Source of the DNA: Candidatus Beckwithbacteria bacterium | GTDB lineage: Bacteria; Patescibacteriota; Microgenomatia; UBA1400; CG1-02-47-37 | DNA length: 64,000 nucleotides | Assembly: GCA_026397255.1 (NCBI GenBank) | Contig: JAPLVF010000013.1 | Coordinates: 9,481 to 73,480, forward strand | Direction: 5' to 3' | Part shown: positions 1 to 64,000 of the stretch, one piece after another | Position numbering within the stretch: position 1 is the stretch's first letter | How the letters are laid out: each line of letters begins with the position of its first letter | Translations under genes and position numbers: made by a program | Notes under the pieces: generated by a model | Databases searched by the model: none | What the model was told of the DNA's origin: nothing | Seen by the model: only the letters and a program-made list of their open reading frames with translations

Positions 1-66
1 TTTCTGATTCTTTCATGATAATACTGATGTTGCCATTTTTTCATATTGTGATAAATTTTTGTTTTA

Positions 67-1629
67 TCATATCTTATAGATCAAAAAATTCCTGTTTCTA
101 TAGACAAGTTGGAAATTAAGGGCGGGATGGTTACTGCTAACGATTAAATATTGGAAGGGGTATTGTTGCTGGATTTTGATGAAATCTGATTCACGAAATT
201 GAGTGGAGCTTTTTAAAGCTTCCATTTTATCTTGCCATAATTTGCTATATTCCCAACTATAAAAAACCGCACCCCCATCTTTGAAGTCACCCACAATACT
301 CCTTTCGGAGAAGTTCCTAAAACCGGAAATGTCCGGGGGAATCAAAAAAACCGCAGTTACCGGCGTATTGACCTTGGCCCATTTTTGCACATCCTGCCAA
401 GTATCATAATGGGCCAGACTAACCAAGGGGTTAGGGTAATAAAGATAGTCAGGCAGATTAACTTTGGGTTTAATTAAGAAAAGCATGACTAATAAATGAC
501 CGGTCAGAACCAAAATAATAAAAAGGGGCAGGTAAGAAAATTTCTTCGGCTTTAATCTAAGCAGTTGGGGTTTAACAATCAGCAGAAAGGGCAGAGACCA
601 GATGGCGGCAAAATGCCAAACAGTAAGATGATCTCCCCAAAAATAAACACCGCTAATAGCCAATAAGGTCAATAGTTTAACGAAAAACGGGCCGGTCGTG
701 ACCAGCCGGCAGCAGGCAGCGCTAAAGGCAATCAAGCTGATAATAAAAATAAAATTTATCGACCGCAAGAGTTGGAGTTGAATTAAATCTGCAACCGGAA
801 TGACGGCGCTAATAATAAAATGAAACAAGAACAACCCGGCACAGATTTTTAAAAATAATTTCATTACATAAGCGTATTTAGAAAAAAGTTTATCATTTAG
901 AACCAGCCAGGATGTACCTAACAATGATAAAAATAAACCAAAATTACCCCAACCGCTCCAACGCCAAAGATGAGGAAAACTATAAGTGCCGCGGGCACGT
1001 AAAGTCTCCAGCCAAGCTTGATTTTGCCCTAAATTTATAAAAGCAAAAAGAGGAAACTTTTTTTGTTTTTTTAGCATTAGCCACAACCACAGCAGGCCGA
1101 CGGGTATGGGAATTGACGGATTAGTGAAGGCCCCTAAAAGAATCAATAATAAACCGGAAATGAATTTCCGACGCAAAATAAAGCTTAAGGCCAGTAAAGA
1201 CAGCGCCAGACTAAGATCTCGGCTGACAAAATAAAAATGATGGGTCATGTAGCCGATTTGGGCGGCCCATTTGGGTAAAATAAATAAAAATACGGCTAAA
1301 AATCCAATCATCGATTGTCGATAGATGGTTTTGGCCAAATAAAAGACAGAGAGATAAAGCAACCATAAGCTTAACAAATAAAGAAGCAGGTGCGTCCAGG
1401 CTAAATTAAGACCGCTAATTTTGCTTAACAATACCGGAACGTAATTAAAAAGAGAATAGCTAGCATGGGGTTGGGAAAAATAATAGTCATTAGGATAAAG
1501 AGAGGGGTTGAGCAGCTTGTTTAAATAAGGCAGGTAGTGATCGTGATCCAAAACGCTAAAATAATAGCCGGTTAATAAGGGGCTGATAAGGGTGAGGACT
1601 GTGACCCAAATAATGTCTTTTGGTTTCAT
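67..1629 (-). CDS. polytopic integral membrane protein, candidate GT-C-type glycosyltransferase
   Basis: 520 aa ORF with many hydrophobic helices. Last gene of a co-directional, translationally coupled operon of glycosylation genes. No recognisable soluble catalytic motif. Confidence 0.55.
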   Translation of the reverse strand: MKPKDIIWVTVLTLISPLLTGYYFSVLDHDHYLPYLNKLLNPSLYPNDYYFSQPHASYSLFNYVPVLLSKISGLNLAWTHLLLYLLSLWLLYLSVFYLAKTIYRQSMIGFLAVFLFILPKWAAQIGYMTHHFYFVSRDLSLALSLLALSFILRRKFISGLLLILLGAFTNPSIPIPVGLLWLWLMLKKQKKFPLFAFINLGQNQAWLETLRARGTYSFPHLWRWSGWGNFGLFLSLLGTSWLVLNDKLFSKYAYVMKLFLKICAGLFLFHFIISAVIPVADLIQLQLLRSINFIFIISLIAFSAACCRLVTTGPFFVKLLTLLAISGVYFWGDHLTVWHFAAIWSLPFLLIVKPQLLRLKPKKFSYLPLFIILVLTGHLLVMLFLIKPKVNLPDYLYYPNPLVSLAHYDTWQDVQKWAKVNTPVTAVFLIPPDISGFRNFSERSIVGDFKDGGAVFYSWEYSKLWQDKMEALKSSTQFRESDFIKIQQQYPFQYLIVSSNHPALNFQLVYRNRNFLIYKI

Positions 1630-2723
1630 AATGATCTAAGTAAACTGATTTCTTTTTTAATGATGGTTTGATTATTAAATCGGTGAAGAACAGTCTGACG
1701 GGCTTGTAAGCTTATGTTTTTCGCTTTTTCTGGCTGATCAATTAAACTTTGAATTCCCTGTGTTAAACCTAAAATAGTATTTTCTACCAATAAACCATCT
1801 TTGTTGTTACTAATAATAAACTGGCTGTAAGGTTTGTCAGCGACCACGCAAGAAAGACCGCAAGCCATCGCCTCGAGCAAAGCCTTGGGGCTGCCTTCAT
1901 GAAGTGAGGCCATGATAAAAATATCACCGGACTGCAAAAGTTTTGCCACTTGATCGTGAGGCAAGGAGGGAATAATTCTCAAATTAACGGATAAATCTTT
2001 AGCCAGAGCCTTTAATTTTTCCTCTAACCTGCCGTTGCCGACAATTGTCAGCCGGATTGGTCGCTGGGTTTTTACCTGACTGACTGCCTTAATAACTGCT
2101 TCAAAGTTTTTCTGATAAACCAACCGGCCGACAGAGATGATTTCCAGATATTTTCCCGGTTTTTTCTTTTGCGGTTTAAAAAGAGCGGTATCCACCCCGT
2201 TGGGAAGCAAAACCAATTTATTTTTAGGGATTATCCGAGAGACTTTATCATACATTTCCGGGTTAGTGACAATAACCCGATCGCTAAATTTCAAGCCAAA
2301 ATATTCCGTCAATTTAATAAACGGAGGGATTAAATGATGATCTTCTTTTTTGGCAAAATAAGTATAATCATAACCGTAAGTACTGACTAAAATGGTCGGC
2401 CATAAAATTTTGGCAATTATTCCCGGCCAAATTCCTAATATTTGTTTAACTCTTAAAACCTGACACGATTTTAATTGCTTAAAGTAAATAAAAGGAATTA
2501 AAAAAGTATAAATAAATCTTGGTAGCCCGGTTTTATTAACAAATAGTTGAATATATTTGGGGAAGGGGTTAGGTTCGTCATCATAGGAAAAAACAAAGGG
2601 CCGGCCAAAGGCCGGTAAATAATATTTTAAATAATTGTTAAACCAATGAATGTCCCGACCGCTTTGACGATAGGTTTTAAAACTGTCTCCCAAGTTTAGT
2701 AGAATCCCCAACTGAGGTTTCAT
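1626..2723 (-). CDS. glycosyltransferase family 4 (GT-B, retaining)
   Basis: C-terminal EX7E-type motif HEGSPKALLEAMACGLSCVV typical of GT4. Start overlaps the upstream stop (ATGA). Confidence 0.8.
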   Translation of the reverse strand: MKPQLGILLNLGDSFKTYRQSGRDIHWFNNYLKYYLPAFGRPFVFSYDDEPNPFPKYIQLFVNKTGLPRFIYTFLIPFIYFKQLKSCQVLRVKQILGIWPGIIAKILWPTILVSTYGYDYTYFAKKEDHHLIPPFIKLTEYFGLKFSDRVIVTNPEMYDKVSRIIPKNKLVLLPNGVDTALFKPQKKKPGKYLEIISVGRLVYQKNFEAVIKAVSQVKTQRPIRLTIVGNGRLEEKLKALAKDLSVNLRIIPSLPHDQVAKLLQSGDIFIMASLHEGSPKALLEAMACGLSCVVADKPYSQFIISNNKDGLLVENTILGLTQGIQSLIDQPEKAKNISLQARQTVLHRFNNQTIIKKEISLLRSL

Positions 2724-2727
2724 AAGC

Positions 2728-3792
2728 TTATTTTAACCGCAAATGGCAACAACCGACACACTGAGTCCGGAATTTTCCCGCCTTAATCTGTTGCCGGAAC
2801 CTTCGGTAAACGGAATTATTCCACAACTTCATAAACGGAGTGTCTAAAACTGAGCCGATTTTTAAGTTAAAACAGGGGTAGACATCGCCGAAAGGAGAAA
2901 TCCTCGCCAAATGAAAGATTTTATTACAATAAAGACGGCTTAAATCGACTTTGCCGGAATAATAATCAACAACTTCTGGTAAAGACAGGCTGGGCGAGAA
3001 ACTTAATCTAACGCCAAGTTTTTCAGCGGTTATCATGGCCAACTGCAAGCTTTTTGCTAATTTTGTTTTGGGAAGTTTTAAAAGTTTCTGACAGTAATCT
3101 ATTTTTAAATGTCGTAAATTTGGATGTAAATCGTAGCCGGAACGATCTAAGGACGGGTCAAGCAGCTGAAAGTTAAGCCAGTCAACTTTTAAGTCTTTGG
3201 CCAATTTAACTGTTTGATCCAAGAGTGGATAGTTTTGCGGTAAAATTAAAGAATTCATTGTAATCGTCGGCGTTGGTTTATTCTGTTGTTGTTTTTCCAG
3301 CTGAATCAGCTTTAAACTATGCAGTGTTTTTTTAAAACTGCCTTTGCCCCGACCTTGGTCATGAATCGCCGCTGTCGGTCCGTCAAGGGAAAACATCAAG
3401 GTATCCAAATCGAAGCTAATCAAAGCTTTAATCTGCTCTTTAGTAGCGGCGGTTAAGTTGGAAATCATGCCGACACGGTGCTTTTTCTTAGCATAAGCAA
3501 CAATGGTTAAAATATCTTTATGAATTAACGGCTCACCACCAGTAAAAGACAAAGCAGTTTGAGCGGGAACCTGATCAATGACTTTTAAAATTTCCAGAGT
3601 TAATAACTGTTTCCGTCGGGTAATTTTTTTCACCACTTCTTCCTGACGCAGATAGCAAAAAGTGCAGTTTAAATTACAGCCATAAAGGATTTCAAAAACC
3701 ACATTGATGGGAAATGGCGACCAACCGTTAGGCCAAAAAGAGAAAAATTGCTCGTAAACCGGGGCTAACTTTCTTTTAATTACTTGGAGCAT
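2728..3792 (-). CDS. radical SAM enzyme with C-terminal SPASM/twitch-like Cys cluster
   Basis: CNLNCTFCY (CxxxCxxC) near the N-terminus. C-terminal cysteines YCNK...YPCF...CVGCCH suggest an auxiliary Fe-S domain. Confidence 0.8.
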   Translation of the reverse strand: MLQVIKRKLAPVYEQFFSFWPNGWSPFPINVVFEILYGCNLNCTFCYLRQEEVVKKITRRKQLLTLEILKVIDQVPAQTALSFTGGEPLIHKDILTIVAYAKKKHRVGMISNLTAATKEQIKALISFDLDTLMFSLDGPTAAIHDQGRGKGSFKKTLHSLKLIQLEKQQQNKPTPTITMNSLILPQNYPLLDQTVKLAKDLKVDWLNFQLLDPSLDRSGYDLHPNLRHLKIDYCQKLLKLPKTKLAKSLQLAMITAEKLGVRLSFSPSLSLPEVVDYYSGKVDLSRLYCNKIFHLARISPFGDVYPCFNLKIGSVLDTPFMKLWNNSVYRRFRQQIKAGKFRTQCVGCCHLRLK

Positions 3793-3881
3793 AAAGATGA
3801 ATATAAGTCTAAATGAGTCTCTAAAATTTGTCCACGCTCAAATGATTAAAGTGTCTCCCGGTGATAAAAATAAACCTAAAT

Positions 3882-4658
3882 TCATAAGGATTTTTTAATA
3901 ACTATTCTAAACCCGGTTGATTCATTAATATTTTGGCCGGCTTTGGCTTTTTTATATAAAGCAATTTTTGAGTATAAGCGCAAAGATAATCCGCCCAATA
4001 AATCAATAAAGCCGATCCAAGGTGAATCATAAGTCACCGCTCTGAGGCTGATAATGTCAAAACCGGCTCTTTTAAGGATATTTTTAGCCTGAGCTAAAGA
4101 ATACTCAATTTTATGGTCCGGGTCGGCAAACGGGTTTAAGCCGACTTTTTTTTGCAGCTGCTTCCAGGAAGTATTGAGATTAGGAATAGCAATAAAAGCC
4201 AAACCCCGGGGCTTTAATAACCGCCGAATTGAGGCTAATAACTGATTTCGTCTAATAATGTGCTCTAAAACATCCAAGCAAAGAATTTTGTCAAATGACT
4301 GGTCTTTAAATTTTAATTTTTGCTCTAAATTAAATTGTCTAAAAACAACATTGGTAATATGCTTATCAGCGGCGGAATTTCTAGCAATGGTGAGTTGTTT
4401 TCGGTCATAATCCAAACCGATAATTTTCCGGCATTTAACGGCAGTCTTTAAAGTGTGCTGACCGTTATGACAGCCAAGGTCCAAAACCACATCCTGCCGG
4501 TTAATATCCGCCAAATACCAGAGCGGCTCGATGTTAATCAAATGTTTTGGGTGAATGGCATATTTACTTTTACCGGTAAGCTGCACCAGTCTCATGGAAA
4601 CAGCGGACAGGACTTTAGTTTTTTTTATTAACCAAACAAAAGGATAAAGTAATTTCAT
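3882..4658 (-). CDS. class I SAM-dependent methyltransferase
   Basis: Motif I VLDLGCHNGQ and motif ILCLDVLEHI of Methyltransf_11/12-like proteins. Confidence 0.7.
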   Translation of the reverse strand: MKLLYPFVWLIKKTKVLSAVSMRLVQLTGKSKYAIHPKHLINIEPLWYLADINRQDVVLDLGCHNGQHTLKTAVKCRKIIGLDYDRKQLTIARNSAADKHITNVVFRQFNLEQKLKFKDQSFDKILCLDVLEHIIRRNQLLASIRRLLKPRGLAFIAIPNLNTSWKQLQKKVGLNPFADPDHKIEYSLAQAKNILKRAGFDIISLRAVTYDSPWIGFIDLLGGLSLRLYSKIALYKKAKAGQNINESTGFRIVIKKSL

Positions 4659-5836
4659 GTTAAGCGGCGATAAAGAGCTAAATACTGGTTAATAATTTGT
4701 TGGCGGTTAAAGCGTGTTTGTAATAATTCTAAACTTTTTTGGGAAAATTGTGTTGTATTTTTCATGGCCTTAACTAATGCCTCTGCCACCTGGTCAGGTT
4801 TTTCCGGATCAACTAAATAACCATTGTCTTTCACCAGCTCCTGGTTACCACCGCGATTGGAGGCGACGATCGGTAAGCCGAAACTTAACGCTTCCAAGCC
4901 GGCGCGGGACAACGGTTCCGGCCAGCGGGAAAGAATCGCAAAGGCACTTGCCTGTTCATATAATTTCAAAGTTTGCTCATGGCTTAACTTGCCTAAATAT
5001 TTACAGTTCTTGGGAAACTCGGACTTAAAACTGGGGTTAATGTTACCGCAAAAAATAAATTGGTATTGAGGTAATTGTTCGGCGGCCTTAATTAAACAAT
5101 CCGTACCTTTGCCAAAAGACAACTTTCCTACTGATAGAATCATCCTTTTATTCTGGCTATAGCCCTGAGTTTGTCGGGGGCCATGGCCCTGAGCTTGTCG
5201 AAGGGGAGGCAAATTGTAAATCCAACTAACTTTTTTTACTCCATTATCCTGGTAGATTTTAGCTAACTGGGGCGAAACCGCAATTACTTGCTGGCAGCGG
5301 TTTAAAAACCACTTCAGTTTATACTGCCATAACTTGGCCAGAACCAGTTTCCACTTGGCCGTTCCGCCGTATCTTGACTGATATTCAGGAATCTCTTTAT
5401 TAATGTAATAGCCAAAACCACATTTTTTTTGCTGTTGGGTAAAGCATAAGGCTAAAGGGCATAAAAACTTAAAGTCGCGCACCGTCGCTACCACCGGCTT
5501 ATGGGTCAGCCAGCCAGCTAAAACTGCTCCGGGTAAAATATACTTACCGTGAACATGAATTAAGTCAATCTTTTTTTGCCTGATAGTTTTAATAATAAAA
5601 TAAGCTGAATAAAACCAGAAAAAAGGATTATTAAACCAAAGCGGCGATAAAATCCGGCCGGGTTTAATTTTTTTAGGAAAGGGGAATTTTAAATCGGGTG
5701 ATCGACCGCCTAAGTCAGGCGACAAAATAACCACTTTAATCCTGCGGCGTAGGCCTTCGGCTAAAGCGTGCAGGCTGTATTCAGCGCCGGAAACAGCATG
5801 CGGATAAGCGTATTCACTTAAAAAAATAATATTCAT
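4655..5836 (-). CDS. glycosyltransferase family 4
   Basis: RWPEPLSRAGLEALSFGLPIVAS GT4 C-terminal motif. ATGA overlap with the neighbouring gene. Confidence 0.8.
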   Translation of the reverse strand: MNIIFLSEYAYPHAVSGAEYSLHALAEGLRRRIKVVILSPDLGGRSPDLKFPFPKKIKPGRILSPLWFNNPFFWFYSAYFIIKTIRQKKIDLIHVHGKYILPGAVLAGWLTHKPVVATVRDFKFLCPLALCFTQQQKKCGFGYYINKEIPEYQSRYGGTAKWKLVLAKLWQYKLKWFLNRCQQVIAVSPQLAKIYQDNGVKKVSWIYNLPPLRQAQGHGPRQTQGYSQNKRMILSVGKLSFGKGTDCLIKAAEQLPQYQFIFCGNINPSFKSEFPKNCKYLGKLSHEQTLKLYEQASAFAILSRWPEPLSRAGLEALSFGLPIVASNRGGNQELVKDNGYLVDPEKPDQVAEALVKAMKNTTQFSQKSLELLQTRFNRQQIINQYLALYRRLT

Positions 5837-6585
5837 TTTAAAAGAGTGATAAAATTTTGTCCGCCTTTAATTCTTCCAGAACCATCAGAAACATTTTTAT
5901 AAGATGTGCCTGTGGCTAAGATTTTAAAGCCAAGTTTGCGGCAAATTTGTTTCATTTTGGAAACACGAATGACTAGGCTGGTTTGATTGACAGGAGCGGT
6001 AGTAATTTCTTTATAGCCTTTAAGGAAAAAGCGGATTTGATCCAGGGGATTTAATTTTGAAAATTTACCAAAATACAATTGAGCCACTCCGCCAACTTTA
6101 AGACAACGACGGGTTTCTTTAAGATAACTAGTTAAATTCTCATAATTTGGCAAGTGTTGAAGGACAATAAATGAATAGATAAAATCAAGACTGTCGGAAG
6201 CAACAGCAATTGAACAACCGGAGGTGGTAAGAAGTTTAAAATTTGTTTTACCCTGAGAGGTTAAAAATTTAATAACGGTGTTTTTTTCTTCATGAATGTC
6301 AATACCAACCACTTGTTTAAAATAACTACAGGCAGCATTAAGAATTCTCCCCCCGCCATAGCCTATTTCTAAAGCAATTTTTTCTTCGGGATTGTTAAGA
6401 TGTCTACAGACCGTTTGAGTGAGAATATGAAAAGTTAAATCCCAATAACCTCTCTTGATTGATTCATTAATATCTTTTGATTTATCAAACCACGCCTGAA
6501 ATGCAGCCATGCCTTTTTTTTTACTGGCTTTAATGGCTTGGCTGTATTTTTTTCTATGCTTAATTAAATCTGAAGACTGACTCAT
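5833..6585 (-). CDS. class I SAM-dependent methyltransferase
   Basis: LEIGYGGGRILN glycine-rich motif I and acidic motif II (FIVLQHL). Confidence 0.65.
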   Translation of the reverse strand: MSQSSDLIKHRKKYSQAIKASKKKGMAAFQAWFDKSKDINESIKRGYWDLTFHILTQTVCRHLNNPEEKIALEIGYGGGRILNAACSYFKQVVGIDIHEEKNTVIKFLTSQGKTNFKLLTTSGCSIAVASDSLDFIYSFIVLQHLPNYENLTSYLKETRRCLKVGGVAQLYFGKFSKLNPLDQIRFFLKGYKEITTAPVNQTSLVIRVSKMKQICRKLGFKILATGTSYKNVSDGSGRIKGGQNFITLLK

Positions 6586-7682
6586 AATTGATTAAATATC
6601 TTTAGCTGAGTTTTAATATTTTTCCTCCAAGTGAATTTATTAATAACATATTTTAAGGCTATTTTGCCCATTTTTTGCCGTAAATCCGGTGATTTAATTA
6701 ATTGAAGTATTTTTTCCACCCAATCATTAACATCCCCTGGTTTAGCTAAAAATCCTGTTTGGCCATCTTGAATAATCTCTCTTATTGAAGAATTATTATT
6801 GCCAATCACCGGGATACCACAGGCGCCGGCTTCAGTCAAAGTCATACCAAAACCTTCTTTTGAAGAAGGTAAAACCAGAATGTCAGCTAAACGGTAAAGT
6901 AATACTTTGTCAGATTCCGGAACAAAACCGGTAAATTTGACTCTATCAGTTAAACCTAAATTCTGAACCTGTAATTTTAATGATTTTTCCAATGGGCCTG
7001 TGCCGGCATAAATTAAAACTGTGTTTTTGTTGCCAATTTTGTCTAAAACTGTTAGTAAAAATGCCGGATTCTTCCGCTGTTTTAACCCACCGACAAATAA
7101 AATCACGAAATTACCTGCCAAATCCCAGTGATCAATAAGTTTTTGGGGTTTTGGACCAGGCTGGAATTCCTTGCCAACGCCATCATAAATTACAGAAATT
7201 TTTTCTTCCGGATAGTTTAATCTTGTAATAATTTCGTTTTTAGTAAAATGGCTAACGGCAATAAGGTGATCAAAATTCCTGATGACGATTTTATCAATTA
7301 AGTGATTAATACCCTCTTCCAGGTGATGATAGGTAGCGATAACCGGTACCTGAGGATAAAGTTTTTTAAAAACGCTGGCAGCCGGACCGACAAAATAAGG
7401 GTTATGGACGCGTAAAATATCAAATTTTTCTGCTTTATAAGTTTTAATTAAATACGGCAGGACAAAAGCAGAAAATACATGGGGCGGAAACATGGGTTTA
7501 ATCGGGGCATATGCTACAGTTAAGTTTTTGTGTTTCAGATATGGCCGGTTTTTGGGCAGTAAGCTGAAAACTTTAACCCCTGCCTGGCAAAGCCGGTTAA
7601 TTACTTCCCGGTCATAAACTTCCCCGCCGGAATTACTTTCCGGACTTAATCCCAGCTCTGGTGAACAAATTTTTAAACCCAT
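6582..7682 (-). CDS. glycosyltransferase family 4
   Basis: SSKEGFGMTLTEAGACGIPVIG GT4 motif. Confidence 0.8.
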   Translation of the reverse strand: MGLKICSPELGLSPESNSGGEVYDREVINRLCQAGVKVFSLLPKNRPYLKHKNLTVAYAPIKPMFPPHVFSAFVLPYLIKTYKAEKFDILRVHNPYFVGPAASVFKKLYPQVPVIATYHHLEEGINHLIDKIVIRNFDHLIAVSHFTKNEIITRLNYPEEKISVIYDGVGKEFQPGPKPQKLIDHWDLAGNFVILFVGGLKQRKNPAFLLTVLDKIGNKNTVLIYAGTGPLEKSLKLQVQNLGLTDRVKFTGFVPESDKVLLYRLADILVLPSSKEGFGMTLTEAGACGIPVIGNNNSSIREIIQDGQTGFLAKPGDVNDWVEKILQLIKSPDLRQKMGKIALKYVINKFTWRKNIKTQLKIFNQL

Positions 7683-7705
7683 TCCCTTATTTTACTGTAC
7701 TTCTC

Positions 7706-8356
7706 TTAATCTTTAAATGTTGCGCTGGCATTACCGTACAAAACCTGGCTCTTATAATTACTCCAAAGCCAGCGGCTAACATATCTTCTCCGGTACGAAG
7801 CAGTAGCGCTAGTCATTTTTCGGTAATTTTTCAGCATCGCTTGCCTGGACCGATCCTGCGCTTGCCGGGCGGTTTGCCCTTTTATTAGAGTAGTAACCAC
7901 TAAGTTTGACGGTACAAGAAATAATTTAGCCATTGAATCAGTCAATGGCCTAGTGCGTTTATCGGAATCATAGCCTAAAATAAATTTTTGGTTATAACCG
8001 ATAAAGGCTTTAGCTCCCTCTTTGATTAATACTTTACCCAAAGTAATCCCGGCATCACAGCTCCGGGCATAAATGATTGTTCCGGCCACTGCCGATTTTT
8101 TGCCGGTTTCCAAAAGCGGTTCAAAATCCTGACCGGTAATGGTTGTGCTATTGCCATGACCGTTCAAAAACAGAATCGCGGGCTGGTTAGATTTAAGACA
8201 ACTGTCAAAATTCTTTTTATTGGCCTTCTTTCCGGCCAAGTCATAAACAGCGAATAATTTTTGTTTGGCGGCTTTGATTACCAAAGTTGACCAATAATAC
8301 AAATAGTTAGTTGCCTCATCATGATTGGATCTTGTTACCAGAAGTGATTTACTCAT
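7706..8356 (-). CDS. hypothetical protein with a possible caspase-fold (clan CD-like) His/Cys dyad
   Basis: Ordered LFLNGHGNS ... IYARSCDAG segments resemble the His then Cys catalytic dyad order of clan CD peptidases. Weak, motif-level only. Confidence 0.4.
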   Translation of the reverse strand: MSKSLLVTRSNHDEATNYLYYWSTLVIKAAKQKLFAVYDLAGKKANKKNFDSCLKSNQPAILFLNGHGNSTTITGQDFEPLLETGKKSAVAGTIIYARSCDAGITLGKVLIKEGAKAFIGYNQKFILGYDSDKRTRPLTDSMAKLFLVPSNLVVTTLIKGQTARQAQDRSRQAMLKNYRKMTSATASYRRRYVSRWLWSNYKSQVLYGNASATFKD

Positions 8357-8561
8357 TTTGGTAAATTGCCCCGGATACCAAATCTTTCAAATATTCGAGC
8401 TCTACCCGCATTATTGTTTTTCCGATTTCATCTTCTTGTTCAATGTGTTTAATTACCGCCTGCTTATTCAGCCTATTTCCGCCAATTGCCATATTAAGAT
8501 TTTCCGGCATTAATTTAGCCCGAGCCAAGGCAATTTTTTTTATTTCATCTTTCGCTCTCAT
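8349..8561 (-). CDS. small hypothetical protein (70 aa)
   Basis: Second gene of the operon. Overlaps both neighbours by 4-8 nt (translational coupling). No Cys, no recognisable domain. Confidence 0.4.
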   Translation of the reverse strand: MRAKDEIKKIALARAKLMPENLNMAIGGNRLNKQAVIKHIEQEDEIGKTIMRVELEYLKDLVSGAIYQNE

Positions 8562-8743
8562 TTGAGAATTTTTAGTTTAGTTAATATTTCTAAAATCTCT
8601 TTTCCGACCGGCGTGTTTTGTTCGACTTCCAAGTGGGCGGCATTCCAGGTTAACGGTTCGTTAGCAATAACAACGACTATTTCGTTTCTGATAGACAAGG
8701 GCAAATTAGCATAGATTTTCAAAAAATCTGTTCTCTTATCCAT
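8558..8743 (-). CDS. small hypothetical protein (61 aa)
   Basis: First gene downstream of a TATAAT-containing promoter-like sequence. No recognisable domain. Confidence 0.4.
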   Translation of the reverse strand: MDKRTDFLKIYANLPLSIRNEIVVVIANEPLTWNAAHLEVEQNTPVGKEILEILTKLKILK

Positions 8744-8744
8744 G

Positions 8745-8764
8745 TAAAAAATTATAGCACAAAA
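8745..8764 (-). promoter_or_regulatory. putative promoter of the long leftward operon
   Basis: On the minus strand, GTGCTATAATTTTTTACATGG with a perfect TATAAT lies just upstream of the ATG at 8743. It sits immediately 3' of a copy of the island boundary motif. Confidence 0.3.
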
Positions 8765-8794
8765 TTTTACTTTACTTCCCGGCTCTTTTCACTT
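8765..8794 (-). repeat. boundary motif copy 1 (plus strand TTTTACTTTACTTCCCGGCTCTTTTCACTT)
   Basis: Identical 30-mer recurs at 10662-10691 and in shortened form at 12894-12918. Each copy sits at the 3' end of a minus-strand gene. Confidence 0.7.
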
Positions 8795-9448
8795 ACTTAC
8801 AGTCACGGTTAAATTCTGGCCGTCAAAGTCAAAACTGAAAGTAATCGGCTGGTCCAGATTGTTAACAATATACAGATTTCCTAAGGGGTTGGGGCTTAAA
8901 ATTCCCACACCGTATTCTTTGGGGACTTCATTAATCTGGGCAAAATTATGGTCAGACGGGCTATGGGCAGTTAAACCGGCATCTTCAGCCGCCCAATACA
9001 TGAGCGAAGCTAAGTGGCAGACGCCGTCGCCGATCAGATGGCCGTCAGACTTAAACCCTTCTGCGCCGTTAAAATGGGCATTAGTGGTTTTAACTACATT
9101 GGCCGAATAATCGGGCAAAGTCTTCTCATGGAAAGCGAATTTTTCACCCGGTTTTAAAGTAAACTGGGTTTTAAACGGCTGGTTAATCCTGTCCCAATCG
9201 ATCTGACTTTTGTCAGTCACCTGATTATCCAGATAGTATAGGGTTAAGAGAATATTATCCTTAAACACTCCGCTCACAAACTCATTATCATATCTGTTTT
9301 CCAGGTTAATACTATGGGATGATAAAACCGCATTGGACGCCCCCAAAATTTGCGGTTGGGCCAAGGCTAAATGAAGCGACAGAATCAGTTCATAAAGCAT
9401 ATTTAAGGGGATATTATACCATATTATAGGATATTTGCCAAACCCCAC
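8789..9448 (-). CDS. VanW-like domain protein
   Basis: GDGVCHLASLMYWAA resembles the GGVCQ[VS]S[TS]LYNA core remembered for VanW/YoaR domains. Confidence 0.5.
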   Translation of the reverse strand: MGFGKYPIIWYNIPLNMLYELILSLHLALAQPQILGASNAVLSSHSINLENRYDNEFVSGVFKDNILLTLYYLDNQVTDKSQIDWDRINQPFKTQFTLKPGEKFAFHEKTLPDYSANVVKTTNAHFNGAEGFKSDGHLIGDGVCHLASLMYWAAEDAGLTAHSPSDHNFAQINEVPKEYGVGILSPNPLGNLYIVNNLDQPITFSFDFDGQNLTVTVSK

Positions 9449-9468
9449 AGAATGGTTTAATCTAAAAT

Positions 9469-10080
9469 ATGACCGGAAAACTAATTGGGTTGTTTTTATT
9501 GGTACTGGGGCTAACTATAGGAGGAATATTTGCTTTCAGGCCAAAAGAAGTTAAACCAAATTTTAGTCTAAAAGTCGAAAACGGGGTGATGGGAGTTTTC
9601 CACGGCCAAGAAGTGATGCCGCCGGCAATTGACTTGGCTGCGGTTGAGCCGGAGACTCAGGTTCTGGGCGACGCCGACCCAAATGCAGAAAAACATATTT
9701 ACATTGATTTAAGTACCCAAACCCTAACCGCCTATCAGGGAGACAGTTTGTTTATGCAGGTTTTGGTTTCCACCGGAAAATGGGGCCGGACGCCGACCGG
9801 TGAATTTACGATCTGGTCCAAATTCCGGGCGACCCGCATGTCCGGCGGCTCAGGGAGCGACTATTACGACCTACCCAATGTCCCCTACGTGATGTTTTTT
9901 TCCGGCTCCGGGGTTGCCGCCGCCAAGGGCTTTTCCATGCATGGTACTTATTGGCATAATAATTTTGGCCACCCAATGAGCCATGGTTGTGTCAATATGA
10001 GGACCGTTGACGCCCAAAAACTATTTAATTGGGCCGGTATTAATGAAAAAATAACGATCTATGGTCAAGCCCCAGGCTAA
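9469..10080 (+). CDS. L,D-transpeptidase (YkuD domain) with N-terminal membrane anchor
   Basis: Catalytic segment HGTYWHNNFGHPMSHGCVNM with the invariant His...SHGC(V/I) Cys motif of L,D-transpeptidases. Hydrophobic N-terminus. Confidence 0.85.
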   Translation: MTGKLIGLFLLVLGLTIGGIFAFRPKEVKPNFSLKVENGVMGVFHGQEVMPPAIDLAAVEPETQVLGDADPNAEKHIYIDLSTQTLTAYQGDSLFMQVLVSTGKWGRTPTGEFTIWSKFRATRMSGGSGSDYYDLPNVPYVMFFSGSGVAAAKGFSMHGTYWHNNFGHPMSHGCVNMRTVDAQKLFNWAGINEKITIYGQAPG

Positions 10081-10660
10081 ATCATCACTGTTAATCATTA
10101 TTTGCGTGGCCGTTATCGGCGGGCTCATGTTTTGGCGCCTTAATCCCCAATCAATCCCAATTAAGGTTATTACCGAGCCGAGTCCCGGCCCGGTGCTAAA
10201 TTTATCTGCCAACTCATCAGACGGGAAAATTTACCTGGAGATGAAGCAGAAAAAGGAAGCGAATACAATAACCTGGACCATGACAGCTAAGCAAGGTGAG
10301 GAAACGGCAAAAACAATCTGGTGGCAGACTTTGCCGGCTGATACCACTATCTCTATTCCGCTCAACTCTGTCTCCCCGGATAATAAATATATGTTTTTAA
10401 AGCAAACCGGGCCCGATAAAACCCGCTATATAGTGTTAACCACCAGCGGCAAGCCGCTGGGTTCAGGATCGCAAACAGTGGAATTTGCCGAGTTGTTCGA
10501 GCTAAAGCACCCGGAATATATTATTACCGAGGTGACAGGCTGGGGCGGAACCAACTTAATTGTGTTTAATACTGACAAAATCGCGGGCGTAATTGGCCCA
10601 TCTTTTTGGTTTGACTTGTCCGGCAAATCGTTTATTCAGCTCTCCCACCGCTTTGATTAG
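10061..10660 (+). CDS. hypothetical membrane-anchored exported protein
   Basis: N-terminal TM helix. Overlaps the L,D-transpeptidase 3' end by 20 nt and is likely co-transcribed. Confidence 0.5.
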   Translation: MVKPQAKSSLLIIICVAVIGGLMFWRLNPQSIPIKVITEPSPGPVLNLSANSSDGKIYLEMKQKKEANTITWTMTAKQGEETAKTIWWQTLPADTTISIPLNSVSPDNKYMFLKQTGPDKTRYIVLTTSGKPLGSGSQTVEFAELFELKHPEYIITEVTGWGGTNLIVFNTDKIAGVIGPSFWFDLSGKSFIQLSHRFD

Positions 10661-10661
10661 T

Positions 10662-10691
10662 TTTTACTTTACTTCCCGGCTCTTTTCACTT
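10662..10691 (-). repeat. boundary motif copy 2
   Basis: Exact 30-mer TTTTACTTTACTTCCCGGCTCTTTTCACTT in the 38 bp gap between convergent genes. Confidence 0.7.
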
Positions 10692-10698
10692 GTTCTCT

Positions 10699-11307
10699 TT
10701 AATTTTCAAATATCATTTTCTTGTAAATTTTCCGGGTAGTCTCGACATCTTTTTCGCAGTACTCACAGATTTCTTTAATCCGGCCAGCTTGATAAGCCTT
10801 AGCCACGTCTTTACCTTCGATTTCCCCTTCTTTAGGGCTGGGAATGCCTAAAACCTTAGACAGCGCGTGCAAAGAAATTTTACTTTGCAGATTCCATTTG
10901 CTCCACTCGCACATAATGTCAAAGATGGGAAAGTTACGGTAGCGGGCAAAGTTTAAGTCTTTGCTGGGCTTAACGCCTAAAATAACCGATCTTTGGTAAA
11001 TAAACCTTAAATCAAAGTCCATCAGATTAAAGCCAATAAATAAATCCGCATTTTTGGCAATAGCCCAAAAATCCGTCAGCATTTTCTTTTCGTCTCCGGA
11101 AAGAGTTTTCACCGCTTCGTCATTAACGGCATAAGAAATGCAGGCGATGCGGCCGTAAGACCCGTCCAGTCCGGTGCTTTCGACAAACTCTTCAAAAGTT
11201 CTTGGGGTATATTTACTTCTTCTTTTCCTCTTATAAATATCTTTGAGGATCTCCCTCATTTCTTCCCCTGACGGCAAAGTTTCAATATCTAAGTAGAGTT
11301 TAGTCAT
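10699..11307 (-). CDS. DnaQ-like 3'-5' exonuclease, PolB-exonuclease-domain-related
   Basis: Exo I YLDIET, Exo II-like GFNLMDFDL and Exo III-like YCEKDVETT motifs in a ~200 aa protein. Confidence 0.6.
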   Translation of the reverse strand: MTKLYLDIETLPSGEEMREILKDIYKRKRRSKYTPRTFEEFVESTGLDGSYGRIACISYAVNDEAVKTLSGDEKKMLTDFWAIAKNADLFIGFNLMDFDLRFIYQRSVILGVKPSKDLNFARYRNFPIFDIMCEWSKWNLQSKISLHALSKVLGIPSPKEGEIEGKDVAKAYQAGRIKEICEYCEKDVETTRKIYKKMIFEN

Positions 11308-11374
11308 ATTTAAATTTTACTACTAATTATTACCTTTAGTTGATCTTTAAACCACTATTCTATATATTCAAGTC

Positions 11375-11986
11375 ATGAAATATGATGAGATGTTTAATAA
11401 AGTAAGGAATTTGGAATTTGATACAGAAATGTCTGTTTGTAAATCTCATGATACGGAACTTTATTTGCTTAGACCATCTGTTCTCTCCAAGAGATTTTCC
11501 ACATATAACGTAAAAAAGAATTTTCAAATATGGCTTAGAACTGTTGCAAGAAATTTTAGACCTAATCATCTTAGGGTTTTTATTGATTTAAACTTAAGGG
11601 TAAGAAGCAGACCAGATTTAAAGGAAAAAATGTTAGTTGCCTTTGATGACATTTTCTACGGTAAAGATCCTAACGAGGTAATTCAGGGTTTGAAAAAAGA
11701 AAAATTTGAACATTTTTTGAACCCAATTGAAATAATTGCTAATTTGTCACAACTTTTCATAATTGAGCAGGCTTACTCATACAACAAAGAAAGCAATTTT
11801 GACCCTCCTACGCTTTTTTACCAAGGATGGATAAGGCAAGTTTTAGATGATATTAAAGAAATTGATAATTTGTGTATGAGTATTTCTAGGGGTCAACCTG
11901 CAGCAGCAAAATATACATCGAAAGAAAATAAAAAAAGTAATAAATTCCAGGCTAAATTAAGGCCCTTGTGGTATATTGAGGCATAG
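11375..11986 (+). CDS. hypothetical protein, candidate restriction endonuclease partner
   Basis: AT-rich ORF convergent with, and overlapping by 35 bp, the DPPY DNA methyltransferase. Possible PD-(D/E)xK-like FDD...E.K segment. No direct homology recognised. Confidence 0.35.
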   Translation: MKYDEMFNKVRNLEFDTEMSVCKSHDTELYLLRPSVLSKRFSTYNVKKNFQIWLRTVARNFRPNHLRVFIDLNLRVRSRPDLKEKMLVAFDDIFYGKDPNEVIQGLKKEKFEHFLNPIEIIANLSQLFIIEQAYSYNKESNFDPPTLFYQGWIRQVLDDIKEIDNLCMSISRGQPAAAKYTSKENKKSNKFQAKLRPLWYIEA

Positions 11987-12812
11987 AATAGTTTTCTTTC
12001 ACTAATCTAAGCTGTTTTTTCTCAAGATTGGATTTTAGCTCTTCAAATCTTTGTATTGATAAATCTAAATACTGTTTTTCAGTGTCAATTCCAATAAATT
12101 TTCTTCCATATAAATAAGCGGCTAACCCCGTAGTGGAACTGCCGGTAAAAGGATCAAGGATTAAATCACCCTTTCTAGTACTGGCTAAAACTATTCTTTT
12201 AAGCAAGTCTATAGGTTTTTGAGTCGGATGTTTTCCAAATTTTTTCTCAATCGGTTTAGGCGTATTAATTGACCAAACTGATCTCATTTGCAAGTTCGCT
12301 TTTTTTAATTGGTCTTCCGGCCAATTACCATCTTTCATCAATTTATAGTTAAAGATGTGTTTACCTTCTTTGTCTTTTCTGGCCCAAATTAGGGTTTCGT
12401 GGCTAGCGGTAAAAAAACGGCAGCTTAAATTTGGAGAGGCATTCGGCTTAAACCAAGCAATATCGTTTAATATGTGAAATTTATTAATTTCTAAGGCCAG
12501 ACCGCATTGATAAATGGAGTGATAAGTTCCACTTACCCAAATAGTTCCATTGGGTTTTAAAATCTTTTTACATAGCTTTAACCATTCTCTATGAAATTCA
12601 AAATTTTTCTTTGTTCCATTACTTAAATCCCAGTCTCCTTTTTTTACACTAACCATTTTCCCGTTTTGGCAGGTGAAACTGCCGCTGGAAAGAAAATAAG
12701 GCGGGTCGGCAAAAATCATATCCACGGAATTCTCCGGAAACTGACTCAAGAGTTTTAAAGAATTACCCAAGTAAAGCTCAAAGTTTAGTTTTTCGTAGTA
12801 AGGTTTTAACAT
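11952..12812 (-). CDS. DNA methyltransferase, N6-adenine/N4-cytosine, beta-class
   Basis: Motif IV IFADPPYFL precedes motif I ILDPFTGSSTTGLAA, the order typical of beta-class amino-MTases (N4/N6 methylase domain). Confidence 0.85.
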   Translation of the reverse strand: MLKPYYEKLNFELYLGNSLKLLSQFPENSVDMIFADPPYFLSSGSFTCQNGKMVSVKKGDWDLSNGTKKNFEFHREWLKLCKKILKPNGTIWVSGTYHSIYQCGLALEINKFHILNDIAWFKPNASPNLSCRFFTASHETLIWARKDKEGKHIFNYKLMKDGNWPEDQLKKANLQMRSVWSINTPKPIEKKFGKHPTQKPIDLLKRIVLASTRKGDLILDPFTGSSTTGLAAYLYGRKFIGIDTEKQYLDLSIQRFEELKSNLEKKQLRLVKENYSMPQYTTRALI

Positions 12813-12893
12813 ATCTTTATGGGATCGGGTTTTATTTGTATATCTTCATTAAGAACCCTTTGGCAAATTTTGTCAACAACTACGTACTTATTA

Positions 12894-12918
12894 TTTTACT
12901 TCCCTATTCTTTTCACTT
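12894..12918 (-). repeat. boundary motif copy 3 (degenerate: TTTTACTTCCCTATTCTTTTCACTT)
   Basis: Shares TTTTACTTCCC and TCTTTTCACTT with copies 1 and 2. Lies between the ImmA stop and the MTase start. Confidence 0.6.
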
Positions 12919-12926
12919 ATGATGGC

Positions 12927-13421
12927 TTAATTCCAATTAGCTAATTTATCGTATAGCTTGGTTTCTTTTAATCTCCACATCATCATATCTTTACTTACCC
13001 AGTAATTTTTTGCTAATTCACTCCAAGATAAAGAGATAAGCCGTTCCGCTTTTATCAATTGTAAAGGCACTAATAATTCGGCGGCAAATTTATTAGCGGC
13101 CACCTCATCGGGATTTTTATTTGAAAAGTCTATTGTTCTGAAACCAGAATTATGCCCCATTAAAATATGCCCCAATTCATGAGCGATCGTATACCTTATC
13201 CTTGTTTCAGGTTTTTTATTATTATATATAATCTGAGTCGTTCCAACACTAAAACCATCCTCATCACCTAAATCTTTGCCTTGAACGGAAATTTTAAAGT
13301 CTACTTGTTTTAAAATTAAGTTTAGTCGAATTGGGGGAATTTTTTGAACACTTTGCTTAATAAGATTTCTGGCAAGTTTTAAAGCAAATCCATTGTCATT
13401 TGGTTCATCTTGAAAATTCAT
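12927..13421 (-). CDS. ImmA/IrrE-family zinc metallopeptidase
   Basis: HELGHILMGH HEXXH motif in a ~160 aa protein immediately downstream of, and overlapping, an XRE HTH gene (COG2856-type arrangement). Confidence 0.8.
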   Translation of the reverse strand: MNFQDEPNDNGFALKLARNLIKQSVQKIPPIRLNLILKQVDFKISVQGKDLGDEDGFSVGTTQIIYNNKKPETRIRYTIAHELGHILMGHNSGFRTIDFSNKNPDEVAANKFAAELLVPLQLIKAERLISLSWSELAKNYWVSKDMMMWRLKETKLYDKLANWN

Positions 13422-13737
13422 CTTTTGAAAGCCTTATGGCTTCATTAATGGCTTTATTAAATTTTGGGTTTTTAAGGGCCTTTTTCGAAGCACGGAAAGA
13501 AATATGAATTGATGGAACGCTAAAACCTTCAATTAATTCTTTCAGACTAACCTGTAATTCTCTAGCAATCTTGGATAACGTTCCAAGATTATTGATTTCT
13601 CTCTCGCCACTTTCATAAAGAGCGATTAATGAGGTAGAAAGTCCAAGTTTATTCCCCAACTCCTGTTGTGACGCCCCGACAGCTTCCCTTGCTTCTTTTA
13701 TGTTTTTCCCAATTTTTTTGAAATTTAACTCCATCAT
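13405..13737 (-). CDS. HTH XRE-family transcriptional regulator
   Basis: IKEAREAVGASQQELGNKLGLSTSLIALYESGER helix-turn-helix segment. Confidence 0.85.
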   Translation of the reverse strand: MMELNFKKIGKNIKEAREAVGASQQELGNKLGLSTSLIALYESGEREINNLGTLSKIARELQVSLKELIEGFSVPSIHISFRASKKALKNPKFNKAINEAIRLSKDEFSR

Positions 13738-13759
13738 GCTAGAGTTTAAACCAAAGTTG

Positions 13760-13815
13760 AAAATTTGTCAAATCTGCTTGTTGACTTTGTAAATATTTTT
13801 GTTACAATACAGACA
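13760..13815. promoter_or_regulatory. divergent promoter/operator region between the XRE gene and the payload genes
   Basis: TTGACT -35, 16 nt spacer, TACAAT -10 on the plus strand. The -35 is overlapped by an inverted repeat TTGTCAA-N9-TTGAC. Confidence 0.4.
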
Positions 13816-13841
13816 TAGTTACTAATTATTTTAATTTAATT

Positions 13842-14207
13842 ATGGGTAAAAGTTCAGAATCTAGACGTAAAAATGAACCGGTCGTTAAATCTCGGGGGTC
13901 AACGGGAAGTTATGCCGCCAGTGGTGGTAATAATTCTATTAAACAAGACTGTCTGTTTAGTCTAAAATTTGAGCAAAAAGTCCCTACTCTCATGACTGTA
14001 ATAGTTGGTCAATACGCTGTTTTGTTGCCGGATAATTCCAATCTTTACCTAAACGTGATTATTGACGGTCAAAGTGCCGGAAGATATTCAGGTAAAATGA
14101 GCAAAAAAGTAATTAAGTGTATTAGCGAGGGCTTTGTTTACGAAGGTAAGGTCATCTCTATTAAGGATAGCTCCCTGGCAGTAATCGAAGTTAAGGGCCG
14201 TGGATGA
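13842..14207 (+). CDS. hypothetical protein (121 aa)
   Basis: First gene divergent from XRE/ImmA. Stop overlaps the next start (ATGGATGA). Confidence 0.55.
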   Translation: MGKSSESRRKNEPVVKSRGSTGSYAASGGNNSIKQDCLFSLKFEQKVPTLMTVIVGQYAVLLPDNSNLYLNVIIDGQSAGRYSGKMSKKVIKCISEGFVYEGKVISIKDSSLAVIEVKGRG

Positions 14208-15186
14208 AAAAATTACAGATCAGTTAGAATTTTGGGGTCTCAATGGTTTATCAACAGCGCGCATATCCGGTTGTCCAGTCGTTGATTATTTAGATGATTG
14301 CGACAGCGCTTGTTATCCAACAAAACCTTCAAAGTACGAAGCGCTGACGTGTGGCAGCAAAAAAGGGGCTCAATTTTTGGGAGACGCAAGGGGGGCGACA
14401 TTAAACAACATTAAAGCGTTGAGGGTAAAAATTCCAAAACTGCCAATTTTCATCCCGGAATTACAACATGGTAGCAAGTACTTAGTTAATAATACTAAAT
14501 TAGATTGGGTGGCAGTCAAAATTGACGAAGTTGTGTCAAAACATGATTTAAAAGTTGCCGCTGATATTCGTAAAAGAATAGGAATCGATTCAAAAACAAA
14601 AGTACTATTACTTGGTTACGGATCCGACCGGTTTTTAGAGAATTTATGGACAAACAGGAAGAAAATCTTTCCTCAAATCGCCAGCTTGAAAGCGGATCTT
14701 TACACGGCCATTGACTATTCAGTTTTTCTCGTTCACCCACACCTCGAGAGAGTTCTTAACGTTAAAAGAAGTTTGGTGACTTTTGATATTTTACAAAGGC
14801 TAGGAGTTCCGGTCGTGCCGCATATTTATTGGAGCGGGGAAAAAGACATGAAAAGATGGGCGTTCTGGCTGAACCAAAATTCTGGAGTAAATTTAGTGTC
14901 CATGTATTTAGGTTGGATTAGAAAAAGCGAATGGGTGAAAATATTTTCAGAGCTTAAGTGTCTAAATAAATCGCTTGAGAGAAAAATAAATTACTTGATA
15001 AGCGGGCCGGGCAATTTAACAGAAATAAAACCGTTAAAAGAAATTCTCGGAAACGTAATTTTAACAGACGCAGAATGTGCCTTGAATGCGGCACATCATA
15101 AATTAAGTCAAAATAAATTAAAAGTTACTTACTATCCATTCAAGGAAAATTTAGATTACCATACAGAATTAGTAAAAGCCGCATAA
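14200..15186 (+). CDS. hypothetical protein (328 aa)
   Basis: Translationally coupled to the 121 aa ORF. No motif I can assign with confidence. Confidence 0.55.
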   Translation: MDEKITDQLEFWGLNGLSTARISGCPVVDYLDDCDSACYPTKPSKYEALTCGSKKGAQFLGDARGATLNNIKALRVKIPKLPIFIPELQHGSKYLVNNTKLDWVAVKIDEVVSKHDLKVAADIRKRIGIDSKTKVLLLGYGSDRFLENLWTNRKKIFPQIASLKADLYTAIDYSVFLVHPHLERVLNVKRSLVTFDILQRLGVPVVPHIYWSGEKDMKRWAFWLNQNSGVNLVSMYLGWIRKSEWVKIFSELKCLNKSLERKINYLISGPGNLTEIKPLKEILGNVILTDAECALNAAHHKLSQNKLKVTYYPFKENLDYHTELVKAA

Positions 15187-15201
15187 GGGGTGAGCAACCT
15201 G

Positions 15202-15267
15202 TGATAAGATAAATTTATGAAAAAAGTGATGGTGACGGGGAGCGGAGGGTTCATTGGAAGACAGCTG
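15202..15267 (+). pseudogene. duplicated epimerase promoter/5' end, copy A (MKKVMVTGSGGFIGRQL then stop)
   Basis: TGATAAGATAAATTTATGAAAAAAGTGATGGTGACGGGGAG... nearly identical to the true epimerase start at 17987-18045. Reading frame terminates after 17 codons. Confidence 0.7.
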
Positions 15268-15280
15268 TAGGACGGAAGCA

Positions 15281-15735
15281 CTATTTATAACTAGCAGGAC
15301 AGTTTTTTGCCTTGGTAAAACCGGCTTTACGGGCTTCGGCTTCGGTGCAGAACCAACTATCGCCGTTGTGCAATTGAACATCAACCTTGTTGTAGTAACC
15401 GCAGCCAGGAAAATAATAGGTCATTTCGCCGCTGTTCTGACTGATATCAGCAGAATTTAGTTTAATGTTGCCTTTTATTTGACAATCCGAATTTTCCGGG
15501 TTAAACCTTTGAGTGCAGAGTTCGCTAAAGACCCCCAGTTTGGCCGCCCTGGCTTTTTTGGTGGCCGGCAATTAAAGCCGCCTTATTCCCGCCATATTGA
15601 CTATGAACTTCCGACCAACCAGATGCCAGCATGTTTTCATCGACAGAACCGTCTTCAGTATAAACAAGAGAGATTAATCGGCTAGAATCGCGATAAACGA
15701 CCTTGAGATAAATGTCTTTATTTGGATTTTTTGGC
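15281..15735 (-). pseudogene. thermonuclease (SNase-like) remnant with Cys-rich C-terminal domain, frameshifted and N-terminally truncated
   Basis: Upstream frame encodes LISLVYTEDGSVDENMLASGWSEV, like the SNase C-terminal half. The 96 aa ORF in another frame encodes CQIKGNI...YYFPGCGYY...WFCTEAEARKAGF. A T6 run lies at the frame junction. Confidence 0.5.
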
Positions 15736-15777
15736 TCTTGCGGCAGGCATTACTTAATTGTAACTCAAGTGCAGAAA

Positions 15778-15808
15778 TCAAGTTGTGTTAAGATAAGGAG
15801 TGTTGATG
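15778..15808 (+). repeat. partial copy A' of the epimerase upstream sequence
   Basis: ATCAAGTTGTGTTAAGATAAGGAGTGTTGATGAA versus ATCAGTTGTGTGATAAGATAAGTTTATGAA at 17971-18000. Confidence 0.5.
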
Positions 15809-15812
15809 AAGG

Positions 15813-16277
15813 TTATTTTCTCTTACTTAATGACTTAACGATTAAATTTTGAGCCACAGCCGGATCTATGTGATCGGCTTTAATGAAAAGAATTTGGCGT
15901 TCAGGAAGATATTTCTCAGGCAAAAACCGCCAAATCATAGCAGGATCAATTTTAAACTCTGCTTTGGTATCAATAGGGATAATCGAATCGCCTTGCTGCG
16001 AAAGCCCGAGATCGCCTAATATAGTGTGAAATCCTAAACTCAGGTCATTGATTAATGAACGCCAGTTTTCCCGCTCTTGAAACGTAACCGGACTAACCAG
16101 AAAATAATATCCGGGGCGGGCTTTTATTTTCTGAGCGTCTTCAGGTTTACTCAGATCACAAAAACTAATTTGTTTTTCGCCAATTGCACCAATTTCCATA
16201 ATTGAAAGAACGGTGGTTACTCGCGAGGTTTTTCTGCCTGGATGGAATAATTTATCCCAAGTTTCTTTAAAAGACAT
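15813..16277 (-). CDS. hypothetical protein (154 aa)
   Basis: Second gene of a two-gene unit bounded by epimerase-5' repeat copies. No recognisable domain. Confidence 0.55.
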   Translation of the reverse strand: MSFKETWDKLFHPGRKTSRVTTVLSIMEIGAIGEKQISFCDLSKPEDAQKIKARPGYYFLVSPVTFQERENWRSLINDLSLGFHTILGDLGLSQQGDSIIPIDTKAEFKIDPAMIWRFLPEKYLPERQILFIKADHIDPAVAQNLIVKSLSKRK

Positions 16278-16298
16278 AGATTTCGGGCAGACGGGGAA

Positions 16299-17090
16299 TT
16301 ATACCAGGTTGGGGAAGAGAAAGCCTTTGATATCTAAAAAGTCAATTTTTTTATCCTTGACAAAAATCCTGTCTTTACCACTGATATCAATTTGCCTGGG
16401 AACATAAATTAAGCCGTTAATTTCCCTTAAATCATCCGGTAATACTTGTTTCTTTCGGGAAAAAGCTGAAAGTTTATCGGTAAAATCCTTCAGCGGACTC
16501 ATCCTTTGTCGATGTAAAGCATAACTCGATTCTTTTGGTTTAACAAACAACTTTAAGATGCTTAATTTTGTTTGCTTATTTTGCTTCTCTACTAATGCCT
16601 CTAAGCGAGCTTGAGTATCATCCTTTTCCAACATTGGATTGGCGCCGCTTAAAATTAATAAACCTTCGTTATCCCCAATCACTGTTTTAACGCCGGTAAA
16701 AAATTTCCTTAATTTGAGAACGGCTTGTTTCATTGAATGAAATCTGCCTTCTCTAAATTCAATCGGCTGGTGAAGGCCAACAGCATTACCATGGTTATCT
16801 TTGGCCAACATCAGGGCGCAAAAACTGGCACCATGTATAAAAATTACGGCCGGATCTGTTTCAGTGGAAATAATATTCTCAGAATCTTTGATTTTTTCAA
16901 ATCCGGGCGTGGTTTCATAGACAGTCGGATCTGCCGAGCGAACCTTAAAGCCACTTTTAGGCAAAGATTGCTGTAAATTTTCCGGAGAGGCGTAAGCAAT
17001 TGTGGTATCAAATTTTTTTAGGACATCAAGTATAGGAGAAGGTTCAAGCGTTTGGGGTAAACCCCGGTTAATTTCAAAAAAATCCTGCAT
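16299..17090 (-). CDS. hypothetical protein (263 aa)
   Basis: First gene of the two-gene unit. No recognisable domain. Confidence 0.55.
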   Translation of the reverse strand: MQDFFEINRGLPQTLEPSPILDVLKKFDTTIAYASPENLQQSLPKSGFKVRSADPTVYETTPGFEKIKDSENIISTETDPAVIFIHGASFCALMLAKDNHGNAVGLHQPIEFREGRFHSMKQAVLKLRKFFTGVKTVIGDNEGLLILSGANPMLEKDDTQARLEALVEKQNKQTKLSILKLFVKPKESSYALHRQRMSPLKDFTDKLSAFSRKKQVLPDDLREINGLIYVPRQIDISGKDRIFVKDKKIDFLDIKGFLFPNLV

Positions 17091-17100
17091 ATTTATTATA

Positions 17101-17157
17101 TGATAAGATAAGTTTATGAAAAAAGCGATGGTGACGGGGAGCTCGGGGTTTATCTAA
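17101..17157 (+). pseudogene. duplicated epimerase promoter/5' end, copy B (MKKAMVTGSSGFI then stop)
   Basis: 53 nt almost identical to 17981-18033, then divergence and a TAA stop. Confidence 0.7.
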
Positions 17158-17243
17158 AGACACCTGATAGAAAGACTGAAAAAGGAAAAGTTTAAGAAAT
17201 TTGTCAATAGCCGCTTGACAACGTGCTATAATGAAATTACATA

Positions 17244-17311
17244 GACCCTGTTTCTGAATTGTCACCGTAAGGTGCGCGTTCTCAACTAACGTTGAGATAG
17301 GAACCAGGGTC
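17244..17311. other. structured RNA-like element (long closing stem with two internal hairpins, one with a GNRA loop)
   Basis: GACCCTGTTTCT pairs with AGGAACCAGGGTC, enclosing CACC-GTAA-GGTG and TCTCAAC-TAAC-GTTGAGA hairpins. Lies 3 nt beyond the DUF3800 stop on the minus strand. Confidence 0.3.
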
Positions 17312-17314
17312 GCT

Positions 17315-17938
17315 TTATTTAAACGGCCAAATATCTTCAATTCTTCTTGACCTTTTAAGCATAGTTAAATAATCAGAATCTTTTTTTGTAAAGTCAGAGA
17401 ACACTGCCCCAGCTACCATATCAGCCAGTTGAATCAGCGTGTTTTGTCTTGAATCCACAAACTTTAAATCTTTAAAGATTTTACTGTTCTTATTGTCTAA
17501 ACGCCTGGATAAATAAACTCTTAACTGATTCCTTAGGGTTCTCTCTCCTCTTTTATCAACTTTCAATTTTGCGTTTTTTATTGATCCGCCGCTTTGTTTC
17601 AAAACCTGCATGATTACATAGTTATAAAAATCTTCTTTATTGCTTCTTAATCTTTGGCTGCGAATTAATGCTTTGTTAACCATAATGGCTCTAACCCTAA
17701 ACTTAAATGATCTGATAGCGTTGAAAAAGGCTTTGCGAAATTTTCTGTTGGTTTTATTGAACTTAAATTCGTATTTATCTTGTAATTTCAGTTTTCTCCT
17801 TAGTTCTTTAATTGCCACCGAGGTCTTTTCTGCTTCCAGGTTGTCATTGAAAATAACTAAGGCCAACACAAAAATATCGCTTGAGCCTTTTTGGAGCTTA
17901 AAACCTGGATCTCCGGATTCGTCAATAAAAACTATCAT
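17315..17938 (-). CDS. DUF3800 family protein
   Basis: N-terminal MIVFIDESGDPGF matches the conserved iY/F-IDESG start remembered for DUF3800 proteins. Confidence 0.65.
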   Translation of the reverse strand: MIVFIDESGDPGFKLQKGSSDIFVLALVIFNDNLEAEKTSVAIKELRRKLKLQDKYEFKFNKTNRKFRKAFFNAIRSFKFRVRAIMVNKALIRSQRLRSNKEDFYNYVIMQVLKQSGGSIKNAKLKVDKRGERTLRNQLRVYLSRRLDNKNSKIFKDLKFVDSRQNTLIQLADMVAGAVFSDFTKKDSDYLTMLKRSRRIEDIWPFK

Positions 17939-17995
17939 TAAATTATTTTATCACCTAAGGCCTGAAAAATATCAGTTGTGTGATAAGATAAGTTT

Positions 17996-18856
17996 ATGAA
18001 AAAAGCGATGGTGACGGGGAGTTCGGGGTTTATTGGGAGAAAACTGATCAAGAGATTACAAAAAGACGGGGTGGAGGTAGTGGGGTTTTCTAGAAAAGAG
18101 GGGAAAAATATCACCAAAAAGGAAGATTTTGCGGGGTTGGGAAAGGTGGACACGGTGTTTCATCTGGCGGCAGTGTCGGGGTATAAGGACTGTGCGGAAA
18201 ACACCGGTTTGGCGTATGAGGTGAATGTGGGCGGAACAACTAATGTTTTAGAATATTGCCGGAAAAGCAAGGCAAAATTAATTTTTCCCAGCACGTATGT
18301 TTATGACCAGCCTTATTCAGAGGTGAAAACGGAAACGAGTGCGACGAAGCCGACGACGCATTATTCTTTCACGAAATTCTTAGGCGAAGAACTCTGTCGT
18401 TTTTACACGCGGGTATTTAAAGTGAACAGTTTGATTTTACGAACAGCCAATGTGTTCGGATTTGGCCAAGAAGACAAGTATTTGGTGCCGATTATCTTTA
18501 ATAATATTCTGGCAGGCCGAGAGTTTGAGCTGACCAAGCCGGAAATTGAACGGAGTTTTATTTATATTGCTGATTTGGTGGAGGCTTATGTCCGTCTGGC
18601 AGAAGCGAATAGCGAAAGCGGAGAAACATATAATATCGGACCGGAGAAGCCAACAACTTTGCAGGAATTGGTGCAGGCGATGGAGAAGGTAACCGGAAAG
18701 AAAGCCCGGGTAAAATATTCCGGCCAAGAGCGGCCAAATGAAGTGAATTTAAACCGGGTGGATACAGGTAAGATGAAAGCAAAACTTAACTGGCAGCCGG
18801 AAATCAGTTTAGAGCAGGGATTAAAACAATATCTGGAAAAACTTCATGAAGTTTAA
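17996..18856 (+). CDS. NAD-dependent epimerase/dehydratase (extended SDR)
   Basis: GSSGFIGRKL Rossmann motif and YxxxK (YSFTK). This is the intact copy of the repeated 5' end. Confidence 0.85.
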   Translation: MKKAMVTGSSGFIGRKLIKRLQKDGVEVVGFSRKEGKNITKKEDFAGLGKVDTVFHLAAVSGYKDCAENTGLAYEVNVGGTTNVLEYCRKSKAKLIFPSTYVYDQPYSEVKTETSATKPTTHYSFTKFLGEELCRFYTRVFKVNSLILRTANVFGFGQEDKYLVPIIFNNILAGREFELTKPEIERSFIYIADLVEAYVRLAEANSESGETYNIGPEKPTTLQELVQAMEKVTGKKARVKYSGQERPNEVNLNRVDTGKMKAKLNWQPEISLEQGLKQYLEKLHEV

Positions 18857-19607
18857 AAAAACAGCATTGTCCGGTTACTATACTGACCAATATTTTAAAT
18901 CCCGGGTAAACAAGCAAAAAACTTTACGCCAAGCAGACCCGGCAATTTTCCAAAAGGTCGCTCAATTTATCAACTTAACCGGCCCGGTTGGCGATATTGG
19001 CTCTGGGGCAGGAAATTTTCTTAAAGCCTGCGAGACAAGAGGCATTAAAGCAATTGGAATTGAGGGCTGCAAAGCCGCCGTGCTCTGGGCCAATAAAAAT
19101 TCTAATAACAAAACTATCCGGCATGATTTAACTAAAAAACTGCCTTTTAAAGACAATTTTTTCCAGCTGGTGCAAAGCAATTCAGTCGTGGAACACTTAA
19201 AACCAGCCGCGGCCGACCAGGTGATCGCTGAAGCTTACCGAATTCTTAGGCCGCAGGGCCTTTTTGTTTGCAGCTGCCCGAATTATTTTGACTGGGCAGA
19301 AAGATTCCCGGAACATATTAACCTCTATACGCCGACAAGATTAAGGCAAGCGCTGAAAAAGCATAAATTCCAAATAGTTTATGAGCATTTCAGCTTCAAT
19401 TTGTCATTACTCACTCCCTGGGAGAGATTTAAAGAGAATGTGCCGACCGGAAAGTGGCGCCTGATGACGAAAAAAAACTCAAGGTTAATTAATTTAATTT
19501 TGGCGCCAATCTGGCTGCCGGTAAGACTCATTAATAAATATATTTTAAACTGGGAAACATTAGATATTGTGGCAGGAGAATGTTATTTTATCGGCCGGAA
19601 AAATTAA
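18846..19607 (+). CDS. class I SAM-dependent methyltransferase
   Basis: DIGSGAGNFL motif I. Overlaps the epimerase stop. Confidence 0.65.
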   Translation: MKFKKTALSGYYTDQYFKSRVNKQKTLRQADPAIFQKVAQFINLTGPVGDIGSGAGNFLKACETRGIKAIGIEGCKAAVLWANKNSNNKTIRHDLTKKLPFKDNFFQLVQSNSVVEHLKPAAADQVIAEAYRILRPQGLFVCSCPNYFDWAERFPEHINLYTPTRLRQALKKHKFQIVYEHFSFNLSLLTPWERFKENVPTGKWRLMTKKNSRLINLILAPIWLPVRLINKYILNWETLDIVAGECYFIGRKN

Positions 19608-20974
19608 AAGAATTCCAAAGATGCGGCAATCTGTAAACAAATGTCTTTATATTGGTTGCGGACGTCCTGGGCGGTGCCATTCCAGGTAAGGTTAAGAATA
19701 TAATCGTTGTGGTCAATAAAGATGGAAAAGATGTCATTCCCCTCGCCCAGACTGCTGAAAAACAGACCGGCGGAGTTAGCGATCACTAACTGACGGGATT
19801 CACGGCCCTGATCGGTTAAGGCCGTAACTGCCGGAAAATTGGCTAAAGCGTAGTTACCTTTCTTGGCGGCAGTCGCAATAAAAATGACGTGGGGAGCAGA
19901 CAATTTGTCTTCAGCAACATTACTGAAAGTAACGACTCCCGGATTCTGGTTTTGATTAATGACGGACCAATCAAAGGGGTGGCGGAGTTTATAACGAAAA
20001 GTTTCATTGGAATAATATTTCCAGTTGGTATAAGTGGGTTTAGTCACGGCTGAAGTAGTCGCAACAGGCGAAGCAATTCCGGCGGCTGACGGAGAAGCTG
20101 AAGGTTCGTTGATTACTGGCTGAGGAGCAGCTGATTGACAGCCGCTGAAAACCAGCAGGCTGAAAATTAAACAGCCGGACCAGAAAAACTGACGATACAC
20201 AGCTTTTTTTATACCAACTGGGACTAAAAAAGACAAGAGGGGTTTTATCAGCTTCCAAACCTCGCTTTTGGGATAATGGTATTTGGTTAAAGCTAACCAA
20301 CGGGCTTTTAAGGCTAATTTTTCCTGGGTTTTTAAATTTTTTAAAGAAATGGCCGAAGCAGTATTCACCCGGTAATAAAGCAGAGGTTCGGATAGGTTGG
20401 CGGTCTGGTATTTGGCAACAATTCTTAAAGCTAATTCATAATCCTGAGCAAAAGGGAAGGTGTCGTCATAACCATCCAGGTCAAAAATAATTTCCCGCCG
20501 GACCAGCCAGGTGGGGTGAATAAAGGGACAGTATTTAAGAATATTGGCCCGGATATGCTGATGATCCTGAGGATTTGTCTTGAGGCCAACTTGTTTACCC
20601 TGACTATCAATTAAATAAGCGGCTGTGCCTAACAAGACGATGTCCGAATGGCTGGTCATATACTGCAGCTGTTTGGCCAGACGGGTCGGGAAACTGATGT
20701 CGTCGGCGTCCATGCGGCTAATCAGCGGGGTTTTGACCTGCCTTAAGGCTTTATTTAAGGATTTAGTTAAACCAAGGTGGTGCTGATTGGTAATGATTTT
20801 GATGCGATTGTCTTTTTTGGCAAATTTAGCCAAAATCCGGGGAGATTCATCACTGGAACAGTCGTCAACAATATAAAAAACAAAGTCGGAAAAAGTTTGA
20901 GATAAAATACTAGTGATGGCTTGGGCTAAAGTGGTTTCGTTGTTATAAACGGTCATCAAGACGCTTAACTGCAT
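19604..20974 (-). CDS. glycosyltransferase family 2 with TM segment and C-terminal extracytoplasmic domain
   Basis: N-terminal LSVLMTVYNNE...VDDCSSDES...RMDADD GT2 (DxD) core. Later hydrophobic segment with SGCQS and a Pro/Ser-rich linker. Confidence 0.8.
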   Translation of the reverse strand: MQLSVLMTVYNNETTLAQAITSILSQTFSDFVFYIVDDCSSDESPRILAKFAKKDNRIKIITNQHHLGLTKSLNKALRQVKTPLISRMDADDISFPTRLAKQLQYMTSHSDIVLLGTAAYLIDSQGKQVGLKTNPQDHQHIRANILKYCPFIHPTWLVRREIIFDLDGYDDTFPFAQDYELALRIVAKYQTANLSEPLLYYRVNTASAISLKNLKTQEKLALKARWLALTKYHYPKSEVWKLIKPLLSFLVPVGIKKAVYRQFFWSGCLIFSLLVFSGCQSAAPQPVINEPSASPSAAGIASPVATTSAVTKPTYTNWKYYSNETFRYKLRHPFDWSVINQNQNPGVVTFSNVAEDKLSAPHVIFIATAAKKGNYALANFPAVTALTDQGRESRQLVIANSAGLFFSSLGEGNDIFSIFIDHNDYILNLTWNGTAQDVRNQYKDICLQIAASLEFF

Positions 20975-20998
20975 ATATATTCATAGTATACTATCCTC

Positions 20999-21880
20999 AT
21001 GAAAGCGTTTATAACCGGCATTTCCGGGTTTTCCGGCTCCCATCTTAAACAACTATTGGAAAAAGAAAAAATTCAGGTCAGCGGCTTGTATAGTGATTTA
21101 AGGGGTAAAACCGGCTTAAAAAAAATTGTTGAAAAAGTTAAGCCTGATTGGGTGTTTCATTTAGCCAGCCCGGTAATAAGAAGCAAGCAAATGATTGATG
21201 AGGGTTTGGCGAAAAATCTGGAAGTGGATTTATTCGGGACAGTGAATTTAATCGAAGCCCTGGCCGAATTAAAAACCATGCCGAAACTGCTGATTACCGG
21301 TACGGCGGCGGAGTATGACCCGGAAATTAAGGCGGCGAGGCAAGAAACCGATGCCTTAATCCCCAATTCCAGCTACGGCTTGAGTAAAATGACCCAGGAG
21401 TTAGTCAGCCGGAAGTTATGCCAAAGCTATGACATCCCTTTGATTTACGCCCGGTCGTTTTTATTAATCGGGCCGGGCCAGAAACCGGGCTTTGTGATTA
21501 ACGACTGGTGCCGGCAATTAGCACAAAGTCAAAAAAAGTTAATCACCGGCAATTTAAGCATCAGGCGGGATTTTACGGATGTGCGTGACGGAGTCGCGGC
21601 CTACTTATTACTCATGAAAAAAGGCAAGCCGGGAGAAGTTTATAATGTTTGTTCGGGCCAAAGCCGGGAATTAAAAGAAGTTATTCTGGCATTAAAACAG
21701 GTGGTGAAAAATGATTTTATCGTTGATGAAGATAAAAATAGATTTAAGAATAATGATCCACTGGAATTATTCGGCGATAATACGAAATTAAAGGCTTTGG
21801 GGTGGAAACAGAAATTTTCTTTGGAAGATAGTTTGAGAGAGACACTGGATTATTGGTCCAGTAAGGTCCGACCTTTTTGA
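20999..21880 (+). CDS. NAD-dependent epimerase/dehydratase family (GDP-sugar reductase/epimerase-like)
   Basis: MKAFITGISGFSGSHL N-terminus and YGLSK catalytic YxxxK. Confidence 0.8.
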   Translation: MKAFITGISGFSGSHLKQLLEKEKIQVSGLYSDLRGKTGLKKIVEKVKPDWVFHLASPVIRSKQMIDEGLAKNLEVDLFGTVNLIEALAELKTMPKLLITGTAAEYDPEIKAARQETDALIPNSSYGLSKMTQELVSRKLCQSYDIPLIYARSFLLIGPGQKPGFVINDWCRQLAQSQKKLITGNLSIRRDFTDVRDGVAAYLLLMKKGKPGEVYNVCSGQSRELKEVILALKQVVKNDFIVDEDKNRFKNNDPLELFGDNTKLKALGWKQKFSLEDSLRETLDYWSSKVRPF

Positions 21881-21938
21881 AATCTAAGATCCGTTAAGGT
21901 CGGACCTTAGAAAATCAAGGAGTCACCTTCTACATTCC

Positions 21939-21974
21939 AAAAAGGTCAGACCTTGTAAGGTCTGACCTTTTTAA
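21939..21974. terminator. bidirectional intrinsic terminator
   Basis: AAAAAGGTCAGACC-TTGTAA-GGTCTGACCTTTTT is a perfect 14 bp stem flanked by A5 and T5, between convergent genes. It overlaps the last codons of the GT4 gene. Confidence 0.7.
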
Positions 21975-22962
21975 ACGCTTGATAGTAGCGGGAAGCGGTT
22001 TTGGACCAGGAATAATTTTTCGAAACTAACTGATAACCATTTTCACCCATCACAGCTAAAGACGGGTTTTGCAGAGCTAACTTCATGGTACGGGCTAAGG
22101 CTGGAGCGTCTCCGGCAGGAACTAAGTAACCGTTAGCCTGATTAACAAATTTAGCGACACTGCCGACTTGAGTGGCAATTACCGGCAACTGATGCGCCCA
22201 GGCCTCAAATAAAATCAAGGGGTGGCCTTCGGCTAAAGACGGCAAAACCAGACAGTGGGCCCGGAATAATTCTTTGTCTAAATCCGCTTGGCTCAACACT
22301 TTAAAACCAGGACCAAATAAGTGCAGTTTTGTTTGGGGAAACTGTTTTTGCACGAGTGAAAAAGCTTCTTGTAAAACCGGAATCCCCTTCCGCGGCTCGT
22401 TGCGGGCGACGGTTAAAAAAGTAAAATTACCCCACTTCGCCCCCACTTCGCCAGAGGCTACGCGGGGCAAGCTGACTCCGTTGGGGATAAATTTGGCATC
22501 TTTTAAGGTCAGGTCGTCGGTTATAACCAAATTATATTTGAATTTTTGGGTGATTAATCTTTCTAACCACTGGAGGCGGCTGCCGAAACCAATCGCCACT
22601 AAAACCACCGGAGTTTTTTTCACTAATTTAATTAATTGAAGGGTAATTGCCGGCAGCCAGGTAGAAGCGAGGAAAATATCCGGCTTGAACTTTAAACAAT
22701 AAAAGAAAGACTGAATTATAAACCAAAAACGACCAAGAGGATTAAAAAAAGGCAAAGCTGGTCCGAGGCGGATAATTTTCAAACGATTATTAAAATAAGT
22801 TTCGTTGTTAGCAAAAATTTTACCCTCGTAACGCAAGGTCCGGGTGACAACGGTAATTTGGCAATGATGGTCTTTAACCAAACGGCTGGTTAATTCCCAA
22901 AATAACTTCTGGCCGCCGCCGATAAGCGGCTGCCAGGCATCGCAAATAAAAACAAGGTTCAT
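21946..22962 (-). CDS. glycosyltransferase family 4
   Basis: SLAEGHPLILFEAWAHQLPVIATQVG motif. Confidence 0.8.
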   Translation of the reverse strand: MNLVFICDAWQPLIGGGQKLFWELTSRLVKDHHCQITVVTRTLRYEGKIFANNETYFNNRLKIIRLGPALPFFNPLGRFWFIIQSFFYCLKFKPDIFLASTWLPAITLQLIKLVKKTPVVLVAIGFGSRLQWLERLITQKFKYNLVITDDLTLKDAKFIPNGVSLPRVASGEVGAKWGNFTFLTVARNEPRKGIPVLQEAFSLVQKQFPQTKLHLFGPGFKVLSQADLDKELFRAHCLVLPSLAEGHPLILFEAWAHQLPVIATQVGSVAKFVNQANGYLVPAGDAPALARTMKLALQNPSLAVMGENGYQLVSKNYSWSKTASRYYQAFKKVRPYKV

Positions 22963-22963
22963 G

Positions 22964-23659
22964 TTAATCGTTGACTAAGCGATATTTGATAATCGTAAAC
23001 ACCAAGTCCAGGCCGTCGCGAAAACGGATTTTCTTTCCCTGAAGACGGGTGCGCGGGTGGAAACTCACGGGAACTTCAGCAATTTTAAAACCTAATTTTA
23101 AGGCTTTGACCGTAAACTCGGCGTCAAACTCAAACTGAACAGAACGGAGGTTAATTTTGGTTAAAACCTCTTTGGTAAAGGCTTTATAGGCAGTATTAAT
23201 ATCGCTGACCCAGTGGCCGAAAAGAAGCCCGGTTAAGGTGCTGGTAATCTTGGTCGCCAACCAACTTTTAAAAGGGATTTTGGTTTGGGAATTTAGAATT
23301 CTTGAACCGTAAACAATTTTGGCTTGGTTGCTAAGGATCGGCTCTAAAAGCAGGTGAAATTCCTGCGGATCAAGCTCCAGATCAGCATCCTGAATAATCA
23401 CAATGTCGCCGGTAGACTGTTTTAAACCTAAGCGGATAGCCGCCCCCTTACCTAAATTAATCGGCAGTGATAAAACTTTAAGGTTCGGAATTTTTTGAAG
23501 TTTGGCGTTGATTTGCTGACGGCTATCATCAGTGGAGCCATCATCAACCACAATAATTTCTTTGGTAATATTTTTAAGTTTTACCGCCCTAACTTTTTCA
23601 ATTAAAGCGGCAATTGTCGCCTGTTCGTTGTAAACCGGAATGATTACGGACAATTTCAT
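22964..23659 (-). CDS. GT2 polyprenol-phosphate sugar synthase (DPM1/GtrB/ArnC-like)
   Basis: MKLSVIIPVYNE...VDDGSTDDS...IQDADLE in a ~230 aa soluble GT2. Confidence 0.8.
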   Translation of the reverse strand: MKLSVIIPVYNEQATIAALIEKVRAVKLKNITKEIIVVDDGSTDDSRQQINAKLQKIPNLKVLSLPINLGKGAAIRLGLKQSTGDIVIIQDADLELDPQEFHLLLEPILSNQAKIVYGSRILNSQTKIPFKSWLATKITSTLTGLLFGHWVSDINTAYKAFTKEVLTKINLRSVQFEFDAEFTVKALKLGFKIAEVPVSFHPRTRLQGKKIRFRDGLDLVFTIIKYRLVND

Positions 23660-24741
23660 AACTGTTTACTTATTACAGACAAATAAACTTTCTTGGTTTC
23701 ATTGTAAATTTTTTGCCAAGTGTAGTGATTAGATAACTTTAAGGCTTCCAGTTGTTTTTGACGATAAAGTTCTTTGTCAGTTAAAAGACGTTCAATTTGC
23801 TTAGCCAAATCACTTTCGTTCCCCGGCTTAAAGAAAAGCGTCCCCTGGCCAAAATTGGTAATTTCCTGATTAACCGGAATACTGGCTAAAACGCAGGGTA
23901 GGCCGCAGGCCATGGCTTCAATCGTCGCCAAACCAAAGCCTTCCACAACCGACGGCAGGCAAAAAATCCGGGAGCGGGACAATGTATCAATTAGTTCATG
24001 ACGGGAGAGATAGTCAACAATTTTGGCTTTATCTGTTAAACGGAATTCCTGAATAAGTTTAAGTAAATGTTTCTTTTGCGGGCCGCGGCCGATGATCAAT
24101 AAACGTAACGGCAGATTATCCAATAAAGACATTGCCTTAATTAAAACATCAATCCGTTTGGTTTTAACCAAACGCGCCAGGCAAATAATTGTGGTTTTAG
24201 TAAACTTTTCCGGGGAAGAAGTGAAGCTAAACTCTTTCGGGTCAATGCCGCCGTGAACGACAACTAAATGATCAGTTTTAACTTTGGCTTTTAACAGCTT
24301 GGTTTTGGTGGAATCGCTTAGGGCAATCACCCCGTCCCAGGACAGTTTTAAATAAAGTTTTTCCATCAGCCAGCCGGTGATGCCGACAAACCAACCAAAA
24401 TCCAGCCAGTTTTTTCCTAAAACATCCGGCACCCAGATTATTACCGGCTTGGTTTTAAGCCGAGCCGCCAAAAACGCCGGCAAGTAAGTGACGACATTGG
24501 AAGCTTCGACTAAATCAAATTTGGTAAACAGGGCTTTAATTAAAGATCTAAATAAATAACCGGTCCGGCTGAACACGGATAAAGGCGTAGCCGGCACCTG
24601 CCGGGAAGAAGAAGCAATCACTTTAACTAAAAAATCTTTTTTAGCCTGTTTAATGATGTAGTATGCCCGGGCCTCAACTCCACCGGTAAATATCAATTCG
24701 TCGTTTTTAGGGAAAAACTCGGTTAAAAACAACAATTTCAT
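23656..24741 (-). CDS. glycosyltransferase family 4
   Basis: VVEGFGLATIEAMACGLPCVLA motif. Confidence 0.75.
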   Translation of the reverse strand: MKLLFLTEFFPKNDELIFTGGVEARAYYIIKQAKKDFLVKVIASSSRQVPATPLSVFSRTGYLFRSLIKALFTKFDLVEASNVVTYLPAFLAARLKTKPVIIWVPDVLGKNWLDFGWFVGITGWLMEKLYLKLSWDGVIALSDSTKTKLLKAKVKTDHLVVVHGGIDPKEFSFTSSPEKFTKTTIICLARLVKTKRIDVLIKAMSLLDNLPLRLLIIGRGPQKKHLLKLIQEFRLTDKAKIVDYLSRHELIDTLSRSRIFCLPSVVEGFGLATIEAMACGLPCVLASIPVNQEITNFGQGTLFFKPGNESDLAKQIERLLTDKELYRQKQLEALKLSNHYTWQKIYNETKKVYLSVISKQL

Positions 24742-25076
24742 TTCTTTTTTTCCTGATTCAAGGCAATCATCCGGACCAGTTTAGTCAAATCGTGGCGCAG
24801 GTTTTCCAGCAAAACATTAGTCCGAAAAATAAGATAAAACAGTAAAATAATGGAGGCATAAATAACGGCGTCACTGCCCCGGTTAATACCTAATTGCTTA
24901 GCAACAATCGAGGTTAATTCCGGTTCAAAGACGCCCAGTAAAGCCACAATAAACAAACCAAACCAAAAACTGCCGCTAGCTAAAGTTAAACTGCCGTCTT
25001 TTAATCTTAAGAAAACCCGGGAAGCGGCAAAAAGCAGAAAAACACTGAAAATAATCTGAACCGGCAAAAAGGACAT
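24738..25076 (-). CDS. DUF2304-like small membrane protein (GT2-associated)
   Basis: 112 aa, two hydrophobic helices, then RGSDAVIYASIILLFYLIFR and a charged tail. Sits directly upstream of a DPM1-like GT2, as is typical for DUF2304. Confidence 0.5.
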   Translation of the reverse strand: MSFLPVQIIFSVFLLFAASRVFLRLKDGSLTLASGSFWFGLFIVALLGVFEPELTSIVAKQLGINRGSDAVIYASIILLFYLIFRTNVLLENLRHDLTKLVRMIALNQEKKK

Positions 25077-25080
25077 AAGT

Positions 25081-25767
25081 TTACCTTAATAATCTTAGCA
25101 CCAGGCGGAACAAAATGGCAAATACATTACCGGGCTTGACGCCTTTACTCAATGAATAATCAGTATAAATAACTTTTATCGGCACTTCGGTAAATTTCAG
25201 CTGATGGTATTTGATTTCCCGGAAAAATTCGTTGCTGACTTCCATCCGTTCGGTCTTTAATTCAATTAATTGAATCGCTTTCTTATTAAAGCCGCGAAAC
25301 CCGGATAAAGAATCCGTAGTGCTAACGCCGAAAAAAACTTTGGTTAATAAATTAAAGGCCTGATTGTTAATTTTTCTTAAAAACGGCATTTTGCCGATTT
25401 GACTTAGAAGACGGCTGCCGATAACCACATCGGCCTGGTGATTCAGTAGTGGATTTAATAGTTTAATTAAATCAGCCGGGTCGTGCTGGCCGTCCGAATC
25501 CATGGTGATGGCAAAGTCCGCGTTAATTTTTTCGGCATAGTTAAGACCGGTGGCTAAAGACGCACCTAAACCCCGGTTAATCACGTGAGTTAAAACCGTG
25601 ACGCCGGCAGTCTTGGCGACTGGAGCGGTTTTATCGGTCGAACCATCATTAACCACGCAAATTTCTGATTCGAGCGGAAAGGCAACCACGGTTTTTTTCA
25701 CTTCCCGTAAAACCTGATCAAGAACCTTGGCTTCATTTAAGGCAGGCAGAATAATTAAAAGTTTCAT
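25081..25767 (-). CDS. GT2 polyprenol-phosphate sugar synthase (DPM1-like)
   Basis: LLIILPALNE...VNDGSTDKT...TMDSDGQHDP. Confidence 0.8.
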   Translation of the reverse strand: MKLLIILPALNEAKVLDQVLREVKKTVVAFPLESEICVVNDGSTDKTAPVAKTAGVTVLTHVINRGLGASLATGLNYAEKINADFAITMDSDGQHDPADLIKLLNPLLNHQADVVIGSRLLSQIGKMPFLRKINNQAFNLLTKVFFGVSTTDSLSGFRGFNKKAIQLIELKTERMEVSNEFFREIKYHQLKFTEVPIKVIYTDYSLSKGVKPGNVFAILFRLVLRLLR

Positions 25768-26645
25768 AAACTTAATAAACCATCGGCTAATTTTACTTTT
25801 GGCTGCCAGTGAAGATTTTTGACGGCTAAATGGTTTGCCAAAACACTCCGGACAATATCCCGGCCGCGGGCCGGAACCAATTTGGCTTTCAGCTTAGTTT
25901 TACCATTCCCGCATAACTTTAATAATTGATTAATGGTCGTTTCCTGACCGGTGCTGATATTAAAAATCCCCGATTGGGAAAACGATAAAGCCCGAATCAT
26001 GGCGGTAACGACATCGGATACATGAATAAAATCCCGTGTCTGTTGACCATTGCCGTAGATTAGCGGCGTGATCCCACGTTGAATTTGATTTAAGAAAATT
26101 GGGACAACCCCGCCTTCGGCCGAACTGTTCTGAAACGGACCGTAAACATTAGCCAAACGGAAAATCACTGTCGGGAAAAATTTTTTAAATTGACGGCAAT
26201 AAAGCTCACCGGTCAACTTAGATAAACCATAAAGAGAAATTGGTTTTAACGCGGAAGTTTCCTGAATCGGAAAGTTCCGGACTTCACCATAAACCGCGGC
26301 TGAAGAAGTAAATATTAATTGTTTGACTTGAGCGGCTTTGGCCGCCTCTAAAACATTATAGGTACCGATAATATTATTATGGATAATTTTGTCCAGCGTG
26401 CCGCTGACGCGGCTTTCCGCAGCCAAATGATAAATTACTGCCGGTTTAATTTTTTGAATCGTGTCAACCAGTTTTGAATCAGCAATATCCTGCCGGATGA
26501 CGCTAATAGAACCGGGCAAGCGGTTAGAGCTGGGAGAAGAAAAATTATCAATTACAAAAATTTGATAATTTAAATTAGTTAACTTTTTCACCAGATGAGA
26601 GCCGATAAACCCCAAACCGCCGGTGACGATAATTTTTCTGGTCAT
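25764..26645 (-). CDS. NAD-dependent epimerase/dehydratase (GalE-like)
   Basis: VTGGLGFIGSHLV and YGLSK motifs. Confidence 0.8.
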   Translation of the reverse strand: MTRKIIVTGGLGFIGSHLVKKLTNLNYQIFVIDNFSSPSSNRLPGSISVIRQDIADSKLVDTIQKIKPAVIYHLAAESRVSGTLDKIIHNNIIGTYNVLEAAKAAQVKQLIFTSSAAVYGEVRNFPIQETSALKPISLYGLSKLTGELYCRQFKKFFPTVIFRLANVYGPFQNSSAEGGVVPIFLNQIQRGITPLIYGNGQQTRDFIHVSDVVTAMIRALSFSQSGIFNISTGQETTINQLLKLCGNGKTKLKAKLVPARGRDIVRSVLANHLAVKNLHWQPKVKLADGLLSL

Positions 26646-27784
26646 GATATCCAGTACCCCCGGGAAAACCTAATAAACGCCCAGCTTAACAGCAGAACTG
26701 AGGCTATCAACCAAAGTATTTTCACTAATTTAGACTTAGTTGCCGCCACGAAATAAAACAAAGGGAAGGCGGTTAAGACATAACGCGGCATTGAGGCAAA
26801 ACTGCCGGTCAAAGTCGGCAGCAAATAGGCAGGAATAAGAAACAACAGATAACTTGTCCGGAATTTTTTCAATAAAGCAGAGATAATTAAAACCAGAAAA
26901 ATCAGGGAAATTAAAAATTCAAAAACCAGAACCGGGTAAATCTCATTTTGCGGACTGACCCCGAAAAACATTTTTAGGTAGCGAAAAATAACCTGATAAA
27001 TCATGACAAAAGTGTCTACCTGGCGGCCGGAACCAAAGCCCGGCTGCGCCGTGACAAAAATTAAGAAATTATGGAAACGGTGCTGTAAATAAGCCAAGTA
27101 CAAAAGTAAGCCGGAAGCGCTTAAAAAAGAGATTTTGAATAATGCCAGGAGATGATTTTTTTTATTTACCTGATAATACTCCCACAAAATCAGCGGCAGC
27201 AAAAAAATGCCGACCAAGCGGGTAGCCGAGGCCAGACCGGCAATTATGGCGGCAGGGATAAACCGCCGGGTCCGGGCTGAATAAAGGCAAAGAGCGACTA
27301 AAAAAAGGAACAAAGATTCAGTATAGACGCTGAAAAAGAAAAAGCTGGCCGGAAACAATAGCAATAGTAACAACGACCAACGGAGAGTTTTGACGGAATA
27401 ATCCAAGCGGCCCAGCTTAATAAAATAATAAATAAAACCAATCAGGCTTAAATGGGAAATAATCAGGCCGGAAAGCAAGTGGTTATGGGTAAGCAGGCTT
27501 AAAAATTTAATTAAATTTGGGTAGAGCGGAAAAAAGACCTGGGTTAAACCATAAAGATAACCTTCCTGGGCAATACTAAGGTAATGGACGCCGTCAAAAT
27601 TACCCCACAACCACAGCCAATCCGGCCCCTTGGGCTGCAAAAAAAGGTCCCAGTAAGGAAAACTACCCTTAAAGGGAACAAATTTTATCGCCAAACCGGC
27701 CACTAATTGTAAAAACAGACGGACGATTAAGGCTAAACCTAAAGCCTGGACAAATAATTTATTGTTGGTTAAGAATTTTTTCAT
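26642..27784 (-). CDS. polytopic membrane protein, candidate GT-C glycosyltransferase
   Basis: About 10 predicted TM helices. FDGVHYLSIAQEGY loop motif with conserved acidic/aromatic residues. Confidence 0.5.
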   Translation of the reverse strand: MKKFLTNNKLFVQALGLALIVRLFLQLVAGLAIKFVPFKGSFPYWDLFLQPKGPDWLWLWGNFDGVHYLSIAQEGYLYGLTQVFFPLYPNLIKFLSLLTHNHLLSGLIISHLSLIGFIYYFIKLGRLDYSVKTLRWSLLLLLLFPASFFFFSVYTESLFLFLVALCLYSARTRRFIPAAIIAGLASATRLVGIFLLPLILWEYYQVNKKNHLLALFKISFLSASGLLLYLAYLQHRFHNFLIFVTAQPGFGSGRQVDTFVMIYQVIFRYLKMFFGVSPQNEIYPVLVFEFLISLIFLVLIISALLKKFRTSYLLFLIPAYLLPTLTGSFASMPRYVLTAFPLFYFVAATKSKLVKILWLIASVLLLSWAFIRFSRGYWIS

Positions 27785-28784
27785 AAACTTTTAAGGTGGC
27801 GTGAGCAGTTGCAGCCCAAGAGAATTTAGCTGATTGAGTTAATCCTAACTGACGGTATTTTTCCCGTAAAGCGGAGTTTAGCCAAAAATTATTTAAGGCT
27901 TCGGCTAATTCAGATGGATTGGCAGGATTAATTAAAATTGCCGCCGAACCGCTGATCTCCGCCAAAGATGTGTCTTTAGAAGTAATTACCGGACAACCAC
28001 AGGCCATGGCTTCCAAAACCGGCAGGCCAAAGCCTTCGGCCAAACTGGGCTGACAATAAACTGTGGCTAAATTATAAACTGACACTAACTCATCTGTTTT
28101 AACAAAACCCAGGGTAATAATCTTATGGGGATTGGCTTTGGCTAATTCCTGAAATCTTACCAAGGCTTGGTTTTCCGGGTGATGCTTAGCAAAATCATGA
28201 CTGACAGCCTGTTGGCCGACTACCACTAAGGGAAAATTTAATTTAAGGCAAGTTTTGGCTAAAAATGGTAAATTTTTATTGAAATTAACATCACCAACAT
28301 AAAGAATAAATTTTCCCGGCAACCCAAAATTGTTGCTTGGTTTTATCGGCTTAAAAACCGGGTCGGGAGCTAAATAAACCACATTAACTTTGTCAGCGGA
28401 AATGCCGGTAAATTTGACAATGTCTTTTTTAGAAATTTGAGAGTCAGTGACAATTGCCGAGGCTGATCGTAATTGATTTTTTTGGATTAACCATCTGAGC
28501 TTGCCTTTAATTCCCGGTGGGAACTGGTCTGGAAATTTTAAGGGAGTTAAGTCATGAACCGTAATGACATAAGGGAAACGATTAATCAAAGGCAGGCTGA
28601 AATGGAAGGGATTAAAGCCCGGATAATGAACTAAATCAGCCAGCGAAGGCGCCTTTTTCTCAAATTTAATTAATTGAAGTGAAGGGATTTTTTCCAGTCC
28701 GGCGATTAAACGACGGGTATAAAAACCAATGCCCCGGAAGGAACTGGCAGAATTAAAACAACTGATATCAATGCCGATTTTCAT
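27759..28784 (-). CDS. glycosyltransferase family 4
   Basis: SLAEGFGLPVLEAMACGCPVITS motif. Confidence 0.8.
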   Translation of the reverse strand: MKIGIDISCFNSASSFRGIGFYTRRLIAGLEKIPSLQLIKFEKKAPSLADLVHYPGFNPFHFSLPLINRFPYVITVHDLTPLKFPDQFPPGIKGKLRWLIQKNQLRSASAIVTDSQISKKDIVKFTGISADKVNVVYLAPDPVFKPIKPSNNFGLPGKFILYVGDVNFNKNLPFLAKTCLKLNFPLVVVGQQAVSHDFAKHHPENQALVRFQELAKANPHKIITLGFVKTDELVSVYNLATVYCQPSLAEGFGLPVLEAMACGCPVITSKDTSLAEISGSAAILINPANPSELAEALNNFWLNSALREKYRQLGLTQSAKFSWAATAHATLKVYEKILNQQ

Positions 28785-29601
28785 GATTAAGCTCCCAAAA
28801 TTTAAGATAAATTACCGGAAAACGCAAAGCCGACATTAAAGAAAAAATAAAACCGGGCAGGCCATCGACAAAACCTTTATGGCGAAAGTAGGTAGAAAAA
28901 AACCAAACCTTAGGTTTAATAATAAAATACTGAAAACACAGCCAAAGGCTTGGTTTAAAATTCTCTTGTTTAAGTTTAGCGGCAGCCAAAGAGGTGTAGC
29001 GATTAAAGCGGGTGAGATAACGACTAAAATGGCGGTCAGAGTAATGAATGATAGGATTGGTAAGATAACCGACCGGACCGTCAATGATAATCTGCTCATG
29101 AACAGTTTCACAGGGAAAACTCCCCTTACCGTTAAGAAAAAGACGGATAATATAATCAGGATATTGGCCGCCTTTAGTTAAAAACCTGGTCAGAAAAAAA
29201 TTTTTTCTGGGAAGATAATAGCCATTAAATTGAGGGTGTGGTTGGTTGATTATTTTTTTAATTTCCCGAGCCAATTCCGGACTGACTCTTTCATCGGCAT
29301 CCAGCTGTAAAATCCATTTACCGCTAGCTTTATCCACTGCCAACTGTTTATTAATATGAAAAATCGGCTTATTGGTCACCTGAAAAACTTTGGCGGAAAA
29401 AGTTTTAGCAATCTCTCTGGTTTTATCCTGTGAACTACCGTCAACAATAATAATTTCGTCAGCTAAAGTTTTAACTGATAATAAGCAGTCTTTAATATTA
29501 GCCGCCTCGTTATAGGTGGCTAAAACTACACTAAGCGATATTTGCATAATAAGTAAAACGCCTGCAGGCCGTCTACCCAGGTAATTTTTTTTCCTTCGCA
29601 A
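28768..29601 (-). CDS. glycosyltransferase family 2
   Basis: LSVVLATYNEAANI...VDGSSQDKT...LQLDADE. Confidence 0.75.
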   Translation of the reverse strand: MRRKKNYLGRRPAGVLLIMQISLSVVLATYNEAANIKDCLLSVKTLADEIIIVDGSSQDKTREIAKTFSAKVFQVTNKPIFHINKQLAVDKASGKWILQLDADERVSPELAREIKKIINQPHPQFNGYYLPRKNFFLTRFLTKGGQYPDYIIRLFLNGKGSFPCETVHEQIIIDGPVGYLTNPIIHYSDRHFSRYLTRFNRYTSLAAAKLKQENFKPSLWLCFQYFIIKPKVWFFSTYFRHKGFVDGLPGFIFSLMSALRFPVIYLKFWELNHENRH

Positions 29602-30197
29602 AATTCGCGGCCGGAATAAGAAATCGGCACTTCGTAAATTCGGATTCCCTGTTTTAAAATTTTACTGGTAACTTCCGGCTCAAAACCGAAACGGTTCTCT
29701 TTCAAATCCAGGGAAAGTAATAGTTTTTTAGGAAACAATTTATAGCCGACTTCCATGTCAGAAATAGTGGTGTTGTAAAAAAGATTTGTCAGAAAAGATA
29801 AAAATCTGTTTCCGGCTAAGTGCCAAAAAAGCATATTCCGATGCGGCCCCAAAAACCTAGAGCCATAAACAACTGCCGCCTGGTTATTTAAAACCGGGGT
29901 AAGTAATAACTTAATATCCTCCGGATCATATTCCAAGTCCGCATCCTGGATTAAGACATAGTCGCCGGTGACTTGTTTAAGGCCGGCCCGAATCGCTGCC
30001 CCTTTACCTTGATTTTTGGATAAATTAATCGTTTTAATTCCGGAAATTCCGGCAATAATTTTTTTGGTCGTATCAGTCGAACCATCGTTAACGACAATAA
30101 TTTCCGGGGAAATTTTGGTTAATTTCTTAACCTTAGTAATAATCTGACGAATTGTCCCGGCTTCGTTAAAACTGGGAATAATAACTGATAATTTCAT
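29526..30197 (-). CDS. GT2 polyprenol-phosphate sugar synthase (DPM1-like)
   Basis: MKLSVIIPSFNEAGTI...NDGSTDTT...IQDADLEYDP. Confidence 0.8.
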   Translation of the reverse strand: MKLSVIIPSFNEAGTIRQIITKVKKLTKISPEIIVVNDGSTDTTKKIIAGISGIKTINLSKNQGKGAAIRAGLKQVTGDYVLIQDADLEYDPEDIKLLLTPVLNNQAAVVYGSRFLGPHRNMLFWHLAGNRFLSFLTNLFYNTTISDMEVGYKLFPKKLLLSLDLKENRFGFEPEVTSKILKQGIRIYEVPISYSGREFCEGKKITWVDGLQAFYLLCKYRLV

Positions 30198-30730
30198 AGA
30201 CGCTGTAAATCGGGTTTAGTGGCCGAATATAACCACTGTTTGCCGTCACTGCCGGCAAACTGCATTTGTTGGGTGGAAGGATAATAAGCTTTAAAAATTA
30301 AGTCTGTCTGATGATTTAGCTTTAATCTGATAAGCTGGATTAATTCCCCGCGCCCGTCGATAACGTAAAAAGTCGGCTCCGGCGCTTTGTCCTGATAACC
30401 GATTAAGTTCTTGTCCGAGTCAAAAAACTGAAGGGTTAAATCAGACAACCGTCCGTTAGGATCAATTTCCACCCGGGCCGGAATGGTTTTGTCTTTTAAC
30501 TTAAACTGGCAAAAATCCCGGCAGTCAACCTTAATCAATAAAGGATCAATTGAGGCAAGCGGTGTTCCTAATTCCGACGCCTCATATTTTAAACTAGTAA
30601 AAGCGTGAACAAACCGGCTAAGACTAATCCGCCGGTAGCCAGAATCGACAAAAACCTGATAAAATACAAGCAGTAGAAGCCAAAGCAAGGAAAGACAAAG
30701 AAATAACCAATGGCCAACAAGTTTATTCAT
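30194..30730 (-). CDS. hypothetical membrane-anchored protein
   Basis: N-terminal TM helix then a soluble domain. No recognised motif. Confidence 0.45.
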   Translation of the reverse strand: MNKLVGHWLFLCLSLLWLLLLVFYQVFVDSGYRRISLSRFVHAFTSLKYEASELGTPLASIDPLLIKVDCRDFCQFKLKDKTIPARVEIDPNGRLSDLTLQFFDSDKNLIGYQDKAPEPTFYVIDGRGELIQLIRLKLNHQTDLIFKAYYPSTQQMQFAGSDGKQWLYSATKPDLQRL

Positions 30731-32086
30731 AAAATTATCCGATCCAAGAGAATTATATCATTAATTATCGTTTGGGCCCTGATAATTTTAGGGGTAACTT
30801 TAAGGGGATTTAAGGCCGATATTTATCCAACCGATAACAACGACGACGGCTTGTTTTATGCTTGGGCCGGAATTTCTTTCTGGGATAACCCACTTAGACC
30901 GATCACCCATTCAATTTTTGACAATAACAATCCGGCGCTTGTCTGGCGGTCACAATTTAGAGATTTTATTCCGTTAGAAAGATTTGGTCTGAAGCTGGTT
31001 GAGCCTTGGCTGGACCATCCGCCGTTAGGCGCGGCAATTATCGGCCTGCCGGCCCGATTATTGGGCTACCGGGGCTTTGAACCGATTCCCCAGATGATTG
31101 TCCGCTTGCCGGCCTTAATTGCCAGCATCTTTACTTTATTTTTAACTTATCTTTTAGGGAAAAAACTATTCGGGGAAAAAGTCGGACGATTGTCATTATT
31201 ATTTCTCGCTACCGTTCCTTATTATGTCATCAGTCAGCGGCAATCCTTCTTAGAAAATATTTTAACGCCGGTGGTTTTAGCCGCCTTAATTTTCTTACAC
31301 GAAAGCAAACTATTACCAGCGCTAATTTTGGCCTTCTTTTGCGGCTGGATTAAAGTGCCGGGTTTTGCCGTCCCTCTGATGATCGCTGTCTGGCTACTGC
31401 AGAAAAAACAACTAAAAGCGGCGATGGCTTTTGTCGGAACAGGAATTTTATCCGTAGTCACTTATCTTATTTACGGTTTTGCGGCCGACAGAAATGCGTT
31501 TTTATTTATTTTGACCAATCAAGCTGACCGAGGCGCTTTTGTTAATTCAGTCTTTGATGCAATTACTAAGCCTCATTTTTACGGCGGGTTTAACGACGGC
31601 TGGTATGTTTTAGGCTTTATCTTCAGTTTTTTAATGCTGACAAAATTTAAAAAAGAATCTTTTAAGTTTTTTAATTGGTTTTTAAGTATGTGGCTGTTGC
31701 TGCTTTTTTTAATTGCCGGCCGCTATAATAATTCGCCCTGGTACTGGTTTCCTTTGATTCCTTTTTTCTCCATTTCCTTAGGTTATTTTGCTAATCTTCT
31801 CTTAAAAAAACACCATTTGTTTTTGGTTTTACCTTTTTGGCTCTTAGGTTTAACCGGTTTTGATTTGTTAAAAATTAACCTCAACCCGAATTATTTGCGT
31901 TTGGCAACGATATTTTTCTTTATTCCATTTGGACTGAATTTAAAAAAAATTACTGTTTGGCTGACGCGATTATTGCTAATTGCTTTGGTTTGCCTAAATA
32001 TTTATGTAATCTTACGTTACCCGACGATTCACTGCCGGGAAGAAGAGTGCCTGGCGCCGACAAAAATAATTCTAAATTATGAATAA
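30710..32086 (+). CDS. polytopic membrane protein, candidate GT-C
   Basis: 458 aa with multiple TM helices. First loop contains DNNDDGLFYAWAG, an acidic cluster. Confidence 0.5.
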   Translation: MANKFIHKIIRSKRIISLIIVWALIILGVTLRGFKADIYPTDNNDDGLFYAWAGISFWDNPLRPITHSIFDNNNPALVWRSQFRDFIPLERFGLKLVEPWLDHPPLGAAIIGLPARLLGYRGFEPIPQMIVRLPALIASIFTLFLTYLLGKKLFGEKVGRLSLLFLATVPYYVISQRQSFLENILTPVVLAALIFLHESKLLPALILAFFCGWIKVPGFAVPLMIAVWLLQKKQLKAAMAFVGTGILSVVTYLIYGFAADRNAFLFILTNQADRGAFVNSVFDAITKPHFYGGFNDGWYVLGFIFSFLMLTKFKKESFKFFNWFLSMWLLLLFLIAGRYNNSPWYWFPLIPFFSISLGYFANLLLKKHHLFLVLPFWLLGLTGFDLLKINLNPNYLRLATIFFFIPFGLNLKKITVWLTRLLLIALVCLNIYVILRYPTIHCREEECLAPTKIILNYE

Positions 32087-33557
32087 GCAAAGAATTTTTC
32101 ATTTGGTGGTTTTGGGAATAGTTATGCTGGTGTCTTTCCGGATTGCCCAAGCAAGAAGCCTATCAATGCATTTCGTGGATGAAGAAGATCATATGACGAT
32201 TGGTCGACTGACCAACAGAGGATTCAAACTTTACCAGGATATCCAGTCAAACCATCAACCGATTGTCTATTTTACTTCGGCTAAACTGCAACAATTACTT
32301 AATCCGCCGAATATTTTTATGCTGGTCCGCCGCCACCGGCAGGCAATGTTTGTTTACGGAGCAATCTGGAGTTTACTGATTGTCTGGCGTTTTAAAACCG
32401 TCGGTTTAATTTTCGTAATCTTTTTTGAATTTTTAAAGTATTATCTCTTCGGCAATCTTTGGTTAATGGAGGCGTTTGCCGCATATCCGGCAGTGTATTT
32501 ATTCGGAACAATGCTGCAGGTTTGGTTTAAAAATCAAAATATTAAAAAATCCGAACTTGTCTTTTTAGGCATATGTTCGTTTTTAGTTTTGTTTAATTTG
32601 GTGCCTTTGTGGCCATGCTTAGCTTTTATGTGGCTGCTCTTTTTATTAAAAATTAAAAAGAAAATTTTTTGGATGGTAGCGGCATTATTAACATCAACGC
32701 TAATTTTTTTCACACTGTCCCGGTATTCCGTCGCTGATTGGTTTATCAGAACAGTCTATAACAACTTTGTTTATGCCGTCCCGACCATGTCACCATTGCA
32801 TGGACCCGGTGACTGGTTAAAAATGATTTTTTTCCCGTTTTTGGCCTACTTTACCCCCAACTCTTTGCAGGCGCAATTTATTAGTTTATTTTTCAGCGTC
32901 TATCTGTTGGCCGTGGTCTTTAAACGAAAATTGTTAATAATTTACCCCTTACTGCTTCTGGCTAATAACCGGGTACTATCGCCCGGCACGGTTTATTATG
33001 AAGGTTTTCATTTACTCCCCTGGCTGGGATTAATGATTTTTACTTTCAGTTTCTGCTTAAAAACAATTAAATTTAAATTTTGGCCGGTTTGGTTAATTTG
33101 GGCGATGATTTTACTGACTAATAAAAACATGGCCTATTTTTGGAAAACTGACCCAAATTATGAATACTATGTAAATTATTCCACTTTTGACGATTTAAAT
33201 TTTGCCATAAAAATAATCAACCAGGAAGGCCAAAAAATGGCGGTTTCTGTTTTAACTAATGAGGTTTTAGTCCAATGGAAAACTTTAACCAGCCCAGCGA
33301 CTAAACAAGTGGTTAGTTACGCCTGGGAGCGGAAAATTCCGGCATTAAAAGAAGAGTATAGTCGGGTTTTTAATATCAATAATCCTAATCCGCCGGAATT
33401 TATTTACGGCGAAATGGAACGTGAGTTAGTTCAAGCTAAATACCATTCTCTTTCCCGGGACGGAAAATCGACGGGATTATTTATCAGAAAAGATATTTAT
33501 GGAAAAATTACTCCTGAGCAATGGGAAGCGTTAGCGACCAGAAGATTTAGTCGCTGA
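32079..33557 (+). CDS. polytopic membrane protein with C-terminal soluble domain
   Basis: 492 aa, about 12 TM helices then a ~120 aa hydrophilic tail. Confidence 0.5.
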   Translation: MNKQRIFHLVVLGIVMLVSFRIAQARSLSMHFVDEEDHMTIGRLTNRGFKLYQDIQSNHQPIVYFTSAKLQQLLNPPNIFMLVRRHRQAMFVYGAIWSLLIVWRFKTVGLIFVIFFEFLKYYLFGNLWLMEAFAAYPAVYLFGTMLQVWFKNQNIKKSELVFLGICSFLVLFNLVPLWPCLAFMWLLFLLKIKKKIFWMVAALLTSTLIFFTLSRYSVADWFIRTVYNNFVYAVPTMSPLHGPGDWLKMIFFPFLAYFTPNSLQAQFISLFFSVYLLAVVFKRKLLIIYPLLLLANNRVLSPGTVYYEGFHLLPWLGLMIFTFSFCLKTIKFKFWPVWLIWAMILLTNKNMAYFWKTDPNYEYYVNYSTFDDLNFAIKIINQEGQKMAVSVLTNEVLVQWKTLTSPATKQVVSYAWERKIPALKEEYSRVFNINNPNPPEFIYGEMERELVQAKYHSLSRDGKSTGLFIRKDIYGKITPEQWEALATRRFSR

Positions 33558-34905
33558 TGGTGACATTGGCAAACTGATAGGCATTAGTCAGGCCGGCGGT
33601 ATCCGGAGGAGTCCAGAGTGCAGTCTGCTGAAATAAGACCGGATCAATCTTTAAATATATTAACGGGTAAAGATAGGTAGAATCATGAACTCCGGATAAA
33701 TTTATTGGCTCAGAATCTTCAGAATTTTTAGTTAATTTTAATAAATTTTCTTTTAAGCCAATCGGCAGACTGGAGGTAACTTTAACAGGATAAACTTGGA
33801 GATATTGATAGCCGGCATAAGCAACATTAATAAAATAGATTACAGCAATTATGGGTAAGAATTTTTTAATTTTAGTTAGTCCGACAGAAGCTAAAATTAA
33901 GATAATCGGCAATAAAAATAATGCCCGGGTGGAATGAGGCGCATCAATCGTTATTGCCGAGGTTAGGGGGGCTAACAGCAACCAGCTGATAAATAATAAT
34001 TTAGGCTTGGTTAATTTAAGCAAGCCGATAACCGCTAAAATAATTTCGATGGCGTAGAAATTGCCCACTCCGGGAATTTGATGCCACGGATGATTGTCTC
34101 CTTTAAAAATTAAAAATTGAGGGGAAAAAGTGTTTAAATAATTCCTGGCAGTTATTTTACCGAAATAAATATATTTATTGAAAAATAATTTGGTTTTCAG
34201 AGGATTTTGTTGATATTGAATTGTCCGCTCGCGATTATAGGTGTCGATTAAATAAGGATCGGAAAAAACCGTAATTGCCTGCTTTTGCTGGGAAACCCGC
34301 CAGATACCGGCAAAAACTCCTAGGAAACAACAAATAAACAAAACAGAGGCAATTATTCCCGGACGGTAACGCCAAAAGAAAACCAGGGAAAACAAGGGGA
34401 TAAAAATTAATGCCGAAGAATAAGCCAGACAGGCTAACAGCCAAAAGAAAAAGCCAAGGGTTTTTTTCTTTAATAACAGCCAAAGACCGACGAGAAATAA
34501 GGCCAAAGCTAAGTTTGCCTCAAAAGCAATCCGGGAATAAAAAACTGCCCAGGGATTTAATGCCAAAAAGAAACTGGCCCATATATTTTTTGAGATAAAG
34601 TAAATAGCGATAACACTAATTACTCCGGAAAGAGCTGACCAGAAACGGATGGAAAAATCATTAAGGCCGAAAAGTTTAACCGGTAAAACCGTGGCATAGA
34701 TATATAAAGGCATTTTATAATCACCGATAGATTTAAAAGCTAGCGGCCAAGAGACACCATGTTCGTCTTTCCCGGTTTTTAAAATCGAGTAGGCATTATA
34801 ACCAATGGCGGCTTCATCACGGTTTAATGCCGGCGGCAAACTATCCAAGCCGGCAAACCGGATTAAGGCAGCCATTAAAACTATTACTAAAAAGAATTTA
34901 GACAA
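33547..34905 (-). CDS. PMT/ArnT-like GT-C glycosyltransferase (GT39/GT83-like, PMT_2)
   Basis: First-loop motif NRDEAAIGYNAYSILKTGKDEHGVSWPLAFKSIGDYKMPLYIY. A DE dyad in loop 1 as in PMT/ArnT families. Confidence 0.65.
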   Translation of the reverse strand: MSKFFLVIVLMAALIRFAGLDSLPPALNRDEAAIGYNAYSILKTGKDEHGVSWPLAFKSIGDYKMPLYIYATVLPVKLFGLNDFSIRFWSALSGVISVIAIYFISKNIWASFFLALNPWAVFYSRIAFEANLALALFLVGLWLLLKKKTLGFFFWLLACLAYSSALIFIPLFSLVFFWRYRPGIIASVLFICCFLGVFAGIWRVSQQKQAITVFSDPYLIDTYNRERTIQYQQNPLKTKLFFNKYIYFGKITARNYLNTFSPQFLIFKGDNHPWHQIPGVGNFYAIEIILAVIGLLKLTKPKLLFISWLLLAPLTSAITIDAPHSTRALFLLPIILILASVGLTKIKKFLPIIAVIYFINVAYAGYQYLQVYPVKVTSSLPIGLKENLLKLTKNSEDSEPINLSGVHDSTYLYPLIYLKIDPVLFQQTALWTPPDTAGLTNAYQFANVTISD

Positions 34906-36209
34906 ATAGCCTCCTGAGGACAGACTGACGGCAGATAATAATAAAATTTTTGATTGGCTGGGAATAAACTTAAATCATTTAAATAGAAAGCAAAATATAA
35001 TTCCGGCTGGTATAACCGATTGCTAATATAAACCGGCTGAACCGGCAGTCTGTCTTTAAATTGCAGGGCTGCTTGTTTATACGGCAAAATCCAGGCAGCG
35101 GCTGACCGACCGGGATAATGAATAAAATAGTCATGTAAATAAAAAGATAAATTTAAAATTAAAGCCAGGCTAAAAATAATGCTAATAATGGTCTTAAACC
35201 GGCTCCAGCCTAAGCCAATCAGCCAGGCTAAAGGAATCATCAGATAAATTGCCCGGGAAGCATGCGGAGTTTCGTTTACTAAGGCGGCGATTGTCGGGCT
35301 TAATAATAACCAAGCCAATATCAGCCAAACTTCTTTCCGACGGTAATTTAATAAAGCCACGAGGCCGCTGACCAATAAAATTCCCTGTACCAGTAGCAGT
35401 TCACCGCCAAAGCCGGAATGATGGCGAAGATTGGGGTCGCCGCTGACTAATAAGAACTGCGGATCAAAATAAGATGAGTAATTAAGCAGAAATTTTTTAA
35501 TTCTTTCCGGCTTTCTTTCAGTTGAAGTAATTAAATTATCATTGGAAAGACGGTACTGCTGACTGGCCGCATAATAAGGCGATTTAATTAAAATAATCAG
35601 GCTGACAATAATTAAGAGCAAGCCTAAAAAAAACTGTGTTAATTTAGTCCGGCTGTAAAGCAAAAAAGCCAAGACAAACAAAACCGGGGCTAAAATTCTC
35701 AAACTAAAATAGGTGTAAATGCCTAAAATAACGGCAAGGCTGGATAAAAATACCCTTTTTTTGATAATTAAATAAACGGCTAAGACTAACCAAAATAAAG
35801 ACAGGTGCGATTCCATGCCGATGCGGCTGAAATGAATGCTCCAGGGCATAATTAAAAAGCTCACCGCTACATATGGACCAAGCCATTTAAATAACAGCCA
35901 GGCGATTCCCAATGAGGCTAATAGCGACGGCAGTCGGATGGTTAACTCGGAAATATTAATGACTTTACCCAAAATCGTTACCAGCCAAATATAAACCGGG
36001 GCCTTGTAGTCGCCGTAAGAAATAAAAATCGGCTGAAGCCAGGAATGACCGTTAAGGTCTTTACCTGTTTGCAACAACGAACGGGCATCTAAGCCAATGG
36101 CAACTTCATCCCAATAAAGGCTGACAGGAATTTTCCCAAACTGATAAAAACGGGCAAACAATCCCAGAAGCCCTAATCCAAATAAAAGAACTAACAGACC
36201 TTTTTTCAT
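34887..36209 (-). CDS. PMT/ArnT-like GT-C glycosyltransferase
   Basis: WDEVAIGLDARSLLQTGKDLNGHSWLQPIFISYGDYKAPVYIW is the paralogous motif. Confidence 0.65.
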   Translation of the reverse strand: MKKGLLVLLFGLGLLGLFARFYQFGKIPVSLYWDEVAIGLDARSLLQTGKDLNGHSWLQPIFISYGDYKAPVYIWLVTILGKVINISELTIRLPSLLASLGIAWLLFKWLGPYVAVSFLIMPWSIHFSRIGMESHLSLFWLVLAVYLIIKKRVFLSSLAVILGIYTYFSLRILAPVLFVLAFLLYSRTKLTQFFLGLLLIIVSLIILIKSPYYAASQQYRLSNDNLITSTERKPERIKKFLLNYSSYFDPQFLLVSGDPNLRHHSGFGGELLLVQGILLVSGLVALLNYRRKEVWLILAWLLLSPTIAALVNETPHASRAIYLMIPLAWLIGLGWSRFKTIISIIFSLALILNLSFYLHDYFIHYPGRSAAAWILPYKQAALQFKDRLPVQPVYISNRLYQPELYFAFYLNDLSLFPANQKFYYYLPSVCPQEAICLNSF

Positions 36210-36227
36210 TTATACTATTATTATAGT

Positions 36228-37643
36228 ATGTTAATATTTTTATTGCTTTTTGCTTTGGCGACCCGCCTGCCTCACATTTGGGGCTATAACATCCCTTTTA
36301 GTTATGACCACGGCCGGGATGCCTTGGCGGTTTTAGATTTGATAAAAAACTTTTCTTTAAAATTCATCGGGCCGTGGACCAGCATTCAGGGGGTCTTTTT
36401 CGGACCGGGCTGGTATTATTTGCTGGCTCCGCTGTATTGGCTGCTAAACGGGAATCCTTTAGCCGGACCGCTGACCATGCAGATAATCGGCCTAGTAATT
36501 ATTTGGCTGGCTTATAAACAATTCGGCATTTATGAAGCGGTTATTTTCGCCTCGGCGCCGATTTTTACCATGATCAGCGTCAGCGCTGCCAATCCTTTTC
36601 CAATGGCTTTAATCGGACTACTGATACTTATTTGCTTAAAAACCCCCAGCCGGCACCCAATAAGTTTAGGCTTATTAGTCGGTTTAGGCTTTCATTTTTC
36701 TTCAGCCTTGGCAATTTTTTATTTACTGATAATTCCGTTAATTTTATTATTCAGAAAAATTAAGTTAAATCTAATAAAATTAATGATCGGGTTGATTATT
36801 CCTTTTATCCCGCAAATACTGTTTGAAATTAAATATAATTTTTTAGAAGTTAGGTCACTAATCAGTTATTTTGCCGCCGGGGAAAGCCAGCATATTAATC
36901 CGGGGAAAATAGAAATTGTGACTAAGTCTGTTTTCCATGAATTAAGTCTGGCAGTGTTACCGGATGGCAGTTGGTTAAAATATTTAGCTTTGGGATTACT
37001 GATAACCGGAATAGTTTATTTAATTGCCAAAAGAAAAATTAATACTTTCTGGCCGGATATTGTTTTATTTATTTTAATTCCCACCATTGGTTTTTGGTGG
37101 CTTCATTACAATGTCTGGTATGTCTACGGTTTGTTACCGGTGGCGGTCGTGGCTATCGGCCGGATTTTACACTCAGTACCAAAAATTATTACTTATAGTT
37201 ATTTAGGGTTGTTAATTATCGGCGGTGTTAAAATTCCTGTGCGTCAAATCGGGAATGGCTTTTTACCGATTAAGCTTCAGGTTTTAAATTACATCTATGA
37301 TCAGGCTCAAGGTAAATTGTTCAGTTCCTACCAGTACTTACCCAATATTTACGACTATCCTTACCAGTATTTGTATTTCTGGCAGGCATTTAAGGGCAAA
37401 CCCTTACCGGTGGAATTTGCTTATAAGCCGGGAGAGATAAGTTATGTGAGCGAAAAGCCAAAATTACTAAAATTATTTCCTAAAAATAATCAACCACCTG
37501 ATATTATTTTTTTGATAATCGAAAGGCCGGAAAATATCTGGCACTACCCATTCCAATCATGGCTTAATAACATTAAATATTCAGAAATTATCAGTAAAAA
37601 AGAGTTCGGCCCGGAACTGGAAGTTTGGCAGGTAAAGCCCTGA
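36228..37643 (+). CDS. polytopic membrane protein, ArnT-like DxGR loop motif
   Basis: YDHGRDALAVLDL...GPWTSIQGVFFGPGWYY. Paralog of the 48831-50333 gene. Confidence 0.5.
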   Translation: MLIFLLLFALATRLPHIWGYNIPFSYDHGRDALAVLDLIKNFSLKFIGPWTSIQGVFFGPGWYYLLAPLYWLLNGNPLAGPLTMQIIGLVIIWLAYKQFGIYEAVIFASAPIFTMISVSAANPFPMALIGLLILICLKTPSRHPISLGLLVGLGFHFSSALAIFYLLIIPLILLFRKIKLNLIKLMIGLIIPFIPQILFEIKYNFLEVRSLISYFAAGESQHINPGKIEIVTKSVFHELSLAVLPDGSWLKYLALGLLITGIVYLIAKRKINTFWPDIVLFILIPTIGFWWLHYNVWYVYGLLPVAVVAIGRILHSVPKIITYSYLGLLIIGGVKIPVRQIGNGFLPIKLQVLNYIYDQAQGKLFSSYQYLPNIYDYPYQYLYFWQAFKGKPLPVEFAYKPGEISYVSEKPKLLKLFPKNNQPPDIIFLIIERPENIWHYPFQSWLNNIKYSEIISKKEFGPELEVWQVKP

Positions 37644-39044
37644 CTATTTTATCCTTTTCAAAAGCACCCCGGCGTAACTTAAATATAGTTTTTTATAATT
37701 ATTGTCGTTTAATAAACTGTTTTTTAAACTCTCCATGTCTTCATAGGTCATTGGATAGAAACTTTCAGTAAAGGTTAAAACTATATAATCAGCTTCTTGA
37801 TAGTTATTCGGAAATTTATAAATTTGATTCCGATTAATTAAGTGGGCCAGCAGGGGAACTTGGGCAGAGACTGAAGCATTTTCCGGAATTAATTGCATCA
37901 TTTTATAGTAATCATCATTTCGCGGCGGTAAAACATAAAAAGATCTTTTAAAAATTAAAGCAAGCGGAGGAGCGGGATAATAAGGATCAAGACCGGGCCG
38001 GTTAGTATAAAACGTTCCCACGATGGCCATCAATATTGACAGATAAATTAAAGGCTTGAATTTGATTTTTTGTAAAACCTGAACTGCGCTAAAGGCCAAT
38101 ATCGGCGTCAAGGTGGCAGCATAATGTCTTTGGAGGCTATATCTGACCGCATCATTGGCAAAATGCCTTAAAAAGGTAAACGGAGCCATCAGCCAATATA
38201 AAGGTGAAAAAAAAGGCAAAAATCCAAAAGAGAATGAAGTCAGTAAGATATTTCTCAGCTTAACTAGCGGATAAATAAAATCCTTTAAAAATTCTAGGGG
38301 TGAAGTTAAAAAAGTTTTAATAATCATATTAGGAGTGCCTTTTGTTCCGAAAGAGTTGCGGGCAAAGACAGCTTCACCGTTAAATAGGGGAAGAAAAAAA
38401 TTGTAAATTAAGTAATAGTAGGTAATGGATATAATTGCCGTGATTAAACTAACTTTTCTTTCTTTTTTAATAAAAAATCCATAAAGACTTAAGCCAAATA
38501 AATAAATTGCCACATCCTCCCGACTAAATAAAGCCAAAATAAAAGTCGGCCAATAATATTTCCATTTTTTGGTTTCGAAAAAGTAAATTGCCAGGCCAAG
38601 AAAAGTGGCAGAAATAGTAGCAGAATGATAATCAGAAGAAATCGCTGATTGGATGCCGATAAAATATAAATATAAAAAAGAAATACATAACGGAATGAAT
38701 TTGCCTTTTATTTTTCTGGTTGAGTATAAATAAACCGGAATTACACCTAAAACAACAATTATCTGTTGAAAGATTATCAAAACTCTCGCGTCAGGCCAGA
38801 GTCGATAAAAAGGAGCGAATAATAAAAGAATCGGGTCAAAATGGTCGTTAAAACTAAGGCTTTGGAGTACTGAACTATAGGGTGCTTCCAATCTTGAAAG
38901 GTGCCAAACCGGTTGAGCAGAATGCGCCAAATCCTCACCAGTTTCAAAACGGTTATATTTTTGAATGCCAATTGTTAAATAGGCAACTAAAAAAAATCCA
39001 ACTAAAAACACCCAAAGTTTATTATGTTTATAAACTTTTTTCAT
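37644..39044 (-). CDS. DUF2079-like polytopic membrane protein
   Basis: N-terminal TM then FETGEDLAHSAQPVWHLSRLEAP segment as in DUF2079 proteins. Confidence 0.5.
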   Translation of the reverse strand: MKKVYKHNKLWVFLVGFFLVAYLTIGIQKYNRFETGEDLAHSAQPVWHLSRLEAPYSSVLQSLSFNDHFDPILLLFAPFYRLWPDARVLIIFQQIIVVLGVIPVYLYSTRKIKGKFIPLCISFLYLYFIGIQSAISSDYHSATISATFLGLAIYFFETKKWKYYWPTFILALFSREDVAIYLFGLSLYGFFIKKERKVSLITAIISITYYYLIYNFFLPLFNGEAVFARNSFGTKGTPNMIIKTFLTSPLEFLKDFIYPLVKLRNILLTSFSFGFLPFFSPLYWLMAPFTFLRHFANDAVRYSLQRHYAATLTPILAFSAVQVLQKIKFKPLIYLSILMAIVGTFYTNRPGLDPYYPAPPLALIFKRSFYVLPPRNDDYYKMMQLIPENASVSAQVPLLAHLINRNQIYKFPNNYQEADYIVLTFTESFYPMTYEDMESLKNSLLNDNNYKKLYLSYAGVLLKRIK

Positions 39045-41361
39045 ATCTGTATTTTATCTTAAAATAGATCGCCAGTAAGATTAAACTTAAACTAATCAGA
39101 GAAATCTTAGCTCCAAGATAGAAAGATTGTGGCTGAAAATTAAAAATTACCCGGCTATTATCTTCGTTGATGACTACCGAGCGAAAGATATTTTCATACG
39201 GACTAATAGCGGCTGGTTGATTATTAACCGTCGCCGTCCAGCCGGGATAATAAGTATCATAGACGACCAATCTACCCTTATTCTTGACCTGAAGTTCCAG
39301 CTTATTGGGATCTTTTTGAATAATCGATGGTGTATCAATAATTTTTTGCTGATTATCTAGTAAAACAGCCCGAGGGAGGGCTTTATCATTTTGGTAAATT
39401 GAAACATCCCCATCGCTAAAAACTAACTGATTCTTAGGTAAACCCAAATCCCGATTGGTAACAAAATACTTAACGGCTAATTGTTTAAAAATATCATCAT
39501 CAAGGCTGATCCTGCCAAAATCGATTTTACTCAAAGCCAAATCGCTCCGTCTTTGAGAAATAAAAGGGTTGAATTGTACCATCTCTTCATAAAGAGGGTT
39601 TATTGCGGAATTCTTTTGAAACAAATCATTGTATCTTTTAATCACAAACGAGGTGTAGCCATTAACCGTCGCTAAACCGTAAAAGGCGCTGAAGTTGGGT
39701 GGAATCAACCTCAACTCGTCCGAAAGTTTTTTACCAATTGCCGCCGCGGATAATCGCTGATTTTCCTTAGTAAAGGGCGACTGTAAATCTAACATACCGT
39801 AGAAATCGTTTAGGCCGCTGTAAGGTACCGCTTCGGAAGAAGAAAGAAAACGGCTATCGCCTAAATTATCAGCCAAATAAGCCGCAACCGGATTAGTTTG
39901 GGTAAAATACTTATAATCAATAGTGTAAAGATTGCTGCGAGTAAAAAAGAATAAGTCAATTACTGTCATAATAATAATGATTCTCTTCCGTTTGAACCAA
40001 AACGTTAAACTGCCGAATAACCCGATAATAAGAAAGTTTTTTAGGATAAAATCGGCAATTACCCAATCAACCGAAAGATTATGAAAAGTGGAAAGAGATT
40101 TATGTATTAGGTCCGCAGTTTTAAGAAGAATAAAATGCGGCAAGGCGTGGTTAATAAAAACTGCCAATAAGGCGACAGCAGAAACAACGGTGACTGAAAA
40201 AAAGCCAAAAAACAGCCATCCTTTTTTTGGCTTAAATTTAAAAAAATCAAAGCTGTAGCCTGCCAAAAGCGACATAAAAAAAGTGTACAACGACAGAAAA
40301 ACCATCGGATTACGGAAAAGCCTGAAAATAGGGATATAAGTGGTAAAAATCTTAAAAAAAGGCAAATACGTTCCAAAAGAAATAATCAAAGCCGTTACCG
40401 CGATAATTAAAAAACTTAAAGTAATTTTCCCCCGTAAAATTTTTTTTAGATTTAAAACCACCAACAGTAAAGGCAGAAAACCAATATAACCGATTGTGGT
40501 TGTATCCATCGTTCCCCAGCCGCTGCCCTGATTTTTAATACCCCAGAAATGAGCGAAAAAAAACCGGACTAAAGAAATGGGGTTAAGCGAATAGTTTTGG
40601 AAAATTGATAAATCTTTATAAGCTTCCTGCCTGGTTGTATAAGGAATTAATTCTAGTGCTGGAATAAGGGAAATACTGGAAAAAAGCAGGGCTAAAAGCA
40701 CAACTGCCATCAAAATTACCAGACGGGTAAAAATTTCTTTTCTGGTCCGGGATAAAAAGATAATCACCGGAGAAACCAATAATTCAATAAAAACATACTG
40801 GACGTGACCGGCGAAAATCTGTAAAGATAAAGCCAAGCTGCTCAAAATTATCCCGGAAATTTTTTTAACCTCAAAGGCCCTAAAAAGGCTGTAAAAGAAA
40901 AGCGGAAACAAAGCAATAACGAAAAATCTTTGCGGATCAGCCGTATAATTAACCAAAATCCCGGAAAAAGAATAAACAATGCTGATAAAAAACGAGGCTG
41001 GCGAAGAAAGTTTCAACAGTCGCCCTAATCGGTACATAAAAAATCCCGCCAGAAAAAAATGACCAACTAACAACCAACTGACACTTCTGATTGATGTCTC
41101 TAAAAATAAAATAAAAGCGGGTAGATAATAGTTGCTCAGAGTCATGTCGGCAAAAAAAGGGTAACCGGAATAAACATGAGGATTCCACAAAGGGAAAATT
41201 CCCTTTCTGAAGTTATCAAAAAAGAATTTTCTAAACGGCAGAAAAATGGAAACAGTATCACCATAATAAAAAACCTGATTTTGAAAAATTACCGGGAAAA
41301 AATATAAAACAATTAACAAGCCTATCAGAAAATATTGAGAAAAAATTATCCGTTTGACCAT
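39028..41361 (-). CDS. YfhO-family GT-C membrane protein (~780 aa)
   Basis: YYGDTVSIFLPFRKFFFDNFRKGIFPLWNPHVYSGYPFFAD matches the YfhO N-terminal region. Start set at the internal Met to avoid a 56 bp overlap (longest ORF reaches 41418). Confidence 0.6.
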   Translation of the reverse strand: MVKRIIFSQYFLIGLLIVLYFFPVIFQNQVFYYGDTVSIFLPFRKFFFDNFRKGIFPLWNPHVYSGYPFFADMTLSNYYLPAFILFLETSIRSVSWLLVGHFFLAGFFMYRLGRLLKLSSPASFFISIVYSFSGILVNYTADPQRFFVIALFPLFFYSLFRAFEVKKISGIILSSLALSLQIFAGHVQYVFIELLVSPVIIFLSRTRKEIFTRLVILMAVVLLALLFSSISLIPALELIPYTTRQEAYKDLSIFQNYSLNPISLVRFFFAHFWGIKNQGSGWGTMDTTTIGYIGFLPLLLVVLNLKKILRGKITLSFLIIAVTALIISFGTYLPFFKIFTTYIPIFRLFRNPMVFLSLYTFFMSLLAGYSFDFFKFKPKKGWLFFGFFSVTVVSAVALLAVFINHALPHFILLKTADLIHKSLSTFHNLSVDWVIADFILKNFLIIGLFGSLTFWFKRKRIIIIMTVIDLFFFTRSNLYTIDYKYFTQTNPVAAYLADNLGDSRFLSSSEAVPYSGLNDFYGMLDLQSPFTKENQRLSAAAIGKKLSDELRLIPPNFSAFYGLATVNGYTSFVIKRYNDLFQKNSAINPLYEEMVQFNPFISQRRSDLALSKIDFGRISLDDDIFKQLAVKYFVTNRDLGLPKNQLVFSDGDVSIYQNDKALPRAVLLDNQQKIIDTPSIIQKDPNKLELQVKNKGRLVVYDTYYPGWTATVNNQPAAISPYENIFRSVVINEDNSRVIFNFQPQSFYLGAKISLISLSLILLAIYFKIKYRYEKSL

Positions 41362-41362
41362 A

Positions 41363-43015
41363 TTATTGAATGAGATTTTCTTTCTCAAATAAGACAAATG
41401 CCGGCTGGCCGTCGTCAAATAAAATCATATCCTTAAACTGAGTAAAGCCAATTTTTGGTCTGTCTTCTTCAATAGCAATATTGCAAACGTATAAGACTTT
41501 ATCTTCCGCGATTTTAGTGGGACATCTTTCGCCGATAAAATATAAATTGTCAACTTTATTAATTGTGGAGAAGCCGAATTTATCCGGAGCGGTAATTGAT
41601 TCATTGGCTTGGGCTTGCCATTTAACCGGATCATATTGATTGTAAAACAGAAAATAAATATAAGCCGTGCCGCGCGAATCGGTAATCAGAGCTTTGTCGT
41701 AATTGGGCATCATTTCATTGACTCTTTTCACTAATTCTTTATAGCCACCCTGCCACTCATAAGGCTGGTGGATCGGGGCATGAACAAAATAAGCATCAAG
41801 ATAAGAGAAAAAATTAAAGCCAAAAATTAACAATAAAAGAAAACGCAAGTAAGGAAATCGTTTAATCGTTTCACTGGCTCCTAAAGCAATTGCTAAAGAT
41901 AAAGGAATGATCATCAGAATCGCCCTGATGGCGCTGGGAGTTTCAAAAGTAATTGCCGCCGGTAAGGGTGCCAATAATAACCAAACTAAAATCGGCCAAT
42001 GTTTGTTTTTGACTAAAAAATATAAACCGAGAAAAAAGAAAGGTAAAGTAAACCAGAGGGCTTGACCGGTATCCGGTACCCGGTAACGCGGCCGAATCGG
42101 GTCGCCATTAAAAAATAAAAAATTTGAATCAAAATGAGAAGCGTACCGCCGAATAAAATCAACCGTGAACTCAACCGGTTTATTATGAAAGGCCCGGGTC
42201 AACCACAATGGCTGATTTCTGGTTTCTATAAATTTTTGCTGCAAACGCTGGCTAACCCCGGATTGAGCGTTAAAAATACTAATGCCGGCACTTCTGGTTA
42301 AACTGGCTTTTGAAAAATTTAGAATGAGCCAAGGAATAAAAACAATTATTAATGTGTGAATAATTGTTTTCTTTATCGGCAGTTGGCGACGATATTGCCA
42401 AATCAAATAAATCAACCAAACCGGAATAAAAAGTCTGGGGGCGTGGTAGGAAAAAACGGACAAAGTCAGGGCAGTCAGACTGACAATGAGTTGTCCGGCT
42501 TTAGATGATTTAACAAAACGAAAGAAAAATATACTGCCTAAAACAAGCCAAAATAGACCGACATTAGCTTCAAAAGCTGCCCGGGAAAAATGAATATGCC
42601 AAGGCATGGTGGCCAGCACTAAACTGGCAATTAGGGCGAAGGGCGAGGGGTGCCGGGCGAAATTTTTAGCCAAGAAATAAACTAATAAAACCGTCAAGCT
42701 GCCAAATAAAGCCGAAGGAAAACGAACGGCAAACTCAGTTAAACCAAAAATTAAGACTGAAGGAATAGTCAGGTAAAAGTAAACCGGCATTTTACCGTCG
42801 CCAAAGGATTGAAAAATCAAAGGCCAACTTTTACCAAATTCGTCTTTGCCGGTTTTGATTAATGAATAAGCATTATAGCCAAAATCAGCCTCGTCGTTAA
42901 CAAAGCCTGAAGGAACTTTACCTAGTTTATAAAAACGTAAGGCTATCCCTAAGATAAAGATTAACCACAGCCAAAATTTTTCAGATTTGATAAACTGAAG
43001 TTGTTTCATCGCCAT
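41363..43015 (-). CDS. PMT/ArnT-like GT-C glycosyltransferase
   Basis: VNDEADFGYNAYSLIKTGKDEFGKSWPLIFQSFGDGKMPVYFY. Confidence 0.65.
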   Translation of the reverse strand: MAMKQLQFIKSEKFWLWLIFILGIALRFYKLGKVPSGFVNDEADFGYNAYSLIKTGKDEFGKSWPLIFQSFGDGKMPVYFYLTIPSVLIFGLTEFAVRFPSALFGSLTVLLVYFLAKNFARHPSPFALIASLVLATMPWHIHFSRAAFEANVGLFWLVLGSIFFFRFVKSSKAGQLIVSLTALTLSVFSYHAPRLFIPVWLIYLIWQYRRQLPIKKTIIHTLIIVFIPWLILNFSKASLTRSAGISIFNAQSGVSQRLQQKFIETRNQPLWLTRAFHNKPVEFTVDFIRRYASHFDSNFLFFNGDPIRPRYRVPDTGQALWFTLPFFFLGLYFLVKNKHWPILVWLLLAPLPAAITFETPSAIRAILMIIPLSLAIALGASETIKRFPYLRFLLLLIFGFNFFSYLDAYFVHAPIHQPYEWQGGYKELVKRVNEMMPNYDKALITDSRGTAYIYFLFYNQYDPVKWQAQANESITAPDKFGFSTINKVDNLYFIGERCPTKIAEDKVLYVCNIAIEEDRPKIGFTQFKDMILFDDGQPAFVLFEKENLIQ

Positions 43016-44651
43016 AAACTTTAATAAACTGCTGACTATTCCTTATTGTTTCAAGAGTCGCCTTTAAAGGCAAGGCTTCTTTGTCTTTTTGATAAAGCGT
43101 TAACATTTCTTGTTCGTGAATAATAATCAGTTTTACCTGTAAAACTTTAAGTTGACTAATTGCTTCTTCAATGGGTAACGTTCGCAGAATCGAAATCGTC
43201 TTAGTCCATTCCGGTGGTTCAAAACCAGAATAACCGTTAATGAAAACGTGACGGGCGGGGAGCAAAAATGAATGATAATAGAGCCGTTCGATTTCTAAAT
43301 CGTGTAAAGGCATCACCCAAGTCTGAATCGGCAGTTCTAAAACAATGCTGGGCTGCTGAGAAAGCAGCCAGGGATAAACCGGAGGAATCTGGGTAAGAGT
43401 CGGGACTGATTTGACGAACAGCGGCAAACGAATTTCCGTTACTATTAAGATGATAATTAACAAAGAGAATAATTTTACCCACATTGGTTTTATTTTTTTA
43501 AAAACGCCTGCCAGCCAAAGTCCGATTAAAAGCGATAAGCCTAATAAAGCTAAATGGGACCAACGTTGGGGCACACGCATGCTTTTAAAACCCGGAATCA
43601 AGTAGTAACTCAGCCAGTAAGGCAAAGGTAAAGGCAGACTTAATTTTTGTTTAATGATTTGGAAATACGGACCAAAACTCATAACTAACCCGGTTAAAAA
43701 AACCAAAAAAGTGGTTTTAGTTTTAGTTGAGCGGAAAGCAGTCATTAAACTTAAGGCACCTAAAATTGAAACCACTGCCCCAAGATAAGCAGGCCAAGGG
43801 TGTTTGACAATAATTGCTTGCGCCAAAGTTTCCAGGCGTGAAGAATGTGTCGGATAGAAATATTCCAAAAAATAAGCCGAGCCGGCGAAGACATCTTTTA
43901 AAGATCGGCCAGCTTGCCAAGTCCGGGCGACCCGCAAATAGGGCTGAAAAACCAAAAATAAGACAACAAATGCCAGCAGAAAGTATTGCCCCAAGAGTAA
44001 AAAATGGGCCCGCTTAATCTGCCGTTTAATAAAAGCGATAAGGGTAAAAATACTCAAGGTAAAAATAAAAACATAACCAAGAAAAATCGTATTTAAAATT
44101 TGGCACAAGAAACAGCTTGTCACTAAAAGAGCGTATCGATGAGAAGGCTGACGGAAAAATTTTATTAAAAAATAAATTCCCAGAGGAATCCAGTACATGG
44201 TTAAAACCTGAAGATGTTCAATGGTGTCAATCTGACCAATCGAAAAAGCAAATAACGCTCCACTTATTAAACTTGCCCACCAATGTTTAGTTAACAAATA
44301 AACAACTAAGTAAACGCTAAAACCATTAAGAACAAAACTTAAAAACAGATTAAAACTGTAGGCTAAAAACGGTTGATGAAATATTTTAACGAAAGGCAGG
44401 GCTAAAATGGCGCTGGTCAGCAATGGGTCAGAAAATGCCAAAGTGTCTTTCAGCGGATAAAAAAAAGGAACTTGGAAAATTGTTCCGGGTTTAGTAGTTA
44501 AGGCTTGAATATCCCAGTTCATTAAATAACTTAAAAGGAATTCTTCTCTACCGGCAGCCGTTAAAGCGGCGGGATGTAAAACCAAGGGCCAAGTTATTAA
44601 AACCGTTAAGACAATAAAAATTAACAAACTCCAACCATGCTTAAATTTCAT
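42981..44651 (-). CDS. polytopic membrane protein, candidate GT-C
   Basis: 556 aa, about 13 TM helices, in the middle of the GT-C array. No soluble-enzyme motif. Confidence 0.5.
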   Translation of the reverse strand: MKFKHGWSLLIFIVLTVLITWPLVLHPAALTAAGREEFLLSYLMNWDIQALTTKPGTIFQVPFFYPLKDTLAFSDPLLTSAILALPFVKIFHQPFLAYSFNLFLSFVLNGFSVYLVVYLLTKHWWASLISGALFAFSIGQIDTIEHLQVLTMYWIPLGIYFLIKFFRQPSHRYALLVTSCFLCQILNTIFLGYVFIFTLSIFTLIAFIKRQIKRAHFLLLGQYFLLAFVVLFLVFQPYLRVARTWQAGRSLKDVFAGSAYFLEYFYPTHSSRLETLAQAIIVKHPWPAYLGAVVSILGALSLMTAFRSTKTKTTFLVFLTGLVMSFGPYFQIIKQKLSLPLPLPYWLSYYLIPGFKSMRVPQRWSHLALLGLSLLIGLWLAGVFKKIKPMWVKLFSLLIIILIVTEIRLPLFVKSVPTLTQIPPVYPWLLSQQPSIVLELPIQTWVMPLHDLEIERLYYHSFLLPARHVFINGYSGFEPPEWTKTISILRTLPIEEAISQLKVLQVKLIIIHEQEMLTLYQKDKEALPLKATLETIRNSQQFIKVYGDETTSVYQI

Positions 44652-46173
44652 AAAATTTAAAAATAACCTGACCGTTAAAATCGTCGATTTCCTTTACCAG
44701 TCTGGCTTTTGCGGGAGAGGCCTCTTGCGCAGCGGTCACCACCAGACTCTTCGCGGCAGGTTCGCCTTCGGGCAAAGAAAAGTTAATTTTCCCAAATTCC
44801 AAATATTCCCCCTGATCTTTTTTTACTTTTGTATTAGCCGCCTGAACTAACTGCGGATCAGTTTTAGTATAAAACCAGTAATAGATTGACGGCCGGCCCA
44901 GGCTGCGGGTGATGTAAATATGATCATATTTACCCTCATTATCAGCCACATACCCAACCATTTCCTGATAACCATACTGCCACTCTCCTGCCCATTGCCG
45001 CGGATAGATTTGATAATAGGCCTTTAAATAACGACCGGTCTCTAATATTAAAATTAAGATTGCACCGTAAATTAATAGTTTTCTGGAATTAATTAATCCG
45101 CGGGCGGTAAAAATCGTTAAAGGCACAAGCAGAGCCAAGCTTCTTAAAGCGTGCGGTGCGGCTAAAGTTAAAGCGGCCGGAACCGGCGCTAAAAACAACC
45201 AAGACAGCAGTACTAAATCTTCTGTTGTCCGTTTTTTGAGGCTCAACAATACCCCATAAAGCAAAAACGGGAGCTGGATCAGATACAATCCGCCGACTGT
45301 TTGAATCGAATGCCGCGGATTGGCATCACCGGAAATAAATAAATAGTTAAAATTAAAGTGGCTAAAATAATTGGTTAAGAAAATCCGGCCATACTGCCAG
45401 TAACGGTGGTGAATAATTCTGGGAAGCAGACCCCCGCCGTCGGCGGCAATTAATTGATTGGACTTAATAATTGGTTCAAGGGTAGAAAAAGCGCTGGTTT
45501 CATTAAAACGCTGACGGATTTGGGGAGAATTTAGTTTAACAGCAAGCGGCAGGGCTAATAAAATTACCAAAACTCCGGTGAAGAAAACTTTTTTTTGGCG
45601 AAAAATAAAAAATAGAACAATTAATAAGAGCGGCACAAAAATCCGATCGGCATGATAGGAATACAGACAAGCAGCAAAACTAATCGCTCCAGCAAGTATT
45701 TTATTTTTCAATAATAACCACACCCCTAAGACAACCAAAAATAAACCTAAATTGGCTTCAAAGCCGGCGCGGGAAAACTGCAAATGCCACGGCGAAACTG
45801 CTAAAAGTAAAGCGACCAGTAAACCCACCCGCCGATCTTTAACTAAGAAATAGACTAATAAAACTGTCAGTGTGCCGAATAAGGCCGAGGGAAAACGGAC
45901 CGCAAAAGTATTTAAACCAAAAACAGCAATCGAGGGAACGGTCGCATAAAAATAAAGACTGGGTTTGTAATCGCCAAAAGATTCAAAAGCCACCAAAGGC
46001 CAGGCATTACCATGAAAATCTTTGCCGGTTTTAAGAACTGAATAGGCATCATAGCCGATAGCGGCTTCTTCCCAATAAGGAGAGGGTGGATTAGACCCAA
46101 GATGATAAAATCTTAAAATTGCCGCCAGAATTAAAACGGCAACTATTTGTTTGACAGTTTTGTTGACAACCAT
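44641..46173 (-). CDS. PMT/ArnT-like GT-C glycosyltransferase
   Basis: YWEEAAIGYDAYSVLKTGKDFHGNAWPLVAFESFGDYKPSLYFY. Confidence 0.65.
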   Translation of the reverse strand: MVVNKTVKQIVAVLILAAILRFYHLGSNPPSPYWEEAAIGYDAYSVLKTGKDFHGNAWPLVAFESFGDYKPSLYFYATVPSIAVFGLNTFAVRFPSALFGTLTVLLVYFLVKDRRVGLLVALLLAVSPWHLQFSRAGFEANLGLFLVVLGVWLLLKNKILAGAISFAACLYSYHADRIFVPLLLIVLFFIFRQKKVFFTGVLVILLALPLAVKLNSPQIRQRFNETSAFSTLEPIIKSNQLIAADGGGLLPRIIHHRYWQYGRIFLTNYFSHFNFNYLFISGDANPRHSIQTVGGLYLIQLPFLLYGVLLSLKKRTTEDLVLLSWLFLAPVPAALTLAAPHALRSLALLVPLTIFTARGLINSRKLLIYGAILILILETGRYLKAYYQIYPRQWAGEWQYGYQEMVGYVADNEGKYDHIYITRSLGRPSIYYWFYTKTDPQLVQAANTKVKKDQGEYLEFGKINFSLPEGEPAAKSLVVTAAQEASPAKARLVKEIDDFNGQVIFKFYEI

Positions 46174-47297
46174 AATAAACCGGCCATGGGCAGGTAGCGC
46201 AAAAATAAGTAACTAAAGAATTTTAACGGCAAAGGAGAAATAATCATTAATCCCTCATTTGGTTTAATCCAAGGGGTCGTATCCACAATCAATAAAATCA
46301 AACTAAGCATCATAAAAGCTAACTGTTGTTTGATTGATTTAAACGGAAATAAAACTATTAAAGGAATCAGCCATAAATGGAACGGTTGGGAAAAAATTTT
46401 GGCGGTAAAGAAAATCGTCAGGAAAAAAATTAAGCTGATTTTGATGCTGCCGGCATAAGTATTAAGTTTATTTTTTCTGGCATAAAGTAAGACTAATAAG
46501 ATAGAGAGAGGAAAGATTACCGAGACTGCTTTTTCCGCCGCTTGGGAAACCGGTCCCTGTAACTCAAAATCCGGCGGCTGGTCGCGCCGGACTTCACTAT
46601 GAGTGAAATAATTAACCGTCTCGACGACAAAACCGGGAAAAGAAGCATACTTAATCCCCCGTTCATTGTTGTAAACAAACATCACCCCCAAAGAAGAACG
46701 AAAAATTAAAAGCGGTAAACCCCAAACTAAAATAAACCCCAATATTATCATTTTCCAGTCTTTTTTTAAGAAAATCAGTGCCAGCGGCGCGGTTAGTAAT
46801 TTAAGTGCGGTTGACAACCAAAATAAAATCCAAAAGAGTAACCGTTTAGTCATAAAAATTATTGCCAAAGCTAAACTAGCCGTAAATACCCAGTCAATCC
46901 CTTCGTAAAAAAAGTCTTTGGCAATCATCGGCGCAATCAGATAAAAACCTATACTTAAGTATTTTGACAAAGGTTTTGTTTTAAGTTTCTGAATCGTTTT
47001 AAGAATAAAGAAAAATAAAACCGTATCGAAAAGAAAAATCTGCCAACGGTAATTTTGATAATAATGACCGATGTTTAAACGGTTTAAAATCTGAGGCACA
47101 TAAAGTAAAGGAATTGTCGCCGGCGGATATTCATAAAGATGCTTGAAGTAAGGAATAATGCCGCTTTGCCACATTTCCGCATAGCGGCGGTAGTCATGAA
47201 AAACATCGGAGTAAAATGGCGGCGGAAATTTTAAAATATAAAGCCGGCTTAAAAAGAAAAGGATAAATGCCAAGATTAATAAACGATTTTGTTTCAT
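46143..47297 (-). CDS. polytopic membrane protein, DUF2029/GT87-like candidate
   Basis: SDVFHDYRRYAEMWQSGIIPYFKHLYEYPPATIPLLYVP loop with a YPP motif. Weak assignment. Confidence 0.4.
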   Translation of the reverse strand: MKQNRLLILAFILFFLSRLYILKFPPPFYSDVFHDYRRYAEMWQSGIIPYFKHLYEYPPATIPLLYVPQILNRLNIGHYYQNYRWQIFLFDTVLFFFILKTIQKLKTKPLSKYLSIGFYLIAPMIAKDFFYEGIDWVFTASLALAIIFMTKRLLFWILFWLSTALKLLTAPLALIFLKKDWKMIILGFILVWGLPLLIFRSSLGVMFVYNNERGIKYASFPGFVVETVNYFTHSEVRRDQPPDFELQGPVSQAAEKAVSVIFPLSILLVLLYARKNKLNTYAGSIKISLIFFLTIFFTAKIFSQPFHLWLIPLIVLFPFKSIKQQLAFMMLSLILLIVDTTPWIKPNEGLMIISPLPLKFFSYLFLRYLPMAGLLWLSTKLSNK

Positions 47298-48850
47298 AAT
47301 GGCGTTTTAACAATCCGGAAGGCCGGTTGACCATCAGGGAAATTAATTACTTTAATTATACCAACGGCATCAGCGGGAATTTCCTCAGGAGAACCGATAA
47401 TTAAAACGTTGCTTTTCTGGCTATCCTCTGGCCAATTAATGTTGCGAAAAAGATATTTGCTCATCGCTCCCCAGAAAACACTGGCGGCCTTTCTGTCTTG
47501 ATAGAAATAGGTAAAAATATACGGTTGTCCATAAGTGCTGGTAATAATAATTTTATTAACCTGATTTTCTTGCTGGCGGGCAAAATCTGCTGCTAACTGA
47601 TAGCCATATTGCCAAACCGGAGCAGAATAAACCGGATAAACGACAAAATAGTGATAAAGAAAATAAGCTAGATTAACGATAAATAAAATAACCACTAAGG
47701 TTCTTAATTGGGATTTTAACAAACGTAAAAAATAAACTAAACCAATAGCGGTAATGATAATTAATGCCGGTAAAACATTGTCAGAACGAAGCGGGTGAGG
47801 TACATCCCGACCAATCATGGCCGGAATCGGGCCGACAATTAACCACCAAAAAAGTAATTTTGACCAAGTTGCGGATCTTTTTTTCAGCAAATAAATTAAT
47901 CCCATCAGTAAAAACGGCGCTTCAATTAATAACAGCGGGCCGACTGTTTTAAGTTGTAACTGAGGCATAAGGCTGCTGCCGGAAAAAAGATAGGCGGGAG
48001 AGTAATGAATAATATAGTTTTTAAAGGCTTGGTTAATTAAGGAAAATTTCAACGGTAACGGTTGATCTTTTTCGTAAAAAATCGAAGTACTCTCAAACCG
48101 ATTGGCCCCTTTTTGGAAAACTATTTCCTTAATTAAGGGGATAAGTAACAATAATCCCAGGGTGACTGAACCAATCAGCCAATAACTATTTTTTTTGACA
48201 AAAATCTGCCGCCGGAAAATAAAAATTATTCCCAATAAAAATACCGGCACAAAAATTTTGGGACTGTGATAAGTATAGAAAGACAATACAAAACTTAAAA
48301 CAGAAAACAGGTAATATTTAGGTTTGGTTAAAGACTTTAAAAACAGATAAGTTCCCGATAAAACAAACATTAAGGCTAAATTAGCTTCAAAGGCCGGCCG
48401 GGATAAAATTACCTGCCAGGGAGTAATCGCCATCAGTAAAGCTGCTAATGGTGCGGTGTACGGTGTACGGAGTCCGGAGTTTAACAATAATGCATTAGTA
48501 ATCAAGTAAATCAAATAAACACTGGCAATGCCGGCGAGAACGGAAACCAGGCGGACAGAAATAGGGTTAGCTCCCAATAAACCAACAAAGGGGGCGGTTA
48601 AATAAATATAGACCGGCGCTTTATAATCACCGAAAGATTTAAAACTCCAGGGTAAATGAGTACCATATTCGTCCAGCCGCGTCTCCCAAATAGTTTTAGC
48701 ATTCCAGCCAATCGCCGCTTCATCCCAGTTTAAAGAGGCTGGATCAGAGCCTAAATGATAAAACCGCAGAACCCCGGCTAATAAAATTATCAGCAGCAAT
48801 AAAAAATTACGCTTGAATAAAAATCTCATATTAAAATTGGTATTTTTCAA
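47294..48850 (-). CDS. PMT/ArnT-like GT-C glycosyltransferase
   Basis: NWDEAAIGWNAKTIWETRLDEYGTHLPWSFKSFGDYKAPVYIY. Confidence 0.65.
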   Translation of the reverse strand: MKNTNFNMRFLFKRNFLLLLIILLAGVLRFYHLGSDPASLNWDEAAIGWNAKTIWETRLDEYGTHLPWSFKSFGDYKAPVYIYLTAPFVGLLGANPISVRLVSVLAGIASVYLIYLITNALLLNSGLRTPYTAPLAALLMAITPWQVILSRPAFEANLALMFVLSGTYLFLKSLTKPKYYLFSVLSFVLSFYTYHSPKIFVPVFLLGIIFIFRRQIFVKKNSYWLIGSVTLGLLLLIPLIKEIVFQKGANRFESTSIFYEKDQPLPLKFSLINQAFKNYIIHYSPAYLFSGSSLMPQLQLKTVGPLLLIEAPFLLMGLIYLLKKRSATWSKLLFWWLIVGPIPAMIGRDVPHPLRSDNVLPALIIITAIGLVYFLRLLKSQLRTLVVILFIVNLAYFLYHYFVVYPVYSAPVWQYGYQLAADFARQQENQVNKIIITSTYGQPYIFTYFYQDRKAASVFWGAMSKYLFRNINWPEDSQKSNVLIIGSPEEIPADAVGIIKVINFPDGQPAFRIVKTPL

Positions 48851-50333
48851 CTATGATTATGCCGAAATTAGTTTTATCAATTAATTTTTTCCCTTCAGTA
48901 AGAGGGCGATACCAATCTAAAAACCAAGGCTTGAGTTCAGCTTGATTATTTTTCATCCAGGTATCCGGCTCATAAATCACAAAATATTCCTGGGTAAATT
49001 CAGTGAAGCGCAAGTTTTTAATACCTTGTTTTTGCGCTTCCCTTTTTAATAAATATTCATAAGTGGCCGGGCGGCCATCCGGAGGCCTTGCCCAGATTGC
49101 CTGACCGTTATAATTTTTCAAAACATAGTTAACCGTTTTATTAAGCTGCATTAATGAATATCCGAGACTGTTTGGAAACAAAAATGTATCCGCCTGAGAA
49201 ACATTGGAAAAAATTATTATTGATAAAACAGCAACTTTTAAAACACGGCCGTGTTTAATAAACTTTGTTAAAGAAACCAATGAATAACTGGCAAGAAGAA
49301 GCAAGGGTAAGAATTGAGAAACTATATAATAGTCGAAAAAGAAGCCAAAATTTCCGGTATAAAAAAGATAGCAAACGATCGGGAATAATAACCATAATAA
49401 CAATAAAATTATTCCTTTTCTATCTTTGACTGAAACTTTTTTAAAGAAGTAAACAGGCAGAAAAATTATACCTAATAATAAGGCTGAGCTGACAAGAGGA
49501 AAAAACATTTTGTTTAAAATACTCGGAGTTAAAGAGTTAATAAACCATTGATTAAAAAAACCCGGCCGGGAGTGCCAAACAACTGCAAGGCTGGTTTTAT
49601 TAACGTCACTGATAAAGTTTCCCAGCAAAGACTTTGAGAGAAGATGCTCATGACGAAAATTGAAAAGTAGCTGCGGGAAAAAGGTGCTTAAAAATAACCC
49701 CAGACCTAAGAATAAATTAATCAATCCGATTTTCTTCCAAGACGGCAGCAAATAAAGAAAAATCGCTAAGGTTAAAAAGAAAGCATTGGCTAACTGCGTT
49801 TGAAGACTGAGACCCATAACTAAACCTAAAAGCGGAAAGTATTTCTTGTTGTCTTGTTTGATTTTGTAGGCTAACCAAAACATTAATAAAGAAATAAACA
49901 TCAGCGGGGAGGGATTTGACAACATTCTGGAAAAGTAAATGCCCTGACTGGAAAAACATAATAAAGCGGCAGCGAGTAAACCAACTTTTTTACCAAATAG
50001 GTCTTTCCCCAGTAAATAAATTAAATAAATACTTAATGTTCCCAATAAAACCATTTCTGTTGCCGGCCAAACAGGATTCCCCTGTCCTAAAAAATAAAAA
50101 GGTAAAATTAAATAATAAAAAAACGGCCCGAGAAAGACTCCTTCAATACCGGTAGTCGGGCCAATTAGTACGGGTTTATGATTTTTAATTATTGACTCAA
50201 CTACCAGAGCATCACGACCTTGATCGTAACCAAAATGAAGATTTAGATGTAAATTCCAAATCCGCAAAAGAAAACCAATACTTAACAAAAATATTAAAAT
50301 TGAATTTTTCTTTACGAAAATCTTAAAAGGCAT
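48831..50333 (-). CDS. polytopic membrane protein, paralog of the 36228-37643 gene
   Basis: GYDQGRDALVVESIIKNHKPVLIGPTTGIEGVFLGPFFYY parallels YDHGRDALAVLDL...GPWTSIQGVFFGPGWYY. Confidence 0.5.
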   Translation of the reverse strand: MPFKIFVKKNSILIFLLSIGFLLRIWNLHLNLHFGYDQGRDALVVESIIKNHKPVLIGPTTGIEGVFLGPFFYYLILPFYFLGQGNPVWPATEMVLLGTLSIYLIYLLGKDLFGKKVGLLAAALLCFSSQGIYFSRMLSNPSPLMFISLLMFWLAYKIKQDNKKYFPLLGLVMGLSLQTQLANAFFLTLAIFLYLLPSWKKIGLINLFLGLGLFLSTFFPQLLFNFRHEHLLSKSLLGNFISDVNKTSLAVVWHSRPGFFNQWFINSLTPSILNKMFFPLVSSALLLGIIFLPVYFFKKVSVKDRKGIILLLLWLLFPIVCYLFYTGNFGFFFDYYIVSQFLPLLLLASYSLVSLTKFIKHGRVLKVAVLSIIIFSNVSQADTFLFPNSLGYSLMQLNKTVNYVLKNYNGQAIWARPPDGRPATYEYLLKREAQKQGIKNLRFTEFTQEYFVIYEPDTWMKNNQAELKPWFLDWYRPLTEGKKLIDKTNFGIIIVEKYQF

Positions 50334-50337
50334 AATA

Positions 50338-51081
50338 CTAATTATATCTTCCTAAAGAAGATACCAATTTAAAACAAATAAAAACAGGCTCAAAAAAATC
50401 TGTCCAGGAAAGTTTAGACACACCTGCCCGGCGGTCTTTAAAAACAATCGGAATTTCTTTAACTTTATAACCATTTTTTAAAACCCGAAAGACCGCTTCC
50501 ATAGAAATAGCCAGGCCTTTTCGGGAAAAAAGGCTAGCTGGGTTAATTGATTCCAGGGCTTTTCTCTTATATGCCTTAAAACCTGAACCCATGTCTGTTA
50601 AATGAATTCCCAAAATGAAGCGGAAAATAATTCCGGAAAGCCGACTAATTAAGGTGCGGAAAGGAGAACGATTGACCTCACTTCCACCTGGTAAAAACCG
50701 AGAACCCAAAACTACATCGATTTCTGGTTTTGATAGCTGCCGAAGCATTAGAGGAATATATTGCGGATCATGAGAAAAATCCGCATCCATTTCTATAATG
50801 GCATCTGCCTTTTGTTTTAAACAATACCTGAAGGCATCTTTGCCGGCCAAAGCCCGGCCACGCGGCGGTTGGCGGTGTAAAACACTAATTTCCTTGGGAA
50901 ATTTGACGGTTAATTTATCGGCAATTTCTCCGGTTCTGTCAGTGGAATTATCATCGATAATCGCAATATGTAAATTGGGAATTTTAAGCTGAAGAATAGT
51001 GGCAACTAAATCGGCAAGATTCCCTTCTTCATTATGGCAGGGTAAAAACAACCAAATGTTTTTAAAAAGAAATTTTGCCAT
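50338..51081 (-). CDS. GT2 polyprenol-phosphate sugar synthase (DPM1-like)
   Basis: WLFLPCHNEEGNL...IDDNSTDRT...EMDADFSHDP. Confidence 0.8.
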   Translation of the reverse strand: MAKFLFKNIWLFLPCHNEEGNLADLVATILQLKIPNLHIAIIDDNSTDRTGEIADKLTVKFPKEISVLHRQPPRGRALAGKDAFRYCLKQKADAIIEMDADFSHDPQYIPLMLRQLSKPEIDVVLGSRFLPGGSEVNRSPFRTLISRLSGIIFRFILGIHLTDMGSGFKAYKRKALESINPASLFSRKGLAISMEAVFRVLKNGYKVKEIPIVFKDRRAGVSKLSWTDFFEPVFICFKLVSSLGRYN

Positions 51082-51781
51082 TTTGATAGTCCTTGGTAAC
51101 TTGCGTTAATCTTTCCGGCGTACCCATATCCTTAGAATAACAGTCGGAATAATAGGCGTAAAGTCTTTGACCGCGGGCTAACAAACCGGGAATTAACTGC
51201 TCTTCTAAAGAAAATTCAGTTTTTCCGGGAATAAAGTCCAAAACTTGCGGTGTAAAGATATGAGTGCCGGTTTTAGCCAGCGGCTTAAATTTATCTCCCT
51301 GGTGGGGCCGGAAAAAACGTTTAATCAAAAAATTGTGATCAGACTCAACCAAATCTGAGTCAAACGGATGATCGGTCGGGTGCACTAAAAAAGTTCCCAA
51401 ACCCGCCTTTAACTGATGAAATTTAGCCATAGCGGTTAAATCAACATTGGTCATGACGTCACCGTTAAGAACAAAAAAACTGTCGTTTTTCAATAATTTT
51501 TCCGCCAGTTTTAAGGCACCGGCGCCGCCCATGATTTGGTTAATTTCACGCGAGTAATTAATGTGAACACCAAACTTATTTCCATCTTGAAAATAATCAG
51601 TAATGACTTTTGGAAAATAATGAAGATTAATAATAATGTCTTTAAAGCCGTGAAAAGAACAAAGATTAATTAAGTGTTCGAGAATTGGTTTGTCTCCGAT
51701 TTTAACCATTACCTTGGGCTGATGGTTAGTTAAGGGTTTTAATCTGGTCCCCAAGCCGGCGGCTAAAATAAAAACTTTCAT
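51062..51781 (-). CDS. sugar-1-phosphate nucleotidyltransferase, HddC/GmhD-like
   Basis: MKVFILAAGLGTRLKPLT nucleotidyltransferase signature. Placed immediately after the heptose kinase/phosphatase and isomerase genes. Confidence 0.7.
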   Translation of the reverse strand: MKVFILAAGLGTRLKPLTNHQPKVMVKIGDKPILEHLINLCSFHGFKDIIINLHYFPKVITDYFQDGNKFGVHINYSREINQIMGGAGALKLAEKLLKNDSFFVLNGDVMTNVDLTAMAKFHQLKAGLGTFLVHPTDHPFDSDLVESDHNFLIKRFFRPHQGDKFKPLAKTGTHIFTPQVLDFIPGKTEFSLEEQLIPGLLARGQRLYAYYSDCYSKDMGTPERLTQVTKDYQNGKISF

Positions 51782-53394
51782 TTATGTTTGAGAATAAACT
51801 TCACCGCCGCCAATAAATCCTGACAAGTTTCATCGGGGTGGCCGGGATAAAGAGGATCCTTGCCGGCATGACCGGTTTTAACTAAAATTGTAAAAACATT
51901 TTCTTTTTTACCCATGAGAATATCCCGGCCATTATCGCCGACCACATAAGATTTGTTTAAATCTAAATTAAACATTTCTGAAGCTCTGACAATCATACCC
52001 GAATCCGGCTTTCTCCAGGAGCATTGGCTGATGTAGTCGGGATTAAAGGCCGTCGGATGATGAGGGCAGTAAAAGAGGGCATCAATATAAGCGCTTTTTT
52101 CCCCGAGTTTTTCCAGCATATAACGATGCAGTTTCTGGACTTGGTCCTCATCACATAATCCCCGGGCAACAACAGAGGCGTTATGGTAAACAATCACCGG
52201 AATATCAGCCATGTTTAATAACTTAATTGCCTGGATTGAACCGGGAATAAACTCAAAATCTTTTAATTGGTAAAGTAAATGAGTTTCCTTATTAATCACT
52301 CCATCGCGATCCAAAAAAACAGCCCAATTTTTCTTGGGGGTAAATTTTTCTCTGATGAGAACCGGATGAAAATTATTTTCATGCTCAATTTTGGTGACCT
52401 GTAAACCTACTTCATCAAGATTAAAATTAATTATTTGAACCCCTTCGGCTTCCAGAGCGCTGATTAACTGCTTCTGTTTTTCCGGCGGGCAGAAAAAAAA
52501 CATATGACCTTCACCGCCGGCGCCCATCACCTTGCCGCCGAGCGCCCCCTGTTGGCGGGCCAAATCATAAAGAGAGTCTAACCGGTTATTGGTCGCCGCC
52601 GGGTTGGAACGTTTTTTATTCTGCCAAGACTTATTTAAAATCCCACCCAGTTTCAGCCATTTTTTCTGGAGCAAAAAACGGTGAAATTCCGCAGTGGCTG
52701 ATTTTAGGTCTAATAAGGCTTTAATTTTATTTTTTTCGGACATGCCTTTTTTCAGCTGTTTTTGCATTTCGCTGGAATGACGGGAACCGCCGGTAAAACA
52801 AAGCACTAACCAACGGTTTAGCTCGAGTTTGACTTGAGCGTTTAAGTTAATTCCCTTAACCGAAAAATTATTGTTTTTCCCGAAAGTCATCAGATTGACG
52901 CCCCCGAAAACAGCGGCAAGCTGATCTTGCTTGCCGGAAATCCATTTCAGCTCTTTTGTTTCCATTTCCCAGGCAAGAAGGGCAATTTCCTTTTTAGTTA
53001 AATTTAAAGCTAGCCATTGGTTAAAAGCACCGATAATGGCTACGGCAGCCGCTCCGGAGCTGCCTAAGCCGGCCGAATGGTTGCCCTCAAAACGGTCATA
53101 AAGATTAAAGCCGGTCGGGAGATGCTTTTTAAAATTATTTAAAATCGCATAAACTAAATCAAACTTTTTATCCTCGCCGTAACCGGGGAAAGGCTTATCA
53201 AGACTAAGTTGGCGGACTTCGCCTAAATTCTCAATAAAAATATTCCGGTCTTCCCGGGGAACTAAGGTTACCCGATGATACAAAGAAATCGCCAGGCTAA
53301 TCACTTCCCCGCCATATTGGGAAGCAAAGGGATCAACATCGGTCCCTCCCCCGATTAGACCAATCCGGGTAGGGGCCTGGGAGATAATTTTCAT
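51778..53394 (-). CDS. bifunctional D-glycero-D-manno-heptose 7-phosphate kinase (HddA-like GHMP) / D,D-heptose 1,7-bisphosphate phosphatase (GmhB)
   Basis: N-terminal half has the GHMP motif HSAGLGSSGAAAVAI. C-terminal half has VFLDRDGVIN plus CPHHP...C.WRKP zinc loop and VGD, the GmhB (HAD IIIA) signatures. Confidence 0.75.
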   Translation of the reverse strand: MKIISQAPTRIGLIGGGTDVDPFASQYGGEVISLAISLYHRVTLVPREDRNIFIENLGEVRQLSLDKPFPGYGEDKKFDLVYAILNNFKKHLPTGFNLYDRFEGNHSAGLGSSGAAAVAIIGAFNQWLALNLTKKEIALLAWEMETKELKWISGKQDQLAAVFGGVNLMTFGKNNNFSVKGINLNAQVKLELNRWLVLCFTGGSRHSSEMQKQLKKGMSEKNKIKALLDLKSATAEFHRFLLQKKWLKLGGILNKSWQNKKRSNPAATNNRLDSLYDLARQQGALGGKVMGAGGEGHMFFFCPPEKQKQLISALEAEGVQIINFNLDEVGLQVTKIEHENNFHPVLIREKFTPKKNWAVFLDRDGVINKETHLLYQLKDFEFIPGSIQAIKLLNMADIPVIVYHNASVVARGLCDEDQVQKLHRYMLEKLGEKSAYIDALFYCPHHPTAFNPDYISQCSWRKPDSGMIVRASEMFNLDLNKSYVVGDNGRDILMGKKENVFTILVKTGHAGKDPLYPGHPDETCQDLLAAVKFILKHK

Positions 53395-53996
53395 AAATTT
53401 ATTTTGGGAAAAATGGCCTGTTCAACTAAATCACAAATTATATGTAAAGCCAAAAGCTGGCCTTCTTGAATCCGCGGTGTATCCGAAGAAGGAATTTTGA
53501 CAGCGGCATCGAGCAATGGTAAGGCAATTTTGGTTTTATCACTGACTAAGCCAATTGTTTTTAGGCCGATTTTTCTGGCTGATTCCAGGGCCAAACCTAA
53601 GTTTCTCGAGTGAAAATTAGCCTCATTCAGGGAAACATCGCTGGTAGTAATAATGATTAAAACATCACCTTTTTTCCCTAAGGCTTCAACTTGTTTAGAA
53701 AAAACATAGCTAAAACCAAAGTCATTGCTGATTGAAGTTAAGTTGGAGGTATCGGTGGTCAAGGCGATTGCCGCTAAAGGACTTCTGTCCAAACGGAATT
53801 TATTAATCATTTCCGCGGCAATGTGCTGCGCCTGGGAAGCACTGCCGCCATTACCGCAAAGCAATACTTTCCCGGCTTGCTTAAATGTTTTGATAATCAT
53901 CTGCGCCGCTTGTAAAATGCCTGCTTGACAATTTTTAATCATGGCGGCGGAGACAACTGAAGCGGTTTGCAACTGATCAATTATTATTTTTGTCAT
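53391..53996 (-). CDS. gmhA: phosphoheptose isomerase (SIS domain)
   Basis: LLCGNGGSASQAQHIAAEM matches the GmhA signature GNGGSA.DAQHFAAE. Confidence 0.8.
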   Translation of the reverse strand: MTKIIIDQLQTASVVSAAMIKNCQAGILQAAQMIIKTFKQAGKVLLCGNGGSASQAQHIAAEMINKFRLDRSPLAAIALTTDTSNLTSISNDFGFSYVFSKQVEALGKKGDVLIIITTSDVSLNEANFHSRNLGLALESARKIGLKTIGLVSDKTKIALPLLDAAVKIPSSDTPRIQEGQLLALHIICDLVEQAIFPKINL

Positions 53997-53999
53997 AAT

Positions 54000-54875
54000 T
54001 TATATTTTACCAAAAGGTTGGACCTTTTTGAATGATAACCACAAATAGATGGCTTGGAAAAAAGCAAGAATAAATAAGCCATGAGTTCTAATTGAGGTAA
54101 ATATAAAATGGTATGGCAGCCAGAGGAAATGCTCCAAAAGCCGGCGGCCGTGAATGTTTTTCCAAACAAATAAAATCTGGTTACGTAAAGCCATCAACTC
54201 CATTTTTCTTTTGCCAAAGACACTGACATTAGTCGTTTCGTGATGGTGATAAACTACGGCTTTCGGTTCAAATAAAATTTTCCAGTGGAATTTTTCTCTG
54301 GCTGTCCAGGATAAATCAATATCTTCCCAATAGGCCGGTTTGTATAAAGGATCCATACCACCAATCTGTAAATATTTTTTGCGGTCAAAGGCGCTCGAGC
54401 CACCGGTGGCCCAGCAGTTAGTTACCTTCCTTTTCAAATTCCCGATGGGGACGGCTGAATGGACCAAAAATCCGCGCTGAAATCGGCATTGGTTCCGGCC
54501 GGAAAATGCCTCTTTATTCTCATGACTTTGAATTTCCAAACAGGAAACGGCAAAAACACTATCGTCACGGAAATGAGCCAGCAACGGCGCCAGAAAATTT
54601 GGTTTCGGAGCGACATCAGAGTTTAGCAATACCACAACGTCACCATGAGCGGCTTTAACGCCATTATTACAGGAAACGGCAAAACGCTGATTGATTTTAT
54701 TAACCACCACTTTTACCTGAGGAAAATTTTGTTTTAGAAAATCTCTCGTGTCGTCCGGAGAAGCGTCGTCAACGACAATAATTTCTGCACCCGGGCAAGC
54801 CTTAATCACTAGCGGTAAGTATTTGATTAAGGGTAGTTTTTTCCAGTTGGGAATAACGACGGAAACTGTTTTCAT
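54000..54875 (-). CDS. glycosyltransferase family 2
   Basis: VSVVIPNWKK...IIVVDDASPDDT, a GT2 N-terminal fold. Confidence 0.75.
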   Translation of the reverse strand: MKTVSVVIPNWKKLPLIKYLPLVIKACPGAEIIVVDDASPDDTRDFLKQNFPQVKVVVNKINQRFAVSCNNGVKAAHGDVVVLLNSDVAPKPNFLAPLLAHFRDDSVFAVSCLEIQSHENKEAFSGRNQCRFQRGFLVHSAVPIGNLKRKVTNCWATGGSSAFDRKKYLQIGGMDPLYKPAYWEDIDLSWTAREKFHWKILFEPKAVVYHHHETTNVSVFGKRKMELMALRNQILFVWKNIHGRRLLEHFLWLPYHFIFTSIRTHGLFILAFFQAIYLWLSFKKVQPFGKI

Positions 54876-55969
54876 AAGTTAAAAATTTTCCTGGTGGTTT
54901 GGCAAAACTTGATTAAAGAAAAATCTTTGGCCCGTTTTTGGGCTTGAGTCGATAATTTCTGCCATAGTTTTTGATCGTCAATCAATTCCCCGGTTTGCTG
55001 AATCAACTGCGGTTGTGTCTGCCAGAGAAGGCCGTCGACCGCGTGGTTAACGATTTCCGTTTGCCCGCCTTTTTTAATTACCACCGGTACGGCAGCGGCG
55101 GCCATGGCTTCAATCGTCGAGATGCCGAAATGCTCCGCCGCCTGCGGATTGGTTTGTTCATCAATCCTATAGCCGGTCGCGTGCCAATAGATTTTTGCTT
55201 GGCCGTAAGCCTGAAGCAAGGAATCAAAACTGGTCTTTGACGGTAAATCAATCGGATAACCCTGAGCCAAACTTTTAACGCGGTTAAAATAATTAAGATT
55301 GTCCTTACCTTTATCAACCGGGCCGATTAGTTTCAGGCGCCAACCAACTAAACCCTGATCGCACATTTTCCGGAAAGTTTTAACCAAAAAATCCTGGCGT
55401 TTGCAGTGTTTGTTAAGCGATGGTGAAAACCAGCGGCCGACGCTAACGATCAGATTCTGTTTTGGCTGCGGTACAAAAATTTCGGTATCAACCGCCCCCC
55501 AGTGAACAAAATTAATTTTAATTTTCCAGATTCGCTCCAGTGCCTGTTTACAAAAAAATGAGTGGGTGGTTTTGACCTGCCAGGTGTTTAATTTTAACCG
55601 CTGTATTAAACCGGGCGGCCGGTTAAAGGGAATCATAAAGTGAGCGATGTTTCTTTTGGCTCCGGAGACAAAAAAACTAGCATCGGTCATGTAGTAAAAA
55701 ACATCATAACCACCGGTAAATTGCCACCGTCCCCAAGCGGAACTACCCGGACCGAACGGCCCGGGAATAACATTTAAACCATCAAGCTTTAAGTGAAAAT
55801 TGTCAGTAAATTTTTGTTTCAAGCCGGAAATCAGTTTGATTTTATTCCGGGGAATAATTAAATCCACCCGGTGCTTTGGCAATAAACATTCAGCCACGGT
55901 TAATAAATAGCGTTCGCCGCCGCCGATGTTATCTGCCAAAAATGGACTATATAAACCGATCCGGCTCAT
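54872..55969 (-). CDS. glycosyltransferase family 4
   Basis: EHFGISTIEAMAAAAVPVVIKKGG motif. Confidence 0.7.
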   Translation of the reverse strand: MSRIGLYSPFLADNIGGGERYLLTVAECLLPKHRVDLIIPRNKIKLISGLKQKFTDNFHLKLDGLNVIPGPFGPGSSAWGRWQFTGGYDVFYYMTDASFFVSGAKRNIAHFMIPFNRPPGLIQRLKLNTWQVKTTHSFFCKQALERIWKIKINFVHWGAVDTEIFVPQPKQNLIVSVGRWFSPSLNKHCKRQDFLVKTFRKMCDQGLVGWRLKLIGPVDKGKDNLNYFNRVKSLAQGYPIDLPSKTSFDSLLQAYGQAKIYWHATGYRIDEQTNPQAAEHFGISTIEAMAAAAVPVVIKKGGQTEIVNHAVDGLLWQTQPQLIQQTGELIDDQKLWQKLSTQAQKRAKDFSLIKFCQTTRKIFNL

Positions 55970-56751
55970 TTTGGTTTTCTGGCAACGCAGACCACACAGG
56001 CGCTGTATAGCCAGTTTAAATGGAATAAATTATAAAATCTTTTAAGCCTCTGGCCAAAAATGGTCAAACGGAAATCCGGATTGTTAATCTCTTGTCTTAA
56101 ACCAGGCCAATCAAGCCACAAGCCGATGCTTTTTTGGGGATTAAGGTCATCTTTAGGGAAAAACTTCGCTTCAACAAAACCGGCCTGCGTCATAAACTTT
56201 TTAAGTTCGTCTTTAGTGTAATGATATTCGTAAAATTCTCGGGCAAATTTTGCTGGCTTTCTTGGTTTTATAAAGCGTAACCAGCGGCGCGATCGTCTAA
56301 TCAGGTTATCAAACGGCACTTCGACAATTGCCAGGCCGCCAGGCTTTAGCACCCGAAAAGCTGCAACCAGGACTGCTTGCGGCCCGTCAATAAAATGTTC
56401 GACTACGCCCAAAGAAAGGTAAACAGCAAAACTATTTGGCTTAAACGGCAGCTGACGGACATCGCCCAACTTAATCCGGGCCGCCGGATAATAACCGGTA
56501 AGTTTTTTTAAAGCTAAAAGGTTGTTGTCGACACCGACAATATTATAGCCTCTTTTGCCAAAATAAATTATCCACTTGCCGGCGCAGCAGCCGGCCTCAA
56601 TGATGGCTGGTTTTTTAGTTAAATACTTTCTAAAAATCGGTAAGAGACCATCGCTTTGACACAATTCCATTTCCCGTTGGTAATTGGTTTTTTGCCAATA
56701 AGAATCCCATTGGGTGGCACTGGTTTTGGGAACAAAGACTTTATCGGCCAT
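55966..56751 (-). CDS. class I SAM-dependent methyltransferase
   Basis: IIEAGCCAGKW motif I and VLKPGG. Start set at the internal MADKVFV Met because the longest ORF (to 56889) overlaps the upstream GT2 by 149 bp. Confidence 0.65.
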   Translation of the reverse strand: MADKVFVPKTSATQWDSYWQKTNYQREMELCQSDGLLPIFRKYLTKKPAIIEAGCCAGKWIIYFGKRGYNIVGVDNNLLALKKLTGYYPAARIKLGDVRQLPFKPNSFAVYLSLGVVEHFIDGPQAVLVAAFRVLKPGGLAIVEVPFDNLIRRSRRWLRFIKPRKPAKFAREFYEYHYTKDELKKFMTQAGFVEAKFFPKDDLNPQKSIGLWLDWPGLRQEINNPDFRLTIFGQRLKRFYNLFHLNWLYSACVVCVARKPK

Positions 56752-57526
56752 CGAGTTTTTGATATTTTTTCGCCATGGACTCCGACTGCTGTTTTTCCCA
56801 AAGTTTGGCGTAAGTGATAAACGTATCAAAGGTTTGGTACAAAACGGTAATAAACCCCTCCATGCCTTCAAATAAGCCGCCTTTGGCAATTCCCCGCTGC
56901 CAAAACTGCCTCATTGGCGCAGTCAGTGAATGCCACCAGCGGCAGCGGAAAGTGTGTGCCTCCGCCATCAGCTCGGCCACATGATCGGTGTAGTCAATAG
57001 TTTTCCTAAGATTCCAGTTTATCCCCCGGTGGGTCAGGTGAATAAACGGTTGATTAAGACGGCCTGTTTCCCCAGTCAGCTGCGGATACTCGTGGATCCG
57101 GCCCACCCATTTTTTAAATTTGGTTTTATTAATCAGCCGGGTCTGCCAATCGGGATACCAACCGCCTTTTTTCAGCCACTTACCCAAAATAAAGTTTTTC
57201 CGCTTAACTTGAAAGCCCGCCTCCGGCGATGAGGCAGACAAATGATTGATTTCCTGTTTTAATTCCTCGGTCATCCGCTCGTCGGCGTCCAAATAAAACA
57301 TCCAGTCATTTAAAACCTTTTGCGCTCCTAAAGTCCGTTGCCGGCTAAAACCCAACCAGGGCTGGTTAAAAATCCGGCAGCCGAATTTTTTGGCAATCTC
57401 CAAAGTTTTATCAGTACTCCCGGCATCAACCACCACAATTTCTTTGGCCCAACCGCTGACTGATTCCAGACATTTAGCAATAAAGTCCTGATTATTCTGG
57501 GTTAAGATAATGACGCTGACTTTCAT
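56741..57526 (-). CDS. glycosyltransferase family 2
   Basis: MKVSVIILTQNN...VDAGSTDKT...YLDADE. Confidence 0.75.
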   Translation of the reverse strand: MKVSVIILTQNNQDFIAKCLESVSGWAKEIVVVDAGSTDKTLEIAKKFGCRIFNQPWLGFSRQRTLGAQKVLNDWMFYLDADERMTEELKQEINHLSASSPEAGFQVKRKNFILGKWLKKGGWYPDWQTRLINKTKFKKWVGRIHEYPQLTGETGRLNQPFIHLTHRGINWNLRKTIDYTDHVAELMAEAHTFRCRWWHSLTAPMRQFWQRGIAKGGLFEGMEGFITVLYQTFDTFITYAKLWEKQQSESMAKKYQKLDGR

Positions 57527-58431
57527 AGAACGCTACCTTTCCCTAAACGGTGTAAATAAAAATCAAGGACGCCTTTTTTTTCACCGGGCCGGCCGTTTAA
57601 TAATTGTTTAAGACTTTGCCTAAGAAGGGCAAATTTTGTCCTTAAGCTGGCGTACTTAAAGCCGAACACCAGTCGATTCCGGGTAATGTAATAGTCGTGT
57701 AACTGTGAACCGGAGCCGGAACTGCCGGAGCTTTTGTGCCAAATCCGGCTTTGAGGGACAAATACTTGCCTGAAACCGGCAAGTTGCGCCCGGTGGGAAA
57801 AATCGGCATCCTCCCAATAAAGAAAGTAGGCCGGGTCGAGCAAGCCGATCTTAACAAACACCTCTTTTTTGATTAAGACACAGCAAAAATTAACAAAGTC
57901 GACTATTTTAGCTTGGTTATACTGGCCGGTATCGACTTTATCAACACCCAAATGACGGCCGAAAACTTCGTTCCAGTCAAATCGGCCGCCGGCATACCAA
58001 ATTACTTTCCCCAGCTCATCCGGCTGATAACGGTCTTTATGATACTCATAACCTTTGGCAAAGTAGACTTTGGATACGGCTAAGTCTGCTCCGCCTTGGG
58101 CGGCTTTAAATAACTGAACCAGAAATTGCCGGTCAACAATAATATCGTTATTGATCAGTAAAAAGTATTTTGCCCCCCATTTTAGGCCGCGCTGGATACC
58201 AAGGTTATTGCCGTCGGCAAAGCCGGTGTTCTGTAAGGCAGTAATCAATTTAACGTCTTTATATTTTTTCAAGGCTTTTTTTAAGGAACCGTCGGGCACC
58301 GGACTGTTATCGACCACCACAATCAGTTGCTTAACGCTTTTGGGAAGAACCGCTTGCCTGAGCGAGTCGATCGTTTCCAAAGTCATCTGGGGATTCTGGT
58401 ATTCCAAAATCACCGTGCAAAGTTTAGTCAT
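57523..58431 (-). CDS. glycosyltransferase family 2
   Basis: LCTVILEYQNPQMT...VVVDNSP GT2-like N-terminus, and a DxD-type segment WEDADFSHRAQ. Confidence 0.7.
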   Translation of the reverse strand: MTKLCTVILEYQNPQMTLETIDSLRQAVLPKSVKQLIVVVDNSPVPDGSLKKALKKYKDVKLITALQNTGFADGNNLGIQRGLKWGAKYFLLINNDIIVDRQFLVQLFKAAQGGADLAVSKVYFAKGYEYHKDRYQPDELGKVIWYAGGRFDWNEVFGRHLGVDKVDTGQYNQAKIVDFVNFCCVLIKKEVFVKIGLLDPAYFLYWEDADFSHRAQLAGFRQVFVPQSRIWHKSSGSSGSGSQLHDYYITRNRLVFGFKYASLRTKFALLRQSLKQLLNGRPGEKKGVLDFYLHRLGKGSVL

Positions 58432-59885
58432 GAATGCTTAATTATACTCCACAGCCAGTTAATATCGACGTTTAAGCGTCTCCTGTCAAAAGCAAATAAA
58501 AAGACTAAATAAATCAAGCCGCCAGAAATTCCCACCAGGAATAAACTGATTAAATTAGTGGCCAAAAAGCTTAGCTTAAACGCCAGCAGTCCGGCTATGG
58601 CGCTGGCTAAAAATGCCGGCCAAGAATGGCGGATTACTTCAACTTTGACGATTTTTCTGATGTAGTACCAAGTCAGCGGTAAAGAAACGTACAACACAAT
58701 CACCGAGCCGATCATCGCTCCGTTAAAACCAAAAAGATAAACCAAGGGAATACTGGCGCCCCAATTAACCAAAGTATAAATAATTAACAGTTTGACGGCG
58801 ATTTTGGTTCTGCCTAAAGCCCAGAAAGCATCCATAAAGGTATTGGTAATGCCGACGATAATAATCCCCAAAAGATGGATGTAAAATGCCGGCAGGGCCG
58901 GCAGCCACTTGTCAGTAAAAATAATCGTCACAATCGGCCGGGCCAAAGCCGCCAGTAAAAAGCTGGTCGGAAATAAAAATAAATTGGTAAAGCGGATGGT
59001 TTTTTCGATGGCTTTTTTTAACACTTCTTTGTTTCCCTGAATCCGTGAATAAGTGGGAAAAGTCACCCGGAAAATATCACTCATAAAAAGAATCGGCAGT
59101 TTGCTAAAAGTGAGCGCCCAGTTTAAGTAGCCGACAGCCGCCGCGCCGGAAACAGCGCCGACGAAAATCGGCATGACGGCATCTTTAATCGTGGCAATAA
59201 AACCGTTCAAGTTGTAAGGAATACCAAAACTAACCAAACGCCTGGCAATCGCTTTATCCCAGGCAAAACTGATCCGCCAAGGTGACAGCCAGAATAAAAC
59301 GATTGCCCCCAAAAAACTTCTGACCAATAAGGCCAAAATAAAACTCCAAACACCTAAACCCATATAAGCCAGAGTGACGGCAATGATTTGAAACGAGATG
59401 ACTTCGACTACTTCCGGCCAGATTAAGCGTTTAAATTGGAGTTTGCGTTCCAAGAGGATCGAGGGAATGGTTTTTAGGGAAGTCAAAAACAAGGACAGGG
59501 AAAACACCCGAAATAACCAAATTCCCTGCATCCCCAGCTGGTATTTATTGGCAAAAAACGGCGCCGTCAACCAAATTAAAGCAGTCACCGTCACTACCAG
59601 AATTTGCTGTAAAGTAAAAGTAACACTTAAGTCTTTCGGGCTTAACTTGTCTTTTTTTTGAATCAAGGCCGCACCCAAGCCCACGTCCGAGAAAAAACCA
59701 AAAAAAGTAATGATAAAACTGACGATGGCAAAAATGCCGAAAATCTCCGGCATTAAAAGCCGGGCCAAAATAATGCTGCCCAAATAGCTGATTGCTTTAA
59801 GCAAAAATTTTCTGATGGTCAGGACCATCACCCCGGAAACGGCGCGCTGACTGATTTCGTCTAAATTAAGGTCTGGTTCGAACAT
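58428..59885 (-). CDS. Wzx-like oligosaccharide flippase (MOP superfamily polysaccharide biosynthesis protein)
   Basis: 485 aa, about 12-14 TM helices. Its architecture and position at the head of a GT2/GT4 run are typical of Wzx. Confidence 0.65.
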   Translation of the reverse strand: MFEPDLNLDEISQRAVSGVMVLTIRKFLLKAISYLGSIILARLLMPEIFGIFAIVSFIITFFGFFSDVGLGAALIQKKDKLSPKDLSVTFTLQQILVVTVTALIWLTAPFFANKYQLGMQGIWLFRVFSLSLFLTSLKTIPSILLERKLQFKRLIWPEVVEVISFQIIAVTLAYMGLGVWSFILALLVRSFLGAIVLFWLSPWRISFAWDKAIARRLVSFGIPYNLNGFIATIKDAVMPIFVGAVSGAAAVGYLNWALTFSKLPILFMSDIFRVTFPTYSRIQGNKEVLKKAIEKTIRFTNLFLFPTSFLLAALARPIVTIIFTDKWLPALPAFYIHLLGIIIVGITNTFMDAFWALGRTKIAVKLLIIYTLVNWGASIPLVYLFGFNGAMIGSVIVLYVSLPLTWYYIRKIVKVEVIRHSWPAFLASAIAGLLAFKLSFLATNLISLFLVGISGGLIYLVFLFAFDRRRLNVDINWLWSIIKHS

Positions 59886-61317
59886 AAAAAATGAGTCCTA
59901 TCCAACTTAATAAACTGATTATATCTGACCAGAACTGGAGGGGTGTTTTAGTTAGTTTAATTTCTGCTCCGGCGCCGGCGATCAGCCCGGTTTCTGCATC
60001 CAATTGGGCAGCAACCCATTGACCAGCCGTTTTCACTTGCCAACCGGGGAAGTAGAACTGATTGAAAGGACCATTAATATCCCGTGGCTGGGTTGGTTTT
60101 TTAGCGGTTTTAGGTAAATAATCGGCTAAAATGTCGCTCATTTGCAAAGCAATCAACTGCCGGTCGGTATAGTAATAGTCATTAACCGGAGAGAATTTTT
60201 CCGGCCGGAAATACTGCCAATTTAAGGCGATAATTAAGACAATCAACACCAGCGCGGCAAATTTATTTTTAATCCAGTAAAACAGGGAGCCGGAGAAAAA
60301 CGCCACAAAAGTCGCGGCAAAAGCTAACAGCCGCCACGGGAATTGGGCCAGGGCCAAAATCGGCAGCCGATCCCAAATAAACTGGCTATGAAACGTCATC
60401 ATAAAAACTGCCAGGCCCAAACCGACAAAAACGTAAAGCAAGCGGCGCCACAGAAACACGGCCGGTAAAATTAACAATAGCTGCGGCCAACCCAGCTGAA
60501 AAGAAATATTGTCTTCCAAACCAAAGATCGAGCCGCCATACCCCCAGGATCTCTCCCATAATTGCCTGAGATAAATAAAATGCAAAGAATAATGCGAATA
60601 ACCGCCGGTCAGGCTGTTAACCACAGTTAAATCTTTTTCAAAAAAGGCCGGGATAATGAACCAGGCGGTTAAAACCAGGGTCAAACCAGAGACTATCAGC
60701 CAGCGGCGCCAGTATTTTAAATTAAACAGGAAATACAGCCCAAAAAAACCTAAAGAAAATAAGGCAATAACATTGTGAGATAAAAATATTGCCGACCAAG
60801 CTAACGACGCCAGCACGACTTTTTTCTTTTGGCTAGCATAAAAAAATAAAGGGATAAAGGTCATGGCCGTTAATTCTGCCAGCGAACCGCGGACATAAAA
60901 CTGAACTGCCCGGTAGGGCAGATAAACAAAAGCGGCGGCGCTAACCAGACCACCCAGTTTTCCCCACCGGTCTTTGGCCCAAAGATACATAAAATAAAAC
61001 CCCAATAGATAATTCAAGGCAAAAACAGCTTTAATCGCCCAAACTGCCGGCAGTTTAATTAAATAAAGTAATTCGGCTAAATAGTATGGTAAAGGGCCGT
61101 AAAAATGAAATAAAGGCATGCCGTAACCCCAACCGAAATCGATCGCCCAGCGGGACGGAAATTGGCCGGCTTTTAAAGCTAAGTCCAGTTCGACCAAGCG
61201 GGCCACGTGGGTAAAATCGTGCATCTGGAAAAAATCAGAACGGAATAACGGCCAAAGAGTCGGTAAAACCAAGATCAAGCCGATGAATAAAAGCCAATGA
61301 TTTTTAATGAACTTCAT
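59866..61317 (-). CDS. polytopic membrane protein, candidate GT-C (archaeal-type membrane-protein family with FxMHD loop)
   Basis: LFRSDFFQMHDFTHVARLVELDLALKAGQFPSRWAIDFGWGYGMPLFHFYGPLPYY first loop. Confidence 0.45.
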   Translation of the reverse strand: MKFIKNHWLLFIGLILVLPTLWPLFRSDFFQMHDFTHVARLVELDLALKAGQFPSRWAIDFGWGYGMPLFHFYGPLPYYLAELLYLIKLPAVWAIKAVFALNYLLGFYFMYLWAKDRWGKLGGLVSAAAFVYLPYRAVQFYVRGSLAELTAMTFIPLFFYASQKKKVVLASLAWSAIFLSHNVIALFSLGFFGLYFLFNLKYWRRWLIVSGLTLVLTAWFIIPAFFEKDLTVVNSLTGGYSHYSLHFIYLRQLWERSWGYGGSIFGLEDNISFQLGWPQLLLILPAVFLWRRLLYVFVGLGLAVFMMTFHSQFIWDRLPILALAQFPWRLLAFAATFVAFFSGSLFYWIKNKFAALVLIVLIIALNWQYFRPEKFSPVNDYYYTDRQLIALQMSDILADYLPKTAKKPTQPRDINGPFNQFYFPGWQVKTAGQWVAAQLDAETGLIAGAGAEIKLTKTPLQFWSDIISLLSWIGLIFYVRTRP

Positions 61318-62722
61318 AGAACATTAGTTTCTCTCCCCCTGGTCTTGGATATTCACTAATTAATTTCAGTCTTTGAATATCACTTAGATTATATCGGTGG
61401 AAATTAACTACAAGATAAACTTTTTTCCCGGCAGCTAAAGCTTGCTCCATTCCCGGACTGACGGTTTTACTAGGGAAACCGACCCCTAAAATCTGAACAT
61501 TGGAAGAGTGATTAAAATATATTTCCAAACCGTTAGGCAAGGTGCCGAAAGAACCTTCGGTGGCGACAACGACAGATTGATCTTTAGGCAGATTATTTAA
61601 ATAGTTTCTGATTTCTTTCAAACCATAACCCGATGACCATTCTTCTAAATATTGCCCTCTTTCCCAAGGATCAAGCGGCGCTTTAATCGGATTAGTTAAT
61701 AATAACCAATCAAATCTTAACCAGTAAAAAAGAAATAGAATTCCTAACAGCCAAACAAATTTATTAAATTTAGTAATTCCCCAACTGCAGATAATTAAAA
61801 GAAACGGAACAATCGGCAGCAAATAACGGGGGTAAATAATTTTGCCGATACTAATTTGGACTAAAACCGGAAGCAGCGACCAAACAAATAGGATAACGGT
61901 TATTTTTGTTTTATTTTTGATCGCCAAAAGCAGACTAATAATTATCAAAACAAGGGCTGGCCAGGAGAAATAACTCACCAGCCAGGAGAAAAAAACCTGA
62001 GCCGTCGGTAAAAAATATTGAAATAAGTGCTGAAGAATCTCCTGACGGCTGCGTAAATAATCAGCGCTGCGGGAACTGATTAAAGGAAAGGAACCGGACA
62101 AACGGAGACAGTTGTATAAACCGAGAGAAATCAGAATAGCAAGGATACCCGGTTTAATAAACGATTTGATTTTTTTAAACGGGAAAAGCAGGACTAAAGC
62201 AACGTTGAGAAGCAAAAATAATAAACCGGAGGGTTTGGTTAATAAAACCATCCCGGCCAATAAACCCAAAATTGCTCCTAGTTTGAGCGAAGGCCGGTTA
62301 AATAACTGATAAGTAACATAAAACGACCAAAGCGTTAAAGCCGTTAATAAACTATCGGTCAGACTGATTCGGTCGTAAAAAAGCAAAAAGGGGCTAATAA
62401 TTACCAGAAGACTGCTGATGACGGCGATTTTAAGGGAAAACAATTTTTTGGCTAAAAAATAAACGCCCAGTAAAGTGGCTAAACCGGAAGCAACGGACAG
62501 TAAACGGCCGGCGAGCAACGGATCTTTAATAACCCACAAAAGCGGCGCCAACAGCCACATAAATAAAGGGGTTTTGCCGTCGGAAAGCGGAACAAAAAGA
62601 TGTCCTTGATTAATCAGCTGTGTCCACCGGATATAAATTGCCTCGTCGGCAAAGATGGGCAAAAGCGTTAAATTAACCAGCCGGCTAATCAAGAAAACAA
62701 CAATCAGGATTCCTAAAGCCAT
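61304..62722 (-). CDS. ArnT/PMT_2-like GT-C glycosyltransferase
   Basis: PIFADEAIYIRWTQLINQGHLFVPLSDGKTPLFMW, the ArnT-like DE(A/G)xY loop motif. Confidence 0.6.
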   Translation of the reverse strand: MALGILIVVFLISRLVNLTLLPIFADEAIYIRWTQLINQGHLFVPLSDGKTPLFMWLLAPLLWVIKDPLLAGRLLSVASGLATLLGVYFLAKKLFSLKIAVISSLLVIISPFLLFYDRISLTDSLLTALTLWSFYVTYQLFNRPSLKLGAILGLLAGMVLLTKPSGLLFLLLNVALVLLFPFKKIKSFIKPGILAILISLGLYNCLRLSGSFPLISSRSADYLRSRQEILQHLFQYFLPTAQVFFSWLVSYFSWPALVLIIISLLLAIKNKTKITVILFVWSLLPVLVQISIGKIIYPRYLLPIVPFLLIICSWGITKFNKFVWLLGILFLFYWLRFDWLLLTNPIKAPLDPWERGQYLEEWSSGYGLKEIRNYLNNLPKDQSVVVATEGSFGTLPNGLEIYFNHSSNVQILGVGFPSKTVSPGMEQALAAGKKVYLVVNFHRYNLSDIQRLKLISEYPRPGGEKLMFYEVH

Positions 62723-62726
62723 TCTC

Positions 62727-63827
62727 TTATTTTACCATTTTCCGCTTGATGAATGGGGTAAAAAAGATTGAGCCAAGCCAAATCAGGTTTCTGAGTAAAT
62801 ATACCGGCGGATCCCAGTGGCCGAAATAAAGATAAGGAGCGTAGCGCAGGAGCGCACCGATGGTCAAAGCCGTAAAAATACTGATTACCCATTTGGATTT
62901 AGCGAGAACTGCAAAAGAAAAAGCCCAAATCAAATACCAGGAATGAAGCTGACCCGGCCGCGTCAGCATCACCCCGAGCAAGATTACAGAAAAAAGTGTT
63001 GGTAAATCAATCCGTTTTGCCTTCAAGGAGAGAACCTGTAGGTAATAAAACGGCAGCAGTAAAATCGTGACGTATTTTATCGAAGCGGAAAAAATTAACA
63101 ATATAATTGATTTAAACTTGTTTGAGTTTAAGAAAAACCAGTAGCTTAACAAGGCCGAAAACATCATCACGACGTCATTATGTCCGACGATTAAAGTTTC
63201 GATTAAGACTAAGGGGCAGAAAGCAAATAAACTCCAACGCCATGGCTCATGAGGAAAAAGCCGATTGACTAATTTCTTTAAAATCCATAACTGCCCGAGC
63301 CAAAACAAAGCAACAAATAATTTCATTGTCCAAAAAGTCAAAGTAAAATTGTGGCTAAACCAAACTAGACCCGGCAAGAGGGAAATCCCCGTCCAGCCAT
63401 AGGCATAAGGCGCCGGCGTCTGAACGTTGTGCATGAAGCGAAGCAGCGGATCAAAGGCAAATTCAATCGCAGTTTTAATATGAGGGTTAACATGATAAAT
63501 AATCACCATTTTGGCATTAAAAAGATAATTGAAAACATCATAGGAAAAAAGCGGATAGGCTAAAACGCCAGAAAGAGTTAAAAATATTAAAACATTCCAC
63601 TCCGGAGTGGAATGTTTTTTACGAATATAATTAAGATAAATAATAATTAACAATAGGCTTAAAACTAAAAAAATTACCGTGTTTAAAGGCCGTTGATAAA
63701 ATCCTAAATGTTGTATCCAAATCCTAATCGGGTTCCACCAAGAAAAATTATAAAGCGTTAAATTTAAATCCTGCTGGCTGAAAGAAAACAAGCAAAGCAA
63801 TATCCAAACAAACAAAAATTTAATCAT
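62727..63827 (-). CDS. polytopic membrane protein
   Basis: 366 aa, about 10 TM helices. Start overlaps the stop of the partial GT2 upstream by 8 nt. Confidence 0.5.
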   Translation of the reverse strand: MIKFLFVWILLCLFSFSQQDLNLTLYNFSWWNPIRIWIQHLGFYQRPLNTVIFLVLSLLLIIIYLNYIRKKHSTPEWNVLIFLTLSGVLAYPLFSYDVFNYLFNAKMVIIYHVNPHIKTAIEFAFDPLLRFMHNVQTPAPYAYGWTGISLLPGLVWFSHNFTLTFWTMKLFVALFWLGQLWILKKLVNRLFPHEPWRWSLFAFCPLVLIETLIVGHNDVVMMFSALLSYWFFLNSNKFKSIILLIFSASIKYVTILLLPFYYLQVLSLKAKRIDLPTLFSVILLGVMLTRPGQLHSWYLIWAFSFAVLAKSKWVISIFTALTIGALLRYAPYLYFGHWDPPVYLLRNLIWLGSIFFTPFIKRKMVK

Positions 63828-64000
63828 ATAATCTAATTTTTAAGACATGCCAAAACATTCTGATCGAATCACGGAAAGGACTGACTCTGGTAGTGGCGGC
63901 GTGTGTCCAAACAATCGGGACTTCGGCAATTTTAATACCACTTTTCCCGGCCAAATATAAAAGTTCGACATCAAAAGCACCGGTGAAAGCATATTTTTCC
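63820..64000 (-). CDS. partial (C-terminal 60 aa) GT2 polyprenol-phosphate sugar synthase, truncated by the window edge
   Basis: Minus-strand translation EKYAFTGAFDVELLYLAGKSGIKIAEVPIVWTHAATTRVSPFRDSIRMFWHVLKI resembles the C-terminal region of DPM1/GtrB-like enzymes. Confidence 0.5.
   Translation of the reverse strand, partial: EKYAFTGAFDVELLYLAGKSGIKIAEVPIVWTHAATTRVSPFRDSIRMFWHVLKIRLYD

Follow-up and report, generated by a model that had tools for sequence, protein, structure and literature searches.

The stretch of DNA analysed here, 64,000 nucleotides long and referred to as the window in the rest of the text, comes from a Candidatus Beckwithbacteria genome and contains a variable island in which a 30-base motif occurs in three copies, all in one orientation. 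The island (8760-17995) lies between the 61-aa operon, whose 61-aa gene starts with an ATG at 8743, and an epimerase gene (ATG 17996). Its blocks follow one another from the 61-aa operon in the order VanW/YkuD/199-aa, exonuclease plus methyltransferase, and ImmA/XRE. Block A (8795-10661) comprises a VanW-like gene on the minus strand and, on the plus strand, genes coding for a YkuD L,D-transpeptidase and a conserved 199-aa protein. Block B (10692-12888) comprises a gene coding for a PolB-exo-like 3'-5' exonuclease (10699-11307, minus strand), a 203-aa gene of unknown function (11375-11986, plus strand), which possibly codes for a restriction enzyme, and a gene coding for a type II N6/N4 DNA methyltransferase (11952-12812, minus strand). 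Pfam analyses confirmed the VanW, PolB-exo-like exonuclease and Peptidase_M78/ImmA assignments of the genes that end at copies 1, 2 and 3 of the motif, respectively.

The repeat is real and non-random. Copies 1 (8765-8794) and 2 (10662-10691) are exact occurrences of the 30-mer TTTTACTTTACTTCCCGGCTCTTTTCACTT on the plus strand (AAGTGAAAAGAGCCGGGAAGTAAAGTAAAA when read on the minus strand), as an earlier note on this DNA had claimed, and no exact match was found in 100 dinucleotide-shuffled versions of the window. Since the bases adjoining these two copies are unlike (a/a versus t/g), the exact repeat is exactly 30 nt long. The degenerate third copy reported in the same note also proved genuine, but its in-register span is 12889-12918, not 12894-12918, and it is identical to copies 1 and 2 at 25/30 positions; it differs by a central GCC to ATA change and by two substitutions near one end, and it matches the degenerate 24-mer TTTACTTCCCNNNTCTTTTCACTT at 12895-12918. 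This degenerate pattern has 3 matches in the window, compared to a mean of 0.03 in shuffled sequences, and similarity among the copies stops at about 31 nt. Copies 1 and 2 enclose 1867 bp and copies 2 and 3 about 2.2 kb, such that all three lie inside 4.2 kb, and the remaining 60 kb of the window have no copy. Over all three copies, the sequence is base-identical in L001, an independently assembled Logan contig of 9455 nt (window positions 7676-17130), which rules out an artefact of one assembly.

As the earlier note described, the copies share one orientation and lie at the 3' ends of the minus-strand VanW-like, exonuclease and ImmA genes. Copy 1 contains the TGA stop (8789-8791) of the VanW-like gene and lies between this gene and the extended -10 box TGCTATAAT (8750-8758, minus strand) of the 61-aa operon. 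The box is conserved in the relatives L023-L030 and lies 6 nt before the ATG of the 61-aa gene, with its -10 hexamer ending 7 nt before the A; it marks the old, pre-island promoter of the operon. Copy 2 begins 7 nt past the exonuclease TAA (10699-10701), in the minus-strand sense, and fills the 38-nt gap between this stop and the convergent TAG (10658-10660) of the 199-aa gene. Copy 3 begins 8 nt past the ImmA TAA (12927-12929), again in the minus-strand sense, with the methyltransferase ATG (12812) about 80 nt downstream.

Comparison with related genomes indicates how the locus was assembled. In the related Beckwithbacteria L023-L030, just 24 nt separate the 61-aa operon from the divergently oriented epimerase gene, whereas in the window the distance is 9.25 kb, and 8760-17995 is therefore an inserted mosaic island. 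A different two-gene insert occupies the same spot in L031 and L032. L023-L030 show the locus empty of the entire island; no such empty state was seen for single blocks, and the 30-mer is absent from the empty site of L023-L030. In relatives, the VanW/YkuD/199-aa trio, the exonuclease gene and the 61-aa operon are found at separate loci with other neighbours: block A is a single conserved synteny block (about 81% nucleotide identity over 8804-10660) and is not accompanied by the motif, and the exonuclease gene lies at another locus, upstream of RhuM/SNase-xseA-xseB. Homology of the 61-aa operon with L023-L030 ends at 8763, 2 nt from copy 1; homology of the trio covers 8804-10660, and homology resumes at 10703 in the exonuclease gene. 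The two gaps between these stretches contain copies 1 and 2 and little else. The idea that the copies delimit modules was thus supported and could be sharpened, as they occupy gaps of 42-60 nt between synteny blocks found at separate loci in related genomes; the blocks between the copies are independent synteny units.

At its other joints, the island has direct repeats of a target sequence. The epimerase promoter and 5' coding end are present in three plus-strand copies, of which D1c (17969-18066), at the right-hand island edge, carries the genuine promoter and start, while D1a (15190-15287) and D1b (17089-17186) are pseudo-copies with an in-frame stop. D1a marks another block joint of the same island. 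At the exonuclease locus of relatives, duplicated 5' fragments of 75-92 bp adjoin inserted genes. Together, the D1 pseudo-copies at other joints and these duplications show repeat-flanked insertion to be the local habit.

The motif itself hardly occurs outside this lineage: a single relative has one further real copy, CAGTGAAAAGAATAGGGAAGTAAAGTAGAA on the exonuclease strand, seen in L011 and in L018, which is 99.98% identical to L011. The copy lies 19 nt upstream of an exonuclease gene whose product is 90% identical to the window exonuclease, at the edge with a variable defence-gene region. Its closest counterpart in the window is copy 3 (26/30), with which it shares the central ATA, so that both variants of the motif are old alleles and not the outcome of decay in place. 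The DNA preceding the L011 copy was considered as a decayed 3' end of an exonuclease gene, which would have implied a unit of exonuclease and motif; this was rejected because the apparent alignment, with the motif itself left out, did no better than shuffles. A 21-base degenerate pattern had no match in public genome, metagenome and viral contigs. A looser 19-base pattern had 6 metagenome and 4 genome matches, among which L018 alone is real; similarity in the others ends at the pattern boundary. The 9 matches of a 17-base pattern in viral contigs were all attributed to chance. An nhmmer profile built from the four copies found no additional copies in 412 kb of DNA covering the window and 350 kb of related DNA.

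Folding and inverted-repeat checks bore out the earlier statement that the motif is neither palindromic nor a terminator hairpin. The motif lacks dyad symmetry and takes no part in any flanking inverted repeat; neither strand forms a hairpin, the minimum free energy of 0 to -0.6 kcal/mol being no better than that of shuffles. Rfam covariance models gave no match at any copy at E-values up to 10, and no tRNA or tmRNA gene was found as an integration target. The suggested co-occurrence with a specific recombinase was not observed: no recombinase, integrase or transposase family was detected among the genes scanned at 5833-18856 of the window, and the precomputed Pfam tables for the related contigs fetched, L011 included, list none either.

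Several known classes of element could be set aside on these grounds. The attC sites of integrons are imperfect palindromes of 57-141 bp that fold into a hairpin on one strand, and CALINs are clusters of attC sites without an integrase. As in such arrays, the blocks of the window are bounded by a repeat of one orientation that abuts gene 3' ends. However, the motif is a 30-nt sequence without hairpin or inverted repeat, IntI and attI are absent (no recombinase family among the genes of 5833-18856), and the blocks hold several genes on both strands, so that attC was ruled out. The dif-type sites consist of two inverted 11-bp arms around a 6-bp spacer (the centre may be 6-8 bp), and IMEX elements and the pdif modules of Acinetobacter plasmids, which also occur as tandem arrays, lack a recombinase and rely on a host enzyme that acts at flanking sites of about 28 bp. 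The modules of the window resemble them in having no recombinase of their own and flanking sites of similar size, but the motif halves AAGTGAAAAGA and AAGTAAAGTAA are direct and not inverted repeats, which excludes a Xer/dif site. A transposon target-site duplication was rejected for the length of the repeat (30 nt versus the usual 2-15 bp), the lack of inverted repeats at the ends of 8795-10661 and the absence of a transposase from the genes scanned. A DNA uptake sequence would be a genome-wide signal, unlike three clustered copies in 64 kb; the AAGTG at the start of the motif recalls the Haemophilus uptake sequence. Small plus-strand peptides over the motif were dismissed since their reading frames differ from copy to copy.

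Among the three functions proposed in the earlier note, the scar of a recombination site fits best; the binding or regulatory site and the transcript 3'-end element fit poorly because, with the L011 copy included, the motif holds no consistent position with respect to promoters and stops. We give roughly even chances to the reading that the 30-mer is an att-like direct repeat which the successive recombination events that built the island either used or left behind. The island would have grown by successive insertions between two genes that are adjacent in relatives, each block joint on the side facing the 61-aa operon carrying one 30-mer in the same orientation. Incoming DNA with a copy of the site would have recombined with the resident copy, leaving the inserted block flanked by two copies, and repeated events would produce a tandem array of site, block, site, block and site; the same repeats would also permit block loss. 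We infer that the crossovers took place within the motif; they could have been brought about by a recombinase encoded elsewhere or by short-homology recombination, RecA-dependent or RecA-independent.

This junction-repeat reading draws on the non-random 30-mer, the shared orientation of its copies and the insertion of the island relative to relatives, as well as on the limits of homology around copies 1 and 2, the separate loci of the blocks in relatives and the repeat-flanked insertions at other joints. The only extra copy found (L011/L018) is likewise at a block edge, and the clustering of the window copies within 4.2 kb fits a local event, not a genome-wide signal. Against it stand the absence of any recombinase, integrase or transposase gene from the regions scanned and the lack of dyad symmetry, unlike most core sites of tyrosine and serine recombinases. 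Neither an empty site for a single block (for example, exonuclease-motif-61-aa operon) nor a circular form was found. Moreover, some association with block edges is expected anyway, since the intergenic gaps here measure just 38-114 nt and there are only four independent copies. Because the blocks between the copies hold conserved core genes (exonuclease, YkuD and 199-aa protein), which are not typical cargo, genome rearrangement is as likely as insertion of mobile cassettes. Most likely, the motif is a recombination-junction repeat that is real, lineage-confined and fairly ordinary. That these Beckwithbacteria possess an integrase-less cassette-shuffling system, trans-acting or based on short homology, seems a long shot; it would use a non-palindromic site of about 30 bp with direct half-sites to move multi-gene blocks, core genes included, between hotspots, with a second mode duplicating promoter-plus-5' fragments, and the site would be of a new kind, implying a new recombination mechanism by which ultra-small bacteria build defence and accessory islands.

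The closest parallels are the attL and attR sites of islands and prophages. Short same-orientation repeats flank inserted DNA here as there, the three sites separate successive blocks as in the tandem arrays produced by repeated integration, and the locus is an insertion hotspot whose contents vary among relatives. Unlike in these elements, the repeat lacks dyad symmetry, no integrase lies inside or beside the blocks (window 5833-18856 and Pfam tables of related contigs), the blocks include core genes, and neither empty site nor circular form was found block by block. The microcin H47 island of E. coli, which has no recombinase, excises by RecA-independent recombination between flanking direct repeats, and deletion between 34-bp FRT repeats has been shown without Flp or RecA (PMC5426353); recombinase-less islands recombining at short flanking direct repeats are thus documented. 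As in that island, direct repeats flank an element without a recombinase, and recombination would come from the host or from short homology. However, the att sites of H47 are long and imperfect with four patches of homology, and their excision was observed experimentally (PMC5426353), whereas the repeat of the window measures 30 nt and is known from sequence only.

A cis-regulatory site that was copied along with its transcription units, be it a promoter, UP element or operator (for example for XRE/ImmA), is an unlikely alternative to the junction repeat. Copy 1 directly precedes the promoter of the 61-aa operon, and the methyltransferase gene and the L011 exonuclease gene have copy 3 and the L011 copy, respectively, upstream of them; copy 1 contains GTGAAA-17-TAAAAT (consensus score 9/12), direct AAGT(R)AAA sub-repeats could, as read from the sequence, bind a protein in tandem, and an XRE/ImmA pair resembling CapH/CapP (XRE at 13405-13737) adjoins copy 3. 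Yet the positions do not agree with one another: the extended -10 box 6 nt downstream of copy 1 is conserved in motif-less relatives, copy 3 precedes a TTGACA box, the copy of L011 falls between a promoter-like site and a ribosome-binding site, and copy 2, placed between two convergent stops, has nothing to drive. A sigma-70 promoter was ruled out, as the consensus score is reached at copy 1 only, copy 2 faces a convergent gene end, and copies 2 and 3 no longer hold the -10-like hexamer (final T or register gone). XRE and CapH operators are normally palindromic, which the motif is not, and a regulatory site would also have to account for zero extra copies in 60 kb of the window and 350 kb of related DNA.

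We likewise assign a low probability to a neutral local duplication, that is, a scrap of intergenic DNA carried along by unrelated rearrangements or retained by chance. The very low copy number, the narrow distribution and the lack of an enzyme tied to the motif would suit such an origin. However, two copies match each other perfectly and have sharp edges that lie flush with gene ends, the second variant recurs in a different lineage and at a different block edge, and 4/4 copies lie at block joints, which is not expected of scrap without a role.

A special case of the junction repeat, which would also name the origin of the site, derives the motif from the end of an integration-target gene (its last 6-8 codons and the stop); this is quite doubtful. 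The differences between copies look silent when read in the minus-strand frame SEK[S/N]REVK-stop (CGG/AGG, AAG/AAA, TAA/TAG), which at copy 3 continues the ImmA frame past its TAA; the frame VKR[A/I]GK-stop also looks silent, has all three central changes in one codon and at copy 2 continues the exonuclease frame. With six substitutions in total the pattern may nevertheless be due to chance, the frame that matches the upstream gene changes from copy to copy, and neither peptide ends any gene in the window, in 45 loci or in 120 exonuclease homologues.

That the motif acts at the 3' ends of minus-strand transcripts, as an unconventional terminator or as a site for RNA processing or stability, is very improbable: the window copies all start 0-8 nt after a minus-strand stop codon and the plus strand of the motif is T-rich, but no stem-loop forms on either strand and a terminator scan gave no match at any copy (which also excludes an intrinsic terminator), the dozens of other minus-strand genes in the window all lack the motif, and the closest gene upstream of the L011 copy stops 138 nt short of it and has its own GC-rich hairpin, the motif instead abutting the ribosome-binding site of the next gene.

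If the junction-repeat reading is true, the locus would provide a base-resolved example of a streamlined CPR genome building a variable island, with no recombinase gene found nearby. Genomic islands, some with restriction-modification systems, have been reported in these bacteria based on IslandViewer4 predictions (PMC12455944); in a term search of the text of that study, neither integrases nor recombinases nor island boundaries based on repeats came up. Together with the 5'-fragment repeats nearby, the motif marks exact joints at which block gain and loss could be sought in population data. The practical value is modest and, as the motif belongs to a single lineage with no enzyme tied to it, the motif itself opens no larger question.

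Half-motif searches of the window returned matches at chance level only. A 13/14 half-motif match, GAAGTACAGTAAAA, lies upstream of the glycosyltransferase gene at 7703.

The 30-mer TTTTACTTTACTTCCCGGCTCTTTTCACTT occurs as two exact copies on the plus strand of the window, at 8765-8794 (copy 1) and 10662-10691 (copy 2), with no match in shuffled sequence. Since the neighbouring bases of these two copies differ, the exact repeat is precisely 30 nt long. A third copy, at 12889-12918, is 25/30 identical to the exact 30-mer and fits the pattern TTTACTTCCCNNNTCTTTTCACTT in its last 24 nt, and flank alignment revealed that the likeness between copies ends within ~31 nt. On the minus strand the motif reads AAGTGAAAAGAGCCGGGAAGTAAAGTAAAA; copy 1 overlaps the TGA of the VanW-like gene, copy 2 starts 7 nt past the TAA of the PolB-exo-like exonuclease gene, and copy 3 starts 8 nt past the TAA of the ImmA (Peptidase_M78) gene. 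We found no folding of the motif on either strand and no partner inverted repeat; Rfam returned no family match for it, and no tRNA gene adjoins it. The feature is thus real as the earlier note had described it: two exact copies and a degenerate third, near or overlapping the stops of three minus-strand genes, neither palindromic nor a terminator hairpin. A Logan contig (L001) is identical to the window over 7676-17130 and was assembled independently, and the arrangement is therefore not an artefact of one assembler.

A family scan identified glycosyltransferase, methyltransferase and epimerase genes flanking the region (5833-7682 and 17996-18856). The minus-strand operon to the left of copy 1 codes for proteins of 216, 70 and 61 aa (61-aa ATG at 8743). 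Between copies 1 and 2 lie the VanW-like gene (minus strand), a YkuD gene and a gene for a 199-aa protein (both plus strand), and between copies 2 and 3 the exonuclease gene (minus), a 203-aa gene (plus) and a type II N6/N4 methyltransferase gene (minus). To the right of copy 3, ImmA and an XRE helix-turn-helix gene (both minus) are followed by a 121-aa gene and a DUF4417 gene (both plus), then by more small blocks as far as the epimerase gene (17996). The XRE/ImmA pair (12927-13737, minus strand) matches CapH/CapP, regulators of defence operons (PADLOC, capP E=2.6e-20, capH E=1.6e-08), and is divergent from the 121-aa and DUF4417 gene pair (13842-15186, plus strand), a candidate target of its regulation and possibly a defence system. 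Pfam, PHROGs, NCBIfam and PADLOC all gave no family for the 203-aa gene (11375-11986, plus strand); it is convergent with the type II methyltransferase gene, overlaps the 3′ end of that gene and may code for the partner restriction endonuclease.

In eight related Beckwithbacteria contigs reached via homologues of the 216-aa protein (L023-L030, 80% protein identity), the epimerase gene and a 61-aa/67-aa/214-aa/glycosyltransferase operon are divergent direct neighbours. Window and contigs have in common GTGCTATAAT, followed by 6 nt (window) or 8 nt (L023) and then ATG, and homology stops at window 8763, 2 nt from copy 1. At the same spot L031 and L032, which are closer relatives (216-aa protein 85-91% identical), have another two-gene insert, DUF5674 and a 101-aa gene. 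Because the two anchor genes are 9.25 kb apart in the window versus 24 nt in the eight contigs, and because the insert in L031 and L032 is different, window 8760-17995 is clearly an inserted island, and the site a hotspot where insertion recurs. A TGCTATAAT box (window 8743-8758, minus strand; L023 6664-6683) is conserved 6 nt (window) to 8 nt (L023) before the 61-aa ATG with no ribosome-binding site, a layout which suggests that an extended -10 promoter gives rise to a leaderless transcript here. The layout at the epimerase gene is similar, with TGTGATAAGATAAGTTT followed by ATG.

The blocks that make up this mosaic island are not linked to one another elsewhere. Two relatives (L034 and L036; ~81% nt identity over window 8804-10660) conserve the VanW/YkuD/199-aa trio as a block, with other neighbours and without the motif. 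The exonuclease is a CPR gene of wide conservation, and NCBI lists the protein under a Candidatus Beckwithbacteria MAG. In L003-L012, close relatives whose exonuclease protein is 87-92% identical, variable defence-type genes come before the gene, and RhuM or SNase genes, then xseA-xseB, come after it. The window stretches without homology, 8764-8803 and 10661-10702, hold copies 1 and 2 and almost nothing besides, which therefore places these copies exactly where the 61-aa operon meets the trio and where the trio meets the exonuclease block. The methyltransferase and exonuclease block and the ImmA/XRE pair are parted by copy 3.

The proposal in the earlier note that the copies delimit modules is thereby supported; its suggested check, for a specific recombinase alongside the motif, was negative in the genes scanned. 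Degenerate-pattern scans of genome, metagenome and viral collections gave a single true relative, L018, 99.98% identical to L011, and a profile search over 412 kb (window and related contigs) found no further copies. No integrase, recombinase or transposase family was found by family scan among the region's genes, from the 61-aa operon to the epimerase. The distribution of the motif is narrow, and the motif is rare and lineage-restricted. L011, whose exonuclease is 90% identical to that of the window, carries one copy, CAGTGAAAAGAATAGGGAAGTAAAGTAGAA, on the exonuclease strand, ending 19 nt before the exonuclease ATG, between the exonuclease-upstream region, in which gene content varies among related contigs, and the conserved exonuclease-to-xseAB block. 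The motif is therefore at a block edge in 4 of 4 cases. The L011 copy and copy 3 are 26/30 identical and have a central ATA variant in common; two sequence variants therefore circulate in the group, and decay of copy 1 or 2 does not by itself account for copy 3. What looked like an exonuclease 3′ remnant ahead of the L011 copy aligned no better than shuffled sequence. At window 7680-7703 (minus strand), upstream of the glycosyltransferase gene, GAAGTACAGTAAAATAAGGGA followed by ATG resembles the 3′ half of the L011 motif and its ribosome-binding site (~18/21, counted by eye); perhaps the motif's A-rich 3′ half does no more than resemble translation-start regions nearby.

A role of the motif as a regulatory site is disfavoured because no two copies are placed alike with respect to promoters: copy 1 precedes by 6 nt the conserved extended -10 box, which in relatives works in the absence of the motif, copy 2 is enclosed by convergent stops, copy 3 precedes a TTGACA box, and the L011 copy has a promoter-like site on one side and the ribosome-binding site on the other. 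The motif also fails the sigma-70 promoter test. In two minus-strand frames, SEK[S/N]REVK* and VKR[A/I]GK*, the substitutions between copies appear silent, as a remnant of coding sequence might have it; however, these are six substitutions only and no parent gene was found, and we regard this origin as improbable. A transcript 3′-end element is highly improbable, as the motif is without structure, fails the intrinsic terminator test and in L011 lies 138 nt from the preceding gene.

The motif is best classed with the short junction repeats of genomic islands, and behaves like the att-type direct repeats of tandemly integrated islands. In contrast, integron attC sites need a hairpin-forming imperfect palindrome and the IntI integrase, dif/Xer sites have inverted arms, and transposon target duplications are short and flank terminal inverted repeats with a transposase; the motif fails each of these tests. 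Its make-up, non-palindromic with direct half-sites, is unusual. A crossover at the motif that joins the blocks is a plausible, if unproven, mechanism, to which we give about an even chance. Incoming DNA with one copy of the site would recombine with a resident copy, leaving the new block flanked by two copies, and repeated events would yield an array. The identical copies 1 and 2 would flank the latest event, the 1867-bp trio block; until then, the exonuclease gene would have adjoined the 61-aa promoter with a single motif between them. Recombination could have been catalysed by a recombinase with its gene elsewhere in the genome, or could have relied on short homology. Experiments in E. coli showed that islands without a recombinase gene recombine at flanking direct repeats, and that deletion between 34-bp repeats can be RecA-independent (PMC5426353). 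That CPR bacteria have a system which shuffles blocks without an integrase, through a new kind of site, appears unlikely.

The right-hand part of the island contains three direct copies of the epimerase promoter (TGTGATAAGATAAGTTT) with the ATG and ~50-70 nt of coding start. Those at 15190-15287 and 17089-17186 run into an in-frame stop, and only the third (17969-18066, ATG 17996) heads an intact gene. These copies bound two more island blocks, the 96-aa/154-aa/263-aa genes and DUF3800 with its RNA, and look like the outcome of repeated insertion into the 5′ end of the gene, its start being restored each time. The same signature is found in relatives, where 75-92 bp duplicates of the exonuclease 5′ end (L003 1523-1597, L004 2813-2890, L009 852-932, L012 2753-2844; same in L005-L008) lie upstream of inserted genes, beside an intact exonuclease gene. 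The inserted sets are HTH-SocA_Panacea with a 125-aa gene and Bro-N with a trypsin-like gene, and no integrase accompanies these insertions. Target-duplicating insertion is thus the usual signature in these genomes, a picture that the 30-mer array fits.

Within the DUF3800 block, a DUF3800-IX RNA (Rfam match at 17244-17315, plus strand; 64 bits, gathering score 36.8) abuts the DUF3800 protein gene (17315-17938, minus strand), which matches the candidate defence family PDC-M04A in PADLOC. Finally, a 72-nt stretch at window 15299-15370, inside an ORF at 15281-15571 (minus strand), is 76% identical to L011 11153-11224 and L012 6267-6338. Its counterpart in these relatives lies between SNase genes downstream of the exonuclease gene; a piece of their exonuclease locus has therefore been displaced into the island of the window.

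Follow-up and report, generated by a model that had tools for sequence, protein, structure and literature searches.

A predicted HIRAN-like and TGT-fold DUF4417 protein pair encoded divergently from an XRE/ImmA-type regulator pair in Candidatus Beckwithbacteria

The genes described here are located in a 64,000-nt stretch of DNA (hereafter the window, which refers to the whole stretch that was analysed) from Candidatus Beckwithbacteria. The host is a candidate phyla radiation bacterium. Four open reading frames are borne out at positions 12927-15186: the genes for an XRE-family protein and an ImmA-type peptidase on the minus strand and a gene pair encoding proteins of 121 and 328 amino acids on the plus strand (Table 1). 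The XRE and peptidase genes overlap by 17 nt. The 328 aa ORF overlaps the stop codon of the 121 aa ORF by 8 nt, which indicates translational coupling, and its start codon is backed by the N-termini of homologues, which begin with MDE or MDD.

Table 1. Positions of the genes and sequence features discussed in the text, numbered from the first nucleotide of the window.
Feature	Position	Strand	Remarks
Neighbouring candidate type II restriction-modification pair	11375-12812	convergent genes	methyltransferase and 203 aa ORF
203 aa ORF convergent with the methyltransferase gene	11375-11986	+	no family match
CcrM-like beta-class adenine methyltransferase	11952-12812	-	Pfam N6_N4_Mtase 2.4e-58; PADLOC MTase_II 5.2e-97; NCBIfam CcrM 4.1e-69
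ImmA-type M78 zinc metallopeptidase gene	12927-13421	-	164 aa; single peptidase domain
XRE-family HTH repressor gene	13405-13737	-	110 aa; HTH at residues 13-68; C-terminal extension of ~40 residues
Divergent back-to-back promoter region (predicted)	13743-13808	both	sigma-70-like matches, 10/12 each
Candidate operator, inverted repeat TTGTAA-N9-TTACAA	13787-13807		found by script; arms of just 6 bp
Small partner (HIRAN-like) gene	13842-14207	+	121 aa
Predicted TGT-fold TIM-barrel gene	14200-15186	+	328 aa; GTG start; divergent DUF4417 member
Right-hand boundary, truncated pseudo-copy of the epimerase 5' end	15190-15287	+	first of three copies

The XRE gene and the 121 aa ORF are separated by an intergenic region of 104 nt, which contains the two highest-scoring sigma-70-like matches in the 2.7 kb scanned. 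They are divergently oriented: the predicted payload promoter is found on the plus strand (13781-13808, TTGACT-16-TACAAT with TG), and the predicted regulator promoter on the minus strand (13771-13743, TTGACA-17-TAAACT). The inverted repeat listed in Table 1 lies inside the payload promoter, where it extends from just past the -35 hexamer into the -10 hexamer, and offers a lead to the operator of this promoter. A first-pass annotation of the DNA had described an XRE gene overlapping the gene of a HEXXH ImmA-family peptidase, head-to-head with a promoter that drives a coupled 121/328 aa payload, and the open reading frames and the promoter scan bear out this geometry. All four genes are found in this order and orientation in four further distinct loci (L002, L012, L025/L026 and L031) with protein identities of 29-45%, and the arrangement is thus beyond chance.

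The XRE protein matches Pfam HTH_3 (3.5e-10), the PADLOC models HTH_VI (4.9e-10) and capH (1.6e-8), the RstR family of NCBIfam (3e-10) and restriction-modification control-protein profiles of PADLOC (~1e-6). It is presumed to be the substrate of the ImmA-type peptidase. The peptidase carries the motif HELGH within ...YTIAHELGHILMGH... (H81-E82-x-x-H85), with E106...FAAELLVP downstream, and is recognized by Pfam Peptidase_M78 (PF06114, 4.6e-16, residues 45-151), by PHROG 87 metallo-protease (8.9e-24) and by PADLOC capP (2.6e-20), the last of which covers only positions 7-152 of a 242-position profile. Neither a GAF nor an HTH domain was found in the 164 aa protein using Pfam and the coverage of the capP profile, and its whole translation lacks cysteine. 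Peptidase homologues of 171-178 aa hold the same position in L002, L012, L025 and L031.

Gene pairs of this kind are known from ImmR/ImmA (ICEBs1 and phage phi105 type), CapH/CapP and DdrO/IrrE, in which an XRE gene is followed by an M78/COG2856 HEXXH gene and is divergent from the controlled operon. In all three systems, cleavage of the repressor upon DNA damage leads to de-repression of this operon. The genes controlled here belong to none of the classes governed by these systems, be it CBASS, excision or transfer, or the repair regulon of Deinococcus. CapP and IrrE consist of three domains (peptidase, HTH and GAF), and single-stranded DNA is sensed in the groove between the peptidase and GAF domains (PMC13228613). 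The window shares with CapH/CapP the adjacent XRE-HTH and M78 HEXXH genes beside a regulated operon with divergent promoters; however, the central HTH domain and the C-terminal GAF domain with its ssDNA groove are missing from the window peptidase, as is the cysteine-switch loop of many, though not all, CapP proteins. The designation 'CapH/CapP-like' of the first-pass annotation is therefore kept at the class level, at which the capP and capH profiles and the gene layout agree with it, but fails at the level of architecture (164 aa; no HTH, GAF or cysteine), since the peptidase is devoid of the HTH-GAF ssDNA sensor. The possibility of a true CapP was ruled out by the failed domain-architecture test, and judged by its sequence the peptidase is of the minimal ImmA type. 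It resembles ImmA of ImmR/ImmA, a single-domain M78 peptidase of ~170 aa whose gene directly follows and overlaps the XRE repressor gene. Unlike the int/xis-containing ImmR/ImmA elements, the island at 10.7-18.0 kb has no recognizable recombinase among its scanned ORFs.

This island has a low GC content, is bounded by repeats and appears as an insertion hotspot. A 40-nt exact repeat, for which 0 chance occurrences are expected, is found at positions 15203, 17102 and 17982 and extends over ~70-98 nt when mismatches are allowed. It copies the ribosome-site region and the first ~17 codons of an epimerase gene located at 17996. The first copy begins 4 nt past the stop codon of the 328 aa gene; the other two span 17089-17186 and 17969-18066, the latter being the real start of the epimerase gene. 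The cassette boundary that had been proposed after the payload is thus real. A second, left-hand repeat (D2, 10658-10712 and 12885-12939) was considered as a boundary between the methyltransferase and ImmA genes and set aside, with 71% identity over 55 nt and a roughly estimated chance probability of ~0.1. On the left, the module is adjoined by the candidate restriction-modification genes, and the order XRE-ImmA-methyltransferase on one strand is identical in the window and in L025. The locus had been said not to be a prophage, and this holds in the window, which contains no phage structural or lysis genes; yet in the related loci L012 and L025, large serine recombinase genes are located ~1-3 kb downstream of the pair, and a mobile-element origin of the module is therefore likely.

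The 121 aa protein can be divided into three parts. Residues 1-16 form a conserved motif, in which M1, G2, V14 and K16 are invariant, residues 17-30 constitute a variable, disordered linker rich in Gly and Ser, and a HIRAN-like beta domain with the invariant cysteines C37 and C93 spans residues 31-121. The N-terminal tail of ~30 residues is modelled with a pLDDT of <50 for residues 1-30. The Met-Gly start is nonetheless strictly kept: M1 and G2 are invariant in 18/18 aligned homologues, and MG is found at the start in 21/22 distinct loci. The HIRAN beta fold is predicted from the structural model; the Pfam HIRAN profile does not match the protein at E<=0.1, and PADLOC yields only a marginal match (PDC-M21C, E 0.006). 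HIRAN domains characteristically bind DNA ends with a 3'-OH group. They occur in HLTF and Rad5, two proteins of fork remodelling and repair, and an antitoxin role against HipA-like kinases has been predicted for small HIRAN proteins (PMC11706625). The window protein differs from HLTF, Rad5, lp_0118 and the HipA-associated 'HipI' by its additional conserved N-terminal tail and by its partner, which is a predicted TGT-fold protein rather than a kinase or helicase. None of the ~150 retrieved representatives of the family combines the small and the TGT-like protein in a single chain.

The 328 aa protein is predicted to adopt a TGT-type (beta/alpha)8 barrel. The modelled fold is nearest to DpdA and TGT, with QTRT2 as the top match. 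The relationship is one of fold level only: neither the 328 aa protein nor its relatives match the TGT superfamily (PF01702) in Pfam, no TGT match was obtained in profile searches of PDB sequences using alignments A1 and A3 or in PHROG and NCBIfam scans, and hhalign of alignment A3 against an alignment of E. coli-type TGT returned a probability of 0.2, a comparison of limited sensitivity since the TGT alignment is shallow (all retrieved homologues are >83% identical). PDB sequence matches to AcrIC9 and a designed repeat protein were judged to be due to chance (E 0.1-1.7), and no PADLOC model matches the protein. In contrast, its family membership can be traced by sequence. Against DUF4417 (PF14386), the window protein scores 26.9 bits over residues 132-230 only, with a gathering cut-off of 28.9; however, the model is matched by 60 of 81 relatives at E<=0.01 (best 4.9e-11), and NCBI names the window protein DUF4417 domain-containing. 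It therefore belongs to the same family, at the profile level, as the DUF4417 proteins of phages and plasmids, the nearest of which show ~25% identity or are undetectable. The family comprises >1000 clusters at 50% identity from bacteria, plasmids and phages. The branch of the window is distinguished from other DUF4417 proteins by an N-terminal Cys-containing extension and by the HIRAN-like partner in place of a ParB domain. The payload has no known function, as the first-pass annotation had stated, but it is not featureless, given the predicted folds of both proteins.

TGT and DpdA possess three invariant active-site aspartates, which serve as general acid/base, in base recognition and as nucleophile (PMC10164549). 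Two residues, D143 and S174, are invariant in the family to which the 328 aa protein belongs, and C25, C38, P86, E147, W150, P207, W223 and G269 are near-invariant. D143 is the sole invariant aspartate among 81 family members. As the TGT alignment is shallow and the sequence-level links failed, the TGT positions were mapped by strand order alone; according to this mapping, the position after strand 4 is occupied by the invariant S174 in the 81 members, and the end of strand 8 by Asn in 46/81 and by Asp in four, including the window protein. Classical covalent transglycosylation is doubtful, because only one Asp is invariant and the position of the strand-8 nucleophile is Asn in 46/81. The 328 aa protein could instead be a base- or ligand-binding subunit like QTRT2. 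The C-terminal zinc subdomain of TGT (CxCxxC...H) is absent, the sequence ending at residue 328; in its place, the near-invariant C25 and C38 are found at the N-terminus, and Cap10 likewise lacks the zinc site.

A homologue of the small protein is encoded directly upstream of the TGT-like gene, usually with an overlap, in all 24 surveyed loci with upstream DNA and also in L031-L037. The pair of HIRAN-like and TGT-fold proteins is an obligate unit. Its occurrence is patchy, in genomes of 36-44% GC as well as on plasmids; scans with alignment A1 retrieved one locus in species-representative genomes and 14 in metagenomes. The homologues of the 328 aa protein have no single conserved housekeeping context, and a survey for homologues beside XRE/ImmA, as proposed at first pass, found both regulators next to the pair in five distinct loci (window, L002, L012, L025/L026 and L031), so that the refuting condition named at first pass does not hold. 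In three to four loci, a LexA-type regulator is present: HTH+S24 proteins are encoded divergently from the pair in L014 and L021, and in L036, the pair and lexA form one operon, whose chromosomal surroundings include metG-like, RmuC and UvrD-like (UvrD/PDDEXK) genes and resemble those of an SOS repair gene more than a defence island. In further loci, an 88 aa protein takes the place of these regulators. The repeated placement under cleavable damage-type repressors (ImmA/XRE and LexA) is a strong hint that the pair exerts a potent, normally silenced, DNA-directed activity.

The coupling to lexA in other genomes, in one case in the same operon and with RmuC and UvrD-like genes nearby, makes SOS-type DNA repair or damage tolerance a real rival explanation. 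Here, the HIRAN-like protein would find 3' ends at stalled forks or gaps and recruit the TGT-fold enzyme, which would remove or swap a damaged base, and the genes would be mobile in the manner of imuABC cassettes. Switches of the ImmA/XRE and IrrE/DdrO type govern damage responses too (PMC13228613), HIRAN domains reside in the fork-remodelling and repair proteins mentioned above (PMC11706625), and the payload enzyme has the predicted fold of base-handling enzymes. However, the distribution of the pair is patchy and its genomic context is not conserved, the module of the window occupies an insertion hotspot that is low in GC, bounded by repeats and adjacent to restriction-modification genes, and the layout of the pair resembles that of toxin-antitoxin systems. 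Restriction-modification or methyltransferase genes are located within ~5 kb of the pair in 7/14 distinct loci with flanks; serine recombinases are near in two loci, and distant relatives are found on plasmids, in the three contexts examined beside ParB-family or methyltransferase genes. Weighing both sides, a repair function appears rather unlikely, albeit worth serious consideration.

A different connection to DNA emerges from the ParB-family neighbours. L016 and L025 carry ParB_N-N6_N4 methyltransferase fusions in the flanks of the pair, and L025 is the locus whose XRE-ImmA-methyltransferase order is shared by the window. In plasmids of Streptomyces and Mycolicibacterium, distant DUF4417 genes are directly preceded by a ParB-family gene, with an overlap in Streptomyces, and in the three contexts examined, the plasmid relatives adjoin ParB-family or methyltransferase genes. 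Moreover, phages and plasmids contain DUF4417 domains that are joined with ParB domains by fusion or coupling, and DUF4417 genes adjoin dcm or ParB-methyltransferase genes. DpdA requires the ParB-like ATPase DpdB (PMC10164549), and the coupling of ParB and DUF4417 genes on plasmids parallels this pair. It is conceivable that a mobile element protects its own DNA from restriction, with the TGT-fold enzyme installing or exchanging a base in the DNA of the element or the host together with the adjacent methyltransferase, similar to DpdA/DpdB or phage DpdA, to which the modelled fold is nearest. The differences from the Dpd 7-deazaguanine DNA modification-restriction system are, however, considerable. 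Sequence homology to DpdA is not detectable, one of the three catalytic aspartates of TGT and DpdA is conserved, the large DNA-binding insertion Ins8 of DpdA is missing, the partner is HIRAN-like rather than ParB-like, and the preQ0 pathway, DpdC and the other Dpd genes are missing as well. No gene of a base-precursor pathway (QueC/D/E-like) was seen in any locus with Pfam listings, and no relative was detected in phage collections, neither by tblastn against phage genomes nor in a scan of viral contigs with alignment A1. In addition, tight repression with damage-inducible release would be unusual, since a protective modification has to precede the attack. A role in anti-restriction modification is accordingly considered improbable.

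It could also be argued that the two genes constitute an ordinary type II toxin-antitoxin system whose target is not DNA. In this case, the TIM-barrel protein would be a toxin acting on tRNA or a metabolite, the small protein its antitoxin, and XRE/ImmA the unrelated switch of a neighbouring mobile element. The overlap of a small gene with a larger one downstream of it fits this arrangement, the TGT fold serves tRNA enzymes too, and HIRAN proteins are predicted as antitoxins (PMC11706625). However, regulators of the cleavable-repressor type recur divergent from or upstream of the pair across lineages, which argues that they control it, and the promoter geometry is that of a dedicated divergent control region. 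The HIRAN and ParB partners, furthermore, point to DNA. The chance that the module is a toxin-antitoxin system of this ordinary kind is thus judged to be slim.

The most likely role of the pair, although this assignment is a tentative one, is that of a damage-inducible, mobile defence or toxin module that targets DNA bases. It is favoured because the genomic site is an insertion hotspot of low GC content with a restriction-modification pair next to it, and the toxin-antitoxin-like gene layout was counted in its favour, too. Counted against it were the lexA operon of L036, the lack of a restriction-modification neighbour in 7/14 loci, the missing PADLOC match of the 328 aa protein, the absence of close relatives from the phage genomes and viral contigs searched, and the commonest neighbour of the pair in other lineages, an 88 aa protein. 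With similar reserve, it can be proposed that a repressor-cleavage switch governs a two-protein DNA-processing module. In an unstressed cell, a dimer of the XRE protein would occupy the intergenic operator and block the payload promoter. DNA damage or phage replication would activate the minimal ImmA-type peptidase by a route other than the GAF groove of CapP, and cutting of the repressor would lead to the joint production of the 121 aa and 328 aa proteins. The HIRAN-like domain may bind 3' ends of DNA or damaged, fork-like DNA, while the glycine-tipped flexible tail of the small protein may dock on the TGT-fold partner. The latter might flip out a base of the bound DNA and excise or exchange it using the D143/S174 pocket. 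The small protein would serve as adaptor, as built-in inhibitor or as both, and the module as a whole would act as an inducible system against phages or mobile elements, or as an abortive, toxin-like one.

In the N-terminal-glycine nucleobase conjugation systems, Cap9/Cap10-CdnD of type IV CBASS and QatBC, the partner protein likewise begins with a conserved Met-Gly and has a long, unstructured N-terminal region; there, the tail is bound in the active site of the enzyme, and Gly2 carries a covalent adduct. In contrast to Cap10-CdnD and QatC-QatB, CD-NTase and effector genes were not seen in the loci with Pfam listings, and no QueC-family ligase (Cap9/QatC; PF06508) was found in these listings or among the scanned ORFs of the window. 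By analogy with Cap10 and CdnD, one might speculate that the TGT-fold DUF4417 enzyme takes the glycine-tipped tail of its partner into the base pocket without a QueC-type ligase. This could be followed by the covalent linkage of the partner to a nucleobase or to DNA, i.e., by a base-for-protein exchange at a DNA end, or by a direct exchange of DNA bases, as a damage-induced defence or as 'base-exchange repair'. Such a scenario is a bold one and must be regarded as unlikely.

In literature passages that name DUF4417, as retrieved by full-text search, neither a fold nor a function is given for the family, and the structural models described here would provide its first fold and a plausible substrate class. 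The conserved two-gene operon has not been described previously. Its combination of a disordered Met-Gly tail and a predicted TGT-fold enzyme is reminiscent of Cap9/Cap10-CdnD and QatBC, two deazaguanylation systems of recent discovery, and by this analogy, a deazaguanylation-like logic may extend beyond QueC-containing operons. If the tail does enter the pocket and one of these reactions follows, the pair would represent a new chemistry of nucleic acid-protein conjugation or of repair, and DUF4417 would receive its first function, which would cover the ParB-coupled genes on plasmids and the phage proteins with fused ParB and DUF4417 domains as well.

The locus in the window, from a Candidatus Beckwithbacteria (candidate phyla radiation) MAG, comprises four genes, whose coordinates are listed in the table together with those of the other features. 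An XRE-type HTH gene and an ImmA-type peptidase gene, which overlap by 17 nt, are divergent from the two payload genes encoding a small partner protein of 121 aa and a TGT-fold protein of 328 aa; both payload proteins are identical to NCBI entries, and homologues of the latter start with MDD or MDE at the point equivalent to its GTG codon. The spacer between the XRE gene and the 121 aa ORF is 104 nt long and contains the two top sigma-70-like matches of the scanned 2.7 kb, which are divergent and have their -35 hexamers 9 nt apart. The TTGTAA-N9-TTACAA inverted repeat inside the payload promoter is a weak candidate for an operator.

The two regulator genes are the part of the locus that is understood best. 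In XRE and M78 pairs such as ImmR/ImmA, CapH/CapP and DdrO/IrrE, the repressor is cleaved by the peptidase after DNA damage, thereby releasing transcription (PMC13228613). The window pair probably is a switch of the ImmR/ImmA class, its closest known counterpart. The four ORFs agree with the description in the first-pass annotation; its observation of regulators divergent from a two-gene payload is confirmed, and its interpretation is borne out in part. The label CapH/CapP-like holds as class resemblance only, because the HTH and GAF domains, which build the ssDNA groove of CapP, are missing from the window peptidase, as is any cysteine.

Features of the window and of related loci in other genomes or plasmids (L numbers)
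Sequence	Feature	Position	Strand	Remarks
Window	203 aa ORF	11375-11986	+	convergent with methyltransferase, 35 nt overlap
Window	CcrM-like beta-class adenine methyltransferase	11952-12812	-	
Window	ImmA-type peptidase, 164 aa	12927-13421	-	HELGH; Pfam Peptidase_M78 4.6e-16; PADLOC capP 2.6e-20; PHROG metallo-protease families
Window	XRE-type HTH protein, 110 aa	13405-13737	-	Pfam HTH_3 3.5e-10; PADLOC capH 1.6e-8
Window	Inverted repeat	13787-13807		
Window	Small partner protein, 121 aa	13842-14207	+	
Window	328 aa ORF	14200-15186	+	GTG start; 8 nt overlap with preceding stop
Window	Residues 236-239 of 328 aa protein	14905-14916		
Window	Epimerase 5'-end copy 1	15190-15287		40-nt exact core at 15203
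Window	Island segment	15281-17090		
Window	Epimerase 5'-end copy 2	17089-17186		core at 17102
Window	Island segment	17315-17938	-	
Window	Epimerase 5' end, third copy	17969-18066		core at 17982
L003	88-90 aa protein	396-665		
L004	88-90 aa protein	7439-7705		
L006	88-90 aa protein	958-1227		
L007	88-90 aa protein	71-337		
L008	88-90 aa protein	1875-2141		
L010	88-90 aa protein	892-1164		
L020	88-90 aa protein	3766-4032		
L033	Distant relative of 88-90 aa protein	1334-1576		co-oriented
L016	ParB_N-N6_N4 methyltransferase fusion	2193-3985		fusion of 442 aa and the HTH_Tnp_1_2-like protein after it
L025	ParB_N-N6_N4 methyltransferase fusion	3126-4977		fusion of 476 aa and the HTH_Tnp_1_2-like protein after it
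L036 (GCA_040961665.1, JBFOMY010000011.1)	lexA (212 aa), small protein, TGT-fold gene	5008-7107		co-oriented unit
L029 (C. perfringens pCW3-like Tcp plasmid NZ_CP143495.1)	dcm, 57 aa ORF, DUF4417, amidoligase_2/SWIM protein	3735-7430		in this order

The payload genes form a pair that is conserved and obligate. A custom HMM scan of all retrieved loci placed a small-protein homologue immediately before the TGT-like gene in each of the 24 with upstream DNA, and the same arrangement is present in L031-L037; the small gene usually overlaps the TGT-like gene or stands a few nucleotides away, and no fusions of both proteins were present among about 150 retrieved family representatives. In a word-indexed search, the 328 aa protein had only three relatives and the 121 aa protein 12, none of these 12 with a name or domain; an exhaustive profile search with the 328 aa protein reached 1167 representative clusters at E<=1e-3 (776 at E<=1e-10). 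The Pfam family DUF4417 is matched by 60 of the 81 aligned members, and the window protein scores 26.9 bits, just below the threshold of 28.9 bits. No close relative turned up in the phage collections searched; distant DUF4417 proteins (about 25% identity) are encoded on 89 plasmids. On Streptomyces plasmids, a gene for a ParB N-terminal domain lies upstream of the DUF4417 gene and overlaps it, a ParB/RepB/Spo0J gene is found just upstream in Mycolicibacterium, and C. perfringens pCW3-like plasmids carry the DUF4417 gene between dcm and an amidoligase gene. The ParB partners echo the requirement of DpdA for the ParB-like protein DpdB (PMC10164549).

The 328 aa protein was modelled from the 81-sequence alignment with a pLDDT of 94.2 and a pTM of 0.92, with alternating strands and helices. 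Its top fold match is QTRT2, and DpdA, TGT and Cap10 are the nearest enzymes in fold. Among viral models, Foldseek gave ten matches at E<=0.001; those that carry a name are all phage "queuine tRNA-ribosyltransferases" (E 1.7e-5 and 6.5e-4, with modest TM-scores of 0.4-0.5). No relationship to TGT was found by sequence methods (Pfam, a profile search of PDB sequences and hhalign). Active sites of TIM barrels lie at the C-terminal ends of strands, and most of the conserved residues borne by the barrel are located at or just past these ends of the predicted strands. D143 and S174 are invariant across the 81 members, and C25, C38, P86, E147, W150, P207, W223 and G269 are nearly so. Three invariant aspartates define TGT and DpdA (PMC10164549); the 328 aa family has only one and does not conserve the canonical catalytic triad of TGT. 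Mapped by strand order only, D143 would take the general acid/base position and S174 that of the base-recognising Asp; at the nucleophile position, 46 of the 81 members have Asn and the window protein has Asp. Because of the single invariant Asp and the missing sequence relationship, the protein is best described as TGT-like in its predicted fold, and membership of the TGT family is not demonstrable. It could work by other chemistry than TGT and be a hydrolytic glycosylase or, like QTRT2, a binding subunit.

Two further features vary within the family. Residues 236-239, which end predicted strand 6, read Y-L-G-W in the window subclade and [N/D]-L-Q-T in 60-80% of the family, and residue 290 of the subclade is Asp instead of the Asn of most members, a clade-specific change of putative pocket residues. 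The N-terminal extension carries the near-invariant C25 and C38 in the window clade, plus C34 and C52 in the window protein, and six to seven cysteines with CxxCxxC-like spacing in distant members (P0044, P0053, P0058 and others), which points to a zinc or iron-sulfur element that varies.

The 121 aa protein is predicted to be HIRAN-like with a disordered N-terminal tail. M1, G2, V14 and K16 are invariant in 18 aligned homologues, in which the Gly/Ser-rich linker after the N-terminal motif varies in length and sequence, and the Met-Gly start is present in 21 of 22 distinct loci. The most intriguing parallel is to type IV CBASS and QatABCD, where a partner's disordered N-terminus, beginning with MGGS or MGTS, inserts into the active site of an enzyme derived from QueC or TGT. 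The pair similarly combines a disordered tail with a conserved Met-Gly and a TGT-fold enzyme, and the tail-enzyme interaction is putative; unlike in these systems, no gene for a QueC-type ligase was seen in the loci having Pfam listings. Small HIRAN proteins have been predicted as antitoxins of HipA-like kinases (PMC11706625). A toxin-antitoxin pair not targeting DNA would be the least probable of the roles considered for the payload.

XRE and ImmA genes in the window geometry recur in L002, L012, L025/L026 (one distinct locus) and L031. The five ImmA peptidases all have 164-178 aa, and their pairwise identity (29-39%, four of the five compared) is close to the 32-45% seen for the payload enzymes there, which fits long co-inheritance of the module. 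In L014 and L021, the divergent regulator is of the LexA type (HTH and Peptidase_S24); in L036, on a 771-kb chromosomal contig with metG-like, RmuC and UvrD/PDDEXK genes nearby, lexA runs 8 nt into the small gene, which is followed 5 nt later by the TGT-fold gene. Control of the payload by LexA in other genomes independently supports damage-inducible expression; a role in SOS repair or damage tolerance is the second most probable of those considered. In another subclade, the commonest neighbour is a helical, usually divergent protein of 88-90 aa (L003-L011 and L020) with 78-85% identity between loci and no Pfam match; it may stand in as regulator or contribute a third component.

Seven of 14 distinct loci with usable flanks have DNA methyltransferase or restriction genes no more than about 5 kb away, among them a type II pair (L002), a type IIG enzyme (L001), a methyltransferase-Mrr fusion (L006) and the ParB_N-methyltransferase fusions of L016 and L025. 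Each of the latter two precedes a 154-168 aa HTH_Tnp_1_2-like protein and directly adjoins the pair or its ImmA gene; in L012 and L025, a large serine recombinase is encoded 1-3 kb downstream. That the payload modifies the DNA of a mobile element to protect the element itself is an improbable reading, third among the roles.

The window locus itself is part of an island of low GC that spans roughly 10.7-18.0 kb (about 7 kb), with 33-41% GC at about 11-18 kb versus 43-45% in the flanks. The 328 aa stop codon is followed after 4 nt by a truncated 5'-end copy of an NAD-dependent epimerase gene; three such copies share a 40-nt exact core (none expected by chance) and divide the island into segments. 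The first two run into stop codons, and the genuine epimerase starts at 17996 (Pfam Epimerase 1e-42). Besides the four genes, the island holds a PolB-like exonuclease, the CcrM-like methyltransferase with its convergent 203 aa ORF, three ORFs without family matches and a DUF3800 gene; no recombinase was recognised within it. The island is an insertion hotspot built by serial acquisitions (tandem accretion) in a candidate-phyla-radiation genome, as the first-pass annotation had proposed. Close to the left edge of the ImmA gene, a further repeat was considered as a boundary and rejected as too weak. The 203 aa ORF is a candidate gene for a novel type II restriction endonuclease; searches of Pfam, PHROG, NCBIfam, PADLOC and PDB sequences yielded no match to it. 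The two segments beyond the payload encode the DUF3800 protein (Pfam 4.9e-19) and proteins of 96 aa, with a weak PHROG "membrane associated protein" match, and of 154 and 263 aa, without family matches.

All functional readings of the locus draw on modelled fold similarity and gene neighbourhood. We infer that the payload may act on DNA, because of its HIRAN-like partner, a fold common to base-flipping and base-exchanging enzymes, the ParB partners of distant relatives and the methyltransferase-rich neighbourhoods. The small-first, overlapping layout, together with tight repression, suggests a powerful activity that is kept under restraint. An inducible defence or abortive-toxin module is ranked first among the roles, at somewhat less than even confidence, with SOS repair or damage tolerance second; the present data fit both of these readings. 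The 328 aa protein has no PADLOC model, and the 121 aa protein matches only PDC-M21C marginally (E 0.006). A full-text literature search found no paper assigning a fold or function to DUF4417 and, among the matches listed, no link between HIRAN and a TGT-like protein. The pair of a HIRAN-like protein and a TGT-fold effector under a familiar repressor-cleavage switch is previously undescribed, and the locus merits experimental follow-up.

Follow-up and report, generated by a model that had tools for sequence, protein, structure and literature searches.

Orphan arrays at Vibrio T6SS effector-immunity, rhs and cdi loci have been proposed to arise by homology-facilitated illegitimate recombination (PMC5361080). 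This process was described in naturally transformable bacteria (de Vries & Wackernagel 2002 and Prudhomme et al. 2002, both cited in PMC5361080; PMC3240628), and its frequency is reported to lie orders of magnitude below that of ordinary homologous recombination (PMC5361080; PMC3240628). Integration at the 5' end of a protein-coding gene, with a replacement promoter and N-terminus supplied by the element, is also known from SXT in prfC and from dusA islands (PMC8409611). In Saccharibacteria, another group of Patescibacteria, natural competence and homologous recombination are reported to have been shown experimentally (PMC10633639). Here we describe a locus of a Candidatus Beckwithbacteria bacterium in which displaced copies of the start of a sugar epimerase gene alternate with blocks of accessory genes. 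The window is the whole stretch of DNA analysed, 64,000 nucleotides in length (GCA_026397255.1 JAPLVF010000013.1:9481-73480).

Displaced copies of the epimerase start

The promoter and first codons of the epimerase gene are present in three copies, c1 (15200-15267), c3 (17099-17187) and c4 (from 17979), the last belonging to the intact gene. With a 40-nt probe (GATAAGATAAGTTTATGAAAAAAGCGATGGTGACGGGGAG), matches were obtained at 15203, 17102 and 17982 (2, 0 and 0 mismatches) and none in 100 shuffles; no copy is expected by chance. A repeat search returned a 98-nt family at 15190-15287, 17089-17186 and 17969-18066. In local alignments c4 (17979-18046) is about 85% identical to c1 (15200-15267) over 68 nt, and c4 (17969-18066) is 81% identical to c3 (17089-17186) over 98 nt. 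The earlier note counted four copies; three are confirmed, but the fourth (15778-15808) is far weaker and has no convincing coding part. Its description was otherwise borne out, both for the short reading frames, 17 codons and a stop in c1 (MKKVMVTGSGGFIGRQL) and 13 codons and a stop in c3 (MKKAMVTGSSGFI), and for the material between the copies, namely a thermonuclease (SNase) remnant, a pair of 154-aa and 263-aa ORFs, and a structured element with a DUF3800 gene. All three displaced starts, c1, c2 and c3, share the strand of the epimerase and are found upstream of it and of c4, separated by three distinct gene blocks (Table 1).

Table 1. Features of the epimerase locus in window coordinates
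Feature	Position	Strand	Details
c1, oldest displaced epimerase start	15200-15267	+	extended -10 box TGTGATAAGAT, ATG at 15217
Thermonuclease (SNase) pseudogene	15281-15750	-	compared with the intact 238-aa L003 protein
c2, promoter-only remnant lacking a coding part	15751-15797	+	from alignment to the L003 spacer
154-aa ORF	15813-16277	-	stop codon 12-16 nt from the end of c2
263-aa ORF	16299-17090	-	start codon 10 nt from the left end of c3
c3, displaced epimerase start	17099-17213	+	-10 box, ATG at 17116, 13 codons, TAA
DUF3800-IX small RNA and promoter	17214-17315 (RNA 17244-17315)	+	RF02968
DUF3800 gene, 207 aa	17315-17938	-	PF12686, E 5e-19; PADLOC PDC-M04A; convergent with the RNA
c4 and intact epimerase gene	17962-18856	+	ORF 17996-18856, 286 aa; PF01370, E 1e-42

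The copies share their proximal part and differ in where they end. The codon choices GCG/GTG ATG GTG ACG GGG AG are common to c1, c3 and c4 and unlike those of the more distant relatives L001-L020. The right-hand ends of the stubs are unequal, at +51 in c1, -4 in c2 and +72 to +99 in c3. The copies show neither hairpins nor dyad symmetry, and single-stranded folds of c1-c4 and r1-r3 are not more stable than shuffles (z -0.08 to +2.2, with c1, c3, c4 and r1 less stable).

The identity of the stubs to c4 falls in a step. For c3 it drops from 51/53 (-17..+35) to 31/63 (+36..+98; Fisher p 7e-9), and for c1 from 41/43 (-17..+25) to 17/25 (+26..+50; p 0.004). The DNA of c3 beyond codon 13 does not belong to an inserted element; it continues the epimerase frame of a different natural allele: past the stop a diverged frame runs to at least codon 24 (17187) and possibly to codon 33 (17213). 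Its peptide RHLIERLKKE is identical at 10/10 positions to residues 15-24 of another epimerase, P0154, and at 6/10 to the resident one; over the distal residues the matches are 13/19 and 8/19. The stub c3 is a mosaic whose distal part derives from another natural allele of the epimerase. A local duplicate decaying neutrally would not yield such a step together with such an allele match. At codons 15-17 c1 and c3 are alike, and a weak similarity of c1 to c3 may continue to about 15277.

The remnant c2 has a different relationship to the gene. Positions 15722-15796 align with the thermonuclease-epimerase intergenic region of the relative L003 (3145-3219; 75 nt, score 55), and this homology ends directly past the -10 box (TAAGATAA). 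Against c4 it scores no higher than the best of 200 shuffles, with similarity limited to about 28 nt upstream of the ATG (-31..-4). The alignment to L003 argues that c2 is a real relic, the ancestral nuclease-epimerase intergenic region cut just past its -10 box. As the spacer is orthologous to that of L003, the SNase block arrived, or existed, as SNase, spacer and epimerase together.

Gene blocks and their surroundings

The three blocks differ in content and in their distribution elsewhere. The SNase pseudogene retains its start codon and residues 1-9, has lost residues 10-92 and is frameshifted near 15565; over residues 145-237 it is 73% identical to the L003 protein. SNase lies beside the epimerase in L003 too, which argues against the proposal that this block was a free cassette. 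Neither ORF of the second block matches Pfam, NCBIfam or PADLOC. The 154-aa protein has 28 representatives, mostly of 140-170 aa, among 1.84 billion proteins. The predicted fold of the 263-aa protein is possibly CheD/NTAN1/CNF1-like (top Foldseek match 2f9z_C, weak at E 7e-3), and Cys91 and His107 are invariant. Its predicted promoter, TTTTCA-16-TATAAT, has the -35 box inside c3.

The structured element of the earlier note belongs to the Rfam family DUF3800-IX, scoring 64.1 bits where the gathering threshold is 36.8. The promoter of this RNA is CTTGACA...TGCTATAAT, and the conserved end of the module begins at CTTGACA; L026, L027 and L051 have the same RNA and the same module end. The DUF3800 gene is preceded by an extended -10 box of its own (TGATAAAAT), which lies 6 nt ahead of the ATG. 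It has 947 homologues, the best 120 listed being 64-87% identical and coming from several CPR groups. The same convergent pairing of gene and RNA is found in L026, L027, L030, L035 and L036. Six other contexts of the module lie at unrelated sites, and no flanking repeat was found in the five other insertion contexts checked, so duplication is not a property of the module.

All cassette genes are on the minus strand, each with its own promoter-like -10 box. Every block boundary falls either 0-16 nt past a stop codon or precisely where the conserved end of the DUF3800 module lies, and each block starts no more than 12 nt from a gene end. A second repeat, 30 nt long and sharply bounded, with two copies identical at 30/30 positions, divides the island's left half. 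This repeat looks more like an attachment site. Displacement of gene starts, as discussed below, explains neither the 30-nt repeat nor the position of block boundaries at gene ends.

This lineage of Beckwithbacteria has a hotspot for accessory and defence genes between a glycosyltransferase gene (6582-7682) and the epimerase (17996). In distant relatives the two genes abut directly. In closer relatives the gap is about 100 nt (L018) or holds HTH and ImmA genes (L002), HTH and SNase genes (L003), or a 101-aa gene and DUF5674 (L052), and in the window it is about 10 kb. Stub remnants were found in none of the 20 related loci searched. Positions 17962-17995 are the remaining intergenic region, with an extended -10 box (TGATAAGAT) 6 nt before the epimerase ATG; most orthologous loci have such a box 5-8 nt before the ATG. 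The two flanks have conflicting relationships. The left-flank protein p216 is 88-90% identical to its counterparts in L002 and L009, while the epimerase is 70-72% identical to those of L002 and L009 and 79% to that of L052; the epimerases of L002, L003, L006 and L009 are 81-87% identical among themselves. This conflict between the identity matrices shows that the epimerase side has a different ancestry. A search for donor or recipient strains found none closer than 79% amino-acid identity.

A similar arrangement is found in L026. There the DUF3800/DUF3800-IX module is flanked on one side by an intact 91-aa gene and on the other by a 5' stub of that gene, with the relative orientation found in the window. 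The stub belongs to a different, short-type allele, as in L027. This is an independent parallel at a gene unrelated to the epimerase.

Origin of the displaced starts

The stubs may record serial imports of small accessory or defence blocks by recombination anchored in the epimerase gene, with no dedicated insertion enzyme, a reading to which we give about an even chance. DNA from related strains would have been taken in and recombined several times, each incoming piece bringing a different accessory block immediately ahead of the epimerase allele that it carried. On the right, the piece would have crossed over by ordinary homologous recombination, within the epimerase gene or past it. The join on the left would be illegitimate, because that side offers no homology, and would fall within the first ~100 nt of the resident gene or in its promoter. 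Such a process is homology-facilitated illegitimate recombination, or "sequential displacement". Since each block would be imported with its own epimerase start, every event would add a new block with a new promoter and gene start and would shift the previous promoter and initial codons to the left, where they stay as a dead stub, first c1, then c2, then c3. We infer this order, the uptake route and the illegitimate joins. Fragments come from alleles other than that of the intact gene, both in the distal part of c3 and in the L026 stub, and the conflicting ancestry of the flanks indicates recombination at the locus.

Several features fit serial displacement poorly. Three such joins within ~120 nt of one gene start are a lot, although joins further upstream would just delete DNA and leave no trace, which biases what can be seen. 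In a genome densely packed with genes, illegitimate joins at random positions should mostly fall within genes; boundaries at gene ends hint at defined cassette ends or later trimming. The change of the Gly14 codon of c3 to TAA, which takes 2-3 substitutions in one codon, is also unpredicted by displacement.

The likeliest alternative, although improbable, is a Campbell-type single crossover, in which small circular DNAs carrying a block and ~50-115 nt of epimerase start were integrated by RecA and duplicated the homology. The circles would have formed in the donor by recombination between direct repeats. Such crossovers by circularised incoming DNA are documented (PMC3240628), each block here is flanked by direct repeats, and the hybrid c3, resident-like proximally and foreign distally, is what a crossover inside the shared segment would leave. 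The homology is very short, but the 53 nt that c3 and c4 share at 96-98% identity would be enough for a rare RecA event. An earlier illegitimate event is still required, however, to join epimerase codon 24-33 to the DUF3800 module, and both c2, with its ~28 nt of weak similarity to c4, and the SNase block, which has the ancestral gene order, are left unexplained. Next in rank, and likewise unlikely, is the site-specific insertion proposed in the earlier note. A recombinase encoded elsewhere would have used the ~45-53 nt of promoter and start as an attachment site and inserted integrase-less mini-islands or cassettes serially, leaving the internal copies as hybrid sites, as at SXT/prfC or dusA islands or in an integron-like array. 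Near-identity over 43-53 nt and a common left bound (-17/-19) in c1, c3 and c4 agree with this, as do the second, 30-nt exact repeat, which bounds further blocks, and the block boundaries, which hug gene ends like those of integron cassettes. The putative site is kept in the closest relative, L052, at 43/45 positions, the best 45-nt window of the gene, but this conservation (-16..+29) is no outlier, with another 45-nt window at 42/45. Scans of all cassette ORFs with Pfam, PADLOC and NCBIfam, and of all window ORFs of at least 120 aa but two (3882-4658 and 4655-5836) with Pfam, turned up no integrase, resolvase, transposase or other recombinase domain. The junctions do not share one crossover core: the right-hand ends differ, and c2 ends at -4 and lacks nearly the whole ATG-proximal core. 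Inverted repeats and hairpins are absent from the copies, the DNA of c3 to the right of the supposed core is a genuine epimerase fragment, and the module sits at unrelated sites in its six other contexts. Moreover, the element of known 5'-end integrators contributes DNA upstream of the core and not downstream of it.

A purely local history is quite improbable. Here the epimerase start would have been duplicated in this genome, in tandem or segmentally, with independent insertions between the copies later and gene conversion keeping their proximal 45-53 nt alike. The lineage-specific codon choices in all three copies and the likeness of c1 and c3 at codons 15-17 are consistent with it; gene conversion is not needed, because L052 also has the lineage-specific proximal sequence. 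Against it stand the closeness of distal c3 to another natural allele, the conflicting flank phylogenies and the L026 stub, which is clearly of another allele type. Least probable, and very much so, is a chimeric contig in which assembly strung several strain versions of the island together along the ~50 nt that they share. The 359-kb contig does come from a metagenome assembly, the island varies between strains, and an assembly graph would naturally branch at the shared segment. Exact shared runs are, however, below 30 nt, and near-identity extends over no more than 53 nt, which we judge to be below the final k-mers of common assemblers. The sequence at every junction is unique, a mixture of strains leaves the junction of c3 with the module unexplained, and L026 has the same architecture on an independent contig from another sample.

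What survives of the insertion proposal is that the copies mark successive acquisitions beside the epimerase start, with older promoter and 5' fragments left behind, and that the current start came with, or beside, the newest block. The replacement promoter and N-terminal codons keep the epimerase whole, with the c4 -10 box, the full ORF and the Epimerase domain, and serial displacement predicts this as well. Likening the locus to the duplication of tRNA ends by islands is a fair analogy, but homology-anchored sequential displacement fits the pattern better.

Comparison with known systems

The locus resembles SXT/prfC and dusA-type elements in that insertion is at a protein-coding 5' end, the old start remains as a stub, and a new promoter and start keep the gene expressed. 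Those elements are 20-100 kb long and have a tyrosine integrase, a directionality factor and one fixed core, whereas the blocks here are 0.5-1.3 kb, no integrase was found by the scans above, and the end points vary. Integron arrays and the accretion of islands at tRNA genes also consist of small packed blocks between repeats, with the newest beside a fixed site that has a promoter. The repeats here, unlike theirs, are copies of a gene start and not a recombination site or tRNA end. No IntI or other integrase was found next to the array and there is no attC-type imperfect palindrome. The cassette genes share the minus strand and read away from the fixed site, but from individual promoters and not a common one.

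In homology-facilitated illegitimate recombination, as here, one homologous anchor and an opposite illegitimate join import DNA beside a conserved gene. That mechanism is known from experiments in Acinetobacter, Streptococcus, Pseudomonas and E. coli, whereas here it is deduced from sequence alone. The nearest known parallel is the orphan arrays at rhs, cdi and T6SS loci. In both, truncated copies of one gene end are stacked on a single side of the intact gene, all facing the same way and with imported genes between them. The copies derive from different alleles, no integrase appears to be involved, and new modules enter beside a conserved anchor and push old ones off. In rhs, cdiA and T6SS arrays the anchor is the 5' part of the gene, and 3' toxin tips are displaced along with immunity genes that are still useful. 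At the present locus the body of a housekeeping sugar epimerase serves as the anchor, promoters with 5' stubs of no obvious use have been displaced, the cargo consists of unrelated small defence-like modules, and the host is a CPR bacterium.

Copies of the epimerase start

The repeated sequence is the promoter and the first codons of an epimerase gene. The window is part of a 358,919-bp contig from a metagenome-assembled genome of Candidatus Beckwithbacteria, within the CPR/Patescibacteria. A 40-nt probe taken from the epimerase start hits 15203 with two mismatches, and 17102 and 17982 with none; shuffled sequences gave no match. Three copies were defined, designated c1, c3, and c4. The short open reading frames that the earlier note had described in c1 (17 codons) and c3 (13 codons) are present. 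The note had also placed a fourth copy at 15778-15808. It does not stand as a copy of the coding start, since the top-scoring one of 200 shuffles does at least as well against c4, but it does stand as a remnant of the promoter region (c2). Positions 15722-15796 align over 75 nt with the thermonuclease-epimerase spacer of the related locus L003, and the homology stops directly after the -10 box, showing that c2 is a true remnant without a coding start. The end positions of the copies relative to the epimerase ATG vary, from +51 for c1 and -4 for c2 to +72 to +99 for c3.

Features of the array, the second repeat family, and the DUF3800 unit
Feature	Position	Strand	Basis or detail
c1	15200-15267	+	repeat finding and local alignment
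c3	17089-17186, possibly to 17213	+	repeat finding and local alignment
c4, live epimerase gene	17979 onward, ATG at 17996	+	repeat finding and local alignment
30-nt repeat TTTTACTTTACTTCCCGGCTCTTTTCACTT	8765-8794		
30-nt repeat	10662-10691		30/30 identical
30-nt repeat	12889-12918		25/30
DUF3800 and DUF3800-IX unit	17214-17958		also in comparison loci L026, L027, L035, L044, L045, L051
Intact 91-aa membrane-protein gene, DUF3800, DUF3800-IX RNA, 91-aa 5' stub	L026 4662-5830		also L027 4564-5760

The sequence shared by the copies contains an extended -10 box (TGATAAGAT) 6 nt upstream of the ATG, and most orthologous epimerase loci have TGnTAAAAT or TGnTAAGAT 5-8 nt upstream of the ATG. From this spacing the epimerase mRNA is predicted to be leaderless, and the repeat unit would then comprise the promoter, the start codon, and the first codons of the Rossmann motif. 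Fold comparisons show less structure in the copies than in shuffled sequence, which is expected for such a gene start and is unlike attC sites. Many genes here lack a Shine-Dalgarno sequence and carry their extended -10 box (TGnTAnnAT) only 5-8 nt upstream of the ATG (window 17979-17998, 17938-17960, and 8744-8764; related or comparison loci L002, L003, L027, and L052), a placement suggesting that leaderless transcripts may be widespread in the Beckwithbacteria lineage.

Identity between the copies falls in a step. From -17 to +35, c3 and c4 are identical at 51 of 53 positions, and after that at 31 of 63 (Fisher p 7e-9). The same step is seen between c1 and c4, with 41/43 followed by 17/25. 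The diverged part of c3 is still epimerase-like: its translation RHLIERLKKE equals residues 15-24 of P0154, another natural epimerase allele, and matches the resident gene at six of ten residues. In the closest relative, L052, the proximal segment is identical at 43 of 45 positions, though the L052 gene is 76% identical overall. Special selection on this segment was considered and rejected, as it is the best 45-nt window against L052 but no outlier. Since L052 carries the segment too and another window reaches 42/45, its near-identity needs no special cause. The epimerase coding strand (window 17800-18800) has a strong G-over-C skew of +0.25 to +0.36 and G-ending codons, unlike its neighbours and the orthologues of relatives; the skew could not be made into evidence of foreign origin.

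A second, 30-nt repeat family splits the left half of the island (the interval from the glycosyltransferase gene to the epimerase) into blocks. Its copies lie 0-8 nt beyond, or overlap, the stop of a minus-strand gene (VanW, exonuclease, and ImmA), and the first begins exactly where homology to the left flank of relatives ends. The repeat, which is sharply bounded, showed no structure, and neither related loci nor viral contigs contained a match to it.

The blocks and the DUF3800 module

The first block between the copies is a thermonuclease (SNase) pseudogene with residues 10-92 deleted and a frameshift. The second contains ORFs of 154 and 263 aa, which had no family match in Pfam, NCBIfam, and PADLOC profile searches. 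The 263-aa family (window 16299-17090, minus strand) has 12 members that are 46-60% identical, with invariant Cys91 and His107. Its fold match to the CheD, NTAN1, and CNF1 deamidases is weak (Foldseek E 7e-3, model pLDDT 76), and going by this model the protein may be a Cys-His amidohydrolase. The single-sequence structure model of the 154-aa protein was unusable (pLDDT 41). The idea that the pair is a travelling cassette was rejected because 263-aa homologues are found in unrelated, housekeeping-like surroundings that lack the 154-aa partner.

The third block pairs a DUF3800 gene with a DUF3800-IX small RNA that converges on the gene and adjoins its stop codon. DUF3800 is described as an RNase-H-fold domain associated with eleven RNA motifs, which are unrelated to one another and of unknown function (PMC10910872, PMC5737381). 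Comparison of seven contexts shows the pair to be a compact, roughly 750-nt unit whose ends are fixed and which recurs at many different sites, a definition that should aid in finding its role. The unit consists of a leaderless-type promoter, the ORF, the RNA, and the RNA promoter, and it ends in CTTGACA in four of the contexts. Among the best 120 of 947 homologues, the protein is 64-87% identical across several CPR groups, and the sites that carry the unit are unrelated to one another, often lying near restriction-modification or defence genes. Gene and RNA are arranged in a way that recalls an antisense-RNA toxin-antitoxin pair or a guide-RNA nuclease.

The comparison locus L026, from another sample, has an intact gene and a 5' stub of the same gene on either side of a DUF3800 unit, with relative orientations as in the window and a DUF3800 protein 82% identical to that of the window. 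At a 60-nt indel the L026 stub agrees with the short allele, of which L027 has an intact copy; the stub, too, therefore derives from a different allele that was displaced. An SNase gene follows the stub, as does a type I restriction-modification system. The idea that the DUF3800 module duplicates its target site was rejected, as both existing stubs are of foreign allele types and five of the seven contexts have no flanking repeat; because of these five, the duplication was not made by the module itself.

The island in related genomes

Gene content at this hotspot varies among relatives. In distant relatives the GT4 glycosyltransferase gene (orthologue of window 6582-7682) adjoins the epimerase gene directly. 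In closer relatives the gap holds almost nothing (L018), HTH and ImmA (L002), HTH and SNase (L003), or two small genes (L052). In the window it is about 10 kb and contains VanW, YkuD, a DEDDh-type exonuclease, a type II methylase with a candidate restriction enzyme, ImmA and HTH, a DUF4417-like gene, and the three blocks. Outside 7.7-18 kb, almost all of the ORFs scanned belong to glycan or cell-envelope biosynthesis, including glycosyltransferases, PMT-like membrane proteins, epimerases, and a flippase.

Positions 10699-15186 resemble a defence island. A PolB-exonuclease-like DEDDh protein is present, and the candidate restriction enzyme, a 203-aa ORF with no family match, is convergent with the type II N6/N4 methylase gene and overlaps its 3' end. 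The island also has an ImmA/IrrE protease with an XRE-type HTH protein (CapP-like match) and a 121-aa and 328-aa pair with a sub-threshold DUF4417 match. On its right side, a 253-aa methyltransferase gene (18846-19607) overlaps the epimerase stop and lies between the epimerase and a convergent GT2 gene. It is absent here in all close relatives, where GT2 adjoins the epimerase directly, and may be a further insertion.

The two sides of the island have different ancestries. The left-flank protein p216 (window 7706-8356) is 88-90% identical to its orthologues in L002 and L009 and is lacking in L052, while the epimerase (window 17996-18856) is 70-72% identical to those of L002 and L009 and 79% to that of L052. 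The epimerases of L002, L003, L006, and L009 are 81-87% identical to each other. Because the identities of p216 and the epimerase conflict, the locus is a mosaic. Epimerase scans of genomes and metagenomes yielded 25 loci, a separate protein search gave L052 as the best relative at 79% identity, and an exact-protein look-up of the epimerase returned no record. The earlier note had suggested looking in relatives for empty sites or different cassettes. Neither a true empty site nor a donor was found among the 25 loci and L052, and none of them has a duplicated start.

Origin of the array

The observation in the earlier note is largely correct, and its idea of repeated acquisition with a replacement gene start is supported, but its proposal of site-specific insertion is not. 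Scans of the cassette ORFs, and of all window ORFs of at least 120 aa except 3882-4658 and 4655-5836, turned up no recombinase or transposase domain. The ends of the copies differ; most tellingly, the distal part of c3 still reads as epimerase; and neither sequence inspection nor fold comparison found a dyad or hairpin in the copies, which led to rejection of an attC-like or Xer/dif-like structure. Viral origin was also rejected, as neither repeat family turned up when viral contigs were scanned for exact patterns. In known integrators at gene 5' ends, such as SXT/prfC and the dusA islands, the stretch upstream of the crossover core is provided by the element, and the sequence beyond the core in the stub is element DNA as well (PMC8409611). 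In c3, by contrast, the sequence beyond the shared segment is an epimerase allele.

Serial displacement anchored in the epimerase has about an even chance of being the right explanation. The incoming DNA would consist of an accessory block, a promoter, and an epimerase allele. Homologous recombination would take place within or beyond the epimerase gene, and on the side without homology an illegitimate join would fall in the start or promoter of the resident gene, with the old start left behind as a stub each time. Homology-anchored illegitimate joining has been demonstrated experimentally in transformable bacteria (references in PMC5361080; PMC3240628), and Saccharibacteria, another group of Patescibacteria, have been shown to be naturally competent and to carry out homologous recombination (PMC10633639). 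A Campbell-type single crossover of circular intermediates is an unlikely source of the copies, and local duplication with gene conversion has little chance of having produced them. A chimeric assembly is highly improbable, since the junctions are unique and L026 provides a parallel.

Sequential displacement leaves several features unexplained. Every block starts either 0-16 nt past a stop codon or precisely where the module ends, c3 has TAA in place of Gly14, three joins fall within about 120 nt, and there is a second repeat family. These features leave some weight on a cassette-type mechanism at the locus, which is considered quite unlikely. Also improbable is an active cassette-accretion process of a novel kind that builds the island in CPR by placing small defence modules with tightly defined ends next to leaderless promoters. 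The agent may be a recombinase in trans or the RNase-H-fold DUF3800 protein guided by the small RNA, and both repeat families may be attachment-site scars. Such a process would be integron-like, but without IntI or attC.

In this uncultivated, ultra-small bacterium, the growth of an accessory and defence island at a recombination hotspot appears to have left a record that can be read in the locus. The locus suggests that CPR genomes may acquire defence modules, DUF3800 and its small RNA among them, when DNA from relatives is taken up and anchored by homology, with no need for dedicated mobile-element enzymes. Displaced gene starts could therefore be a searchable signature of these events in metagenomes. 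On the serial displacement explanation, the array would be a variant of sequential displacement arrays, and its main value is as a record of island growth and a lead on DUF3800/small-RNA mobility. For the orphan arrays of T6SS, rhs, and cdi loci, this is likewise the mechanism that has been put forward (PMC5361080).
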